This document shows positions 1-38,482 of a stretch of DNA of 38,482 nt, piece by piece. Every line of letters begins with the position of its first letter. Position 1 is the first letter of the stretch. The notes under the pieces are model-generated. The model was not told where the DNA came from. It worked only from the letters and a program-made list of their open reading frames with translations, and ran no database searches. Made by a program: the position numbers and the translations under genes. The stretch is from IMG/VR virus record IMGVR_UViG_3300045988_071605, positions 1 to 38,482 of that record. One strand, given 5' to 3'. This stretch comes from a virus.

Positions 1-55
1 AAACTGAAGGCGTGATTTTTCGCGCCGTTCATTTCCATCAGTTGTGCGCACATTC
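1..55 (+). repeat. Terminal direct repeat, copy 1 (identical to 38428..38482)
   Basis: aaactgaaggcgtgatttttcgcgccgttcatttccatcagttgtgcgcacattc is found at both window ends. nt 1-15 repeat the 3' end of the integrase gene. Confidence 0.98.
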
Positions 56-63
56 AACCGCGC

Positions 64-261
64 ATGACTGATGGATATAATCAAAACAAGGAGCTGAAAC
101 CATTGAAAACGCTTGGATTGCTTGAAAAGCTGTTAGTCGCTGAAATGATAACCGAAGAGGAATACAAGGAGAGGAAAACGGTGTATGTTGAATCGCTGCT
201 TGAGCTGTACTGTTTGGGGATTATAACACAAGAACAGATGAATGAAAAGCTGAATAACTAA
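64..261 (+). CDS. Small SHOCT-like protein with two tandem SHOCT-type helices
   Basis: Motifs LLEKLLVAEMITEEEYKERK and LLELYCLGIITQEQMNEKL. There is no SD before ATG64; an in-frame TTG at 103 lies 9 nt after AAGGAG (88-93) and is an alternative start. An intrinsic terminator follows. Confidence 0.55.
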   Translation: MTDGYNQNKELKPLKTLGLLEKLLVAEMITEEEYKERKTVYVESLLELYCLGIITQEQMNEKLNN

Positions 262-267
262 AATACG

Positions 268-300
268 GGGAAGGGCAATTAGCCTTTCCCTTTTTATTTT
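268..300 (+). terminator. Rho-independent terminator after the SHOCT-like gene
   Basis: 9-bp stem GGGAAGGGC/GCCTTTCCC (one G-U pair), 5-nt loop, then TTTTTATTTT. Confidence 0.8.
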
Positions 301-371
301 GGGGCTTGTTTTTTCCGGTTTCGCATAATAGAATGATGTTGCCATATTTTAGCAGAAAGGAAGATATTTTC

Positions 372-911
372 ATGTCAGCGATTTTCGGCTTATCCGGTTT
401 TGTTGGAATCATTGTTTGCATTGTCTTGCTTGTAAAAAAGGCGAAGATGAAGAGACCAAAAAAGAAAACATTGATTGCATTGGCCGTATGCTTCGTACTG
501 TTTGTTTTGGGGCTTGTTTTGCCATCAAATAAAACGGACACACCGGAACCAACCGCACCGCCAGAAGCGACCGAAGCGCCCGCCGCTGAATCCTTTGAAT
601 TGATCGCCGGTGAACCCGGAGAATATGGGGAATTGTTTACAATCAACAAAGATACCGAGTTTGAAGAAACATATTACATTTATCGCATCCCTGCTGGATC
701 ATATACGGTTACTAATTCGGGCAAATATATGGATCAGTTTAACGTTATGGGGGAAACGGTTACCGTTACAGAAGAGGGATACGAAGAATTTTCTGATGTT
801 GTTTACGTTAAAGCCCTTGCCGCTGGTGAATCTGACACATTCACGATTGCAGACGGGCAGATAATTGAAATTCACGAACCGGGAAGATTTCTTCTTGAAA
901 AAACAGCATAA
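372..911 (+). CDS. Membrane protein with 2 TM helices, a Pro/Thr/Ala-rich linker and a ~115-aa beta-rich extracytoplasmic domain (moron)
   Basis: Start refined to ATG372, 8 nt after GAAAGGAAG. TM segments SAIFGLSGFVGIIVCIVLLV and TLIALAVCFVLFVLGLVLP; linker TDTPEPTAPPEATEAPAAE. It lies on the opposite strand to the late genes. Confidence 0.75.
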   Translation: MSAIFGLSGFVGIIVCIVLLVKKAKMKRPKKKTLIALAVCFVLFVLGLVLPSNKTDTPEPTAPPEATEAPAAESFELIAGEPGEYGELFTINKDTEFEETYYIYRIPAGSYTVTNSGKYMDQFNVMGETVTVTEEGYEEFSDVVYVKALAAGESDTFTIADGQIIEIHEPGRFLLEKTA

Positions 912-917
912 AAAAAT

Positions 918-945
918 AAGGGGAAGGCTCGCGCCTTCCCCTTTT
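918..945. terminator. Bidirectional intrinsic terminator between convergent genes
   Basis: AAGGGGAAGGC-tcgc-GCCTTCCCCTT hairpin (9-11 bp), with an A-run on one side and a T-run on the other. It abuts the stop at 909-911 (+) and the stop at 945-947 (-). Confidence 0.9.
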
Positions 946-2723
946 CATATGATGAACGATATATCTATTGGCAACCATGTATTATTCGGCGCGTCAGCCC
1001 ATGCAGAGCCGTTTCTATACCGGGCGAAGCGTACCAGCCCCGCAGCAGTAACGGTGCAAAGCCAAATTGCCGTACCGCTGCCCTGACAAATGAAATTGCC
1101 CTGCACTTCCGGTCTGTATCCTTCGGGAAGCGTCGTAATGGTCACGTTATCCGTGCCGCCCGTCAAGGTTGCCTTCGGCGTGACAACGCCCTTCAAATAG
1201 ACAACGCCGCCGACCTTCCTATATCGCAATGTGTTTCCGGCGTTTGCGGCGTATGTTTCAAAGTCGCTTGTGAGCTTTGCCGTTATCCATCCGGGATTTT
1301 CTGTTATTGAATACCCGTTGCGGAAGATGACCGGAAGGCCAAATTCTATACCTTCCGTAAGCTCTGACACCTTGCCGAAGGCCATTGCCCGACCGGAAGC
1401 ATTGAAGTCCAGCAGCGTGAACGCCGTGGGAATCTCCACGGTTTTTGTGACTGTGGTGAAGTAGTCCTTGACGGTCAGGCGCACGTCATAGGCAGAATCA
1501 GCGTTCAAGTCAGCGGCGGTTATCAACGTGGACGATAGCGTGTATCCCGTGCCATCCTTCAGCTTTATCCACTCGCTGGATGCCCGCGCCTTGTATTCCA
1601 GCGTATACTTGCTTGTGTTTTGGTTTGAAACAGGGGAGATATTGAAGCCGAAGCCAATTTTGCCGTGTGTGCCTTCATAGTTTTCCGTGCCGTCTGCCAA
1701 GCAGCGCACAGCGGATATTCCACGGATGACAGGCGCAGCATAGGCAATAACCGTCAGCGTCTTTGTGGCCTTTGCCGTGCGTCCACGACTGTCTGTAACG
1801 GTGATCGTGACGGATTTCGTGCCGCTGGACAGCGTACCGGTTACGGGCGCTGCGCCGGTGTAGCTCTTTCCGTCAACGGTCGTTTTGTATGCCTTGATGA
1901 TAGAGCCGTAAGCCCCCGCCGCCACAATGCCGATCTTGACCTTAGACTTTCCTTGCACAAAAGCGCCGAACTGCACCGCAAGCCCGGAAACTGTTTCCGT
2001 AATGGAAACGGTTGAAATTGTCGGGACAACAGCAGCCGGGACATTTGCCTTGAAGGATACCGTCTTTGTACCTATCAGCGTATTTTCGTTGTAGGTCTTG
2101 CAGGTGATTGTACATGTGCCGGACGTGCCGGACGGAATCTGACTTGCAAGGGAAAGGGGAACGTCCCAAGCCTTGCTTGTACCAAGGCCGCTGCCAATCG
2201 TGCCGGTTGCATTACCGAATTTATACGTCAGCGTGTGCGTAAAGGCGCTTGCCGCTCTTGGCATATTGATTGTGATACTCGATCCCATGTTCACGCTGCT
2301 TGCTGACAGCGTGGGCGTCGTGGCGCGTGGGATCGTGTCGAATGTGCCGCTGCCGGATGCCGTAACATCACCATAGTATGTACCGCCAAGCGTGACCTTG
2401 ATGCCGATGGTGGACGCGAAAGAACAAGCCTTGCTTCCGTCTGCGTTATGTGCTACGGTAACGGTTTTTGTGAATAGCGTTTTCGTCTGATTGCCGGACA
2501 GGGAAGCGGAGAAGGAGAACGTGTATTTTGTGCCGTTGATCGTCAGGCTTCCGCTCTTGCTCGCGCTGCTGTTGATGGTGTAGCTTGCGCCGGTTGACAC
2601 AAGCTGCACCTTGACCGTTACGCTGGAAGTGTTGTTTGCCGCAGACTGACTGCCAACCGTCCAGACGATTTTCATCTGATAGCCTGTCCGGATCGCCTTT
2701 GTTATCGTTCCTGATTTAGCCAT
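945..2723 (-). CDS. Tail fibre / receptor-binding protein (DUF859-like siphovirus N-terminal region, Ser/Thr/Gly-rich beta repeats)
   Basis: 592-aa ORF and the last gene of the tail operon. Repetitive T/S/G-rich beta-strand composition. The N-terminus (KIVWTVGSQSAANNTSSVTVKVQL...) resembles the DUF859 family. Confidence 0.75.
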   Translation of the reverse strand: MAKSGTITKAIRTGYQMKIVWTVGSQSAANNTSSVTVKVQLVSTGASYTINSSASKSGSLTINGTKYTFSFSASLSGNQTKTLFTKTVTVAHNADGSKACSFASTIGIKVTLGGTYYGDVTASGSGTFDTIPRATTPTLSASSVNMGSSITINMPRAASAFTHTLTYKFGNATGTIGSGLGTSKAWDVPLSLASQIPSGTSGTCTITCKTYNENTLIGTKTVSFKANVPAAVVPTISTVSITETVSGLAVQFGAFVQGKSKVKIGIVAAGAYGSIIKAYKTTVDGKSYTGAAPVTGTLSSGTKSVTITVTDSRGRTAKATKTLTVIAYAAPVIRGISAVRCLADGTENYEGTHGKIGFGFNISPVSNQNTSKYTLEYKARASSEWIKLKDGTGYTLSSTLITAADLNADSAYDVRLTVKDYFTTVTKTVEIPTAFTLLDFNASGRAMAFGKVSELTEGIEFGLPVIFRNGYSITENPGWITAKLTSDFETYAANAGNTLRYRKVGGVVYLKGVVTPKATLTGGTDNVTITTLPEGYRPEVQGNFICQGSGTAIWLCTVTAAGLVRFARYRNGSAWADAPNNTWLPIDISFII

Positions 2724-2734
2724 ACCAGCGCCCC

Positions 2735-4345
2735 CTAAAGCGATAGCTTTTTGAATGACAGGTTGCCGTTTGCGCGGGGAATGAAAGCGAAATCGCCGAG
2801 CTGTAACGAATGGATAAAATGCCCGTCCGTGACGTATAGCTTATTGTCCGAGAAATACGCCACTTCAACGGCGTCCTGAAGAAAAGAAATCCGGTCGTTG
2901 CTAATTTTCAATTCAAGCTCATTTCCGACCTGTCCGAGCAGAATAGAGCCGTCCACAAAGCGGATATACTTCCGTATCTCTTCAAACTCTGCATCCGTAC
3001 CAGCCGCTACCGCTTCGATGTCGGCGCTGAACTGGTTGAACTGGATTTCAACGCTTTCCTTCGTCTGCTCAATCTGCGTACTGACAGAGGAAACAAGAGC
3101 GTCCGTATCGTCTTTCAGATAGTAGTTTTCCGCAACGGTTGACTTGATGTTTTCTTCGGACACCTGCAAGGATGCAAGCAAATTCTGTTCCACGTTGTAA
3201 ATGGCCGTAGAAGCCGTTTTAGACGCATTTTCTATTTGCAGTATAATTTCCCCTTGTGCATCGGAAAGCCCCGCAAGCGCCCCGGAAATGCCCTCTAATG
3301 CGCCGCCAAGCGTCAACTTGTTTGCGCCCGGCTCTAACAACTTCAAAGACAGCTTTGTCACAAGAAAATTCTGGTCTATCCCGTGCGGATTGCTTGTAAC
3401 TTTGACGTATGTTCCAAGGTGGAAACTGCTGAAGGAAGCGTCAACGGCCGCAAGGTCAGCCGCTGTCAGCTCTATGGTTTCCGGCTGGTTGACAAGGCCG
3501 GAAATGTATGCTTGTCCCTTTGCCAGAAGGTTTGACGCTTCGGTCACGTCATCCCATGTATGCGTGGCAAAAATAAGACCGTATTTGTCAGCGGCTTCCT
3601 CATCGACGATATAATCAAGGCCGTCATTGACGGCGGCAACCGTCAGGCGGTTGTCTGTGTCCTTTCCTTCACCGTCCTTCAGCTTTGCGCCAAGCGGAAA
3701 AAGCGCCGTTGCGATGTCTGCGCCTTTCCTGATCCGCTTCAGGTCAAGAAGATTCTTTCCGAAGGTGATCTTCTGCGGAGAAAGCAGCGTGAAATCTTGC
3801 AGATAATCAATGTAGTTGATATAGCCTTCATGCCGGATGACGATATAGCCGCCGAGCAGGTCAATCAGCTTCTTTTGCACTTCCGTCCATGTATCAACAT
3901 AGTCAATATTGGAACGGACGATATAATCATTCGGATCGGTGACAGTCACATTCCCGACCGTGAACCATTTTGATTCTTCCACCTGTGCATTATGGTTATC
4001 TATCAGCAGATTCAGGAAGCCGGAAACCGTCCCGGAATAGTCATAAGGGCGCTGGATGCTGTCCAACAGGAAAGCAAGCTCGCCCTCGCAGGTCACATGC
4101 TTTTCGTTGTAGAAGCCTATTTCAATGTCAAGAACGCGCCCACGGAAGATTAAATAATCATCCTGATAAATCGTGATGATCGACCGCAGCTTTTTTATTG
4201 CGCTGTACTGTGGATGACCGGGATAAACTGTGAATTGAAAGCTGCCGGTCTTGTTCAGCTCCAATTCCAAGGACGGATTGAAGATTTTCAGGCTTTCAAG
4301 GCTGCTGTTATACAGCGTCGCGCCGTCACAATATACCCTGTACAT
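2735..4345 (-). CDS. Tal-like minor structural protein (prophage endopeptidase-tail / TIGR01665-like N-terminus, C-terminal coiled coil), copy B
   Basis: Start refined to ATG4345, 2 nt after the upstream stop. N-terminus MYRVYCDGATLYNSSLESLKIFNPSLELELNKTGSFQFTV... is typical of siphovirus Tal/antireceptor N-domains. Confidence 0.85.
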   Translation of the reverse strand: MYRVYCDGATLYNSSLESLKIFNPSLELELNKTGSFQFTVYPGHPQYSAIKKLRSIITIYQDDYLIFRGRVLDIEIGFYNEKHVTCEGELAFLLDSIQRPYDYSGTVSGFLNLLIDNHNAQVEESKWFTVGNVTVTDPNDYIVRSNIDYVDTWTEVQKKLIDLLGGYIVIRHEGYINYIDYLQDFTLLSPQKITFGKNLLDLKRIRKGADIATALFPLGAKLKDGEGKDTDNRLTVAAVNDGLDYIVDEEAADKYGLIFATHTWDDVTEASNLLAKGQAYISGLVNQPETIELTAADLAAVDASFSSFHLGTYVKVTSNPHGIDQNFLVTKLSLKLLEPGANKLTLGGALEGISGALAGLSDAQGEIILQIENASKTASTAIYNVEQNLLASLQVSEENIKSTVAENYYLKDDTDALVSSVSTQIEQTKESVEIQFNQFSADIEAVAAGTDAEFEEIRKYIRFVDGSILLGQVGNELELKISNDRISFLQDAVEVAYFSDNKLYVTDGHFIHSLQLGDFAFIPRANGNLSFKKLSL

Positions 4346-4347
4346 AA

Positions 4348-4995
4348 TCACAGCCCCGCTTCCTGATAGGAAAAGGAAATCGTTCCTTCTCCGGTGACGG
4401 AAACGCTGTTGTTTCCGGCCTTCAGTTCCAGTTCCGGCAATGTGTAGCTGCCGCTGCCCAAGTCCCAAATGTTGTATGTTTCATAGACGATATGCAGGGC
4501 GCTGTCTGCCGTGATCGTCACCAATGGCACAACGCGCTTTCGGAGATTCGGCAGGGAAATCACGCTTTCGCCGTTCACCGCCTGTGTGACAACTGTTTTT
4601 TCCGCTTTGTACTTCCACGGCTCGCACTCGCATTCCACGCTTATTTTGCCGATGTTCTTTTCATTCGTGAAAGATGAAACGAAGCACCGCCCGACATAGT
4701 AAAAAAGCGGATCACCGTCTAAGATGATCCGCTGCATTTTGCCGTGTATCGCGTTTTTGATGGTTGAAAAAAGTGTAAGGAATTCGCTTTGTGGCACTAT
4801 CGTTGAAAACTTGAATTTGTGCGTGACGTTTTCGTATTTCGGTTCGCCGAAAAACTCTGTCAGGTCAAGCGCCCCGTCTGCACCGGGAACGTCAATTTCA
4901 ATCGTTTTCACCTTCGGGGCTGCAATTTCCTTCGATGTCAAAAGCAGATTGAAATCTTTGTAGCTGTGATATGTGCCAAAAGTGATTCCTTTCAT
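4348..4995 (-). CDS. Distal tail protein (Dit)-like, copy B
   Basis: N-terminus MKGITFGTYHSYKDFNLLLTSKEIAAPKVKTIEIDVPGADGALDLTEFFG matches the phage tail component N-terminal (Sipho_tail) pattern. RBS AAGGGGG. Confidence 0.85.
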   Translation of the reverse strand: MKGITFGTYHSYKDFNLLLTSKEIAAPKVKTIEIDVPGADGALDLTEFFGEPKYENVTHKFKFSTIVPQSEFLTLFSTIKNAIHGKMQRIILDGDPLFYYVGRCFVSSFTNEKNIGKISVECECEPWKYKAEKTVVTQAVNGESVISLPNLRKRVVPLVTITADSALHIVYETYNIWDLGSGSYTLPELELKAGNNSVSVTGEGTISFSYQEAGL

Positions 4996-5006
4996 GTTTT
5001 ACCCCC

Positions 5007-5633
5007 TTAAGCCGCTTCTCTGTTTCCGAGATACCATTCGGTGACTACGATTTTATTCGTATTGCCGTACACGGCAAGCCTTGCCTTCCGGGCTGAATTG
5101 TAGGTATACGTCAAGCTAACTGTAGCATTTGCTTTTAGGTCTTCAGCATCTCCCCCAGAATAGTTCTTGTAAGAGGAATAAAGCAAGTCGCAGTATGAAC
5201 CACCAACAGCCGTAGTACATTTAGCCGATACTTTGGTATCCTGTGAGCAATCAATATCGCTTGAACACGCGCCCCAGTCCTGATAGCCGCCTTGGAACGT
5301 GAGTGTGTTGTCCTGAAACGTCAACGTACCATAACCATCATATTTCGTAATTTCACCATTGATAGCGCCGTACCAGTAGATATAATGATCCGGGCGAAGA
5401 CGAACGGTCGTCGTAGTATCATTTATAGACTTAGAAATAGCCATACCCGACATTCCAGCAGTAAAGGTGTACGCGCCTTTCTTCAGTTCAACTATACCTT
5501 CTCCATTGGACGAAAGAGTTATTGTTCCTGTTTCTGTTCCGGCATAAGAAACAACTTCATTCGCTCCGCCGTAAATCGTAACTGCAACTTTTCGTCCGCC
5601 ACCAGCGCCGCCGACATTTGTTCTACCTATCAT
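5007..5633 (-). CDS. Tail-tip accessory / fibre protein (Gly-rich N-terminus MIGRTNVGGAGGG, Cys-containing beta domain)
   Basis: Start refined to ATG5633, after GGAAGGGG. Located within the tail-tip gene block. Confidence 0.65.
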   Translation of the reverse strand: MIGRTNVGGAGGGRKVAVTIYGGANEVVSYAGTETGTITLSSNGEGIVELKKGAYTFTAGMSGMAISKSINDTTTTVRLRPDHYIYWYGAINGEITKYDGYGTLTFQDNTLTFQGGYQDWGACSSDIDCSQDTKVSAKCTTAVGGSYCDLLYSSYKNYSGGDAEDLKANATVSLTYTYNSARKARLAVYGNTNKIVVTEWYLGNREAA

Positions 5634-5635
5634 TT

Positions 5636-6526
5636 TCAATTCCCCTTCCAGCAAAGTATTGTCGGAATTGTGATTGCAGCTTCCGGCGCTTCCGACGCAT
5701 AAAGATAAACGCCGCCGTTGTAGGTTTCAGCGCACGGCGCAAAAATTCCGCTCATGGCATCCACGACGCCGAAAACGACTTCGGGAATCATGCTGGACGT
5801 TACGCCGGTAAGCGCCACCGCCGCCCGATACGGAAAATCTTCATATGTCGAATCGGCGACGAAGGAAGCAACGGGGACAGCCGTGTTAATGAACTGAAGC
5901 TTTTTCAGCTCAACCGCCGTCCCGGCTTCGAGCTGCGCAAGCTCCGCCTGTATGGACGCGAGAAGCGCCGTAAACTGTCCCTGAATCGTGGTGGTGTCAA
6001 TGGACAGCGTATCGGTCACAAGACCGCAGACGGAAGCGTCAAGGCGTTCGTCCGTAATCATGGAAGCCGTGATCGCCGTTGTACCGGCAGCGACGGAAAT
6101 CTGCGCAAGGCTGATCTGCCGCTTCGTGCCGCTGTTGGTCAGTGCCGGAGCTGCCGCCGTGCTGGACGCCGTGCCTTTCAGGATTTTGATTTCCGGGCGG
6201 TCAACGTAGTTCGTCGTTTTCCACTCGACAATAACGCGGTCAATGCGGTTCAGAACGCCGTCCGCTGCGTCAATGGCAAGCAGCAACTTTGCGCCGTTGA
6301 CGCTCTCTTCGTCGTTCCACCAGACGACACCGTCACCGGCTGCGTTTGCCATCCATCCCGTACCGTCCGAGACTGTGACAGACATTTCCGGCGTTGCAAG
6401 CGCGGCAACCGCCGCATTCCCGGACGCGGCGAAAACGCCGGATGTCCGTCCGTGCAGCCAGCGCATGACATCTTCTGCGCCGCTGTATTCGTCCTGATTG
6501 TTCGGGAAACTTTTAATTTCAGCCAT
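5636..6526 (-). CDS. Tail fibre / baseplate protein with a central coiled-coil-like segment
   Basis: 296 aa. Segment DTLSIDTTTIQGQFTALLASIQAELAQLEAG is typical of a trimeric fibre neck. Position is downstream of Tal-like copy A. Confidence 0.7.
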   Translation of the reverse strand: MAEIKSFPNNQDEYSGAEDVMRWLHGRTSGVFAASGNAAVAALATPEMSVTVSDGTGWMANAAGDGVVWWNDEESVNGAKLLLAIDAADGVLNRIDRVIVEWKTTNYVDRPEIKILKGTASSTAAAPALTNSGTKRQISLAQISVAAGTTAITASMITDERLDASVCGLVTDTLSIDTTTIQGQFTALLASIQAELAQLEAGTAVELKKLQFINTAVPVASFVADSTYEDFPYRAAVALTGVTSSMIPEVVFGVVDAMSGIFAPCAETYNGGVYLYASEAPEAAITIPTILCWKGN

Positions 6527-7544
6527 TTAATTTCAACTCCCCCAAAGCAGTTAATATTGGATCGCCCAAAATGATTTCGGTGCTTGTGCTGTTCGCGTCC
6601 ATTTTATATTTAACCCCGGTAATCCGGGCATTGAAGGACACGCCGAAGCGCACGGACACGCAAGAAACGATGTCGCCGAGATTGTAGGCAACGCCGAGAT
6701 CGGCGCTGTCAATCGCAACGGAAAAGGACTTGCGCCGAATGCGCTTGCCCAGCTCCATTGTCGCATAGGCTCGCGCACGGGCTTTGCAGTCATCGGCGCT
6801 TTCGTCATCTTCCTGCCGGACATTGGTGTCCAGCCAGACTTCGCGGCGCGTGTCGCCGGTCGCCGTGCCGACCTCTTCCACAAAGGCAACATCGTTTTTC
6901 AGCGTACCTGTGGCATAGGCAAAGTTTTTCAGCGTGGAATCATCGTCGTTTATGACAAGCTCCTGCGCCGTGCCTTGCTCTTCGGAAAAGACAACCGCGT
7001 GGATGCCGTCCGTCAGGTCTGCGCCCTTGTAGATTTGGAATGTGTGGGAAAGCGTCTCTGCATCCCACACCATTTTCTGACCCAGCCCGGCTTCTTCCAG
7101 ATAGGGCATAATCTCATCCAGAAGCTGACCGCCTTTCAGGATCGCGTCTGTGGCTTCTGTAAACCCTGTAGCAGCCGCCGTTGCAAGCCGCGACATATTC
7201 CGAAGGTTCGCATTGATAAGCGCGTACACGCCCGTTTCCAGCGTTGTCAGGTGGTATTCGGAAGCAATGCAGCGCTTGTTCAGCAGCCAGTTTGCCGTAT
7301 AGCCGTTCGCCGTGATTCTGTTTTCATCCGTGTCGTGCTTCGTGTTTACGATGATGTACGTAACACCGCGTTTCGTGTCGAAAAGCATATTGCCGACTTG
7401 CAGCGCCTTGATGTTATAGTCATTTACCGGCGCAACAAGCGTCAGCTTTCCAATGTCGTTGTAGTAAACGGACATCTGGACGGAAACCGCGTGCTTCAGC
7501 TCGTAGCGTGTGGAGAAGTCCGAAGGATAGATTTCAAGGCTCAT
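6519..7544 (-). CDS. Siphovirus Gp37-like (ReqiPepy6 Gp37 family) tail protein in the Tal position, copy A
   Basis: N-terminus MSLEIYPSDFSTRYELKHAVSVQMSVYYNDIGKLTLVAP... resembles the Sipho_Gp37 family. It follows a Dit-like gene with a 4-nt overlap. Confidence 0.75.
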   Translation of the reverse strand: MSLEIYPSDFSTRYELKHAVSVQMSVYYNDIGKLTLVAPVNDYNIKALQVGNMLFDTKRGVTYIIVNTKHDTDENRITANGYTANWLLNKRCIASEYHLTTLETGVYALINANLRNMSRLATAAATGFTEATDAILKGGQLLDEIMPYLEEAGLGQKMVWDAETLSHTFQIYKGADLTDGIHAVVFSEEQGTAQELVINDDDSTLKNFAYATGTLKNDVAFVEEVGTATGDTRREVWLDTNVRQEDDESADDCKARARAYATMELGKRIRRKSFSVAIDSADLGVAYNLGDIVSCVSVRFGVSFNARITGVKYKMDANSTSTEIILGDPILTALGELKLNG

Positions 7545-8404
7545 AGCGCAATCCCCACAATTTCTGTTGCAAAGTCAACGTCCACCTGAAGGTTTTCCAG
7601 CCCGGACGCTGCTTCCGGCTTCAGAACGTTGTCCCCGACATCCAGCCGGAACAGGTTGCTTGTCAGAGACAGAGCGCCCCGGCAGTCTCCGTCCACGGAT
7701 GACGTTACATAGGTTCTTTCATGCGTGATCTCCACGACAAGCCTTTCACCGCTGACAAGCGTTTTCTTGATGAGCAGGAATTTTCCGGTCGTGGCGTTCG
7801 TGATCTTCGGGTTTTCGACTTCGCCCTTGGCAACAAAGGTTGCCGTGAACGGAATAGGCACTTGCCCACGGTTCGCAACGTTCATAAACTGCGTCTGCAT
7901 GAGCTGTCCAAAGCGGTACGTCTTTGAAAAATTGCACGGCAGTCTAAAGAGCTTCTGAACGCCGGAAAGCGTGGCGCTTGCGGAATCATCCTTGCACCAA
8001 TACGGATACGCCGCCAGAAGCGAAAGCTGAAACTGTGCAAGCTGTCGCTTCGGCTCAATGACCGGCGTCGCCGTTGGATAAACGGACAGATAATAGTCAT
8101 CGGCATAGAGCTTGCCGCCGATGTCCGGGCGCACGACAGAAAGCAGCTTGTCTTTGTTTACTGTCTGCGCGTCGCCGACAAGATAGCCCGTGATCGTCAC
8201 CGGGCGCGGCTGAATGTTGGTGCTTTGGATCGTCGCGCCGACTTGGTCAATGCCCTGCGCCTGTGACAGATTGATGGACAGCGTATCAATGCCGGAAGGC
8301 TTATTGATGAGAAAGCCCCCGGCATAGTCAAACGTTATGCTGTCGCCGTTATCGTTCACATAGCGGAACAGCTTAGAAAGATTGTTGAAATTCAAATTGC
8401 CCAC
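7541..8404 (-). CDS. Distal tail protein (Dit)-like phage tail family protein, copy A
   Basis: 287 aa, immediately after a tape-measure gene. Sipho_tail-like pattern (ITFDYAGGFLINKPSGID ... PVTITGYLVGD). Confidence 0.8.
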   Translation of the reverse strand: MGNLNFNNLSKLFRYVNDNGDSITFDYAGGFLINKPSGIDTLSINLSQAQGIDQVGATIQSTNIQPRPVTITGYLVGDAQTVNKDKLLSVVRPDIGGKLYADDYYLSVYPTATPVIEPKRQLAQFQLSLLAAYPYWCKDDSASATLSGVQKLFRLPCNFSKTYRFGQLMQTQFMNVANRGQVPIPFTATFVAKGEVENPKITNATTGKFLLIKKTLVSGERLVVEITHERTYVTSSVDGDCRGALSLTSNLFRLDVGDNVLKPEAASGLENLQVDVDFATEIVGIAL

Positions 8405-10260
8405 CTCGCTTGCTCGAAATAAGCCGCCGTTGCGCTTGCAAGCTGAACGGGCGTCTGTGCCGGTGCGTTGATGTACTGATTGATCGTGACGCCGTTTCCT
8501 GCACCGCCGTTACCCTTGCGCCATGCGTCGGCTTCCGATGCCGTCAGCACCGCTTCGCCCTCATGGAGCAGCGCGGGGAAGCCGTTGTAAGGCACAAAGT
8601 CAAGCCCTTTGGCAAAGCCGCTTGTGTCATAGGTTTTGCCGCCACCAGAACCAGAAACCGTAACGCCGACTGTCCTGTTGCTGAAAAGCCCGTCCCAAAG
8701 ACCATTAAACCAGTTTTTCAGCCCCTGCCATGCGTTGGAAATGCCCTCTTTGATCTTGTCAACGACCTGCTGACCGACATTGACAATGCTGCCCCACATT
8801 TCGCCGACGCCTTCAACGATGGTCGTTATGATCTCACCGGCAGATTTGCCAAGCGTGAAAAGGTTGTCGGCGATACCGGAAACGATCTGCACAACGATTT
8901 CAGCCGCAGACAACAGAAGCTGCGGCGCGGCTGCGATCAGTTCCTGCACCAGCCTTGAAATGATCGTCGGCGCTTGCGCAATCAGAATCGGAAGCGCAGC
9001 GATAAGCCCTTCAGCCAGCGCGGAAATAAGATCGACCGCCGCATCAACAAGAAGGTTGACATTTTCTACAAGCGTCATCACGATCTGCAAAACGACATCA
9101 ACGATTGTCGGAATCAGCGTCGGAAGGCTCTGTGAAATGCCCGCTGCCAGAGCAAGGATAAGCTGACCGGCGGACGAAACGACAACCGGCAAGCTCGAAA
9201 TCAGCGCCGTAATCAGCGTGTTAATGATCTGCGGCGCGGTTTGCGTGATGACCGGCAAAATGGTTGCAAGAATCGCCGGAAGCTGACTGCCAAGGCTGTC
9301 AATCAGCGTGACAATGCTGTCAATGATGCTCGGCAAAAGCTGATTGATAAGCGGCGGGATTTCCGGCGCGAGCTGCGCGACAAGCTGCGAAATGCCCGTT
9401 GTCAGGCTTGGCAAAATGTCGCCGATTGCCTTTGCGAGAAGTCCGGCAGAATTTACGACCGTACCAACAAGCGCGTCTATGCTGCCTGTTCCGGTCAGCC
9501 AGTTATCCCACGCGGCTTTTGTGGATGCAAGACTGCCCTGAATGGTTGTTGCCGCTTCTTGCGCCGTTGTGCCTGTGATTCCCATTTCCGTCTGGACGTC
9601 GTGAATGGCGCTGACAATGTCGGCATAACTGTCTATGCTGTATTTTGTCATGTTGCCCTGCGCAGCGTTCAAGGCGTTTGCATCGTCAATCAGACGCTGC
9701 ATTTCCTCTTTCGTTCCGCCATAGCCGAGCTTCAGGTTGTCCAGCATGGTGTAATTCTGCTTTGCAAAACCGGCATAAGCGTTCTGGATGGATTCCATGC
9801 TTGAACCCATCTTGTTTGCGTTGTCCGACATATCAATGACCGCCATGTTGCCGATCTCTGCCGCTTTTTCCGTGTCACCGCCCAAAGACTGAAGCAGGGA
9901 CGCAGAAAAGCTTGTGACCGTCTCCATGTAGTCATTGGCAGACAGACCAGCGGTCTTGTAGGCGTTGTTTGCATATTCAAGGACTTTCGCGCTGCTATCC
10001 TTGAAAAGCGTTTCCACGCCGCCGACAAGCTGTTCATATTCGGCATAGTTTTCAACGGCGGATTTTGTAAGCGCGGCGATTCCGGTTGCTGCTGCGCCGA
10101 TTGCCGCAAGGGACGCTTTGCCGACAGTTTTTGCAACAGAACCAAAGAATTTTCCTATCTTTTCGCTTGCTTCTTTGGATTTTTTCGTCGTGTTATCAAG
10201 CTCTTTGTGTGCATCTTTGTTGTTAATGGCGATTGTGCCGAATATCTTAAATAATTCCAA
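8392..10260 (-). CDS. Tape measure protein 2 (TP901-family core)
   Basis: TTG start 5 nt after AGAAGGTGAAGG. Core motifs YAEYEQLVGGVETLF, DMSDNANKMGSSMESIQNAYAGFAKQNYTMLDNLKLGYGGTKEEM; long helical LP..I repeats; C-terminal FVPYNGFPALLHEGEAVLTASEA. Confidence 0.9.
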   Translation of the reverse strand: MELFKIFGTIAINNKDAHKELDNTTKKSKEASEKIGKFFGSVAKTVGKASLAAIGAAATGIAALTKSAVENYAEYEQLVGGVETLFKDSSAKVLEYANNAYKTAGLSANDYMETVTSFSASLLQSLGGDTEKAAEIGNMAVIDMSDNANKMGSSMESIQNAYAGFAKQNYTMLDNLKLGYGGTKEEMQRLIDDANALNAAQGNMTKYSIDSYADIVSAIHDVQTEMGITGTTAQEAATTIQGSLASTKAAWDNWLTGTGSIDALVGTVVNSAGLLAKAIGDILPSLTTGISQLVAQLAPEIPPLINQLLPSIIDSIVTLIDSLGSQLPAILATILPVITQTAPQIINTLITALISSLPVVVSSAGQLILALAAGISQSLPTLIPTIVDVVLQIVMTLVENVNLLVDAAVDLISALAEGLIAALPILIAQAPTIISRLVQELIAAAPQLLLSAAEIVVQIVSGIADNLFTLGKSAGEIITTIVEGVGEMWGSIVNVGQQVVDKIKEGISNAWQGLKNWFNGLWDGLFSNRTVGVTVSGSGGGKTYDTSGFAKGLDFVPYNGFPALLHEGEAVLTASEADAWRKGNGGAGNGVTINQYINAPAQTPVQLASATAAYFEQARWAI

Positions 10261-10284
10261 TGACCTTCACCTTCTTTCCGTGAA

Positions 10285-10320
10285 GATAAAATAAAAGAAG
10301 GTCACCGGAAACGTGACCTT
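10285..10320 (-). terminator. Intrinsic terminator between the two tape-measure genes
   Basis: Minus-strand AAGGTCAC-gtttccg-GTGACCTT (8-bp stem) directly after the TMP1 stop, followed by CTTTTATTTTAT. Confidence 0.7.
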
Positions 10321-12060
10321 CTATCGTGTGTTACCCCTCTGGGCATGATTCCATCTATCCGAAAGCTGCATATCTATTGCCGGTGTAAGCTCGCCGACAA
10401 GGACGCCGGAATCAAGCCGTACACCATGCGGCATAGACCGTGCAAGGAAATCAATTAAAAGCTGTGTCTGCTCGATGAGCGTCTTTCTGACGCCCTCATT
10501 CTCACCCCTGACAGCAGTCCGGACATAATCCAGCAGCGTATCAATGGGCGCTATAGCTTCTTTTCCAGCTTCCCCGCCGCCAAGCAGCGTATCGCCAACG
10601 CGCCCGAAGATTGTTGCTTTGTCAAGGATGCCGCCTTCGGCGTTCCACTTGACATTAAAATTCGGAAGCTTGCCTTTTCCGGCGATGCCAAAAGGAGCTT
10701 TTCCGCCTGACACGCTGATCTTCGGGATTTTCAAGTTGCTGAAAATCTTTCCGATACTCAAAGGGAAGAAGCCCTTGATTTTGTCAATGGCGTTCTTTAC
10801 GGCGTCCCGCGCTCCCTCGATCTTGTCAACAATGGCGTCCTTAATGCTGCCGAAGGTGTTCTTCACCTTGGAAACAGCGCTTTTCAAATCGCCAAACTTG
10901 TTTTTGATCCACGCGACCGCTGACGATGTTGCCGATTTGATTTTCTCCCACATCTTCAGCCAGAAGTTGCGGAAGCCTTCGTTGTTTTTCCAAAGGTACA
11001 CGAAAGCCGCCACAAGGCCGATAATAAGCGAGACAATAAGCCCGATTATATTTGCCTTCATTGCCAGATTCAACGCCTTCACGCCGCCTGTGACAAGCTT
11101 CAGCGCGGTCGTGGCCTTGCTCATTATGCTTCCCCACTTCAGCACAAGGACAAACCCGGAAACCGTGACCGTTGCCGCAAGGATACCCGCCGCCCACGCC
11201 TGCACGGTGCTTTTGTTCTGCTTGAACCATTTAATCATGTCCTTTATTTTCGTTATAAAGGATTGGAGCAGGGGAACAGCCGCGGCAACCATTTCAGCGG
11301 TCTTATTCTTGATAGCGGTCAATATAGGTTCGCCGACGCGCCCAAGCTCGGCAAAGGCAGACGATAGCTTTTCATTGGCTCTATTTGCCGCCATAACGTC
11401 TTTATTCGTCTCTTTGTACTGCTCGGACGCTTTCTTATATGTGCCGTTCAGCGTGTCCATAATGAGCTTCTGGCGCTCCTGCTCGGTGCTGCAAGCGTCA
11501 AGTTTTGCCTGAAACTCTTCTTCTCCGATTCCTGCCCAGTTCAGCGCATCGACAAGGCCGCCTGTAAGCTGTCCGGTTTTCGCGGTCTCGTTAGCCGCTT
11601 CTGTCAAGCCCTCAATGGGCAAGCTGTCCCCGAACGTAGCAAAGACGCCGGTGCAAATGTCCGTCCACGTCTGCAAATCCTTTTCGTTATCCGTCATTAC
11701 GGCAAGATGGTTTGCAGCTTCAACCGATACGTCCGTATCGCCAAGGACGGCTTGCAAGTCCTGATACGTCTTTTTTGCCGCTTCGGAAGAATGTCCGTTC
11801 GTGACAAAGGCCGTGTCCAGCTTGCCCATTTCCGTTCTATATTCTCTGGAACTTTCGATTGCTGCTATCCATGCGCCGCCCAAAGCAGCACCGGCAGTCA
11901 GCACGGATTTTCCGATTTTCAGCGCAGATTCTCCGATCTTCTTAAAAGACGAATCGGTTTTCTTGCTTCCGGCTTCCGCTTTGTTCGCGGTATCGTCAAT
12001 GGCTTCTTTCGCCTGTGCATTGTCAACGGCAATCGTGCCGAGCAGCTTGAAAAGTTCCAT
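10321..12060 (-). CDS. Tape measure protein 1 (two central TM helices)
   Basis: Motifs LPIEGLTEAANETAKTGQLTGGLVDALNWAG, TEQERQKLIMDTLN. TM segments AWAAGILAATVTVSGFVLVL and IIGLIVSLIIGLVAAFVYLW. C-terminal GGGEAGKEAIAPI motif. Confidence 0.9.
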   Translation of the reverse strand: MELFKLLGTIAVDNAQAKEAIDDTANKAEAGSKKTDSSFKKIGESALKIGKSVLTAGAALGGAWIAAIESSREYRTEMGKLDTAFVTNGHSSEAAKKTYQDLQAVLGDTDVSVEAANHLAVMTDNEKDLQTWTDICTGVFATFGDSLPIEGLTEAANETAKTGQLTGGLVDALNWAGIGEEEFQAKLDACSTEQERQKLIMDTLNGTYKKASEQYKETNKDVMAANRANEKLSSAFAELGRVGEPILTAIKNKTAEMVAAAVPLLQSFITKIKDMIKWFKQNKSTVQAWAAGILAATVTVSGFVLVLKWGSIMSKATTALKLVTGGVKALNLAMKANIIGLIVSLIIGLVAAFVYLWKNNEGFRNFWLKMWEKIKSATSSAVAWIKNKFGDLKSAVSKVKNTFGSIKDAIVDKIEGARDAVKNAIDKIKGFFPLSIGKIFSNLKIPKISVSGGKAPFGIAGKGKLPNFNVKWNAEGGILDKATIFGRVGDTLLGGGEAGKEAIAPIDTLLDYVRTAVRGENEGVRKTLIEQTQLLIDFLARSMPHGVRLDSGVLVGELTPAIDMQLSDRWNHAQRGNTR

Positions 12061-12100
12061 GTTGCTATCCCCCTAAAAAGTAGGGCAGATAGGGGCTACA

Positions 12101-12810
12101 TTATGCGTCAGGTGGCACAAAATCCATTTCCATTGTGTGCTTCACAATGGCGGCAAGCTCTTCTTTTGTTGCGGTTTTCGGCGGCTGACGGTTCATTGCA
12201 TCGCGGCATTCGGCGTAAGATCGTTCAAAGTCCTTGTGCAGCCAAAATTCCCACGTTGCTTTCTCTTCCAGCTCTTCATTGCGGATGTCCACAAGCTCGG
12301 AAATAAACTCGTCCAGCCGTCCGGTTTTTATCATCTGATCCAGCAGGATCAACGGGCTTGAATAGCGCTGAAACAGCAGGTCAATGAACCGGATGTCATT
12401 CAGCCGAACAGCCCGGCAACATCCTGAAAAAAATCCTTAAATTCCTCTTTCTTGATGACGTCAACGATCATCGAAAGGAAAACGTTCATCGGCAGCGCGG
12501 CAATCTCTTTCTTGCTCATGCCGGACAGCCCGGAAAGAAGCTGATAGATGTCATCCTTGCACTTCGGAACGTTGGCAATGATGACGGACGCCACATCGAC
12601 GGCAACCATCAGCCCCAGCGCCGTGGTGTCGATCTCCGCGCCCTCTGCGCCCTCTTCTTTTTCAGCGGTCATGCTGCGGATCGCCGTGCGCAGCTCTTCC
12701 GATTCAAAGCAGCCCTTGAACTCTTTCAGCCCGATACCGGAAATGATCTTCAGCATCGGGAAAACATCTTCGGCGGTCAGTCCGCGCAGCGTATATGTTT
12801 TTTCGGTCAT
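12101..12810 (-). CDS. Tail assembly chaperone GT-like fusion made by a -1 programmed frameshift
   Basis: The -1 frame is open from the slippery site (12427-12433) through ORF 12101..12352. Hand translation gives ...SGCCRAVRLNDIRFIDLLFQRYSSPLILLDQMIK... with no stop. Confidence 0.7.
12400..12810 (-). CDS. Tail assembly chaperone (G-like, frame-0 product)
   Basis: 136-aa acidic protein between the major tail and tape-measure genes. It ends 25 nt after a T7 slippery run. Confidence 0.85.
   Translation of the reverse strand: MTEKTYTLRGLTAEDVFPMLKIISGIGLKEFKGCFESEELRTAIRSMTAEKEEGAEGAEIDTTALGLMVAVDVASVIIANVPKCKDDIYQLLSGLSGMSKKEIAALPMNVFLSMIVDVIKKEEFKDFFQDVAGLFG
12427..12433 (-). promoter_or_regulatory. 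-1 ribosomal frameshift slippery heptamer T TTT TTT
   Basis: Minus-strand GAT TTT TTT CAG in frame 0 (7 consecutive T). Canonical position at the 3' end of the chaperone gene. Confidence 0.7.
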
Positions 12811-12846
12811 GTATTAAAACCCCTTCAGAATTTTTATAGGATGTTG

Positions 12847-12874
12847 AAAAAGGCAGAGCCGAAGCCCTGCCTTT
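12847..12874 (-). terminator. Intrinsic terminator after the major tail protein gene
   Basis: Minus-strand GGCAGGGC-ttcg-GCTCTGCC stem with a tetraloop, followed by TTTTTC. Confidence 0.75.
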
Positions 12875-12878
12875 CTGT

Positions 12879-13460
12879 TCAGGTGGAAGCCTTGGGATAG
12901 TAGATGTGCCAAGGCAGCTTGTCCAGCTCGCCGGTCAGCTCGGCATAGCATTCAAAGGTATACTTGCCGACAGCGCCTTCCTTGTTCTTGCCTTCCTGCT
13001 CAAAGCCGGACGTGACAAGGGCATTGTCCAGAATGGCGATGATATTTTCGCCTTCCAGCGTCTTGCCGACAAAGGCGATATTTTCCCAATAGTCGCCCGT
13101 GGCAATGTTGGACTTGCTTTCGATGACGTCAAAATTGGTGGCGTCGGCAGAAGTTCCTTCCGCGCCGAAGGTCGCCGCCTTGATGATGTCTTTCGTCAGC
13201 TCAATGAAGTTGACTTCCATACTCGCGGTTTCGCCGGTTTTCGCGGCAAGCCCCTTCGTTTTCACCAGAACGCCGTCAACCTCAATGTTGGTAATCTCCG
13301 GGATAATGGACAGCTTAGAGCCGCCCGAAGTAGCGCCGACAAGGGACGCTTCATAGTTCCACGCATTGGACGTGTATTTCAGTCCTTTGTGGATCGTGCC
13401 AGCACCGAAAAGAATGCTTTTCGTCGTGTTTTCGGTCACGCCGTGTTTGCCAGTAATCAT
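12879..13460 (-). CDS. Major tail protein
   Basis: Start refined to ATG13460 (ATGA overlap with the upstream stop, GGAG RBS). 193 aa, upstream of the chaperone pair. No sheath gene is present. Confidence 0.8.
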   Translation of the reverse strand: MITGKHGVTENTTKSILFGAGTIHKGLKYTSNAWNYEASLVGATSGGSKLSIIPEITNIEVDGVLVKTKGLAAKTGETASMEVNFIELTKDIIKAATFGAEGTSADATNFDVIESKSNIATGDYWENIAFVGKTLEGENIIAILDNALVTSGFEQEGKNKEGAVGKYTFECYAELTGELDKLPWHIYYPKAST

Positions 13461-13852
13461 ATGTTCACACTCCATTCCTGCACGGATAGATTGATCTGGA
13501 TGCTTTTCAACCGCGCATCCTCTTTCGGGATAATCAAGGCGATGTCATAAAAAATAGCCACGGCTGAACCATCGTCAGCCATGACCGTTTTTCCGCTCAC
13601 CTTGTTAAAATAGGATTCGATTTTTGCCTTTGCCGTTTCAAGCTCCTGCCATGTCCCCCGGTGGAAGCCGGTCAGCATGATCGTTGCCGTCTGCTGTCCA
13701 TCCTCATTCATCGGCGGGCTTTCGATGTACTCACCCACGAAATACGGATAGACGATCTTTCCGGCAGCGTTCCCGGCGTAAGAGCCGAAGCCGTAGGCAA
13801 TGTCAAGGGATTTCATGGCGGCAGAAACGATTTCAAGCGGTTTCGTTGTCAT
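13457..13852 (-). CDS. Tail terminator / tail completion protein
   Basis: 131 aa, located between the gp10-like gene and the major tail gene. The call is positional. Confidence 0.65.
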   Translation of the reverse strand: MTTKPLEIVSAAMKSLDIAYGFGSYAGNAAGKIVYPYFVGEYIESPPMNEDGQQTATIMLTGFHRGTWQELETAKAKIESYFNKVSGKTVMADDGSAVAIFYDIALIIPKEDARLKSIQINLSVQEWSVNI

Positions 13853-14259
13853 TTGCCCAGCTCCTTAAAGATTTCCTTCGCCCTGCGGATGATCGCGGCT
13901 TTCGTACCTTCAAACGCTCTCTGAAGCGTCCGGTTCGGCTTTTTGCCTTTGGTATGATGCCAGTCACCGGCGTCATCCTGATACGACCAGCCGCCTTTTC
14001 TGCCGTCTCCGGCTGCGGCATATTCGCCCGTGCCGAACTCTTCCCAAATGGCATTTTCCAGCGGACTTCCGATTTTGGCTTCTTTGGCGGATTCATTCAC
14101 TTGATGATTCCACGAGCCTTTCAACTGTCCGCTGTCAACGCGGGAATTACGCCTTGCGGCTGATTCAACCTCGGACGCGGCTTCTTCCAGAAAAGCAAGC
14201 GCCTTGTCATCCAGCGCGTCCTTGACCTGAATGCTGAAGTCCTGAAACTGTACAGACAT
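13849..14259 (-). CDS. HK97 gp10-family head-tail joining protein
   Basis: Motifs SGQLKGSWNHQV and WEEFGTGEYA are typical of the HK97 gp10 family. Confidence 0.8.
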   Translation of the reverse strand: MSVQFQDFSIQVKDALDDKALAFLEEAASEVESAARRNSRVDSGQLKGSWNHQVNESAKEAKIGSPLENAIWEEFGTGEYAAAGDGRKGGWSYQDDAGDWHHTKGKKPNRTLQRAFEGTKAAIIRRAKEIFKELGK

Positions 14260-14260
14260 T

Positions 14261-14605
14261 TTACTGTCCCCCTGTGAACTTCAGATAGATTTCAAGCTGC
14301 GAGCCGCTGCCCATTTCCATAGGATTGTCAATCAGCAGAATGTCATAGAACTTGCCGTTGATAACCATTCGGGAATTTTCCGCAGCGATGCCGGACGCGA
14401 GCGCCACATAGTCAGCAACGAAAACGTGTGTGCTTTCCTGCAACTTCGCATTGTAGGTCAAGTATTTGCTGTCCCCGGCAGTTAGGTCAAGCCAGCCTTT
14501 CAGCGTTTGGGCGTCTGCCCATGTCTTGACCTGTTCGCCAATGGCGTTCTGTTCGGTCGTAGCCGTCTGGATAACCGCCGTGATGTTGCCGCTAATGCCT
14601 TTCAT
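14261..14605 (-). CDS. Head closure / head-tail adaptor protein (SPP1 gp16-like)
   Basis: 114 aa. Size, position and the pattern ...THVFVADY...INGKFYDILLIDNP fit the family. Confidence 0.75.
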   Translation of the reverse strand: MKGISGNITAVIQTATTEQNAIGEQVKTWADAQTLKGWLDLTAGDSKYLTYNAKLQESTHVFVADYVALASGIAAENSRMVINGKFYDILLIDNPMEMGSGSQLEIYLKFTGGQ

Positions 14606-15153
14606 ACTCTCAACCCCTGTCCGAATCGGGCTTTCATATAGGGCTTCAGAAAGCCCGTCAGAGACTTCGGAAAGCCCATAGAGGAATTATCCCCGTCCAT
14701 GTTGAAATACGTCACAGAATGCCGGGAAATCGTCTCTGACTGAACGCCTACCTTGTCGCCGTTGTCAAGCTGCCATTTGACCATGTTCGCAACGCCCAGC
14801 TTAACGTCCATCGGATAGACAACCTTCGTGATGACAACGCCGCTTTCGTCATACAGATCTTCTTTCACGGTAATGACGCCGTTGGAAGATGTTCTGACAT
14901 TGACAAGACCGGCGTTCAACTCGGATTCCGTAATCTGCAACGTGTCCCCGGCTTTGAAGGGATTGTTTACCGCAGTCACAAGCTGATGACCGGAAGATGT
15001 AGCCACGGCAACCGCCCGGAAAGCTCTTTTCTGGAAGTTGTTATTGGTATATGCCCGGATCAACAGTTCAAGCGCTGAAAGACGTGCTTCCAGCGCCTGA
15101 TCCGTTTCATCCGTTGTCACAAACTGCCGCAGTTCGGCAACGGTCATTATCAT
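14602..15153 (-). CDS. gp6-like head-tail connector protein
   Basis: N-terminus TVAELRQFVTTDETDQALEARLSALELLIRAYTNNNF is typical of Phage_connect_1. It lies directly after the capsid gene. Confidence 0.8.
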   Translation of the reverse strand: MIMTVAELRQFVTTDETDQALEARLSALELLIRAYTNNNFQKRAFRAVAVATSSGHQLVTAVNNPFKAGDTLQITESELNAGLVNVRTSSNGVITVKEDLYDESGVVITKVVYPMDVKLGVANMVKWQLDNGDKVGVQSETISRHSVTYFNMDGDNSSMGFPKSLTGFLKPYMKARFGQGLRV

Positions 15154-15164
15154 GTGTTTCTACC

Positions 15165-16157
15165 TCACGCCTTGAAACGCGCAAGCACAAGCTTTGCGTC
15201 GTTGGTCTTGGCGACGCCGTAGTAACGGGCGGCGGTGATGTCATGCTGCTGCTTCTTCGGGAACCACTCGTGATCCACCTGCGTGTCTTTCTTCAGGAAG
15301 ATCGTGATCGCCGGAAGCTCGGCTTCGGTGTACTCGGTTTCGGCGCTGTCCGGCTCCATCTTGATGATCGGGCAGAGGTAATACTTGCTTGCAGCAGCCA
15401 GTTCTTTGACCTTGTTGGACGTGGTCAGCGTGACGGACGGATCAACCTTCGCCTGATACTCGGCAATATTGTCCGCAGAAATCTGGACAGTTCCGTTGGA
15501 ATCGTCCACTTCGTAGGACACCAGACGCACCTTCTTGGACTTCTTGACCCAGCAACCGGCAATCTTGCCGATAGCGCCGTTGACAGCCACGCCAGCCGTG
15601 AACTTATCAGCGGAGAGGAAGGAAGAATCCTTCAGCAGCGCCGCTTCCTGCTTGGGATGAATGAACATCACCTTTTCAATGCCGTCCTCTTCGTCCTCAA
15701 ACTTTGTGACAGCATCGACAACGCCGTTATACGCGATGGTGGCAAGCGTAGTCGGGGCAACAACGACGCTGCCCTTGTAGGCGGCGTCAAGAACGTCGTT
15801 GTCCACCTTACCGGCAATCGCCTTGGAAAGCTGGGATTCAGCCTGACCGACCGGATCACCGAGACCGGAATTGATCGCTTCCTGCGTGATGCCCACGGCT
15901 TTCATTGCCTTCTTGATGCTGAACGTGGTGCTGGAAGCGGTCATCTGGCTAAGACCGACTTCGCCGCCCTCGGCGACATCTTCCGCGTCGCCAATATAGT
16001 TCCAGCTCGGAACGGTCTTGGTATCGCCGGGGACGCCCTGAAGCGTGGTGTCAACCTTCGCATAGGGCGTGATTTTCAGAAGCGCTTCGATCTTCGCGTT
16101 GATCATGTCGCCCATGACCTGCGGATTGATGATGTTTTCAAGTTTCGTGATAGCCAT
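15165..16157 (-). CDS. Major capsid protein (HK97 fold, scaffold-dependent type)
   Basis: 330 aa following the scaffold gene. N-terminus MAITKLENIINPQVMGDMINAKIE is typical of Firmicutes siphovirus capsid proteins. Confidence 0.9.
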   Translation of the reverse strand: MAITKLENIINPQVMGDMINAKIEALLKITPYAKVDTTLQGVPGDTKTVPSWNYIGDAEDVAEGGEVGLSQMTASSTTFSIKKAMKAVGITQEAINSGLGDPVGQAESQLSKAIAGKVDNDVLDAAYKGSVVVAPTTLATIAYNGVVDAVTKFEDEEDGIEKVMFIHPKQEAALLKDSSFLSADKFTAGVAVNGAIGKIAGCWVKKSKKVRLVSYEVDDSNGTVQISADNIAEYQAKVDPSVTLTTSNKVKELAAASKYYLCPIIKMEPDSAETEYTEAELPAITIFLKKDTQVDHEWFPKKQQHDITAARYYGVAKTNDAKLVLARFKA

Positions 16158-16179
16158 AGTGTTTTACCTTACCTTTCTG

Positions 16180-16833
16180 TTACGATCCCATAGCCGCATT
16201 GTAGGCTTCGGGATTCTCATTGAAGATTTTCATTCGGTCTGCGTAGGACATTTTGAGCAAAGATTCTTTCGTGACGGAATCGCCGCCCTGACCGTCCGGA
16301 AGTTTGTTTTCAACGACTTTCTTCTTTCCGGCACTTTCAAACTGATTCGGGAACTGCGTTTTCAGACCGACCAGCTTGTCATCCATGCCCTTGACTTTTC
16401 CGTTTTCGTCAAGCGTCAGCTCTTCCGGCTTGTACTTCTCACGCAGCTTGAACGCCAGATAGTCAGGATCGACCGCCTTTGCGTCACGAAGGGCAAGCTG
16501 GATCGCATTTTCAAGCTTCGTCTTTTCAAGCTCTGCCTGAAGCTGCTGCACCTGCGTTTCATAGCCGGTGATCTTGCCCTGCAATTCCTCATTGCCTTTC
16601 GTGCCTTTCTTCAGCTCGGCAATCAGGCCGTTGGCCGTGTCAAGCTCGGCGGCCTTGCCGTCAAGCTGCGCCTGAAGCGCGTCATATTTGCCCTTGCCGA
16701 CATACTCACCGCCGCCAAGATTGGCAAGCTTGATCTGCTTGTCCTTATTCGCTTCGCTGCCGTTGTAGGCGTTGACCGCCGTTTCAAACTGCTTGAAAAG
16801 CTCTTCGCCCAAAATCTCTTTCAGAAATTCCAT
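16180..16833 (-). CDS. Scaffolding protein (GP20-like)
   Basis: 217 aa, highly charged and coiled-coil. N-terminus MEFLKEILGEELFKQFETAV. Positioned upstream of the capsid gene. Confidence 0.85.
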   Translation of the reverse strand: MEFLKEILGEELFKQFETAVNAYNGSEANKDKQIKLANLGGGEYVGKGKYDALQAQLDGKAAELDTANGLIAELKKGTKGNEELQGKITGYETQVQQLQAELEKTKLENAIQLALRDAKAVDPDYLAFKLREKYKPEELTLDENGKVKGMDDKLVGLKTQFPNQFESAGKKKVVENKLPDGQGGDSVTKESLLKMSYADRMKIFNENPEAYNAAMGS

Positions 16834-16950
16834 TGTGTATACCTTCCTTTGTCGTTGTTTTTAATCGCGGTGTCACCGCAGACAAGCGCCTGTTTAAGCG
16901 TCCGGCGCAAGGACGATCTTGAACGGTTTAAACGTCTCGTTCAGGACTAT

Positions 16951-16990
16951 GAAAAAAGCAGCTATTCGGAATTTCCGAACAACTGCTTTA
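16951..16990 (-). terminator. Intrinsic terminator after the endolysin gene
   Basis: Interrupted hairpin AGCAG..TTCGGA-aat-TCCGAA..CTGCT, followed by TTTTTTC on the minus strand. Confidence 0.7.
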
Positions 16991-17004
16991 ATCTGTTTTT
17001 TCGG

Positions 17005-17910
17005 TCAGCCGATCAGGGCTTTCCATGTGTCGCTTCCGACTTCTCCGTCAGAAAGAATCTTTGCCGCCGTCTGAAAAGATTTGACCGCGCTTTCGGTTTT
17101 CTCGCCGAAGCTGCCGTCAACATCGACGGACATTCCGCGAAAGACCAAAAGCGTTTGCAGAGCCTTTACAGAAAGCCCCGTGTGCCCTCTTTTCAGCAGG
17201 GGAAGGGTAACGGTGCAGGTTTCCGCTGCGCCGCTTGTGGGCGCTTCTGCGGCTTCTCCGGCAGCACCGGGAATCTTCAGCACCTGCCCTGCGTGGATAA
17301 GCTCGGAAGCCAGTCCGTTCAGCGTTTTTATTTCTTTCCAGCGCGTCCCGTCGCCGAGCTGATTTGCCGCGATGCTCCAAAGAGAATCCCCGGCCTTGAC
17401 AGTGTAGGTCTTGCCCGTTCTGCCGGTTTCCTTGATCGCCGAAGAAGCGGTGTTCCCTGCGCCTGTATAGCGCAAAATGTTTGTCCACGGGAAATTTCGA
17501 TAACGGCGCTTCAGGAACTCGCCCCCGGTCTGATCTCCCGGTTTACCGCCTGTGATGCCGCCTTTTTCGTTGCCGGACGCTTCGACTTCATAGCCGTTGC
17601 CGCAATACATAGCGGTATGGTGTGTTACGTTCAAAAGCACATCACCGCGGACAAGGCCGCTGCCGGTGGAAAGGTTGATTTTGCTTGTTACATCTTCAAA
17701 GCCGCAGCGCTTGAAAACTGCAAGCATGTTGCCGGTATATGTTGCGCCGTTGCTCTTGACCGGCACACCGGCGTTTTCCCACGCCTGAATTACAGCGGCG
17801 GAACAGTCAAAATCTCCGTATTCTCCCCATCTGTAACGCTGGTCGTAACCGTGGGCGGGATCGTCCGCCCACGATTCCATTTGAGATATTGCCTTTTCAA
17901 TTACGCTCAT
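17005..17910 (-). CDS. Endolysin: N-terminal cysteine peptidoglycan hydrolase (NlpC/P60- or Amidase_5-like) + LysM + PG_binding_1
   Basis: Cys motif DFDCSAAV, His motif VTHHTAMY, GDQTGGE. LysM segment YTVKAGDSLWSIAANQLGDGTRWKEIKTLNGL...GQVLKIP. C-terminal LKRGHTGLSVKALQTLL...DGSFGEKTESAVKSFQ. Confidence 0.9.
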   Translation of the reverse strand: MSVIEKAISQMESWADDPAHGYDQRYRWGEYGDFDCSAAVIQAWENAGVPVKSNGATYTGNMLAVFKRCGFEDVTSKINLSTGSGLVRGDVLLNVTHHTAMYCGNGYEVEASGNEKGGITGGKPGDQTGGEFLKRRYRNFPWTNILRYTGAGNTASSAIKETGRTGKTYTVKAGDSLWSIAANQLGDGTRWKEIKTLNGLASELIHAGQVLKIPGAAGEAAEAPTSGAAETCTVTLPLLKRGHTGLSVKALQTLLVFRGMSVDVDGSFGEKTESAVKSFQTAAKILSDGEVGSDTWKALIG

Positions 17911-18134
17911 TCGGCGTCAGTCCCTTCGTCCTCTTCCGGACACTCTTCCGGGATACCGGCAAGGGAAGTCAGCAGCGACAGGACGCCAGCCAGCAGGGAC
18001 GCGCTGCCCACCATGAGCCAGTTTACCTCCGACATGACGGCAGTCGTGCCGATGGTAGCGACGGCGGTCTGCGCCACAGTTTTCAGCGCACGGATACCCG
18101 CCGCCTTGATCCAGTTCTTCCAACATCTTTTCAT
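17907..18134 (-). CDS. Holin (2 TM helices, acidic C-terminal tail)
   Basis: Start refined to ATG18134, 9 nt after AGGTGG. TM segments IRALKTVAQTAVATIGTTAV and WLMVGSASLLAGVLSLLTSLAGI; tail PEECPEEDEGTDAE. There is a 4-nt overlap with the endolysin start. Confidence 0.75.
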   Translation of the reverse strand: MKRCWKNWIKAAGIRALKTVAQTAVATIGTTAVMSEVNWLMVGSASLLAGVLSLLTSLAGIPEECPEEDEGTDAE

Positions 18135-18251
18135 TTGGTTTTTCCACCTTTCATAAAATATTAAAAGCAACCTGCCATCCCCTAATAATCCCCCGCGTGG
18201 AACGCAGGACTTCAGGAATGAGAAGCTGCTTTTTTACTTGATTGTGCGCAT

Positions 18252-18282
18252 GAAAAAAGGGCTTGCAATTCTGCAAACCCTT
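18252..18282 (-). terminator. Second intrinsic terminator in the spacer upstream of the holin gene
   Basis: Minus-strand AAGGGTTTGCA-gaat-TGCAAGCCCTT (one mismatch), followed by TTTTTT. Confidence 0.6.
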
Positions 18283-18367
18283 GATTTCGCTATGATTTTT
18301 TACTTGCCTGTAACTTGCAAACGCACGATTAACGCATCAAAACACACGCCGTGCGTTTTTTGGCATA

Positions 18368-18396
18368 GAAAAAGCACCGTGCGGATGCACGATGCT
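18368..18396 (-). terminator. Intrinsic terminator directly after the 84-aa gene
   Basis: Minus-strand AGCATCGTGC-atcc-GCACGGTGCT (10 bp, one mismatch) overlapping the TAA stop, followed by TTTTTC. Confidence 0.7.
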
Positions 18397-18650
18397 TAGT
18401 TATGAAACCTATATTTCGACGGAACAGCAATCTGTTTGCCTTTTTGCATTCTTTCAAAGTTGTCAGGAATAAAGAAGATTTCTGTTTTTCCGTCTGCCTT
18501 ATTCACAAAGACCGGCGAAACATCGGACACCTCGCCATCTTTCGACATTGTTCCAATGACAAACCCATTGCCAATGTCGGTTATAACATCAACATACGGT
18601 TCATTGCGAAGCTTCGTAGCAACCCCGCAAGCTCTTTCAACATCAATCAT
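18396..18650 (-). CDS. Small cytoplasmic protein, candidate immunity protein for the MuF-fused toxin domain
   Basis: 84 aa, with no TM helix or signal peptide. It lies 21 nt downstream of the toxin-bearing gene and is AT-rich like the toxin domain (about 35% GC in a 60-nt hand count). Terminators follow. Confidence 0.6.
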   Translation of the reverse strand: MIDVERACGVATKLRNEPYVDVITDIGNGFVIGTMSKDGEVSDVSPVFVNKADGKTEIFFIPDNFERMQKGKQIAVPSKYRFHN

Positions 18651-18671
18651 AATATATATAATCCTTTCAAC

Positions 18672-20273
18672 TTAATTTTGAATTATACACTGTTCAATCA
18701 AGTCTGTAAAGTCCTTATTATCAATTCGCAGCAGCCGTGTTGATGCCGGTTTTATCATGCCAGCGTTGAAATAATAGGAACAGTCCTTTTTGCTTGTCTG
18801 CGGATCAATAAACCGTGTAACTCCGTTGACCTGTTCGGCGATGAAAACATGACCGCCGCCGCCTTGCCACTGTACTCTAACGATTGCCCTTGCACCGTCT
18901 CCGTAACCAGACATCATTGATTCAATGCTCTTTTTAATTGTGGTTGATCTGCTTCCGATTGGCGTTTCAAGGCTTGCAATGCCGTCTTTATATACATTTG
19001 CCCAGCCTTTGGGATTCAACATATACGGCAGCGTGTCAGGGGCATTAAGAATGGCTTCTGAAGCCGCAACATCATAGCCCCTTCTCCGTGCTTCATACGC
19101 GGAAACACACCGCTGACAGTTTACTTGATATTGTCTGCCTGTCGAATAAAGCGGATTCGTCGTATTATAACAATCGTCAACAGTATGCGAACTTAAAACC
19201 TTTGCCGTGTCAAGTTTATCAATGCCTGTTTTCTTAATAGCAGAAGCTCCGGTTGCTGCGGTCGCTTGCGAAGCGACATTTCCTGAAGCGTTGTCGGAAT
19301 CCGTTGCAGCCTTCAGATACTTTTCCTTGTACTCTTCAAAGTTTTTCGTCTTGTCAAGCCCGAAGTATTCAGCGCGGTCTTTCAGCGTTTGCAGCTCTTC
19401 TTCACCGAGCGCCCAGCGTGCGCGTGTGTTGGACGTGCAGCGGCAGTTGACAACCTCGGCAGCGCCCCCGGAAGGATCGCCGGGGAACATCAGCCCGTTG
19501 GAAAACTTTTCGTCCAGCTCCCGAATCTCGCCGTCAACGCGCCTGTGGGAATCGCGTGTGCGCCCGTCAAGCGCAGCGTCCCATTGCTTCACAACGTCCG
19601 CGCCCTTGGCTTTTGCGGCATACTGCGCATCGCGGGAAGATGTCTGCTGTATTCTGTGGCCTTCCGTCCGAGCGATTGTTTTTGCTCTGGACAGCGGAGC
19701 GCCGGACACGTTGCCGATGTTTCGGGCAATGTCACGATAGGGGAGAGAAGAAGCAATGCCCCGGCTGATCTCATGCGTGATCGTCTTTTTGAGCTTGGCG
19801 ACATCCACGCCCAACGCATTGTAAAGCCCGTTGCTGACTTTGCTGTCTGTCAGAATCGCCTTGACCGCCTGTGCCTGATCTATCGGCGCGATGACCGGAA
19901 CGCCCTGCTTGCTTATATCGTACATTGTGCCGATATAGCCGTCTTCATAGCAGCCTTTCAGGTATTTGTCAATGGTGGCGTAGTTGTCGCCGTGGAGCTT
20001 GTCCAGAATGCCGCTGACCTGCCCCTGAAGGGCTTTCTGGTACTGCTGCTGATAAACCTTTGACCGCTTCTGCGATTGCAGCAGCGCCTTTGTGGCGTCA
20101 TCCAAGCCGTCCTGCGACAACGCTTCATCCAGCAGGTCAATGTCCGCCTGAAAGCCCTTGACTTTCTCGTTGATGTCCCGCAGCGCCCGTGCATACTGCG
20201 CTTCAAGCTCTTTGATCGCGGCTTCCTCGCTGTCAAGCAAGGATTTCTGCACTTCAATTTCCCACTTATTCAA
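18672..20273 (-). CDS. MuF / SPP1 gp7-like head morphogenesis protein fused to a C-terminal papain-fold toxin domain (Tox-PL / glutamine-deamidase-like)
   Basis: MuF motifs AKTIARTEGHRIQQ, DGRTRDSHRRVDGE, VNCRCT (aa ~195-280). Low-complexity linker aa ~325-350. C-terminal motifs NCQRCVSAYEARRRGYDV (Cys386), GGGGHVFIAEQVNGVTRFIDPQT (His475, Asp490). Confidence 0.85.
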   Translation of the reverse strand: MNKWEIEVQKSLLDSEEAAIKELEAQYARALRDINEKVKGFQADIDLLDEALSQDGLDDATKALLQSQKRSKVYQQQYQKALQGQVSGILDKLHGDNYATIDKYLKGCYEDGYIGTMYDISKQGVPVIAPIDQAQAVKAILTDSKVSNGLYNALGVDVAKLKKTITHEISRGIASSLPYRDIARNIGNVSGAPLSRAKTIARTEGHRIQQTSSRDAQYAAKAKGADVVKQWDAALDGRTRDSHRRVDGEIRELDEKFSNGLMFPGDPSGGAAEVVNCRCTSNTRARWALGEEELQTLKDRAEYFGLDKTKNFEEYKEKYLKAATDSDNASGNVASQATAATGASAIKKTGIDKLDTAKVLSSHTVDDCYNTTNPLYSTGRQYQVNCQRCVSAYEARRRGYDVAASEAILNAPDTLPYMLNPKGWANVYKDGIASLETPIGSRSTTIKKSIESMMSGYGDGARAIVRVQWQGGGGHVFIAEQVNGVTRFIDPQTSKKDCSYYFNAGMIKPASTRLLRIDNKDFTDLIEQCIIQN

Positions 20274-21735
20274 CTACATCACCATTGCCTTCGGGCTGAA
20301 TACCCCCCAGCGCGGTCTTTGCTGCCGCTGTCGGATCATCTTCCGGCGTGGGCAGCTTGTCCTTTATATCGTCGTAATCCAATGTCAAGGCTTCGCAGAT
20401 AAGCTGCATGGTCAATTCCTGCCCAAGCATGGTGGCGGCGTTCTGAATCGTCGTGATCTTCGTCTGCTGCTCCTGCGCTTTGGAAAGGTCAATCGCGGCG
20501 TTCTCCTGCGCATTGGTGATGATCTCGCGCTCGAAGTCGAAATAGACGTCCTTCTGTTCGTAGTCCGTCCCCTGTGTGTCGTTGATCTCTTTCAGCACCA
20601 GCTTCAGCAGCTTTCGCATGAACTGAAGAAGAAACGGCTGCAAGCCGTCGCACTTCAGATCAAGGTTTGCATACGCGGACTTGATCGCAATGGACGTTGT
20701 GGCGCTGGTGTCCTTCAGCGCTTCCGTGTTCACGCCCTGCCCAAAGCGGAAGATGTTCTTTTCGTCCACTTCCATCTTCGTTTTCCGGGCTTCCACGGGG
20801 ATGTCAACGGTCTTGATGTCCACGCCGCCGTCAGCGCCGTCAAGACCGATATGCTTCTTAGCTTTGATGTTCAACATCAATTCGTCAAGGTTGTCGCCCT
20901 GAAAACCGCGAACGACATACAGGGCTTCGTTTGTGTCCTGAATGTTGTTGGAAAGACCTGCGTTCATCAGATCGTAATCGTCAATCAGGTCTTTGATGGG
21001 ATTCAGACCGGAAATCTGCTTCTTGCCGTTATCCAGCCGGAAGAAAGGGATCATTCCGTAATCTTCAAAGTAGGTGTTTTCGTCGCCGTCCTTTTTGAAG
21101 ATGATGTGCGGACGCGGATTGAGATCAACGGAATCGTCTTTCACAATCGCGCCTTCGCCCTCTTGGACATAAAAAAAGGTCTGGGCTTTGTCCCAAACCT
21201 GAATGCGCTTGATCTTCTTGTTGTCCTTGCCTATGCGGTCGATGTACCAATAGATGATATAGGCGCATTTATCTTCGGTTTCTCTCTCCCGGACTTCCAC
21301 AACGCCGATGCTGTCCGCCGCCTGAAACGCCGTCCTGTCGCTTTCGTCCTTATAGGCATACATATACGCGCAGCCTGTGGAAACCGCGCCAACAAGCAGC
21401 TCTGACAGCTCTGCAACGAAGTTTTCATTCTCGTTGAAGTAGGCGTCAAGCTCCGTCTGAAGCTCCGGAATGTCGGATTTCACGAAGCCGCCGTGACCAG
21501 AAAGCATATACTGTGCTTGCTGATCCACCAGCAGCCGGAAGAACGGATGACTAATCTTGATGTTGGATTTCGTCTTATCTTCCTGTGGATTGCCGTCTGC
21601 GTCAATGAAGATGATTCTATAATCCTTTATGTCGTGGTTTCCCTCGTAGTAGCGCAAGCCCGTTCGCGCAAGCTGCTTCTTCGTGCTGGACGCATCCCGC
21701 TCTATAAAACTTTTGATTTCCTCAATGGAAAGCAT
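20266..21735 (-). CDS. Portal protein (SPP1 gp6 family)
   Basis: 489 aa. N-terminus ...LRYYEGNHDIKDYRI... and position between TerL and MuF fit the family. Confidence 0.92.
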   Translation of the reverse strand: MLSIEEIKSFIERDASSTKKQLARTGLRYYEGNHDIKDYRIIFIDADGNPQEDKTKSNIKISHPFFRLLVDQQAQYMLSGHGGFVKSDIPELQTELDAYFNENENFVAELSELLVGAVSTGCAYMYAYKDESDRTAFQAADSIGVVEVRERETEDKCAYIIYWYIDRIGKDNKKIKRIQVWDKAQTFFYVQEGEGAIVKDDSVDLNPRPHIIFKKDGDENTYFEDYGMIPFFRLDNGKKQISGLNPIKDLIDDYDLMNAGLSNNIQDTNEALYVVRGFQGDNLDELMLNIKAKKHIGLDGADGGVDIKTVDIPVEARKTKMEVDEKNIFRFGQGVNTEALKDTSATTSIAIKSAYANLDLKCDGLQPFLLQFMRKLLKLVLKEINDTQGTDYEQKDVYFDFEREIITNAQENAAIDLSKAQEQQTKITTIQNAATMLGQELTMQLICEALTLDYDDIKDKLPTPEDDPTAAAKTALGGIQPEGNGDVVE

Positions 21736-21754
21736 GGCTTTTCACCTTCCTTTT

Positions 21755-22048
21755 TTACGAAAGCCCTAATTTCAAAAGGACATAGCCAACAATGGCGGCA
21801 ACGGACAGAAGTATGACCTTCTCAACAACCATTTCCCAGCGCTTGCCGTCCCTGCCCATGAGCTTTTTTACATCGGTTTTGATCTCGGCGACATCCGCCT
21901 TGATGTGCGTTTGCTCGGACGCCATGACCGCAACAGTTTTGATCGTTTCGGTCATATATTCCTGCTTTTTAGACAGCTCATCAATTCTATGCGTGTTCGA
22001 TTTGCACCGTTCTTCCACGGCGGTCAGCCTTCTTCCGTATTCATCCAT
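21755..22048 (-). CDS. XhlA-like small membrane protein (N-terminal coiled coil + C-terminal TM anchor)
   Basis: 97 aa. RLTAVEERCKSNTHRIDELSKKQE coiled coil; C-terminal VILLSVAAIVGYVLLKLGL. The architecture resembles PBSX XhlA. Confidence 0.55.
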   Translation of the reverse strand: MDEYGRRLTAVEERCKSNTHRIDELSKKQEYMTETIKTVAVMASEQTHIKADVAEIKTDVKKLMGRDGKRWEMVVEKVILLSVAAIVGYVLLKLGLS

Positions 22049-22080
22049 GTTGTGGCACTCACTTTCACAATGTTAAAAAT

Positions 22081-23307
22081 TTAATATAGCCAGCGTTTGA
22101 CCTTGCGCCAGCCTTCCACGCCGTAACGCAGCGCTGCCATTGCGTCATCCTGAAACGGGACAGGTTCGTCAAGGTATTCGCCGGACTTATCGTCTTTTTT
22201 CCACTTCCATTGCTGCAATTCCTTGATGGTATTCACGCAATGCGGATGGACATAAATTTTACGCTGCTTCAGCCAGTCTATCTGTGCCTTGACGCTTCCG
22301 GCGCTGCCGCCCTTGTCCACGCCCTTTGCGCGGAAACCGGCTTTCTGCCACATCTTAACGCGGTCAGGCTCGGCGCTGTCGCACCACATCTGTTTATTGC
22401 GGGGAATATCTGAAGCAAGCTGGATGATCTCTGCTGTGTCCTTCTCAAAGACATAGATTTCGGACAGTATGGAAACATCGTCGTCCTTGATGCCCAGCAG
22501 CAGAAGGGCGTTTGCGTGGTTGAAGCCGAAGTCCTGACCAATGGCGATGTCGTCATAATCATTCAGATTCAGACTGACTTCTTTGATCTCCCAATTGTGG
22601 AGGATCAAGCCGCCGATCTCGCCCCATTCGCCAAGACCATAGATTCTGTAGCCTTCGGGATCGACAAGACGGCGGCGCTCCATTCTGGCGCGGTACGCTT
22701 CATCAATGAAGCGGTTCATCTGATATGTGCTGTGGTGTGTCAGTACGTTCGGATCGGGAATGTCAAAAAAGACCTTCTTGATCCAGTGATTCTTATTCAC
22801 CGGATTGAATGTCATCCGAATTTGATAAAACTGTCCGGGCGGCAGCTCGCCGCGCAGACGGTCATCTATGATCTCAACGTCTGCCTGTGTCAGCTCGGTT
22901 GCTTCCTCGCACCATACGTCCGTTAGCTTGCCGCGCTGGAATGTGATAGACTTCAGCTTTTCGCGCTGCTTATCATCGTTCATCCCCCTGAATATGATCT
23001 GATTGCCGTTGGCTTTACAGGTCAGCTTCAGAGGGGACATATTGATTTGCCAATACCGCTCTGCCTGATCGCCAAACATCCGGTATATAGCGCCTGTAAG
23101 CTCTGCAAAGGTGCTGTCACGGTTCGTTATGTCGGACTTGCGGATGCAAACAAGGTTTCGCCCTTTGTCCTGCATCAGCCGCAGGATGTAATTCTGCGCC
23201 GTGTCAACAGATTTTCCCGATCCAGCCGAGCCTTTCATAACGATATAACGCTTGTCGCTGCGGTCAACCTCTTTGAAGCAGGGATTTGCTTGTACTTTGA
23301 TATTCAC
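22081..23307 (-). CDS. terL: Terminase large subunit (PBSX family)
   Basis: Walker A GSAGSGKS near the N-terminus. 408 aa with a PBSX-type TerL sequence pattern. Confidence 0.95.
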   Translation of the reverse strand: MNIKVQANPCFKEVDRSDKRYIVMKGSAGSGKSVDTAQNYILRLMQDKGRNLVCIRKSDITNRDSTFAELTGAIYRMFGDQAERYWQINMSPLKLTCKANGNQIIFRGMNDDKQREKLKSITFQRGKLTDVWCEEATELTQADVEIIDDRLRGELPPGQFYQIRMTFNPVNKNHWIKKVFFDIPDPNVLTHHSTYQMNRFIDEAYRARMERRRLVDPEGYRIYGLGEWGEIGGLILHNWEIKEVSLNLNDYDDIAIGQDFGFNHANALLLLGIKDDDVSILSEIYVFEKDTAEIIQLASDIPRNKQMWCDSAEPDRVKMWQKAGFRAKGVDKGGSAGSVKAQIDWLKQRKIYVHPHCVNTIKELQQWKWKKDDKSGEYLDEPVPFQDDAMAALRYGVEGWRKVKRWLY

Positions 23308-23633
23308 AGCGCATCAGCCGCCTTGAAAGCTGCCATCAGCTTTGGGAACTGTGTGGCAATCCAGTCAACCATTGTTTCTTCATGTCCCCATTCATCATGG
23401 TGGAAGTTTTGATGCAAGCCGGATTCAAAAAGAAAAGCATGAATGATTTCATGCCGCAGACAGGTCTTTTTATATACTTCAAAGATTTCAAGCTCGCAGG
23501 AATCATCCTTGTCCTTGACAACTATCTTCTTCGATGTCTTATCACAATAACCATCGACTTGTTTCAAATAGCTGTCCTTCTGCGCCGTTGTAATTATGAC
23601 CGTGTACTTCGTTCCAAGAACGTCAATTTTCAT
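23304..23633 (-). CDS. Small HExxH zincin-like protein
   Basis: 109 aa with CLRHEIIHAFLFESG (HExxH followed by a downstream E). There is a 4-nt overlap with the terL start. Confidence 0.65.
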   Translation of the reverse strand: MKIDVLGTKYTVIITTAQKDSYLKQVDGYCDKTSKKIVVKDKDDSCELEIFEVYKKTCLRHEIIHAFLFESGLHQNFHHDEWGHEETMVDWIATQFPKLMAAFKAADAL

Positions 23634-23865
23634 CCGCTATAGCTCCTTTTTCAAGCCGTCCGCATTGCCTTTCAGCGCACCTGTGCGTTTCGAGCAAGCC
23701 GACCGTAAGCCACGCCTGATAATACCGGCAGTATGCGGCAGGATAGAAAGAATAATTGCCGTCAATCAGAATGTGCTTTTCTTTCTGCCTTTCCGGGCGC
23801 AGATTCCGGCGCTCATATCGTCTTTCCCTTTGCGCCTTTCTGTTCCCTTTGCTGCGGTTGCTCAT
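23623..23865 (-). CDS. Hypothetical basic protein with a Cys/His-containing C-terminal half
   Basis: ATGA start/stop overlap with terS. The N-terminus is Arg/Lys-rich; the C-terminus reads YCRYYQAWLTVGLLETHRCAERQC. No family was recognised. Confidence 0.5.
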   Translation of the reverse strand: MSNRSKGNRKAQRERRYERRNLRPERQKEKHILIDGNYSFYPAAYCRYYQAWLTVGLLETHRCAERQCGRLEKGAIADEN

Positions 23866-24311
23866 TCGTTATCACCGTAATCCACCGTGATGTTCAAATC
23901 CATGTCAACGGTCTGCTCCACTTTATCAACAAAGATTTGGTGCGCCTTGCCAAGCAGTTCGGCGGCCTTCAGGCGTTCTTTTTCGTCAGGCGCTTTCTGA
24001 ATAAGCCGCGCTTCGCTCATGTAATCGCCGACATTTTCAACAACGACAACTTCAGACTGTGATTGTCCGCGAAGAACGGATGTTAGATACCGCATCACTT
24101 CATCACTATCAGCGATCAGTTCAGCTTCCTTTTCTTTCATGCGTTCGTTTATATAGTTTTTCACGGCAAGCTTTGATAAGTTTTGCGCTCCTATCACACG
24201 CGCCGTCTTTTTGCTGTACCCGGCTCTGATTGCGGCTTGCGTCGCGTTAAGGTCAATCAGATATTCATCACAAAAGCGCTGCTGTTTTGCCGTAAGCTTT
24301 GCCACAATCAT
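23862..24311 (-). CDS. terS: Terminase small subunit (Terminase_2 / P27-type)
   Basis: LTAKQQRFCDEYLIDLNATQAAIRAGYSKKTARVIGAQNL motif. Start refined to ATG24311, after AAAGG. Confidence 0.9.
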   Translation of the reverse strand: MIVAKLTAKQQRFCDEYLIDLNATQAAIRAGYSKKTARVIGAQNLSKLAVKNYINERMKEKEAELIADSDEVMRYLTSVLRGQSQSEVVVVENVGDYMSEARLIQKAPDEKERLKAAELLGKAHQIFVDKVEQTVDMDLNITVDYGDNE

Positions 24312-24323
24312 CACCGCCTTTCG

Positions 24324-25259
24324 TTAAAACTTTGATAAATCAGCCTTTTCAATATCCTGCTGCCGGATTCCTTCAATCTTTTTTGGATCGCCCTTGTAAA
24401 ACACAAGAACATTCTGATGCACCTTCACCGGCTTTCTTCTCGCTTCAAACTGTCTACCGGCTCGCATAACCGCTGTTGCATACTGCTCCAAAAGAATGGA
24501 ATCGGCATACAGATGCAGCCCGTTTTCCCTGAATAAAGCTTTTGTAAGCCCCACAAAATCCCGGTAAGCGCCTTTGGAATCTCGAATTTCACCAACAACA
24601 AAAGCCGCAAAACTGTTTTCTTTCAGCTTGCGGCAGGATATATCAATGATTTCCTTGTATGCTTCCGAAAAGTCGGAATAGCTCATGTTGGACAAATCCA
24701 GCGGATGATCGCTGTATTTTTCAAGATTGTGATAGGGCGGACAGGTGAAAACAAAATCCGCTGTTTCGTCTGCTATGTATTTATCTGCGTTCCGGCTGTC
24801 ATCACACCACCAGACCGGACACACGCCCAAGGTGTCAGCGTTCATCTGGTTTGCGTCAACCTGCTTTTCGGAAAGGTCAATGCCGATGTAATGCCGTCCG
24901 AGCATTTCAGCCACAACGCCGCGAACCGAGCCACCGGCGAAGGGATCAAACACTATGCCGCCTTTGGGACTGTACCAGTTATAAAGAACTTCACAAAGTA
25001 CCGGATCAAAGATTGATGTCCCTGTCAGATTTTCGCTTCTCATTCGTGCGAGTTGTGCAAACCCTTTGCCAATCAGCGCGTCATTTCTCCCGGCTGCGCT
25101 GTCAAGCCCTATGCTTTTCCATTCGTTTTTGCGTTTCTGCCAGTAGCCCTGTTTGGTATCAAATACGGAAACAGGTGGGGCATAGGAAACGTTCTTGCAA
25201 TATACCCATGTAACCAACCCTTTCAAGGCATAATAAAAGCCAGCCGGGGAAAGGAACAA
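24324..25259 (-). CDS. SAM-dependent DNA amino-methyltransferase (N6-A or N4-C), orphan
   Basis: Motif I VFDPFAGGS is followed ~65 aa later by motif IV FTCPPY. No nuclease partner is present. The start codon is unresolved: the TTG at 25259 lies in a hairpin loop, and in-frame TTGs occur at 25226 and 25217. Confidence 0.8.
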   Translation of the reverse strand: MFLSPAGFYYALKGLVTWVYCKNVSYAPPVSVFDTKQGYWQKRKNEWKSIGLDSAAGRNDALIGKGFAQLARMRSENLTGTSIFDPVLCEVLYNWYSPKGGIVFDPFAGGSVRGVVAEMLGRHYIGIDLSEKQVDANQMNADTLGVCPVWWCDDSRNADKYIADETADFVFTCPPYHNLEKYSDHPLDLSNMSYSDFSEAYKEIIDISCRKLKENSFAAFVVGEIRDSKGAYRDFVGLTKALFRENGLHLYADSILLEQYATAVMRAGRQFEARRKPVKVHQNVLVFYKGDPKKIEGIRQQDIEKADLSKF

Positions 25260-25272
25260 AACCCGACTGGCT
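25231..25272 (-). terminator. Terminator-like hairpin between the late-regulator gene and the methyltransferase/packaging genes
   Basis: Minus-strand AGCCAGTCGGG-13 nt-CCCGGCTGGCT (11 bp, one mismatch), followed by TTTTATTAT. Confidence 0.5.
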
Positions 25273-25339
25273 AAGAGCCATCTGTATTATTTTTCTACAA
25301 TAACAATATCACATTTCAACTATGAATTACTATGAATTT

Positions 25340-25768
25340 TTAGGAACTCTTTTCGGATTTCAGGATTTTTTCCACGGTTTGAAGCGCTCTTCCGTGCATA
25401 CTGCAAATCCAGCGGTATGTATAGCCCATGTCAAGCGCCACCTGTTCAAACGTTTTCCCTTGAACGTAACGCTGATGAAGAATGTTGAATTCCTTATCAT
25501 CTTCAACCTTGTCAATTGTTTGACTGACCGTGCGTCTTGCATCCACAAGGGAATCAATCTCGCGGTTAATCTCCGCTTCAAGGTCAATGAGCTTTGCCAC
25601 GGCGTCCGAAATCTTGTCTTGTCCACCGCTGCCGGAAGAGGGAACGTCCCGCAGCGTGGGCGTGATTTTCGTCATCATCGCCTTCAGCCGGTCGCGCTCT
25701 TCCAGCTTCGCATTGATCCGGGAATCATAACGCCTAATCTGCGAAAGGTATTTCTTCACGTCTGTCAT
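25340..25768 (-). CDS. Sigma-70 region-4-like late transcriptional regulator (DUF1492 / RinA-ArpU-like class)
   Basis: 142 aa. N-terminal coiled coil; SSGSGGQDKISDAVAKLIDLEAEI; C-terminal HTH NILHQRYVQGKTFEQVALDMGYTYRWICSMHGRALQ. It is the last gene before the packaging module. Confidence 0.75.
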   Translation of the reverse strand: MTDVKKYLSQIRRYDSRINAKLEERDRLKAMMTKITPTLRDVPSSGSGGQDKISDAVAKLIDLEAEINREIDSLVDARRTVSQTIDKVEDDKEFNILHQRYVQGKTFEQVALDMGYTYRWICSMHGRALQTVEKILKSEKSS

Positions 25769-25772
25769 TCAA

Positions 25773-26015
25773 TCACCGTCCTTTCTGCAATGCCATATAT
25801 TGCCCGTATGTAAGCCCCATAGCGTTTGCCTTCCGTGCGACTTCGGAAAGCGTGTCGTTTTTGGTTTTTGTCTGCGCGTTCAGTCGGCGTTTATCGCGGC
25901 AATAAAGACTTTTTGCTTCTCTTTTGCACTTTTCGCCGCAATAGCGCTGGTTGTTGCTGTTCCGATTAAAAGTCTCGCCGCAGATTTCACATTGTCCTGT
26001 TCGAGCATGAAACAT
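25773..26015 (-). CDS. Small zinc-ribbon protein
   Basis: CEICGETF...YCGEKCK (CxxC...CxxxC) followed by a basic helix. Confidence 0.65.
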   Translation of the reverse strand: MFHARTGQCEICGETFNRNSNNQRYCGEKCKREAKSLYCRDKRRLNAQTKTKNDTLSEVARKANAMGLTYGQYMALQKGR

Positions 26016-26252
26016 TTAAACGATCTCCCATCCGTATTCATCTTTGATCGCTTCCCGGATTTCCCAGATGTTCAGGTTGCCAAGATTGACGCTTTCAGCC
26101 ACGTTGTTCAGGCTCGCCTTCAGCTTCTGCACATCGTCCGGGGAAGGATGAAAAACGTCCATCCAAGCCCACACGAACATGATTTCGGCGACTGTGACAG
26201 CTTTTGTCATGCTCACGCGCTCCGGGCGGCGCTTTTTAGATTTGCTGCTCAT
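26016..26252 (-). CDS. Hypothetical protein
   Basis: ORF with AAAGGA RBS before ATG26252. Tightly packed in the operon. Confidence 0.55.
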   Translation of the reverse strand: MSSKSKKRRPERVSMTKAVTVAEIMFVWAWMDVFHPSPDDVQKLKASLNNVAESVNLGNLNIWEIREAIKDEYGWEIV

Positions 26253-26439
26253 TGTCCACAATCCTTTCAACTTCGCGGATGATTTCTCGCGCCATGTCGC
26301 TCACGCCAGAAATGTAATCCGTAACGCCCGCCTTGTATGTATCGCTGTATTCCGAGATACCGTCCAGTTTGGCGGCGCAAAGTGCGTGTTCAGTGCGATG
26401 CACAACAGCGGCAAAGACATTCTTCATTGCATCATTCAT
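26236..26439 (-). CDS. Hypothetical protein
   Basis: 67-aa ORF with overlapping junctions to its neighbours. Confidence 0.55.
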   Translation of the reverse strand: MNDAMKNVFAAVVHRTEHALCAAKLDGISEYSDTYKAGVTDYISGVSDMAREIIREVERIVDNEQQI

Positions 26440-26641
26440 CGGCTTTTCCCTTCCTTTGAGTGAGTTTTTTCAGTTCCGCAATGTTCAGCATTTCGATTGC
26501 AACCGAGCGGAGCAGGGCAACCTTAATGCATTCCAGCTCTTCCGTCGTGCAATTCTTACTGTCAAATGTGAACGTCGGCAGGAACTTTTCCACCAGCTTC
26601 TTGTAAATGCGCTCGTGGTTTTTGCATTCTTGTATCGTCAT
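26432..26641 (-). CDS. Hypothetical protein
   Basis: Start refined to ATG26641 (TAATG overlap with the upstream stop). Confidence 0.55.
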   Translation of the reverse strand: MTIQECKNHERIYKKLVEKFLPTFTFDSKNCTTEELECIKVALLRSVAIEMLNIAELKKLTQRKGKADE

Positions 26642-26928
26642 TATGCACCGTCCCTTCTTCTGCCGCCGCTGCAAAAAAAATCATCCTCAACAGGGATGCA
26701 TCCGTAAAATGCCCCCATTGGCTCTGAACAGAATCGTTTTCCAAACTCTGTCACGCCGCTTTTTTGACAGTCCTTGCAGCGCACCACCGGCGCAACGTCG
26801 GCGGCAGGGATAGCCCGAAGCGCTTCTTCTATGTCCATTGCTCGCCACCCAAAACACTTGTGTATCCCGAAAGGATCGCTATCATAGATTGCTTTGATCG
26901 CCGCTTCTCTGTCTATGTATTCAGTCAT
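26641..26928 (-). CDS. Hypothetical Cys-containing phage protein
   Basis: Start refined to ATG26928, 6 nt after AGGAGA. MTEYIDREAAIKAI...VVRCKDCQ. Confidence 0.65.
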   Translation of the reverse strand: MTEYIDREAAIKAIYDSDPFGIHKCFGWRAMDIEEALRAIPAADVAPVVRCKDCQKSGVTEFGKRFCSEPMGAFYGCIPVEDDFFCSGGRRRDGA

Positions 26929-27082
26929 TGTCATTCTCCTTCCACACCGGGCGGCTGTTCTTCCACTTGCGCCAGCGGATAAAGCGCCACCGGGGCGGCT
27001 CGCTGTCCAGCCACTTGTTGAAATGCGCGATGTACTCAAGACGTAGGTTGTACCGGCGCTTCTTTTCTTGTTTTTCGTTCAT
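26921..27082 (-). CDS. Unlisted 53-aa basic Trp-rich protein
   Basis: Hand translation gives MNEKQEKKRRYNLRLEYIAHFNKWLDSEPPRWRFIRWRKWKNSRPVWKENDND. ATGA overlap with the upstream stop. It fills an otherwise 150-nt gap and falls below the 60-aa track cutoff. Confidence 0.55.
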   Translation of the reverse strand: MNEKQEKKRRYNLRLEYIAHFNKWLDSEPPRWRFIRWRKWKNSRPVWKENDND

Positions 27083-27264
27083 AATTCACACTCCCCCAGA
27101 TAATCAAGCTCGAATTCTTCAAGCTGCTGCTTCGTCAGCGGCTCGGAATAGAAAAGAATGTTGTGATACTTGCCGCTTTCGTCCTTCTTTGCCATGACAA
27201 TGGCTTTCGTGGGCTGACACCACGGGGCAAAGCCCCGCGCCCTCATGCCGTATTTGTACATCAT
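27079..27264 (-). CDS. Hypothetical protein
   Basis: 61-aa ORF (MMYKYGMRARGFAPWCQP...) with a 4-nt overlap with the upstream gene. Confidence 0.6.
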   Translation of the reverse strand: MMYKYGMRARGFAPWCQPTKAIVMAKKDESGKYHNILFYSEPLTKQQLEEFELDYLGECEL

Positions 27265-27809
27265 TCAGTTGATCCCCCGATCTTCAAAATCTCGCCGTCC
27301 ATGCCCTTGAGCTGTATTCCCTTAATTGCTTCCTGAAGCGGAAGCGCAAGCTGTTTCTGCTCCTGCTCGCGCTTCGCCATGATCTCATAGCAGCCACGGA
27401 AGGCGGCGCGGTCTGCCACGGCATTTTCCGACGTGCAAAGGTTTCTCCATCCCATTTTCAGGACACAGCTTGCAGCGATGGGATCAACGCCGTCCAGATA
27501 CGCCATTGCGTCTTTGGGATTGTAATATCCGAACTTCCGGATTGCTGTCAAAACTGCGTCCCATCCGTCCTGCCACGTTCGCGGCTCGCCGTTGACGATC
27601 ACCGCGCACATTTCCCGAATTTCTGCAATGGACGGCGACCATTTGTTCAGGCTTACCCATTTCCGCAAGCAGGTTATCGCCGTTTCCTGCGGGATGTCTT
27701 GCAGCTCTTGATACCACAGTTCCATTGCTTCCTTATTCGGCAGAATCTGTTCCCGTGGGAAATACGTCCGCAGCGCAGAAGCAAAAATTCCGAATTCCTG
27801 TTTATCCAC
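27261..27809 (-). CDS. G39P-like replicative helicase loader/inhibitor
   Basis: N-terminal pattern FGIFASALRTYFPRE...WYQELQDIPQETAITCLRKWVSLNKWSPSIAEI resembles the SPP1 G39P family. It follows the replisome organizer gene. Confidence 0.65.
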   Translation of the reverse strand: MDKQEFGIFASALRTYFPREQILPNKEAMELWYQELQDIPQETAITCLRKWVSLNKWSPSIAEIREMCAVIVNGEPRTWQDGWDAVLTAIRKFGYYNPKDAMAYLDGVDPIAASCVLKMGWRNLCTSENAVADRAAFRGCYEIMAKREQEQKQLALPLQEAIKGIQLKGMDGEILKIGGSTE

Positions 27810-27813
27810 TTTT

Positions 27814-28674
27814 TCATTCTCCCTTCGCCCATTCAGCGGCCATGTTGTAGAAGTCGTTCAGCTCTTCGGCTTTCGTGTTCTTGCCGGTTTGTCGGTATGT
27901 AACGGGCTTATCGTCGTAATTGCCGTCAAGGACTTTCGCCATGTTAGAATCCTTAATCAGCCAGTCAAACGTAGCCGACCAGTTGCTGCTGTTCTTGCCC
28001 TTCAGGAAGGACGAAGCTTCCGCTTTTTCAAAAAGCGTCTTGAAATCGTCAAGGGAATATGTGTTCAGCCGTGCTTTGATCGCCTTTTTCCGGGCGTCAG
28101 AAAGAGCTTTGACCGAAGGAAAAGAAACACAGATGGAATTGAAGGCGGCAACGATGCCCTTATAATCAATCTTATCTCTTTCTTTTTCTTCTTCTCTTTC
28201 TTCTTCTATATCTTCTTCTGCATCGTCTACAGAGATTCTTTCGCCGTCTACAGTAGAATCTACGGTAGAATCTACAGCAGGTGGAAGCGCCTTCTGTTTG
28301 GCTCTCCATCGGGCTTGCGCAAGACGCTTGCTTTCCCTGATTTTGTCCATGCCGTCAATGTTCTGATGCTCCGACCATCCGGCGATTGTGAAGCAGCCGT
28401 TGGACATAACGACCATGCCGAGCCGTTCAAGGGCTTCCAATGCAAGCCGGACGGTGTTTTCTTCAAAATCAAGCTCATCCGCAAGCATTTTCGGCGTGTA
28501 CGGGATGTTTTCTGTCAGGAAGATCATGCCGCCCGAATTGCAGCGCCCGGCCATTGTCAGCAGCATCACCCAAATCAGGACAATGTTGTTGCCGTCCGGC
28601 AGACGCCGCAGATGCTTGATTTTGCGGTTGTCGAACATATCGGTTGTGATCTTGATCCACTTTACATCAGCCAT
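27814..28674 (-). CDS. Phage replisome organizer (N-terminal phage_rep_org domain + acidic linker + DnaD-like C-terminus)
   Basis: MADVKWIKITTDMFDNRKIKHLRRLPDGNNIVLIWVMLL... is typical of replisome organizer N-domains. Confidence 0.85.
   Translation of the reverse strand: MADVKWIKITTDMFDNRKIKHLRRLPDGNNIVLIWVMLLTMAGRCNSGGMIFLTENIPYTPKMLADELDFEENTVRLALEALERLGMVVMSNGCFTIAGWSEHQNIDGMDKIRESKRLAQARWRAKQKALPPAVDSTVDSTVDGERISVDDAEEDIEEEREEEKERDKIDYKGIVAAFNSICVSFPSVKALSDARKKAIKARLNTYSLDDFKTLFEKAEASSFLKGKNSSNWSATFDWLIKDSNMAKVLDGNYDDKPVTYRQTGKNTKAEELNDFYNMAAEWAKGE
28227..28277. repeat. Four direct TCTACRG iterons inside the replisome organizer gene (candidate origin)
   Basis: TCTACAG at 28227, 28247 and 28271; TCTACGG at 28259 (spacing 20/12/12 nt). 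Adjacent to a ~50-nt polypyrimidine tract at about 28175-28220. Confidence 0.45.
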
Positions 28675-28891
28675 ACGATTCCGCCGCCTTCAGGGAATAC
28701 CGGGCAAAGCTTGTCGGCTCGCCATAGCGGTTCTTGCCGCTGACCATTTCTTTTTCAATGGGGACGCCCATCTGCTTCAGATCAGAAATCCGGGAAGCCA
28801 GACGCATGATCCCGTATTCCTGCATAGCTTCAAGGCTTGTGATAGAGCCGTAATCTTCAAGGTGTCGCTGTATGCGTTCGCATTGTGTCAT
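28667..28891 (-). CDS. Winged-helix DNA-binding protein (HTH_39-like)
   Basis: MTQCERIQRHLEDYGSITSLEAMQEYGIMRLASRISDLKQMG. Start refined to ATG28891, after GAAAGGGG. Confidence 0.7.
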   Translation of the reverse strand: MTQCERIQRHLEDYGSITSLEAMQEYGIMRLASRISDLKQMGVPIEKEMVSGKNRYGEPTSFARYSLKAAESYG

Positions 28892-28992
28892 GTTGTCAGC
28901 CCCTTTCATCTTTTGTGTGTGGGGCGGTCAATGCCGCCCTGTGATAAGCTCCGAATAGGGATAGGTTTCAACGTTTTCAATCGTCAGCATAC

Positions 28993-29403
28993 TTACACCC
29001 CCGTACTGCCAAAGCCGTTGCTGCCGCGCTCGGAATCGTCCAGCTTGTCCACGACTTCAAGGGGAAGCTTGATGACCGGCAGAATGACAATCTGCGTGAT
29101 CTTCGATCCTGCCTTCAGAAGACACGTTTTGCCGCTTTGGTTGTAGAGCTTGGCAACGATGCTGCCGGTGTATCCGGCGTCAATGACGCCTTCGGACGTG
29201 ATGCCGGACTTGACGTTCAGACCGGACTTGCTTTTCAGCATCCCGACCATGCCGACCGGAATCTGCATATGTACGCCGGTGTCAATCACGGCAGAGCCGA
29301 AAGAAGGAACAACCACGTCATGCGGTGTGCGCAGGTCAAGTCCTGCGTCATCTTCGTGCGCTCTTTCCGGCATATAGCAGCCGGGATCAATAACAACCTT
29401 CAT
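28993..29403 (-). CDS. dut: dUTP diphosphatase (trimeric dUTPase)
   Basis: Motifs AHEDDAGLDL, SKSGL, GVIDAGYTG, RGSNGFGSTG. Start refined to ATG29403, after AAAGGAG. Confidence 0.92.
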   Translation of the reverse strand: MKVVIDPGCYMPERAHEDDAGLDLRTPHDVVVPSFGSAVIDTGVHMQIPVGMVGMLKSKSGLNVKSGITSEGVIDAGYTGSIVAKLYNQSGKTCLLKAGSKITQIVILPVIKLPLEVVDKLDDSERGSNGFGSTGV

Positions 29404-29417
29404 TTTCTTTTCTCCTT

Positions 29418-29594
29418 TCAGTGTGCGATCCACGAATACAGGCAGAGCGTGAAATAGACCACGCCGAGAATGCCGAAGATGATTCCGTACCACTTCCACG
29501 CGCCCGGATTTGCCAGCGTGATAAAGTAGAGAATCGACAGCATCATTGCCATGAACAGCGTCGTGAGCAGATACGCTTTGCTTTTGCTTCTCAT
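29418..29594 (-). CDS. Unlisted 58-aa two-TM membrane peptide
   Basis: Hand translation gives MRSKSKAYLLTTLFMAMMLSILYFITLANPGAWKWYGIIFGILGVVYFTLCLYSWIAH. AAGGA RBS. Its stop overlaps the dUTPase RBS. It falls below the track cutoff. Confidence 0.55.
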   Translation of the reverse strand: MRSKSKAYLLTTLFMAMMLSILYFITLANPGAWKWYGIIFGILGVVYFTLCLYSWIAH

Positions 29595-29600
29595 ATCGGA

Positions 29601-29945
29601 TTATTCCTTTCTTTCCTGACCGGCTTCCCATTCGCTGAAAAGCCGCATCCAGTCTTCAAATTCCATCGTCACAAGGATGGATGCATTGTTTTTCTTGTGG
29701 AACACAGCCGGAAGCTTGTCCGTCCCGGCTGCGTCCCGCTTGGCCTGTGCCATCCAGTCATAGAGCTGCATTCGCTCTTGGTGCTTGGCTTCGATATGGA
29801 TTCCGGGAAGCCCTACAACGTCCGAAGCGTCCCCGGTGTTGCCGCAGTATTGGGCGGTTCTCCGGGCGTTGTAGCCGTATTCCCGGAACAGGGAAGCAAG
29901 ATGCCGTTCAAACCGTGCGCCCTTCTGTTTGCTGTTTACAGACAT
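29601..29945 (-). CDS. PD-(D/E)XK-type Holliday junction resolvase-like nuclease
   Basis: SKQKGARFERHLASLF...DASDVVGLPGIHIEAKH (D...E-x-K arrangement), located within the recombination module. Confidence 0.7.
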   Translation of the reverse strand: MSVNSKQKGARFERHLASLFREYGYNARRTAQYCGNTGDASDVVGLPGIHIEAKHQERMQLYDWMAQAKRDAAGTDKLPAVFHKKNNASILVTMEFEDWMRLFSEWEAGQERKE

Positions 29946-30138
29946 TGCCTTCAGCCCCCCTTACAAGCGGACAATCGCTTCTTCTATATTGCATTGAATA
30001 TGGGTTTCCTTCGATTTCCCGTTTTTCCTCATCCGCGATGCCATAACATACAGGGTATGAATCATTGATGTACCCCATCAACGCGCATCCACCACAGCTT
30101 TCCGGGATTTTATTAACATGGACGGAATAGATTTTCAT
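29908..30138 (-). CDS. Hypothetical Cys-rich protein
   Basis: 76-aa ORF with AAGGGGG RBS. There is a 38-nt overlap with the downstream gene. Confidence 0.5.
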   Translation of the reverse strand: MKIYSVHVNKIPESCGGCALMGYINDSYPVCYGIADEEKREIEGNPYSMQYRRSDCPLVRGAEGNVCKQQTEGRTV

Positions 30139-30152
30139 GGTATGTCCCCCTT

Positions 30153-30545
30153 TCAGAACGGCAGATGCCCGTCATCTTCTTCAATTTCCGCGAAGCCCTG
30201 ATCCGGCGCGGGATAGCTGCCGGAATCGGCAGACCGCTTGCTTTCGCAAAATTCATGCCGGTCAACGATGATTTCCGCGGTGTAGTGCTTCTGCCCGTCC
30301 TTCTCATAGCTGCCGGTCTGAATGCGCCCTTCGATGGCAATTTTCATGCCTTTGTGCAGGTACTTTTCTGCAAACTCGCCGGTCTTACCCCATGCAGTGC
30401 AGTTGATGAAATCCGATTCAGGCTGTCCTTCGGTTTTCACGTTGCGGTCAACCGCCAGACGATAGGAAGCAACTTTTTTGCCGGAATTTGTGACGCGGAT
30501 TTCAGGATCAACCGTCAGGCGACCGATAAGAATCACTTTATTCAT
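30153..30545 (-). CDS. ssb: Single-stranded DNA-binding protein
   Basis: MNKVILIGRLTVDPEIR OB-fold start and an acidic tip ending DDGHLPF. Start refined to ATG30545. Confidence 0.93.
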   Translation of the reverse strand: MNKVILIGRLTVDPEIRVTNSGKKVASYRLAVDRNVKTEGQPESDFINCTAWGKTGEFAEKYLHKGMKIAIEGRIQTGSYEKDGQKHYTAEIIVDRHEFCESKRSADSGSYPAPDQGFAEIEEDDGHLPF

Positions 30546-31473
30546 TGGTATCACCGCCGAAAAGCGCCGCCTGTACGTCACCGGCGTCCGTCTGTTCCTG
30601 CACCACTTCAGCCGTTGCTTCAATGGTATCCGGATCATTTTCAACGTAGTCTTTCGTCCCGTCCTCGTTGATGACCGCCATATCTGCATCAATAGCGGAA
30701 GCCATTTCGATTGACATGATGCCCCATTTGCTGATGAGCTGTCGCAGCATGGTCTTATATGCCATGCCGTCAAAGTCCCTGTACCAGAAAGACGAATACA
30801 TCCAAGCGTCCTTCGGGTCATAATTTCCGGCAGCAAAATCCGCATACGAAACCTTTTTCTTTTCTCCGTATCTGGTTTTTACCGTTTTTCCGTCCTTGGA
30901 AAATGCCGGGCTGTATTTATCAGCGTGGGCAAGCATCTTGTTCTTGCTCCAATAGATAGCCTTTCGGAATCCATTGACATACTCAAACATGGCATAATAG
31001 CCGATGGTTTCAGCCGTTTCCCGCTGCTCTTCGTCATCAATCAGCTTGACTTCGATTTCCTCATTCAGAGGATCGAAGCGCACAAGCTCGCCCTTCTTGA
31101 TTGCAAGGACGTTCAGCTTCTTGTACTGACCGGAACGAATGGCAAGCTGGATATATCCCTTGTAGCCAAGCTGGAACTGCGCCACATTGCCGCGCTCTTT
31201 GTCGTTGTAAGGAACCATGTAATACTGTCCGAGCTGCGGAGACGGGGACAGCTTCAGGCTTTCGCCCAGCAGGGCGGCAGAAAGAATGCTCTGATTTGTG
31301 CATTCCTGAAGGGCGGGATTCGTCTGAACGGCGCTGATAACCGCGCTGATGAAGCGCTGACCGTCCTTGCCGCCGATGACCTGATTGATACGCTGCTTGA
31401 CCGCATCGCCTGTGAGATAGGAACCGATGCCAAGCCGCTTCTGTGACTTCTGAAGTGAATTGTTTACTGCCAT
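30538..31473 (-). CDS. recT: RecT-family single-strand annealing recombinase
   Basis: Pattern LSAALLGESLKLSPSPQLGQYYMVPY...FQLGYKGYIQLAIRSGQY. Start refined to ATG31473. Confidence 0.9.
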   Translation of the reverse strand: MAVNNSLQKSQKRLGIGSYLTGDAVKQRINQVIGGKDGQRFISAVISAVQTNPALQECTNQSILSAALLGESLKLSPSPQLGQYYMVPYNDKERGNVAQFQLGYKGYIQLAIRSGQYKKLNVLAIKKGELVRFDPLNEEIEVKLIDDEEQRETAETIGYYAMFEYVNGFRKAIYWSKNKMLAHADKYSPAFSKDGKTVKTRYGEKKKVSYADFAAGNYDPKDAWMYSSFWYRDFDGMAYKTMLRQLISKWGIMSIEMASAIDADMAVINEDGTKDYVENDPDTIEATAEVVQEQTDAGDVQAALFGGDTNE

Positions 31474-31475
31474 GA

Positions 31476-31913
31476 TCAATAATCCTTTCTCTGATCAAAG
31501 TTAATTTCGATTTTAGGAACCCATGTGTTACTGACAGCGCTTGATACATTGTCGATGAAGGAATCAACAAATTTTGTGTAATTGACTTTCTTTGAAAGTT
31601 CTTCACGGATTGCCTTGGTAATTTCAGGCTTGCGTTCGTCAACAATTTTCTGCAATTCTTCTGCCGTGACTTCCTTAATCATTTCTCTGACATAGTATTC
31701 AAGCAATGTGTACTTGTTATCTCTTTCATAACTGCTGATTGTGCCTTTGTCGCTAACCCTTGTATTCAAGGTCATTTTTACAATCTGACTTACAATTTCG
31801 TTTTTGCCGTTCAGGGATTCAGAAATTCCCATTATGACGGTCTGCCGGACGGCTTCAGCAAGATAATCCTGATCTATATTCAGGTCTAAACCAACGATAT
31901 TTGCCATTTTCAT
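31476..31913 (-). CDS. Hypothetical protein in an AT-rich insert in the recombination module
   Basis: 145-aa ORF. 60-nt hand counts give 32-38% GC, against about 50% or more in the flanking genes. Confidence 0.65.
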   Translation of the reverse strand: MKMANIVGLDLNIDQDYLAEAVRQTVIMGISESLNGKNEIVSQIVKMTLNTRVSDKGTISSYERDNKYTLLEYYVREMIKEVTAEELQKIVDERKPEITKAIREELSKKVNYTKFVDSFIDNVSSAVSNTWVPKIEINFDQRKDY

Positions 31914-31923
31914 TCACCCCTTC

Positions 31924-32730
31924 TCAAATTGCCTTGTATTTAATGCCGTTGCCCCTGAGCCAAGCGCCCAGCGCCTTTGCTTCATCTGTGGAAAGAAGCG
32001 CCTGAAAACCGATCCACTGGCGGACAGGCTCAACCGGTGCAGCGTTTTCAATATCTTCGGGATCATTGATATTGGTCAAAACAGGCGGCTTCTCTTCCTG
32101 AATCTGCATCTGCGCGTGTTCAGCTTCCCATTTTGCTTTTGCTTCTGCCTGTGCCTTAATCCGGGCGTCTTCTGCGATAGCTGCATTAAGGTCAAGCGTG
32201 GTCTTATATTTCTGCATTGCTTCAAAGCCAACGCCCATGCTGTCAAGTGTGTCTAAATCCTTCTGAACCCGGAGAAGATGCTTGTCGATTTCTGCTTCAA
32301 TGGATTTCAGGGAAACGGAAGCATTCAGCCATCTTGCATCATTGCATTCCATCCATACAGGCGTTTCCTTTGCTCTCCAAAGCGCGTTGATTGCTTCAAG
32401 CTTGTCCGCTTTCTTCTGATCCTCAAAAGTCTTAACCTGCTTATCCACGGAAGCGGTTGCCGTGTCGATGATGCCGCAAAGCTCTTTGACTTGCGCTTTG
32501 AACTGGTTGAAGGGCTGCATGAAATCCTTTTCCTGCCGGATGCGCTCATCATTCAGGGCTTTCTTCAGCCGGTTCAGGTTCGCCCGGTCTGCCTTCGCCG
32601 CCTGAATCTGGTCATCCGTGTACACCATAGAAGCGTAGACGTTGACCTTTTCCGTCAGCTCCCGTTTCAAATCCTCATAGTTGAAGCTGATCTTGCCGGG
32701 AATCTGCAATTCTGTAACTTTGAGTTCCAC
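31924..32730 (-). CDS. DUF1351-family phage protein (recombination-module accessory)
   Basis: N-terminus LKVTELQIPGKISFNYEDLKRELTEKVNVYASMVYTDDQIQAAKADRANLNRLKKALNDERI matches the DUF1351 pattern. Confidence 0.8.
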   Translation of the reverse strand: MELKVTELQIPGKISFNYEDLKRELTEKVNVYASMVYTDDQIQAAKADRANLNRLKKALNDERIRQEKDFMQPFNQFKAQVKELCGIIDTATASVDKQVKTFEDQKKADKLEAINALWRAKETPVWMECNDARWLNASVSLKSIEAEIDKHLLRVQKDLDTLDSMGVGFEAMQKYKTTLDLNAAIAEDARIKAQAEAKAKWEAEHAQMQIQEEKPPVLTNINDPEDIENAAPVEPVRQWIGFQALLSTDEAKALGAWLRGNGIKYKAI

Positions 32731-32747
32731 TTGTTTTCCTCTCCTTT

Positions 32748-33410
32748 TTATATTTCCGGCAGCAGAAGCGCCGGTTTCTTTTTGGCCTGAACGTTTTTCC
32801 AGAAGTCGGATTCTTTCTGCATCAGGTATGCAATATCTTCCTGAACCTCTGAACGTTCAATTTTGTAGTGCTTTGTCTGAAGCATGATGTCACCGCCCTG
32901 AAATTCGTACTTCAGTTGAGCCTTCAGAATGGCAAAATCAAATTCTGTGACCATCAGATAATGGAGCACTTGTATGTAGTAGTTATCCGGAATGCGGTGA
33001 TCCCATTTTTCCTTCTGCATACTCTGAAGGATGTTGGTGGTCTTGATTTCAAGAATGCCCTTCCTGCCGTCCTGATCCGTCAGCCATCCATCAAGGGACG
33101 CATGGGCAAAAGGAAAAGCATCATTCAGCCAGAGATTGTTTTCCGCATAGCCCACTTCGTATTCAGGGAAGTCCAGCGCAAACAGTTCCCGCAGATAGCT
33201 TTCAGCAGCGTGACCATACTTCACATACGGCTTTTCGCTTATATCTTCCGGTGTAACAATGCCGGTCTTTTCCTGCCACAGTTCAAGATTGGACTTGTAC
33301 GGATTCAAGCCAAGCACCGCCGCCGCGTCAGATCCGCCGATGTAGTTTTTTCTTGCGTTCAGCCATTCATCGTGGCTTGACAGGATTTTTATTTCAATCA
33401 AGGCATTCAC
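32748..33410 (-). CDS. YqaJ-like viral recombinase exonuclease (lambda Exo-like PD-(D/E)XK)
   Basis: GGSDAAAVLGLNPYKS...LDGW...ILEIKT motifs. The start is either GTG33410 or TTG33401 (RBS AGAAGGAG). Confidence 0.88.
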   Translation of the reverse strand: MNALIEIKILSSHDEWLNARKNYIGGSDAAAVLGLNPYKSNLELWQEKTGIVTPEDISEKPYVKYGHAAESYLRELFALDFPEYEVGYAENNLWLNDAFPFAHASLDGWLTDQDGRKGILEIKTTNILQSMQKEKWDHRIPDNYYIQVLHYLMVTEFDFAILKAQLKYEFQGGDIMLQTKHYKIERSEVQEDIAYLMQKESDFWKNVQAKKKPALLLPEI

Positions 33411-33465
33411 TCCTTCTGAGATTTAGCAGATTTGGGGCTGACCGTGGCACTTTTACGCTGCCAGC

Positions 33466-33666
33466 TTATGAAATGATGTCATCCACCGCCTTCCGGAAAT
33501 GCATATCAAGGCAGTCTTCGCATATCAGATCGCCGTTGATCTCATAGCAGTATTCGTCTTGGATCGGCTCGCCGCAGTAGCAGCACACAGGGCGCTTGTT
33601 CAGCTCTTCGCTTTGCTGCCGGTCGTGGACGGCGAAGTCTAAAAGAGGATCGTCCGTCAAAATCAT
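33466..33666 (-). CDS. Small zinc-ribbon protein
   Basis: CCYCGEPI...CEDC motif in a 66-aa ORF. Confidence 0.6.
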   Translation of the reverse strand: MILTDDPLLDFAVHDRQQSEELNKRPVCCYCGEPIQDEYCYEINGDLICEDCLDMHFRKAVDDIIS

Positions 33667-33848
33667 TTGTTCGCTCGCTTCCTTTCTGCTTCGTATTTGG
33701 CGATGAGCAGCGCTGCCGCTGCTTGCTCCCGGCGCTTTTCGCGCCTTGCTCTCTCTTCGTCAGTCAGGATCGGGCGATATACCCTGACCGTCATTCCCGG
33801 ATATTTCAATATTGTCGGCTCGCCATATACATCCTGCTGACCATTCAC
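33663..33848 (-). CDS. Hypothetical protein
   Basis: 61-aa ORF with a 4-nt overlap with the downstream gene. Confidence 0.55.
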   Translation of the reverse strand: MNGQQDVYGEPTILKYPGMTVRVYRPILTDEERARREKRREQAAAALLIAKYEAERKRANK

Positions 33849-33908
33849 AAAAACACTCCCTTTCCGTTATGTTTCAGCCTATTCGTCGGCTGGTTGTCCG
33901 GATTCCGG

Positions 33909-34133
33909 TTATTCTTCCGGGATGTCCTTGAACAGCAGTTCCAGCGTGTCCAGCGTCCAGCCGTCAGCCATAAGCTGCTTGCCGCGCTTTTCCATCCAGC
34001 GGAGCTGCGCAAGGTACTTGCGCTTTCTGTAAATGAGCCGCATTTCTTTTTCCGCCATCTTTACGGCTTCTGTTTTCCGCAGACGCTCAATTTCAGCGTC
34101 AACCAGTTCGTCCGGCGTGATTTTTCTTGGCAT
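33909..34133 (-). CDS. Hypothetical protein
   Basis: Start refined to ATG34133, 8 nt after GGAGGT. Charged helical protein. Confidence 0.55.
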   Translation of the reverse strand: MPRKITPDELVDAEIERLRKTEAVKMAEKEMRLIYRKRKYLAQLRWMEKRGKQLMADGWTLDTLELLFKDIPEE

Positions 34134-34151
34134 TGGTGTTACCTCCATCTG

Positions 34152-34376
34152 CTAAATTGCGTTTTCGCAATTTTTGGGGCAAAAAAAATACGAATGCATT
34201 TCCAGCACAGAAATCCCCAGCAGGGAACAGGCCAGTTCCATTTCTGCCCTTGTCCAGTCAGATTTCCCATTCAGCTTTCCACTGATGGTTGCTGCATTCA
34301 TATCCATTGCAGCGGCAAAAGCTTCTTGTGTGCCATACACTTCACGAATTTTGCCACGGAGCTTGTTGTAGCTCAT
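34152..34376 (-). CDS. Cro-like HTH regulator (DUF739 / XRE-like)
   Basis: YNKLRGKIREVYGTQEAFAAAMDMNAATISGKLNGKSDWTRAEMELACSLLGI matches the DUF739 pattern. Confidence 0.75.
   Translation of the reverse strand: MSYNKLRGKIREVYGTQEAFAAAMDMNAATISGKLNGKSDWTRAEMELACSLLGISVLEMHSYFFCPKNCENAI
34156..34171. promoter_or_regulatory. Operator O4: perfect inverted repeat ATTGCG-TTTT-CGCAAT (arms extend to AAATTGCG/CGCAATTT)
   Basis: Same motif and spacer orientation as the three switch-region sites. It overlaps the last codons and stop of the Cro-like gene. Confidence 0.6.
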
Positions 34377-34509
34377 TCACATCAATCCTTTCTTATGTAT
34401 ATTAGTCTGCCATCGTCAGTGCCGGGAGACTATCCCCGGCAGACGGCCTTTTCAGACCGTTTCGGCTTATACTCTGCGATTCCACATGTTTTGCACCGTC
34501 ATTCTCCTT

Positions 34510-34791
34510 TCAGTCTGCTTCCTCTTTACTCACAACATTGTCACAGTACAAGCCACCGGACTTGTAAGCCTTTTTCATGCACCAAAGGAACGTGTCCATC
34601 AGGTCAGCAAAGTGTGCGTCCTCGGTGTAGTATTCCATACTGCCGTCATCTTCTGCGGTCAAATCGCCATAGTCTATATCACCGTCTGCTACGCCGCTTA
34701 CGAGCCATCCCTCAAGCACATCTTCATCATTGATCTGTCGGGTGATATACTCCATTGCCTTTACCATCTTGATTCTTTCTTGTGTATTCAT
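34510..34791 (-). CDS. Strongly acidic small early protein
   Basis: 93 aa. Hand count gives 22 Asp/Glu against 8 Lys/Arg. Acidic run GVADGDIDYGDLTAEDDGSMEYYTED. Confidence 0.65.
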   Translation of the reverse strand: MNTQERIKMVKAMEYITRQINDEDVLEGWLVSGVADGDIDYGDLTAEDDGSMEYYTEDAHFADLMDTFLWCMKKAYKSGGLYCDNVVSKEEAD

Positions 34792-34839
34792 TTTAGTTCT
34801 CCCTTCATATAATGGGCGGTTTAGCCGCCGCCCTGCGGC

Positions 34840-35040
34840 TTAAAGCGCATAATCAAAATAAACGCTATTGAACAAATCTTTTTCATCTGGCACAAGCATG
34901 CAAGTCCCGGTTGAATCTTTGTAATAAAAGCGCCCGTTATTGAACTGTTTGACAATAAGCGGATAGTAATGAAACCTCGGCTTATTTGAATAGAGCGTTT
35001 TCCCGAGATACTTTTCTGCATTTTGTATGGTCAAATACAT
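34840..35040 (-). CDS. Hypothetical early protein
   Basis: 66-aa AT-rich ORF. TAATG junction with the upstream ORF. Confidence 0.55.
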   Translation of the reverse strand: MYLTIQNAEKYLGKTLYSNKPRFHYYPLIVKQFNNGRFYYKDSTGTCMLVPDEKDLFNSVYFDYAL

Positions 35041-35207
35041 TACAAAAGAGCCTCCTTGTCATCACTGCCGCTCTCGATTTCAAAGTCATCAGCGATGCGT
35101 TCGCCGCCCGGAAAACGATACACCGGGAACTCTCCGAAATCCATATAACGGAACACACCGATAAAACCGTCATAGGTTTTCACATATTTGGGATATTTCT
35201 TTTTCAT
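35040..35207 (-). CDS. Hypothetical early protein, first gene of the early operon
   Basis: Start refined to ATG35207, 7 nt after AAGGA. MKKKYPKYVKTYDGFIGVFRYMDFGEFPVYRFPGG... Confidence 0.5.
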   Translation of the reverse strand: MKKKYPKYVKTYDGFIGVFRYMDFGEFPVYRFPGGERIADDFEIESGSDDKEALL

Positions 35208-35240
35208 TTCAATTTCCTTTCTGCCTGTCGGCCTGCGTGA

Positions 35241-35256
35241 ATTGCGTTTTCTCAAT
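35241..35256. promoter_or_regulatory. Operator O1: ATTGCG-TTTT-CTCAAT
   Basis: Lies just downstream of the early-promoter -10 on the transcribed side. Confidence 0.6.
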
Positions 35257-35266
35257 TTCTGGCTTC

Positions 35267-35295
35267 AGTATAAAACTATTTCAGTATAATGTCAA
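35267..35295 (-). promoter_or_regulatory. Early lytic promoter (PR-like): TTGACA-17 nt-TATACT
   Basis: Minus-strand -35 TTGACA (35295..35290), 17-nt spacer, -10 TATACT (35272..35267). It faces the early operon. Confidence 0.7.
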
Positions 35296-35302
35296 TAGGG
35301 AA

Positions 35303-35318
35303 ATTGCGTTTTAGCAAT
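35303..35318. promoter_or_regulatory. Operator O2: ATTGCG-TTTT-AGCAAT
   Basis: Located 7 nt upstream of the PR-like -35 element. Confidence 0.6.
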
Positions 35319-35344
35319 ATTTTTTTAAGTAATCAAGAAAAGGT

Positions 35345-35360
35345 ATTGCTTTTTCTCAAT
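35345..35360. promoter_or_regulatory. Operator O3: ATTGCT-TTTT-CTCAAT
   Basis: Overlaps the -35 of the repressor promoter candidate. Confidence 0.55.
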
Positions 35361-35374
35361 TTGCATGGTAATAT
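35346..35374 (+). promoter_or_regulatory. Repressor promoter (PRM-like): TTGCTT-17 nt-TGgTAATAT
   Basis: -35 TTGCTT (35346-35351), 17-nt spacer, extended -10 TGG TAATAT (35366-35374). It lies upstream of the repressor RBS AAAGGTGGTG. Confidence 0.6.
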
Positions 35375-35406
35375 TTCCTTGCATTAGTTGAAAGGTGGTG
35401 ATTGTG

Positions 35407-35778
35407 ATGCCGGACTTTGTTCAAGTAGCTTCCATAGCAGACAGATTGCGTGAAGCTATGAATATAAGGAACAAAAAGCAAGTTGATCTTGAAAGGGAAA
35501 CAGGAATAAACCGTAGCGCGATAAGTAGGTATTTATCAGGCGAATACGAACCGAAAAACAAGCCTATTTATGAACTCGCAAAAGCACTGGATGTTTCTGA
35601 ACAGTGGCTTATGGGCTATGATGTCCCGATGGATCGTCCGAAGGCACAAAAAAATAACGATGCCATTTCTGACATCGTTGTAAAGTTGCGCAGTGATGAA
35701 GAATTCCTATCTATTGTAGATAAAATTAGTAAGATGGATTCTGAAAAGCGGAAAAGCTTAAATGCTTTTCTGGATTAA
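35407..35778 (+). CDS. CI-like repressor, XRE-family HTH (no S24 peptidase domain)
   Basis: IADRLREAMNIRNKKQVDLERETGINRSAISRYLSGEYEPKNKPIYELAKALDVSEQWLMGYD. Divergent from the early operon. ATG35407 lies 6 nt after the RBS. Confidence 0.88.
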   Translation: MPDFVQVASIADRLREAMNIRNKKQVDLERETGINRSAISRYLSGEYEPKNKPIYELAKALDVSEQWLMGYDVPMDRPKAQKNNDAISDIVVKLRSDEEFLSIVDKISKMDSEKRKSLNAFLD

Positions 35779-35888
35779 ATGCCTGTGGATGCTTTGAGCA
35801 TGATTTGATAAATAAGGTCTAATAGTTCGACATCATTGCATCTTTCTAATAGTTTGACAATTTCGTGTATGTATGTTGACTTATCCAT
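35775..35888 (-). CDS. Possible 37-aa ORF convergent with the repressor gene (speculative)
   Basis: Hand translation gives MDKSTYIHEIVKLLERCNDVELLDLIYQIMLKASTGI. AAAGGA lies 9 nt upstream of ATG35888. Its stop overlaps the repressor stop. There is no promoter or homology support. Confidence 0.3.
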   Translation of the reverse strand: MDKSTYIHEIVKLLERCNDVELLDLIYQIMLKASTGI

Positions 35889-35992
35889 TTTAGACATCCT
35901 TTCATTAGAGGGGAACTAATGTTCTTCGGGTTAATTTTACGAAATTGCAATAAAATTTGAAACCAGAAACAAATACCATTTTTGTAAAAGGT

Positions 35993-36025
35993 TGCCCGGC
36001 CACCGTGCCACCGAGTGACCGGGCA
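35993..36025. repeat. GC-rich imperfect inverted repeat in an AT-rich spacer
   Basis: TGCCCGGCCAC-11 nt-GTGACCGGGCA (11-bp arms, one mismatch). Confidence 0.6.
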
Positions 36026-36162
36026 GAGCAGATCGGTTGCAGCCCCTCACCTGCTATGGCTACATAATAGCGTGTATTTTCATAAGAAGTAAACATTCAA
36101 ACCGGAATGATCTATGCCGCAGACGATTAAATCAATGTATGGTTAGGATAACGGGGGATTTT

Positions 36163-36756
36163 ATGGAAAACAGGACTATTATTCAGCAAATCCAGCCACA
36201 ATGCGACAACCTTTACAAGAACATCAAGAAAGCCGTGAACGCGCAGCACCGGACGCACCGCGAGATTGTAGAGCAGACCGGTATACCGCGCTCGACCATT
36301 GCGAAATTCCTGTCCGGTGCGCTGTCAAACCCCTGCGTGTTTTATATCGCCGCCCTGTGCAAGTATCTCAATCTTTCTATGGATGGACTGTTTGACGCAG
36401 AGCCGCAGAGTGAGCGGGAAGCGGGGGAGAACGCCGACCTTCAGGCCAAGCTAAACAGCGCCGAACAGCAAATAAAGCATCTGAACGAAAAGTGCGGGAT
36501 GCTTCAAGCCGGAATCAGGGAGCGAAAGCCCGTTATTTATGGGCTGGCTGGCCTGTGCATATTCCTGTCTGTTGCCCTGTGCGGATATATCGCGCTGGAC
36601 ATCAGTGATAGGGAGCACGGCCTTTTTGTTGCAAACAGATTCCCCGTCATTGGGTGTGCGCTGTGCATTCTCATTGGTGCCTCCGTCTTTGGGTTCCTAT
36701 GCTATATTGCAAAAAACAGAAGAAAAAAGGATAAAGAGAACGACAACTTAATATAA
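36163..36756 (+). CDS. Membrane-anchored XRE-like HTH protein (HTH + coiled coil + 2 TM helices)
   Basis: Start refined to ATG36163. HTH segment HRTHREIVEQTGIPRSTIAKFLSGALSNPCVFYIAALCKYLNLSMDGLF. Coiled coil LQAKLNSAEQQIKHLNEKCGMLQ. TM segments VIYGLAGLCIFLSVALCGYIAL and VIGCALCILIGASVFGFLCYIA. Confidence 0.8.
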   Translation: MENRTIIQQIQPQCDNLYKNIKKAVNAQHRTHREIVEQTGIPRSTIAKFLSGALSNPCVFYIAALCKYLNLSMDGLFDAEPQSEREAGENADLQAKLNSAEQQIKHLNEKCGMLQAGIRERKPVIYGLAGLCIFLSVALCGYIALDISDREHGLFVANRFPVIGCALCILIGASVFGFLCYIAKNRRKKDKENDNLI

Positions 36757-36789
36757 TCAAACAATAACCCACGAAAGAAGCTGATCGTT

Positions 36790-38442
36790 TTGTATTATCA
36801 ACCGAAGATAGATTTTAAGCCGGAAGAAGTCATTGATTATTTAAGAAAATCCCGCTCGGATGATCCGCTGCTGACTGTGGAAGAAGTCCTTTCCAAGCAT
36901 GAATCCATGTTGGACGAATGGGCAGAAAAGCACCTCGGCGCGGTCGTTCCGGAAGAGAATAAATACAGGGAAGTGGTATCCGGCGAGACCATAGCCGAAC
37001 GCCCGGAGATCAACCGCGTTTTGAGATTGATAGAATCGCCGAAATATAAGGCCGTTGCCGTGGTAGAGCCGCAGCGTTTAACCCGTGGCGATCTTGAAGA
37101 TATAGGGCGGCTGATGAAGCTGCTGAAGCACACAAACACGCTTGTCATCACGCCGCAGCGCATTTATGACCTGCGGGATGAATACGACTGGGACGCCTTT
37201 GAACGCGAGCTGAAGCGCGGAAATGACTATCTGGAATACACAAAGAAAATTTTGAACCGTGGGCGGCTGCTGTCCGTCAGTCAGGGAAACTATGTCGGCA
37301 ATACGCCGCCGTATGGCTATGATAAAACGTTTGTCACGGAGGGGAAGAGGAAGTGTCCTATCCTTGTTCCGAATAAAGCAGAGGCGGACGTTGTACGCAT
37401 GATGTTTGACCTGTATGTCAACAAAGACATGGGCTGCACAAACATCTGCAAGAAGTTTGATGAAATGGGAATCAAGCCGCCGAAAGGGGATTATTGGTCT
37501 CCGGCAGCAATGACAAAGATGCTCCAAAATATTCACTATATCGGGAAAGTCAAGTGGAATCACCGAAAGACGCTGACCATCGTTGAAGAAGGGGAGTTCA
37601 AGAAAACGCGCCCGGTTGCGCAAGTAGGGGAGTTCCTAATATACGACGGAAAGCACGAAGCCATTATTCCCGAAGAGCTGTTCAACGCTGCGCAAGCCAA
37701 GAAGGGAAAGAACACGCGCCAGAAGCCGAACACGAAAGTCAGAAATCCGTTTGCCGGTCTGATCTGGTGCAAGTGCGGACGCGCTATGTCCCTTAGGACA
37801 TACAAAAACCGCGATGCAGCGCCGCGCCTTTTGTGCGACGGACAAACCCATTGCAAAACCGGCTCTTGCCTGTATTCCGAAATGGAAGAGCGCGTAATAT
37901 CGATCCTGACGGATTGCATCAAGGATTTTGAAATCCGCTTGAAGAATGACGAAGGCGATTCTGCCAAGCTCCACGCACGGCTTATCAAGAATCTGGAAGC
38001 CAAGCAGAAAGAGCTTGACGAAAAAGAGCTTGCCCAATGGGAAGCGCAAGCTGACCCCGATCCGGCAAAGCGGATGCCGCCGCATATCTTCCAGCAACTC
38101 AACGAAAAGCTGTTGAAGGAAAAAGAGGAAGTCAGACAGGCGCTTTGCAAGGCTTACGAATCCATGCCCGAACCTGTAAATTACGAAGAGAAGATCACGC
38201 AGTTTTCCGAAGCGCTCAACGCCTTAAAAGACCCGAACATTGACGCGGCAACAAAAAACAGGCTCTTGAAAGCCTGTATCGAACGCATTGAGTATCACCG
38301 GGACACGCCGCAGCGAATCAAAAGCCAGCAGGTAAGATATTACGACCCGGAACAGAAGCGCACACGCTACAAATCGCCGCTAAGCACGGGCGGCAACTGG
38401 ACAAGCCCGGAGATCGTGCTTGATGTTAAACTGAAGGCGTGA
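36790..38442 (+). CDS. Large serine recombinase (integrase)
   Basis: N-terminal resolvase-type catalytic motif YLRKSRSD, a recombinase domain, zinc ribbon CKCGRAMS...CDGQTHCKTGSC and a C-terminal coiled coil. TTG start. The stop lies inside the terminal repeat. Confidence 0.93.
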   Translation: MYYQPKIDFKPEEVIDYLRKSRSDDPLLTVEEVLSKHESMLDEWAEKHLGAVVPEENKYREVVSGETIAERPEINRVLRLIESPKYKAVAVVEPQRLTRGDLEDIGRLMKLLKHTNTLVITPQRIYDLRDEYDWDAFERELKRGNDYLEYTKKILNRGRLLSVSQGNYVGNTPPYGYDKTFVTEGKRKCPILVPNKAEADVVRMMFDLYVNKDMGCTNICKKFDEMGIKPPKGDYWSPAAMTKMLQNIHYIGKVKWNHRKTLTIVEEGEFKKTRPVAQVGEFLIYDGKHEAIIPEELFNAAQAKKGKNTRQKPNTKVRNPFAGLIWCKCGRAMSLRTYKNRDAAPRLLCDGQTHCKTGSCLYSEMEERVISILTDCIKDFEIRLKNDEGDSAKLHARLIKNLEAKQKELDEKELAQWEAQADPDPAKRMPPHIFQQLNEKLLKEKEEVRQALCKAYESMPEPVNYEEKITQFSEALNALKDPNIDAATKNRLLKACIERIEYHRDTPQRIKSQQVRYYDPEQKRTRYKSPLSTGGNWTSPEIVLDVKLKA

Positions 38443-38482
38443 TTTTTCGCGCCGTTCATTTCCATCAGTTGTGCGCACATTC
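38428..38482 (+). repeat. Terminal direct repeat, copy 2 (identical to 1..55)
   Basis: Base-by-base identity with nt 1-55. Contains the integrase stop TGA at 38440-38442. Confidence 0.98.

Follow-up and report, generated by a model that had tools for sequence, protein, structure and literature searches.

Gene content of the tail operon

The window, by which we mean the whole analysed stretch of 38,482 nt, is a closed circle of 38.4 kb with 55-nt identical ends that encodes a serine recombinase, and its source is a temperate siphophage of a large human-gut lineage. The tail genes lie on the minus strand in the order major tail (tube) protein MTP, chaperone pair G/GT, tape measure protein TMP1, terminator hairpin, TMP2, DitA, TalA, two fibre genes, DitB, TalB and a DUF859 protein. 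An earlier note, made from the sequence of the window, had described this as one tail-tip set nested in another, and all open reading frames that it named are present at their minus-strand coordinates. MTP (12879..13475; phrog_885 major tail protein, E 3e-54) is followed by the tail assembly chaperone pair (12101..12810), which lies between MTP and the tape measure genes. G spans 12400-12810, and GT arises by a -1 frameshift at the slippery run T_TTT_TTT (12433-12427), from which the T frame, in -1 frame relative to G, is open and extends to 12101. Both MTP and G/GT are single copies common to both modules: a tblastn search with twelve tail proteins against their own window gave no second copy of MTP, G/GT or any other tail gene, as the earlier note had claimed for the first two.

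TMP1 (10321..12060, 579 aa) is the conserved outer tape measure and matches the TMP PHROGs 58, 991, 1272 and others. Directly after its stop codon there is a Rho-independent terminator-like hairpin with a 10 bp stem and a T-run (about 10288..10322). TMP2 (8392..10260, 622 aa, TTG start; phrog_6900, 991, 3981 and 58) opens the inner set, in which DitA (7541..8404) is assigned as a distal tail protein by its Pfam SPP1_Dit domain (PF22768, 3e-11; phrog_33, 1e-25) and TalA (6519..7544) is a short tail hub of the Gp37 type (PF14594 Sipho_Gp37, 1e-35; phrog_538; weak PF06605). The next gene encodes a 296-aa fibre or receptor-binding candidate (5636..6526), assigned by position and similar to the virion structural proteins phrog_9534, 1220 and 5339; a homologue with 55–56% identity follows TalA in the single-set phages L072 and L113. 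The last gene of the inner set is a putative accessory fibre of 208–215 aa (5007..5654), named from its position and without a family match among Pfam and PHROG profiles. The conserved outer set consists of the minimal distal tail protein DitB (4348..4995; phrog_33, 8e-20), the tail hub TalB with a C-terminal coiled extension (2735..4345; PF06605 Prophage_tail, 9e-15; phrog_3558, 2e-128) and the DUF859 receptor-binding protein (945..2723; PF05895, 2e-59), whose C-terminus matches the receptor binding tail protein phrog_7127. A further hairpin, an inverted repeat, lies 3' of the DUF859 gene at 907-954. Each Tal gene is located directly 3' of its Dit gene.

Profile searches thus place DitA, DitB, TalA and TalB in Dit and Tal families, in line with the earlier note. 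DitB is also predicted to have the Dit fold with an N-terminal belt domain and a galectin-like domain: its AlphaFold model has a pLDDT of 85 and the top PDB matches in Foldseek are all Dit proteins, with SPP1 Dit (2x8k) at E 2e-8 next to those of NF5, Douge, monocin, TP901-1, 80alpha and p2. The TalA model is of low confidence (pLDDT 61, TM-scores 0.2–0.33), and its 45 matches at E <= 1e-3 are all Tal, gp27, VgrG or Mu gp44 hubs, including NF5 Tal (E 1e-10), 80alpha Tal and Listeria gp18. Sequence searches with DitA, DitB, TalA and TalB against PDB chains gave no meaningful match, and hhalign related neither the DitA to the DitB family (probability 0.4%) nor the TalA to the TalB family (2.7%), the alignments being too shallow (Neff 1.7–3) to be informative.

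Two tape measures and their partners

TMP1 and TMP2 match the same profile region (positions 219-871 and 230-877 of phrog_991) and both match phrog_58, with E 8e-34 to phrog_58 for TMP1 and 1e-79 to phrog_6900 for TMP2; neither gave a match to a Pfam TMP model. Their mutual similarity is confined to an N-terminal stretch (28% identity, E 8e-9), and both carry the N-terminal signature (M/L)ELFKxxGxIA that is also found on the sole TMPs of L075, L118 and L119. The sole TMPs of three single-set phages match TMP2: that of L075 with 46% identity along almost the whole protein, those of L072 and L113 from end to end (38–47%). As both proteins bear a genuine N-terminal TMP signature and cover the same profile region, neither is half of a split gene; the earlier note, too, had seen in neither a fragment of the other. 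The position expected for a tape measure gene, right after G/GT and right before Dit, is divided between them: TMP1 follows GT but precedes TMP2, and TMP2 precedes DitA but follows TMP1. At about 0.15 nm of tail per TMP residue the expected tail lengths are about 87 nm for 579 aa and about 93 nm for 622 aa. Except in the most distant relatives, the length of TMP1 is fixed at 575–590 aa, whereas the second TMP ranges from 537 to 928 aa across relatives.

The TMP C-terminus has been located inside Dit-Tal (bioRxiv 10.64898/2026.05.20.726473), and according to the account of the 80alpha neck structure relayed in that preprint the N-terminus contacts the tail completion protein. NatCom_20922 and NatCom_27009 each have a sole TMP whose extreme C-terminus is matched by the C-terminal 275 aa of TMP1 (33%, E 1e-33 and 2e-31, respectively), and the Javan261 prophage has a terminal TMP fragment that aligns with the last ~100 aa of TMP1; in all three cases DitB/TalB-like genes follow. 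L229 and L237 have one TMP each, composed of a TMP2-like N-terminal part of 530 aa and a TMP1-like C-terminal tail, and here DitB (50–52%) and TalB (63–67%) come directly afterwards. The C-terminal tail motif of TMP1 is present on 18 of 19 other TMPs preceding a DitB-like gene and on none of the 14 preceding a DitA-like gene. TMP2, in turn, is homologous in full length to sole TMPs that precede genes of the DitA/TalA type. Across relatives the identity of TMP1 tracks that of DitB (rho 0.87) and TalB (0.80) and not that of the second TMP (0.43), and it does so even where MTP and G are replaced by 37–40% identical types. For the second TMP, the C-terminus follows the similarity of the inner Dit weakly (rho 0.31; other TMP parts 0.08–0.10) in a test limited by crude ORF tiling. 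The shared C-terminal tail motif supports TMP1 as the cognate of DitB/TalB, and the idea of the earlier note that these are the tip genes belonging to TMP1 is thereby strengthened.

The hairpin between the two tape measure genes is a recurring feature, as 28 of 34 distinct 3' flanks of TMP1 have a terminator-like hairpin, with stems that differ in sequence. In some relatives reverse-strand morons are inserted at the TMP1-TMP2 junction, and the two parts therefore need not form one transcription unit.

An exchangeable cassette in a conserved frame

DNA homology to L016 and similar loci, which have a different inner block, ends at 10225, 36 nt into TMP2, and resumes at 5008, where the accessory fibre gene has its stop codon. 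The same boundaries were found in other pairs: they are fixed at the first codons of the second TMP and at the start of DitB, and the conserved left flank includes the terminator and TMP2 up to codon 12. The exchangeable cassette (5008..10225) thus comprises TMP2 from codon 13, DitA, TalA, the fibre and the accessory fibre. The earlier note had proposed that a block from TMP2 to the accessory fibre was inserted between TMP1 and its own Dit; the nesting holds, and its coordinates of 5007-10320 have to be revised to about 5008-10225. The cassette content differs between relatives, and the accessory fibre varies even among close ones. In the inner cassettes examined the second TMP is followed by a phrog_33 Dit and then a Tal-type gene, with L106 and L146 (phrog_1194 type) as exceptions, and the cassettes come in very different types: with a 341-aa Tal of the Gp37 type, with Tals of 550–940 aa that bear collagen or fibre extensions, or of the phrog_1194 type. 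TMP1, DitB, TalB and the DUF859 protein are conserved together while the inner block swaps. The inner module is therefore a self-contained cassette with its own TMP, Dit, Tal and fibres that is swapped by recombination between relatives. A scan for repeats flanking the cassette gave only chance-level matches of 18–28 nt, none of them at 5008 or 10225. The nested reading is supported by three independent lines: the homology breakpoints, the pairing of the TMP1 C-terminus with the outer set next to the likeness of TMP2 to sole TMPs ahead of DitA/TalA-type genes, and the N-terminal signature on both TMPs.

We compiled two sets of loci, with TMP1 as the anchor for about 60 and TalB for about 50. 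A second TMP starts right after TMP1 in 57 of 58 TMP1 loci, and after a 650-nt gap in the remaining one. The outer DitB was present, 4.4–8.8 kb away, in all 32 TMP1 loci with at least 9.9 kb of downstream DNA. From the other side, 44 of the 50 TalB loci with enough upstream DNA are clearly dual; the other six comprise three single-set relatives, two probably dual loci with a TMP more than 3 kb upstream, and one without a TMP match. Synteny comparison revealed single-set relatives for either set. Across more than 90 loci, with TMP1 identities between 100% and 40%, the nested layout is kept with all ORFs intact, and dN/dS is 0.04–0.17 overall for TMP1, TMP2, DitA, TalA, DitB and DUF859 (TMP1 0.04–0.13, TMP2 0.13–0.17, DitA 0.04–0.07). 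For TalB it is 0.05–0.07 at informative divergence (L016, L019, L065) and 0.23–0.42 against close relatives, where dS is only 0.02–0.04. Both tail-tip sets are under strong purifying selection.

A scan of genome contigs gave a single MAG contig, labelled 'Clostridia bacterium', and megablast against cultured and deposited phages revealed no cultured member, with only short matches to two unannotated faecal contigs. Blautia and other NatCom phages gave two places for TalB; NatCom_27009, the one examined, is single-set, and its second match lies in another tail protein. Two loci seemed to be variants without the outer set. For L011, DitB-TalB-DUF859 (L161) was found at the other end of the same contig, and an extra lysis cassette between the sets is more likely, given the presumed circular join on which this rests. 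L156 lies on a 59-kb contig that continues into a portal of the P22 type; its twin L157 does carry the outer set, and L156 is probably a chimera.

Two proposed tail types from one operon

The tail operon holds two complete cognate tail-tip modules, one nested in the other. Two tail types per genome are the presumed outcome, and we consider this reading about evenly balanced. Judged from the sequences, competition of two TMP-Dit-Tal initiator complexes for the same tube, chaperones and heads would most likely produce two tail types. The C-terminal tail of each TMP would dock into its own Dit-Tal cap, giving separate initiator complexes that would both draw on the single G/GT pair, on the one tube protein and on common terminator, completion and head parts; both TMPs have retained the common N-terminal signature. 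One infected cell could then release two kinds of virion with different receptor-binding tips, and these would differ also in tail length in relatives with a much longer second TMP, such as L046 with TMPs of 581 aa and 928 aa. Relative doses would be governed by the terminator conserved behind TMP1 and by the TTG codon with which the second TMP often starts. What the phage would gain is a fixed 'core' adsorption device next to a replaceable one, and thus a host range that is broader or bet-hedged while the DNA stays unrearranged. In its full form, with dimorphic virions that share head and tube and carry two tips, each with its own tape measure, and with the inner module as a 'plug-in' adsorption device exchanged whole among gut Clostridia phages while the conserved core device is kept, the proposal has, in our view, slightly less than even odds. 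TMP1 is located upstream and DitB/TalB downstream of the terminator and the inner cassette, which uncouples the doses of TMP1 and its partners and is odd for a simple two-tail model. The weak correlation between the C-terminus of the second TMP and the inner Dit also speaks against it, and the profile comparison of the two sets, uninformative as its alignments are shallow, gave no relationship.

The earlier note had left three possibilities, namely alternative tail tips or host ranges, a composite baseplate, and a recently acquired module not yet pruned, and the first is the best remaining one. The last can be given up for a layout that is lineage-wide with both sets under purifying selection: the gene order is what would result from an insertion, and this is indeed the likely origin of the arrangement, but a redundant leftover with one set being lost is very improbable when the layout is kept down to 40% TMP1 identity with intact ORFs and such low dN/dS. 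Even less credible is an artefact, be it a chimeric assembly or two halves of one tape measure gene. A Logan assembly break does fall within TMP2 (10003-10027); yet the two Logan contigs of SRR5273967 that meet there with a 25-nt overlap are 100% identical to the window and each span one of the questioned junctions, the same gene order recurs in dozens of contigs from other, independent metagenomes, and TMP1 and TMP2 each have their own N-terminal signature and C-terminal region on a common profile region. The window is thus not chimeric at these junctions, about which the earlier note had been cautious.

A composite single tail, in which every virion uses both sets, for example as a mixed bundle of three TMP1 and three TMP2 or as a stacked, elaborate tip with both Dit rings, both Tal trimers and two kinds of receptor-binding protein, is a rather unlikely alternative. 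In its favour, TMP hexamers of the '3 long + 3 short' kind and second Dit rings are on record (OE33PA preprint, phage p2), both sets are always co-inherited and predicted to be co-transcribed, and the TMPs of the window are similar in length. Against it, the very different inner cassette types face a constant outer set, which makes a specific inner-outer interface unlikely, the second TMP varies in length against a near-constant TMP1, each set appears to function alone in single-set phages, and two closed Tal domes presumably cannot both cap one tube. Still less probable is a scheme in which infective tails come from a single module, at any one time or always, with the other conditional through regulated terminator read-through or serving, for example, headless tail-like particles. 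The conserved terminator exactly between TMP1 and the remaining tail-tip genes and the morons at this junction would fit such a scheme, but the repeat scan revealed no regulator, invertible element or flanking repeats, and purifying selection is equal on both sets. Moreover, DitB and TalB, the partners of TMP1, lie beyond the terminator on the same side as the inner set, a position that rules out the terminator as a switch between the two.

Tail length and tip identity of siphophages are textbook 'one gene, one structure' properties, and they would be called into question by a lineage that stably keeps two of each, tape measure and Dit/Tal cap. If the two-tail reading is true, host range would be broadened or hedged with no change in the DNA. 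The arrangement also shows that host-range exchange can act on the complete initiator complex, where the C-terminal tail of the TMP serves as matching key. The lineage is abundant in human gut metagenomes and thus relevant to host prediction and to the engineering of phages for Clostridia, and the C-terminal tail rule is a practical annotation aid for pairing TMPs with tip types.

A literature search found no published precedent, be it for a pair of tape measures or of Dits, for dual tail tips or for bimodal tails. Each set corresponds to the TMP-Dit-Tal-RBP module of a canonical Gram-positive siphophage tip (SPP1 gp18/gp19.1/gp21; TP901-1, p2, 80alpha), with one MTP and one G/GT frameshift pair and with each set alone in single-set relatives, but here a genome has two modules and two tape measures, one module is nested between the TMP and Dit of the other, the nesting is conserved in the lineage, and a terminator follows the first TMP. 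The Mu G segment, the P1 C segment inversion and the diversity-generating retroelement of Bordetella phage BPP-1 likewise provide alternative receptor specificities from one genome, which is the outcome proposed here. In those systems inversion of DNA or mutagenic retrohoming affects just the tip, be it fibre or RBP, whereas in our case there are no flanking inverted repeats and both versions of the whole TMP-Dit-Tal-RBP unit stand side by side. Two receptor-binding devices per phage are also known from the dual tailspikes of K1-5/SP6, from CBA120 and from the lactococcal 936 dual-RBP phages, but there the extra RBPs sit on a single Dit/Tal or adaptor with one tape measure, and here hub, ring and tape measure are duplicated. 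The double Dit ring of lactococcal phage p2, which bears on the composite tail, demonstrates that a single baseplate can accommodate a stack of two Dit hexamers; there one gene supplies both rings, and p2 has one Tal and one TMP, in contrast to the two sets described here.

Organisation and integrity of the tail operon

The siphophage tail operon runs from 13475 to 945 on the minus strand of the window. It opens with the major tail (tube) protein (12879-13475; phrog_885), the G/GT chaperone pair (12101-12810), whose canonical -1 slippery run is T_TTT_TTT (12433-12427), and the tape measure protein TMP1 (10321-12060, 579 aa), on whose stop codon a 10-bp hairpin with a T-run begins (10322-10288). 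The second tape measure, TMP2 (8392-10260, 622 aa), has a TTG start preceded by the ribosome-binding site GGTGAAGG and forms set A together with the distal tail protein DitA (7541-8404; matches to PF22768 SPP1_Dit and phrog_33), the tail hub TalA (6519-7544; PF14594 Sipho_Gp37, 1e-35), a fibre protein (5636-6526, 296 aa) and an accessory protein (5007-5654, 208-215 aa). The accessory gene stop lies 11 nt ahead of the start of DitB (4348-4995; phrog_33, 8e-20), the first gene of set B, which continues with TalB (2735-4345; PF06605 Prophage_tail, 9e-15) and a DUF859 protein (945-2723; PF05895, 2e-59) whose C-terminus matches a receptor-binding PHROG. Directly past the DUF859 stop follows an inverted repeat of 22 nt flanked by A/T-rich sequence (907-954), likely a bidirectional terminator ending the late operon.

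Both tape measures match the same profile region (phrog_991, 219-871 and 230-877), the DitB fold predicted by AlphaFold (pLDDT 85) matches the Dit proteins of SPP1, NF5, Douge, TP901-1, 80alpha and p2, and the structures retrieved with a low-confidence TalA model (pLDDT 61) were all Tal, gp27 or VgrG hubs. The two tape measures also share the N-terminus (M/L)E(L/I)FK(L/I)xGxIA...N....A...D.T, which is found at the true N-terminus of sole TMPs (L075, L118, L119 and others among the relatives' loci). As this signature is general to this TMP superfamily, it implies no special relation between TMP1 and TMP2, but it shows both of them to be complete TMPs. ORF order, family matches and the DitB model thus confirm the two TMPs and two Dit/Tal pairs described in the earlier note, which also rightly held that neither TMP is a fragment and that the tube protein and the G/GT pair are single, no second tube protein or chaperone being found within the window.

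A chimeric assembly can be ruled out. The window corresponds to ENA scaffold_945 of ERZ28574844 and carries 55-nt identical terminal repeats (1-55 and 38428-38482) with a Logan contig crossing the join, showing that the contig is a closed circle of ~38.43 kb. Two Logan contigs of SRR5273967 match the window with 100% identity, one spanning TMP1, the hairpin and the first 258 nt of TMP2 and the other reaching from 234 nt inside TMP2 across both Dit/Tal sets to the lysogeny genes, with a 25-nt overlap at 10003-10027 inside TMP2; the same gene order is present in contigs of many other metagenomes. The break of this independent assembly at 10003-10027 suggests a graph branch, possibly caused by co-resident variants whose inner cassette differs past the conserved TMP2 N-terminus.

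In the head-gene block, the lysis cassette (17005-18170; endolysin 17005-17910 with an r1t-type holin just upstream) is located between a MuF-like minor head gene and the scaffold gene and not past the tail genes. This position is kept in relatives while the endolysin type varies (ELLD/LysM/PG_binding in the window, Amidase_2+SPOR in L153, GH25+CW_7 in L156 and L157). The MuF-like protein (18672-20273, minus strand) possesses a C-terminal toxin-like domain, PF15644 Gln_amidase, which in L153 is replaced by ADPrib_exo_Tox followed by an ADP_ribosyl_GH gene, and looks like the known MuF polymorphic-toxin arrangement.

Conserved outer set and exchangeable inner cassette

Scanning IMG/VR with TMP1 gave 59 loci and two more were obtained via TMP2, at 40-100% identity; they were annotated by tblastn with the window proteins and crude ORF tiling, so that single gene calls may be off, and all locus counts refer to contigs and not to independent evolutionary events. 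A second TMP N-terminus lies right behind TMP1 in 57 of 58 loci with enough DNA and past a 650-nt gap in the remaining one (L046), and in each of the 32 loci that extend 9.9 kb or more downstream the conserved DitB is present with TalB behind it, at a distance from TMP1 to DitB of 4.4-8.8 kb (median 6.7 kb). When TalB served as the anchor, 44 of the 50 loci with sufficient upstream sequence were clearly dual and two, with another TMP located over 3 kb upstream, probably so; of the remaining four, three are single-set and one is without a TMP match. Outside the most distant relatives TMP1 is near-invariant in length (575-590 aa); second TMPs are between 537 and 928 aa long, and L046 (contig IMGVR_UViG_3300045988_082486) combines TMPs of 581 and 928 aa. 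A clue to the host comes from one MAG contig ('Clostridia bacterium').

The block between TMP1 and DitB behaves as an exchangeable cassette in these comparisons. The window carries DitA, a Gp37-type Tal and a fibre, and relatives carry a second DitB-like/TalB-like/DUF859-like trio (30-40% identical), phrog_33 Dits of other kinds paired with phrog_538 or phrog_5555 Tals, some of them bearing collagen-like extensions, or a phrog_1194 type. Compared to the relative L016 (TMP1 92%, DitB 82% identical), DNA homology ends at 10225, 36 nt inside TMP2, and restarts at 5008, at the accessory gene stop codon. In ten further pairs the right boundary was 0-91 nt ahead of DitB in nine and the left boundary 72-303 nt past the TMP1 stop in eight, being deeper where the second TMPs are related to each other. 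No repeats flanking the cassette were found in the window.

Pairwise dN/dS is 0.04-0.17 for TMP1, TMP2, DitA, TalA, DitB and the DUF859 gene; for TalB it is 0.05-0.07 at informative divergence (L016, L019, L065) and 0.23-0.42 in comparisons to close relatives with a dS of just 0.02-0.04. These ratios argue that both sets are functional and refute the suggestion of a recently acquired module not yet pruned. Against close relatives dS is higher for the inner genes (0.3-0.85) than for TMP1 and the outer set (0.02-0.26), which fits separate histories of inner and outer genes.

Of 34 distinct TMP1 3' flanks, 28 contain a hairpin of dG <= -8 kcal/mol and a T-run, mostly at or overlapping the stop codon and with at least ten different stem sequences. 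This putative terminator divides the tube protein, G/GT and TMP1 from all downstream genes and cannot switch between the sets, because DitB and TalB are also on its downstream side; it probably keeps the tip proteins at a lower dose, or else marks a module boundary as a scar or landmark.

Several relatives show further variation. In some, a reverse-strand signal-peptide/lipoprotein-like moron gene (~150 aa) lies between TMP1 and the second TMP, for example at 11768-12487 of L049 and 5981-6448 of L046 (both minus strand). A number of relatives (L029-L031, L035, L037, L040, L042, L043, L047, L048, L059, L065, L106) have a TMP1 of 63-85% identity and, as far as their loci extend, a DitB of 55-75% and a TalB of 68-91%, but their tube protein and G chaperone are only 29-40% identical to those of the window, so the tube/chaperone block has been swapped independently of TMP1. 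In L224-L227, L230-L232, L234, L236, L239 and L043 a stretch of ~1.36 kb, which could be an inserted domain or mobile element, separates the hub part of the TalB homology (residues 1-377) from its C-terminal part. L011 shows a GH25 endolysin and holin-like genes past the fibre genes of its inner cassette (16816-18456), and DitB-TalB-DUF859 (L161) is located at the opposite end of the same contig, IMGVR_UViG_3300045988_074817, which ends without overlap and appears to have an extra lysis cassette between inner and outer sets. If it is circular, the inner cassette would have come with the lysis genes of its donor and the phage would have two lysis cassettes.

Pairing of the tape measures with the tips

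The sole TMP of L075, a phage with a single Dit, a single Tal and a tube protein 74% identical to that of the window, aligns with almost the entire TMP2 at 46% identity. The sole TMPs of L072 and L113 are 38-47% identical to TMP2, and behind them homologues of DitA (49-50%), TalA (42%) and the fibre (55-56%) are found. The sole TMPs of the phages NatCom_20922 and NatCom_27009 align with the C-terminal 275 aa of TMP1 to the last residue (33%; E 1e-33 and 2e-31), the last ~100 aa of TMP1 match a terminal TMP fragment of the Javan261 prophage, and in all three DitB/TalB-type genes come next. In the single-set loci L229 and L237 the sole TMP is TMP2-like over 530 aa with a TMP1-like tail at its end, directly followed by DitB (50-52%) and TalB (63-67%). 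We defined a tail motif, [LVIM][DN][STG]Gx[LMVI][LVIAM]G in the last 50 residues, which is present in 18 of 19 non-TMP1 TMPs preceding a DitB-like gene and in 0 of 14 preceding a DitA-like gene (Fisher p 2e-8, the sequences not being phylogenetically independent). All TMP1-family proteins possess this motif or a one-residue variant, although their next gene is another TMP. Across the lineage TMP1 identity tracks that of DitB (rho 0.87) and TalB (0.80) and hardly that of the second TMP (0.43), and TMP1, DitB and TalB remain together even with a replacement tube protein and G that are 37-40% identical. The single-set alignments, the tail motif and the identity tracking assign TMP1 to set B and TMP2 to set A as cognate partners, which bears out the proposed nesting of one module in the other.

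Possible tails from one genome

In solved structures the TMP C-terminus lies within the Dit-Tal cap, as the OE33PA preprint shows; it also cites the 80alpha neck structure for a contact of the TMP N-terminus with the tail completion protein (10.64898/2026.05.20.726473). In the window two cognate TMP-Dit-Tal sets stand beside a single tube protein, a single chaperone pair and a single set of neck proteins. Most simply read, two initiator complexes would assemble in parallel and each would nucleate tubes of that one protein; the resulting tails of either kind would attach to the same heads, giving two virion types per burst. We give such alternative tails from one genome an even chance.

The main rival, a composite tail employing both sets, seems unlikely to us: hexameric TMP bundles of mixed length are known (10.64898/2026.05.20.726473), but the inner cassette switches among structurally very different types next to an unchanging outer set, the length of the second TMP varies freely, and single-set relatives manage with either set on its own. 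That one set is used conditionally or for another purpose is more doubtful still, and artefact or decay as source of the layout is essentially excluded. Dimorphic tails would be a directly testable prediction.

In a full-text literature search, no phage was described as having two tape measure genes or two Dit/Tal sets, the matches to 'two tape measure' concerning chaperone genes, and the layout was not found in any cultured phage of the INPHARED collection. All parts of this tail operon come from known families and it is their architecture that is new.

Follow-up and report, generated by a model that had tools for sequence, protein, structure and literature searches.

[quoted passage not shown] Toxicity and its neutralisation by adjacent small proteins have been demonstrated experimentally for MuF-Apk2 (PMC12226406) and the MuF-ART protein Bxa (PMC11699363), which carry (p)ppApp synthetase or ART toxins and come from Streptococcus or Bacteroides hosts. 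The combination of MuF with a Tox-PL1 domain is likewise already known: it was described in 2012, the hypothesis of its packaging is found in PMC3482391 and PMC5576092, and it was noted again in 2024 as a Bacteroidales MuF-'glutamine deaminase' with an adjacent small ORF (PMC11699363). Tox-PL1 domains are defined by an NC...H...DxQ signature (Zhang 2012, PMC3482391), adopt a papain-like fold and occupy the extreme C-terminus, and their MuF fusions lie in prophage neighbourhoods with terminase, portal and capsid genes; the corresponding Pfam family, PF15644, is listed among toxins of T2SS, T3SS, T6SS and T7SS (PMC3482391). The immunity partners given there for Tox-PL1 are Imm35 and SUKH proteins. 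A structural reference for the MuF part is SPP1 gp7, a portal-bound minor head protein of the MuF type, which is devoid of a C-terminal toxin domain (PMC5576092).

The locus described here lies on a 38,482-nt stretch of viral DNA (IMG/VR record IMGVR_UViG_3300045988_071605; the whole stretch is referred to as the window) and shows the architecture of the MuF polymorphic toxins, as the first-pass annotation had recognised when it assigned the gene to an already described class of MuF-toxin fusions. It differs from Apk2 and Bxa in the type of toxin, which is a Tox-PL1 domain known from its sequence rather than a tested enzyme, and in its host, which appears to be a gut Clostridia-type bacterium. 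To the Bacteroidales example it is similar in the domain type and in the presence of an adjacent small ORF. The features of the locus are collected in Table 1.

Table 1. Features of the MuF-Tox-PL1 locus and its surroundings (window coordinates; aa numbers refer to the 533-aa fusion protein).
Feature	Position	Strand	Basis and remarks
MuF-Tox-PL1 fusion gene	18672..20273	-	ORF list; 533 aa, start TTG 20273
Conserved backbone part of fusion gene	19306..20273	-	MuF core aa 1-300 plus junction motif
Ser/Ala/Thr low-complexity linker, aa 323-350	19224..19305	-	Translation
Tox-PL1 / Gln_amidase domain, aa 351-533	18672..19223	-	Pfam match part aa 385-493 = 18795-19121
Cys386 codon, predicted catalytic (N385-C386)	19116..19118	-	Invariant in alignments
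His475 codon, predicted catalytic	18849..18851	-	Invariant in alignments
Asp490 codon (D490-P491-Q492)	18804..18806	-	Conserved in at least 90% of sequences
Exchangeable cassette, 908 bp	18398..19305	-	DNA breakpoints; linker, PL1 domain, short spacer and complete 84-aa gene; GC 43.6%
Putative sigma-70-like promoter	18682..18710	-	Consensus scan; TTTACA-17 nt-TATAAT, 11/12 matches
84-aa candidate immunity protein, predicted PL1 inhibitor	18396..18650	-	ORF, linkage to PL1
Intrinsic-terminator-like hairpin	18372..18397	-	Scan; overlaps the 84-aa stop codon (18396-18398) and runs 3'
Second terminator-like hairpin	18257..18282	-	Scan; in conserved spacer ahead of holin gene
Holin, r1t-type	17907-18170	-	Pfam
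Endolysin, ELLD/NlpC-P60 + LysM + PG_binding_1	17005-17910	-	Pfam

The fusion gene is part of a head and packaging module with the minus-strand order terS, terL, portal and MuF, followed by scaffold and capsid genes. This is the terminase-portal-MuF-scaffold-capsid order of SPP1, except for a lysis cassette that separates the MuF gene from the scaffold gene. Positions 36037-38442 encode an HTH regulator and a large serine recombinase, in keeping with a temperate tailed phage. A GTG codon at 20252 represents an alternative start of the fusion gene, giving a protein of 526 aa, and is the one annotated in the relative L001. The MuF core is recognised by Pfam as Phage_Mu_F (PF04233) at aa 164-280 (E=4e-19, 69.7 bits vs a cut-off of 29.6), while the TIGR01641 domain 'phageSPP1_gp7' scores 38.3 bits on it, below its cut-off of 39.65. 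The fusion protein is also found in PHROG head-morphogenesis families by profile search, and PHROG 595, which bears the label 'head maturation protease', matches it over its whole length. The motifs by which the core had been identified by eye are all present in the translation, namely AKTIARTEGHRIQQ at aa 197, DGRTRDSHRRVDGE at aa 236 and VNCRCT at aa 275. The core is followed by a junction motif, AEYFGLDKTKNFEEYKEKYLKAA (aa 301-322), which is common to 15 types of C-termini and ends with ...FEEYKEKYLKAA (aa ~311-322), after which the exchangeable cassette starts.

The C-terminal domain matches PF15644 (Gln_amidase, 'Papain fold toxin 1') at aa 385-493 with E=1e-11 and 46.4 bits, or with 47.9 bits if scored alone, compared to a gathering score of 24.1. 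The motifs proposed earlier for this part are present as well (NCQRC at aa 385, GGGGHVF at aa 471, FIDPQT at aa 488), and the codon positions given for Cys386 and His475 are exact. The domain has 324 collected homologues. N385, C386 and H475 are invariant in alignments of 115 and of 91 sequences, in both of which at least 90% of the sequences retain D490, P491 and Q492; all 91 related ORFs match PF15644. This NC-H-DxQ pattern is the Tox-PL1 signature of PMC3482391 and therefore supports membership in the same toxin family. An AlphaFold2 model of the domain (pLDDT 96.9) places Cys386 at the N-terminus of helix 36-47, His475 on strand 124-132 and Asp490 at the end of strand 135-140. The modelled topology is papain-like, in that the Cys opens a helix and the strands bearing His and Asp are neighbours. 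An above-threshold PF15644 match, conservation of the signature residues, and the topology of a high-confidence model thus agree with the assignment to a papain-fold toxin family in the first-pass annotation.

The best PDB matches to this model found with Foldseek are all papain-fold effectors (YopQ, AvrPphB, OspI, RavD and Tse1), with weak scores (E 0.01-0.05, TM 0.45-0.5), while searches in BFVD yield TM values of 0.7-0.85 to phage proteins named 'Papain fold toxin 1'. PDB sequence searches with the toxin domain and with its 115-sequence profile returned chance matches only and no solved structure. Among the matches, OspI is of special relevance as a Shigella type III effector that deamidates a glutamine of Ubc13 (PDB 3B21 / 4IP3) and is described alongside PF15644 within one cluster (PMC10318531); the name 'glutamine deamidase' used by Pfam rests on remote similarity to OspI-type enzymes (PMC10318531). 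OspI has a papain-fold Cys-His-Asp set like the domain described here, but the two share only 13-14% identity (TM ~0.45-0.5, Foldseek E 0.02-0.04) and give no match at the sequence level. Since the target of OspI is eukaryotic, its similarity leaves deamidation vs cleavage by PL1 unsettled. The literature searched contains no published activity for any member of PF15644, which counts against a firm assignment as a toxin. The domain is not confined to one type of carrier: among the 91 ORFs it is fused to three MuF-type families (29 PF04233, 14 PF06152 and 8 PF25310), it also occurs on non-MuF N-termini (e.g. P0026), and stand-alone PL1 proteins of ~185 aa are found in chromosomal, non-phage contexts, which counts against the interpretation proposed below.

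A comparison with related loci shows that the C-terminal domain is part of an exchangeable unit. DNA homology to relatives stops at 19306 and restarts at 18397, and the end point of homology falls within 19302-19317 across six loci with other C-termini; no DNA homology was found inside 18398-19305 to L181, L183, L188, L190, L193 or L195, while the backbone part from 19306 to 20273 is 85-95% identical to relatives with other C-termini. These breaks show that the toxin domain and the complete 84-aa gene are exchanged as one unit. In total, 15 unrelated clusters of C-termini occur among 80 loci whose MuF cores share 50-98% identity with the present one, and even cores with 92-94% identity bear unrelated C-termini, e.g. 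an ADP-ribosyltransferase or Ntox50. The alternatives on related cores include ADPrib_exo_Tox, Ntox50, DUF6883 and HExxH-motif types, as well as a type with a weak RadC/Prok-JAB match under the cut-offs of Pfam. Cassette exchange, which had been proposed from base composition, is therefore proven by the comparison with relatives. A megablast search of positions 15000-24000 against deposited phage genomes retrieved a single distant record with 7% coverage and no annotated close relative.

The compositional break itself is real, but the 27-38% GC first estimated by hand for the toxin part does not hold: positions 18672-19211 have 44.8% GC compared to 57% in the core, and single 60-nt lines in this segment vary from 27% to 55%. 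GC3 is 0.64-0.82 over aa 1-300 and drops to 0.36-0.48 over aa 301-533. The entire cassette is lower in GC than its flanks, which both have 53%, and belongs to the lowest 5% of windows of equal size. In each of the 76 relatives examined, the variable part has a lower GC content than the core. The C-terminus is thus swapped between relatives and set off by its composition, rather than being a conserved structural part of MuF.

The second gene of the cassette begins 21 nt past the stop codon of the toxin gene and encodes a protein of 84 aa. The first-pass annotation had pointed to it as the partner of the toxin domain, a proposal which gains support from its position in the same cassette and from the distribution of its family. 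A family member is located directly downstream in 68 of 97 non-redundant PL1 genes, while the remaining 29 clusters have no recognisable member at this place, which counts against the interpretation proposed below. A profile of the family detects 142 ORFs in 178 loci, nearly all of which start between -60 and +120 nt from the toxin stop, and the positional link holds down to a toxin identity of 34%. Clustering of the family gives 44 groups at 90% identity; at 50%, 99 representatives are listed, of which at least two (P0177 and P0191) are long repetitive proteins that were discarded as likely repeat false positives. Identity values of toxins and partners were also compared over 5671 pairs; partner identity stays at ~36-38% as long as toxin identity is 30-60%, with an increase confined to close pairs, and the correlation was set aside as uninformative with regard to co-evolution.

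The 84-aa protein has no match in the Pfam, NCBIfam, PHROG and PADLOC models, and the family is therefore nameless in the four profile libraries searched. Neither it nor 42 of its relatives match Imm35 or SUKH at E <= 1, in contrast to the partners given for Tox-PL1 in PMC3482391, and their only Pfam matches are to six unrelated families, each with a single member and E values of 0.015-0.23. The AlphaFold2 model of the protein is of high confidence (pLDDT 95.8), but yields no Foldseek match in the PDB (best E 0.46, TM <0.35), and a PDB sequence search with the family profile gave chance matches only. The absence of a hydrophobic N-terminal signal sequence indicates that it acts in the cytoplasm. 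The small domain also occurs in tandem fusions, with three copies in P0203 and two in P0195, and in toxin-less copies, which are found in lysogeny modules of other prophages beside the integrase. They follow repressor and integrase in unrelated prophages at rpsI, as in P0126 and in P0161, the latter being indexed in 48 blocks of the collection, and one toxin-less copy belongs to an array of small genes behind a MuF gene with a different C-terminus. Orphan copies were also considered to reside on PICI-like satellites, but the element concerned (L260-L264) has its own MuF gene and is more likely a prophage. The 84-aa protein is probably the antidote of the PL1 domain.

The partner gene may be transcribed separately, because a promoter-like site falls within the final codons of the toxin ORF and precedes the 84-aa gene by ~30 nt. 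The identical motif is present at the same position in L001, L099, L013 and L009, the last three of which have a DNA identity of 73-76% to the window over the whole region. Promoter-like sites precede 35 of 91 partner genes, as compared to 10.6% of control windows, which are richer in GC; the enrichment across the family is suggestive. On the other side of the gene, the conserved backbone begins at 18397, at the hairpin following the 84-aa gene. The holin and endolysin genes (17005-18170) then separate the cassette from the scaffold gene. This lysis cassette had been regarded as relocated, but the placement is not peculiar to this phage: most relatives have lysis genes at the same position, coding for other enzyme types.

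Taken together, the locus likely encodes a polymorphic toxin of the MuF family, carried by a temperate siphophage, and its cognate immunity protein. The fusion protein would be produced late in the lytic cycle, along with portal and terminase, and would enter the procapsid at the portal through its MuF part, in the way known for SPP1 gp7. In the producing cell, the 84-aa protein would bind and block the PL1 domain, and in lysogens it would perhaps be expressed from its own promoter. Upon the next infection, MuF-PL1 would exit the capsid together with the DNA, and the PL1 domain would modify a protein in the cytoplasm of the recipient, either by cleavage or by deamidation of Gln/Asn side chains, while cells making the matching immunity protein would be shielded. 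Counting against this scheme, no paper in the MuF-toxin literature searched demonstrates that a MuF toxin is ejected into a recipient cell.

The same anatomical evidence would fit an injected pro-phage effector that cleaves or deamidates a host defence or regulatory protein and thereby aids infection or biases the lysis-lysogeny decision, rather than inhibiting growth as a toxin of bacterial competition. The 84-aa protein would then silence the domain in the producer, and its toxin-less copies in other prophages would be a superinfection defence disarming the incoming effector, which agrees with their location after repressor and integrase, in a lysogeny-expressed module of unrelated prophages at rpsI. 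Such a role has been proposed for peptidase or ART domains of low toxicity (Jamet 2017, PMC5576092). We consider it unlikely here, because the PL1 domain is common to polymorphic toxins of secretion systems (PMC3482391), which favours general toxicity, and because the close relatives use quite different enzymatic domains, which are hard to reconcile with one needed host target. Still, the present data do not separate the readings as toxin and as pro-phage effector.

Still less probable is a function of PL1 as morphogenetic or processing protease, acting in capsid maturation or in autoprocessing that frees the C-terminal part of MuF, with the 84-aa protein as its regulator. Internal PL1 copies and Tox-PL1 domains encoded near MuF have been suggested to act in processing (Zhang 2012, PMC3482391), and the label of PHROG 595 points in the same direction. 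The BFVD matches include proteins annotated as 'capsid maturation protease' and actinophage proteins named by their depositors 'capsid maturation protease and MuF-like fusion protein', which counts against the reading as a toxin; moreover, PL1 could free the ART domain in the MuF-ART-PL1 protein of L013. However, the cores with 92-94% identity, which come with homologous scaffold and capsid genes, bear ART, Ntox50, DUF6883 and other domains in place of PL1, so that head assembly in this lineage does not depend on PL1. A capsid maturation protease should be a conserved and indispensable part of the head module, which PL1 is not in the closest relatives. Further points against such a protease are the separate SPP1-type scaffold protein and the occurrence of the partner gene without a toxin in lysogeny modules and in tandem fusions, as is typical for immunity genes. 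While processing was the role favoured for MuF-fused Tox-PL1 in PMC3482391, the cassette polymorphism observed here favours an effector role.

Phage T7 ejects an internal head protein with a wall-degrading domain, but a corresponding role of PL1, in which an NlpC/P60-like cell-wall amidase would exit the capsid to aid DNA entry through peptidoglycan, is highly improbable and was rejected, because its fold similarity to Ssp-type amidases and the T6SS amidase Tse1, itself weak (E 0.2-0.5, TM 0.35-0.44), is opposed by the assignment of the domain to PF15644 instead of NlpC/P60, by a partner protein that lacks a signal sequence and is thus cytoplasmic, and by the separate NlpC/P60-type endolysin already encoded.

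MuF toxins are common in gut prophages. While the locus reveals no new kind of system, it provides a practical way to test the idea of an injected effector, being a clean test case with a sharply bounded 908-bp cassette, a confident toxin model with a defined predicted catalytic Cys, a confidently modelled partner protein and naturally occurring relatives with the cassette as their only difference. Selection acting on the recipients of the toxin is indicated by the partner copies that other prophages carry in their lysogeny modules. Tentatively, the 84-aa protein may found an undescribed inhibitor family whose orphan copies guard the lysogen against MuF-PL1 from other phages or block those phages. 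If this is true, these orphan copies would be indirect natural evidence that delivery of MuF toxins into recipient cells takes place and that the toxins are under selection in them.

The 533-aa product of the MuF gene (MuF-PL1) combines a Phage_Mu_F domain (aa 164-280, E=4e-19) with a match to the Pfam family PF15644 (Gln_amidase, 'Papain fold toxin 1') at aa 385-493, which at 46 bits exceeds the gathering score of 24 (E=1e-11). All 324 proteins matched by aa 351-533 in the database search also carry PF15644. Among 115 aligned homologues from this set, N373, N385, C386, R398, G399, H475 and F477 are invariant and D490, P491 and Q492 are kept in at least 90%; P374, N385, C386 and H475 are likewise invariant in 91 full-length ORFs taken independently from viral and genomic contigs. 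As judged from the sequence, the conserved residues correspond to the NC-H-DxQ signature which defines Tox-PL1 (Zhang et al., 2012; PMC3482391). The first-pass annotation had already proposed a papain-fold toxin family, and the motifs and codon positions it quoted are all correct on translation of the ORF. No activity has been reported for any PF15644 member in the literature searched.

An AlphaFold2 model of the PL1 domain, obtained with the 115-sequence alignment as input (pLDDT 96.9, pTM 0.93), places Cys386 at the N-terminus of a helix, His475 within a beta-strand and Asp490 at the end of the following strand. In the model, this is the arrangement of papain, and the proposed fold is supported by structure prediction. 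Foldseek comparison with the PDB yielded weak matches only (E 0.01-0.05, TM 0.45-0.5), all of them to papain-fold bacterial effectors (YopQ, AvrPphB, OspI, RavD, BpJOS, and Tse1), and the solved structures searched were matched neither by the sequence nor by its profile. Among predicted viral structures, the fold is found in phage proteins at TM 0.7-0.85, under names such as 'Papain fold toxin 1', 'minor capsid protein', 'VIP2-like toxin', and 'capsid maturation protease and MuF-like fusion protein'.

When viral contigs were scanned with the MuF core (aa 1-300), 80 loci were retrieved whose cores share 50-98% identity with that of the window. Their C-termini fall into 15 unrelated clusters, with PL1 present in the two nearest loci only. 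Cores of 92-94% identity carry an ADP-ribosyltransferase, a part with a weak RadC/Prok-JAB match below the Pfam cut-offs, or an HExxH-motif type without Pfam match, among others, and Ntox50, DUF6883, and further C-termini occur with less similar cores; the junction ...AEYFGLDKTKNFEEYKxKYLxAA is common to all C-terminal types on related cores. DNA homology to six relatives with other C-termini stops at 19302-19317 and resumes exactly at 18397, within the final bases of the 84-aa gene, in five of them (at 18172 in the sixth, L181), which defines the exchanged unit listed in the table and substantiates the earlier suggestion of C-terminal cassette exchange.

Features of the MuF-PL1 region and loci of toxin-less partner homologues (window positions unless a locus is named)
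Feature	Position	Strand	Remark
Major capsid gene	15165-16157	-	downstream of 84-aa ORF
Scaffold gene	16180-16833	-	downstream of 84-aa ORF
Endolysin	17005-17910	-	downstream of 84-aa ORF
Holin	17907-18170	-	downstream of 84-aa ORF
Second terminator-like hairpin	18282-18257	-	
Terminator-like hairpin	18397-18372	-	overlaps 84-aa gene stop codon, extends 3'
84-aa ORF	18396-18650	-	
Exchanged cassette, 908 bp (linker, PL1 domain, entire 84-aa gene)	18398-19305	-	DNA comparison with relatives
Promoter-like site, near-consensus (TTTACA-17-TATAAT)	18710-18682	-	within last codons of toxin ORF
MuF-PL1 ORF, 533 aa	18672-20273	-	between portal gene and 84-aa ORF
Portal gene	20266-21735	-	
97-aa ORF	21755-22048	-	between large terminase and portal genes; PHROG 937 match
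Large terminase	22081-23307	-	upstream of portal
Small terminase	23862-24314	-	upstream of portal
N6/N4 DNA methylase gene	24324-25259	-	immediately upstream of small terminase gene
Serine recombinase and HTH regulator region	36037-38442	+	right end of window
Large serine recombinase	36790-38442	+	
Region with toxin-less homologue of the 84-aa gene	L259:8265-10258; L260-L264:6183-8267		end of integrated element next to rpsI-rplM

The cassette contains 43.6% GC, compared with 53% on either flank. The compositional shift seen in the first-pass annotation is a real discontinuity, with 44.8% GC in the interval 18672-19211 against 57% in the MuF core and GC3 falling from 0.64-0.82 to 0.36-0.48 at about aa 300, but the 27-38% given there was too low. 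The discontinuity coincides with the cassette boundaries derived from the relatives. Since the variable part is lower in GC than the core in all 76 relatives examined (mean 41.6% vs. 51.4%), low GC is a property of the variable slot rather than of PL1.

As judged from the large serine recombinase and the HTH regulator, the window represents a nearly whole temperate prophage. The MuF gene has two candidate starts, TTG at 20273, which overlaps the portal stop and yields 533 aa, and GTG at 20252, which yields 526 aa, as called in the relative L001. The 97-aa ORF matches PHROG 937 'hemolysin' (E=2e-13; holin/anti-holin families more weakly) and keeps its place in L001, an unusual position for a lysis-type membrane protein. 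Holin and endolysin (17005-18170, minus strand) lie within the head module, flanked by the MuF cassette and the scaffold gene. Among L001, L009, L013, L014, and L179-L195, most relatives keep this position with differing enzyme types, namely r1t holin and GH25/CW_7 in L001, Phage_holin_6_1 and GH25/PG_binding_1 in L009, and Phage_lysozyme2 in L013; L014 is without lysis genes at the MuF-scaffold position, and in the 95%-identical L179 the endolysin alone is exchanged (window 16996-17906).

The 84-aa protein matched nothing in Pfam, PHROG, NCBIfam, or PADLOC. A word-indexed search gave 7 clusters of its family, a profile 44, and exhaustive searching with the profile listed 99 representatives at the 50% identity level, nearly all 75-100 aa long; at least two long matches (P0177, P0191) look like repeat false positives. 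In the closest cases (L001, L009, L010, L013, L014), the gene follows that of MuF-PL1 by about 20 nt. Iterating the profile over all ORFs of 40 aa or more from 178 loci identified 142 members, nearly all starting between -60 and +120 nt from the PL1 gene stop, and this linkage extends to toxins as low as 34% identical to that of the window. A family member lies directly downstream of 68 of 97 PL1 toxins (non-redundant at 90% identity), and a recognisable one is absent in the other 29, many of which are stand-alone proteins of about 185 aa outside phage head modules. Stand-alone PL1 proteins occur in chromosomal contexts (L110, L113, L118, L119, L123, L124, and others), where their neighbours are MatE transporters, a cytidylate-kinase-like gene, CheW, or stand-alone ART, and no 84-aa family partner is recognisable.

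The model of the 84-aa protein (pLDDT 95.8) consists of two helices and a small sheet, with nothing similar in the PDB by fold or sequence. The domain is found in tandem within single proteins (two copies in P0195, three in P0203), and separate copies recur within one locus (three in L144, two in L102). A 765-aa MuF protein (L013:1011-3308) carries ADPrib_exo_Tox and Gln_amidase domains in series and is followed by one small gene only, of the 84-aa family. In L077, toxin and partner appear to be fused in frame, because one 583-aa ORF (4090-5841) matches VG15, Gln_amidase, and the 84-aa profile (E=3e-17); either a true fusion or a misassembly would account for this, and the partner-like part is assumed to be C-terminal.

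The promoter-like site recurs with identical sequence and placement in four relatives, three of which (L099, L013, L009) share just 73-76% DNA identity with the window over the whole region. Together with the terminator-like site, this suggests that the 84-aa gene may be transcribed on its own, e.g., in the lysogen. Both hairpins (18257-18397, minus strand) lie amid the late gene block, with the holin, endolysin, scaffold, and capsid genes beyond, and their spacer is conserved among relatives regardless of the cassette carried.

Homologues of the 84-aa protein also occur apart from the toxin. One such protein is P0126 (56% identical), another P0161 (40% identical), which is indexed in 48 blocks of the collection. 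Each is encoded by the terminal gene of another integrated phage-like element, immediately behind the element's genes for an HTH repressor and a tyrosine integrase and adjoining rpsI-rplM, with no PL1 domain within the 12-20 kb examined; the element has a short MuF of its own. P0127 belongs to a small-gene array behind a MuF with a non-PL1 C-terminus. Polymorphic toxin loci are known to include immunity genes that are displaced or stand alone (PMC3482391; PMC11699363).

The MuF + Tox-PL1 architecture was described in prophage neighbourhoods in 2012 (PMC3482391), MuF toxins as a family in 2017 (PMC5576092), and a Bacteroidales MuF-'glutamine deaminase' next to a small ORF, with a predicted complex, in 2024 (PMC11699363). 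MuF-toxin fusions are therefore a described class, as stated in the first-pass annotation, and the window adds a further case of a known architecture. There appears to be no earlier record, in the libraries and literature searched, of the 84-aa partner family, of its exact co-transfer with the toxin domain, or of its copies in lysogeny modules of other prophages.

MuF-PL1 and the 84-aa gene probably constitute a MuF polymorphic toxin and the cognate immunity gene. The main competing role for PL1, that of a morphogenetic or self-processing protease, was suggested by Zhang et al. (PMC3482391) and is echoed in depositor annotations, but is difficult to reconcile with this lineage, in which siblings whose head genes are homologous do without PL1. 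PL1 may be a toxin used in bacterial competition or, less probably, an effector that aids the infecting phage. Experimental support comes only from other MuF toxins, Apk2 (PMC12226406) and Bxa (PMC11699363), which are toxic when expressed and neutralised by adjacent small proteins. For the MuF toxin-immunity pair of the window, we infer packaging, ejection, toxicity, inhibition, and chemistry as follows: the MuF core would bring about uptake of the protein into the capsid at the portal, a step established with SPP1 gp7 (cited in PMC5576092), the PL1 domain would exit with the DNA and modify a cytoplasmic protein of the recipient, and the 84-aa protein would block it in producer and immune cells.
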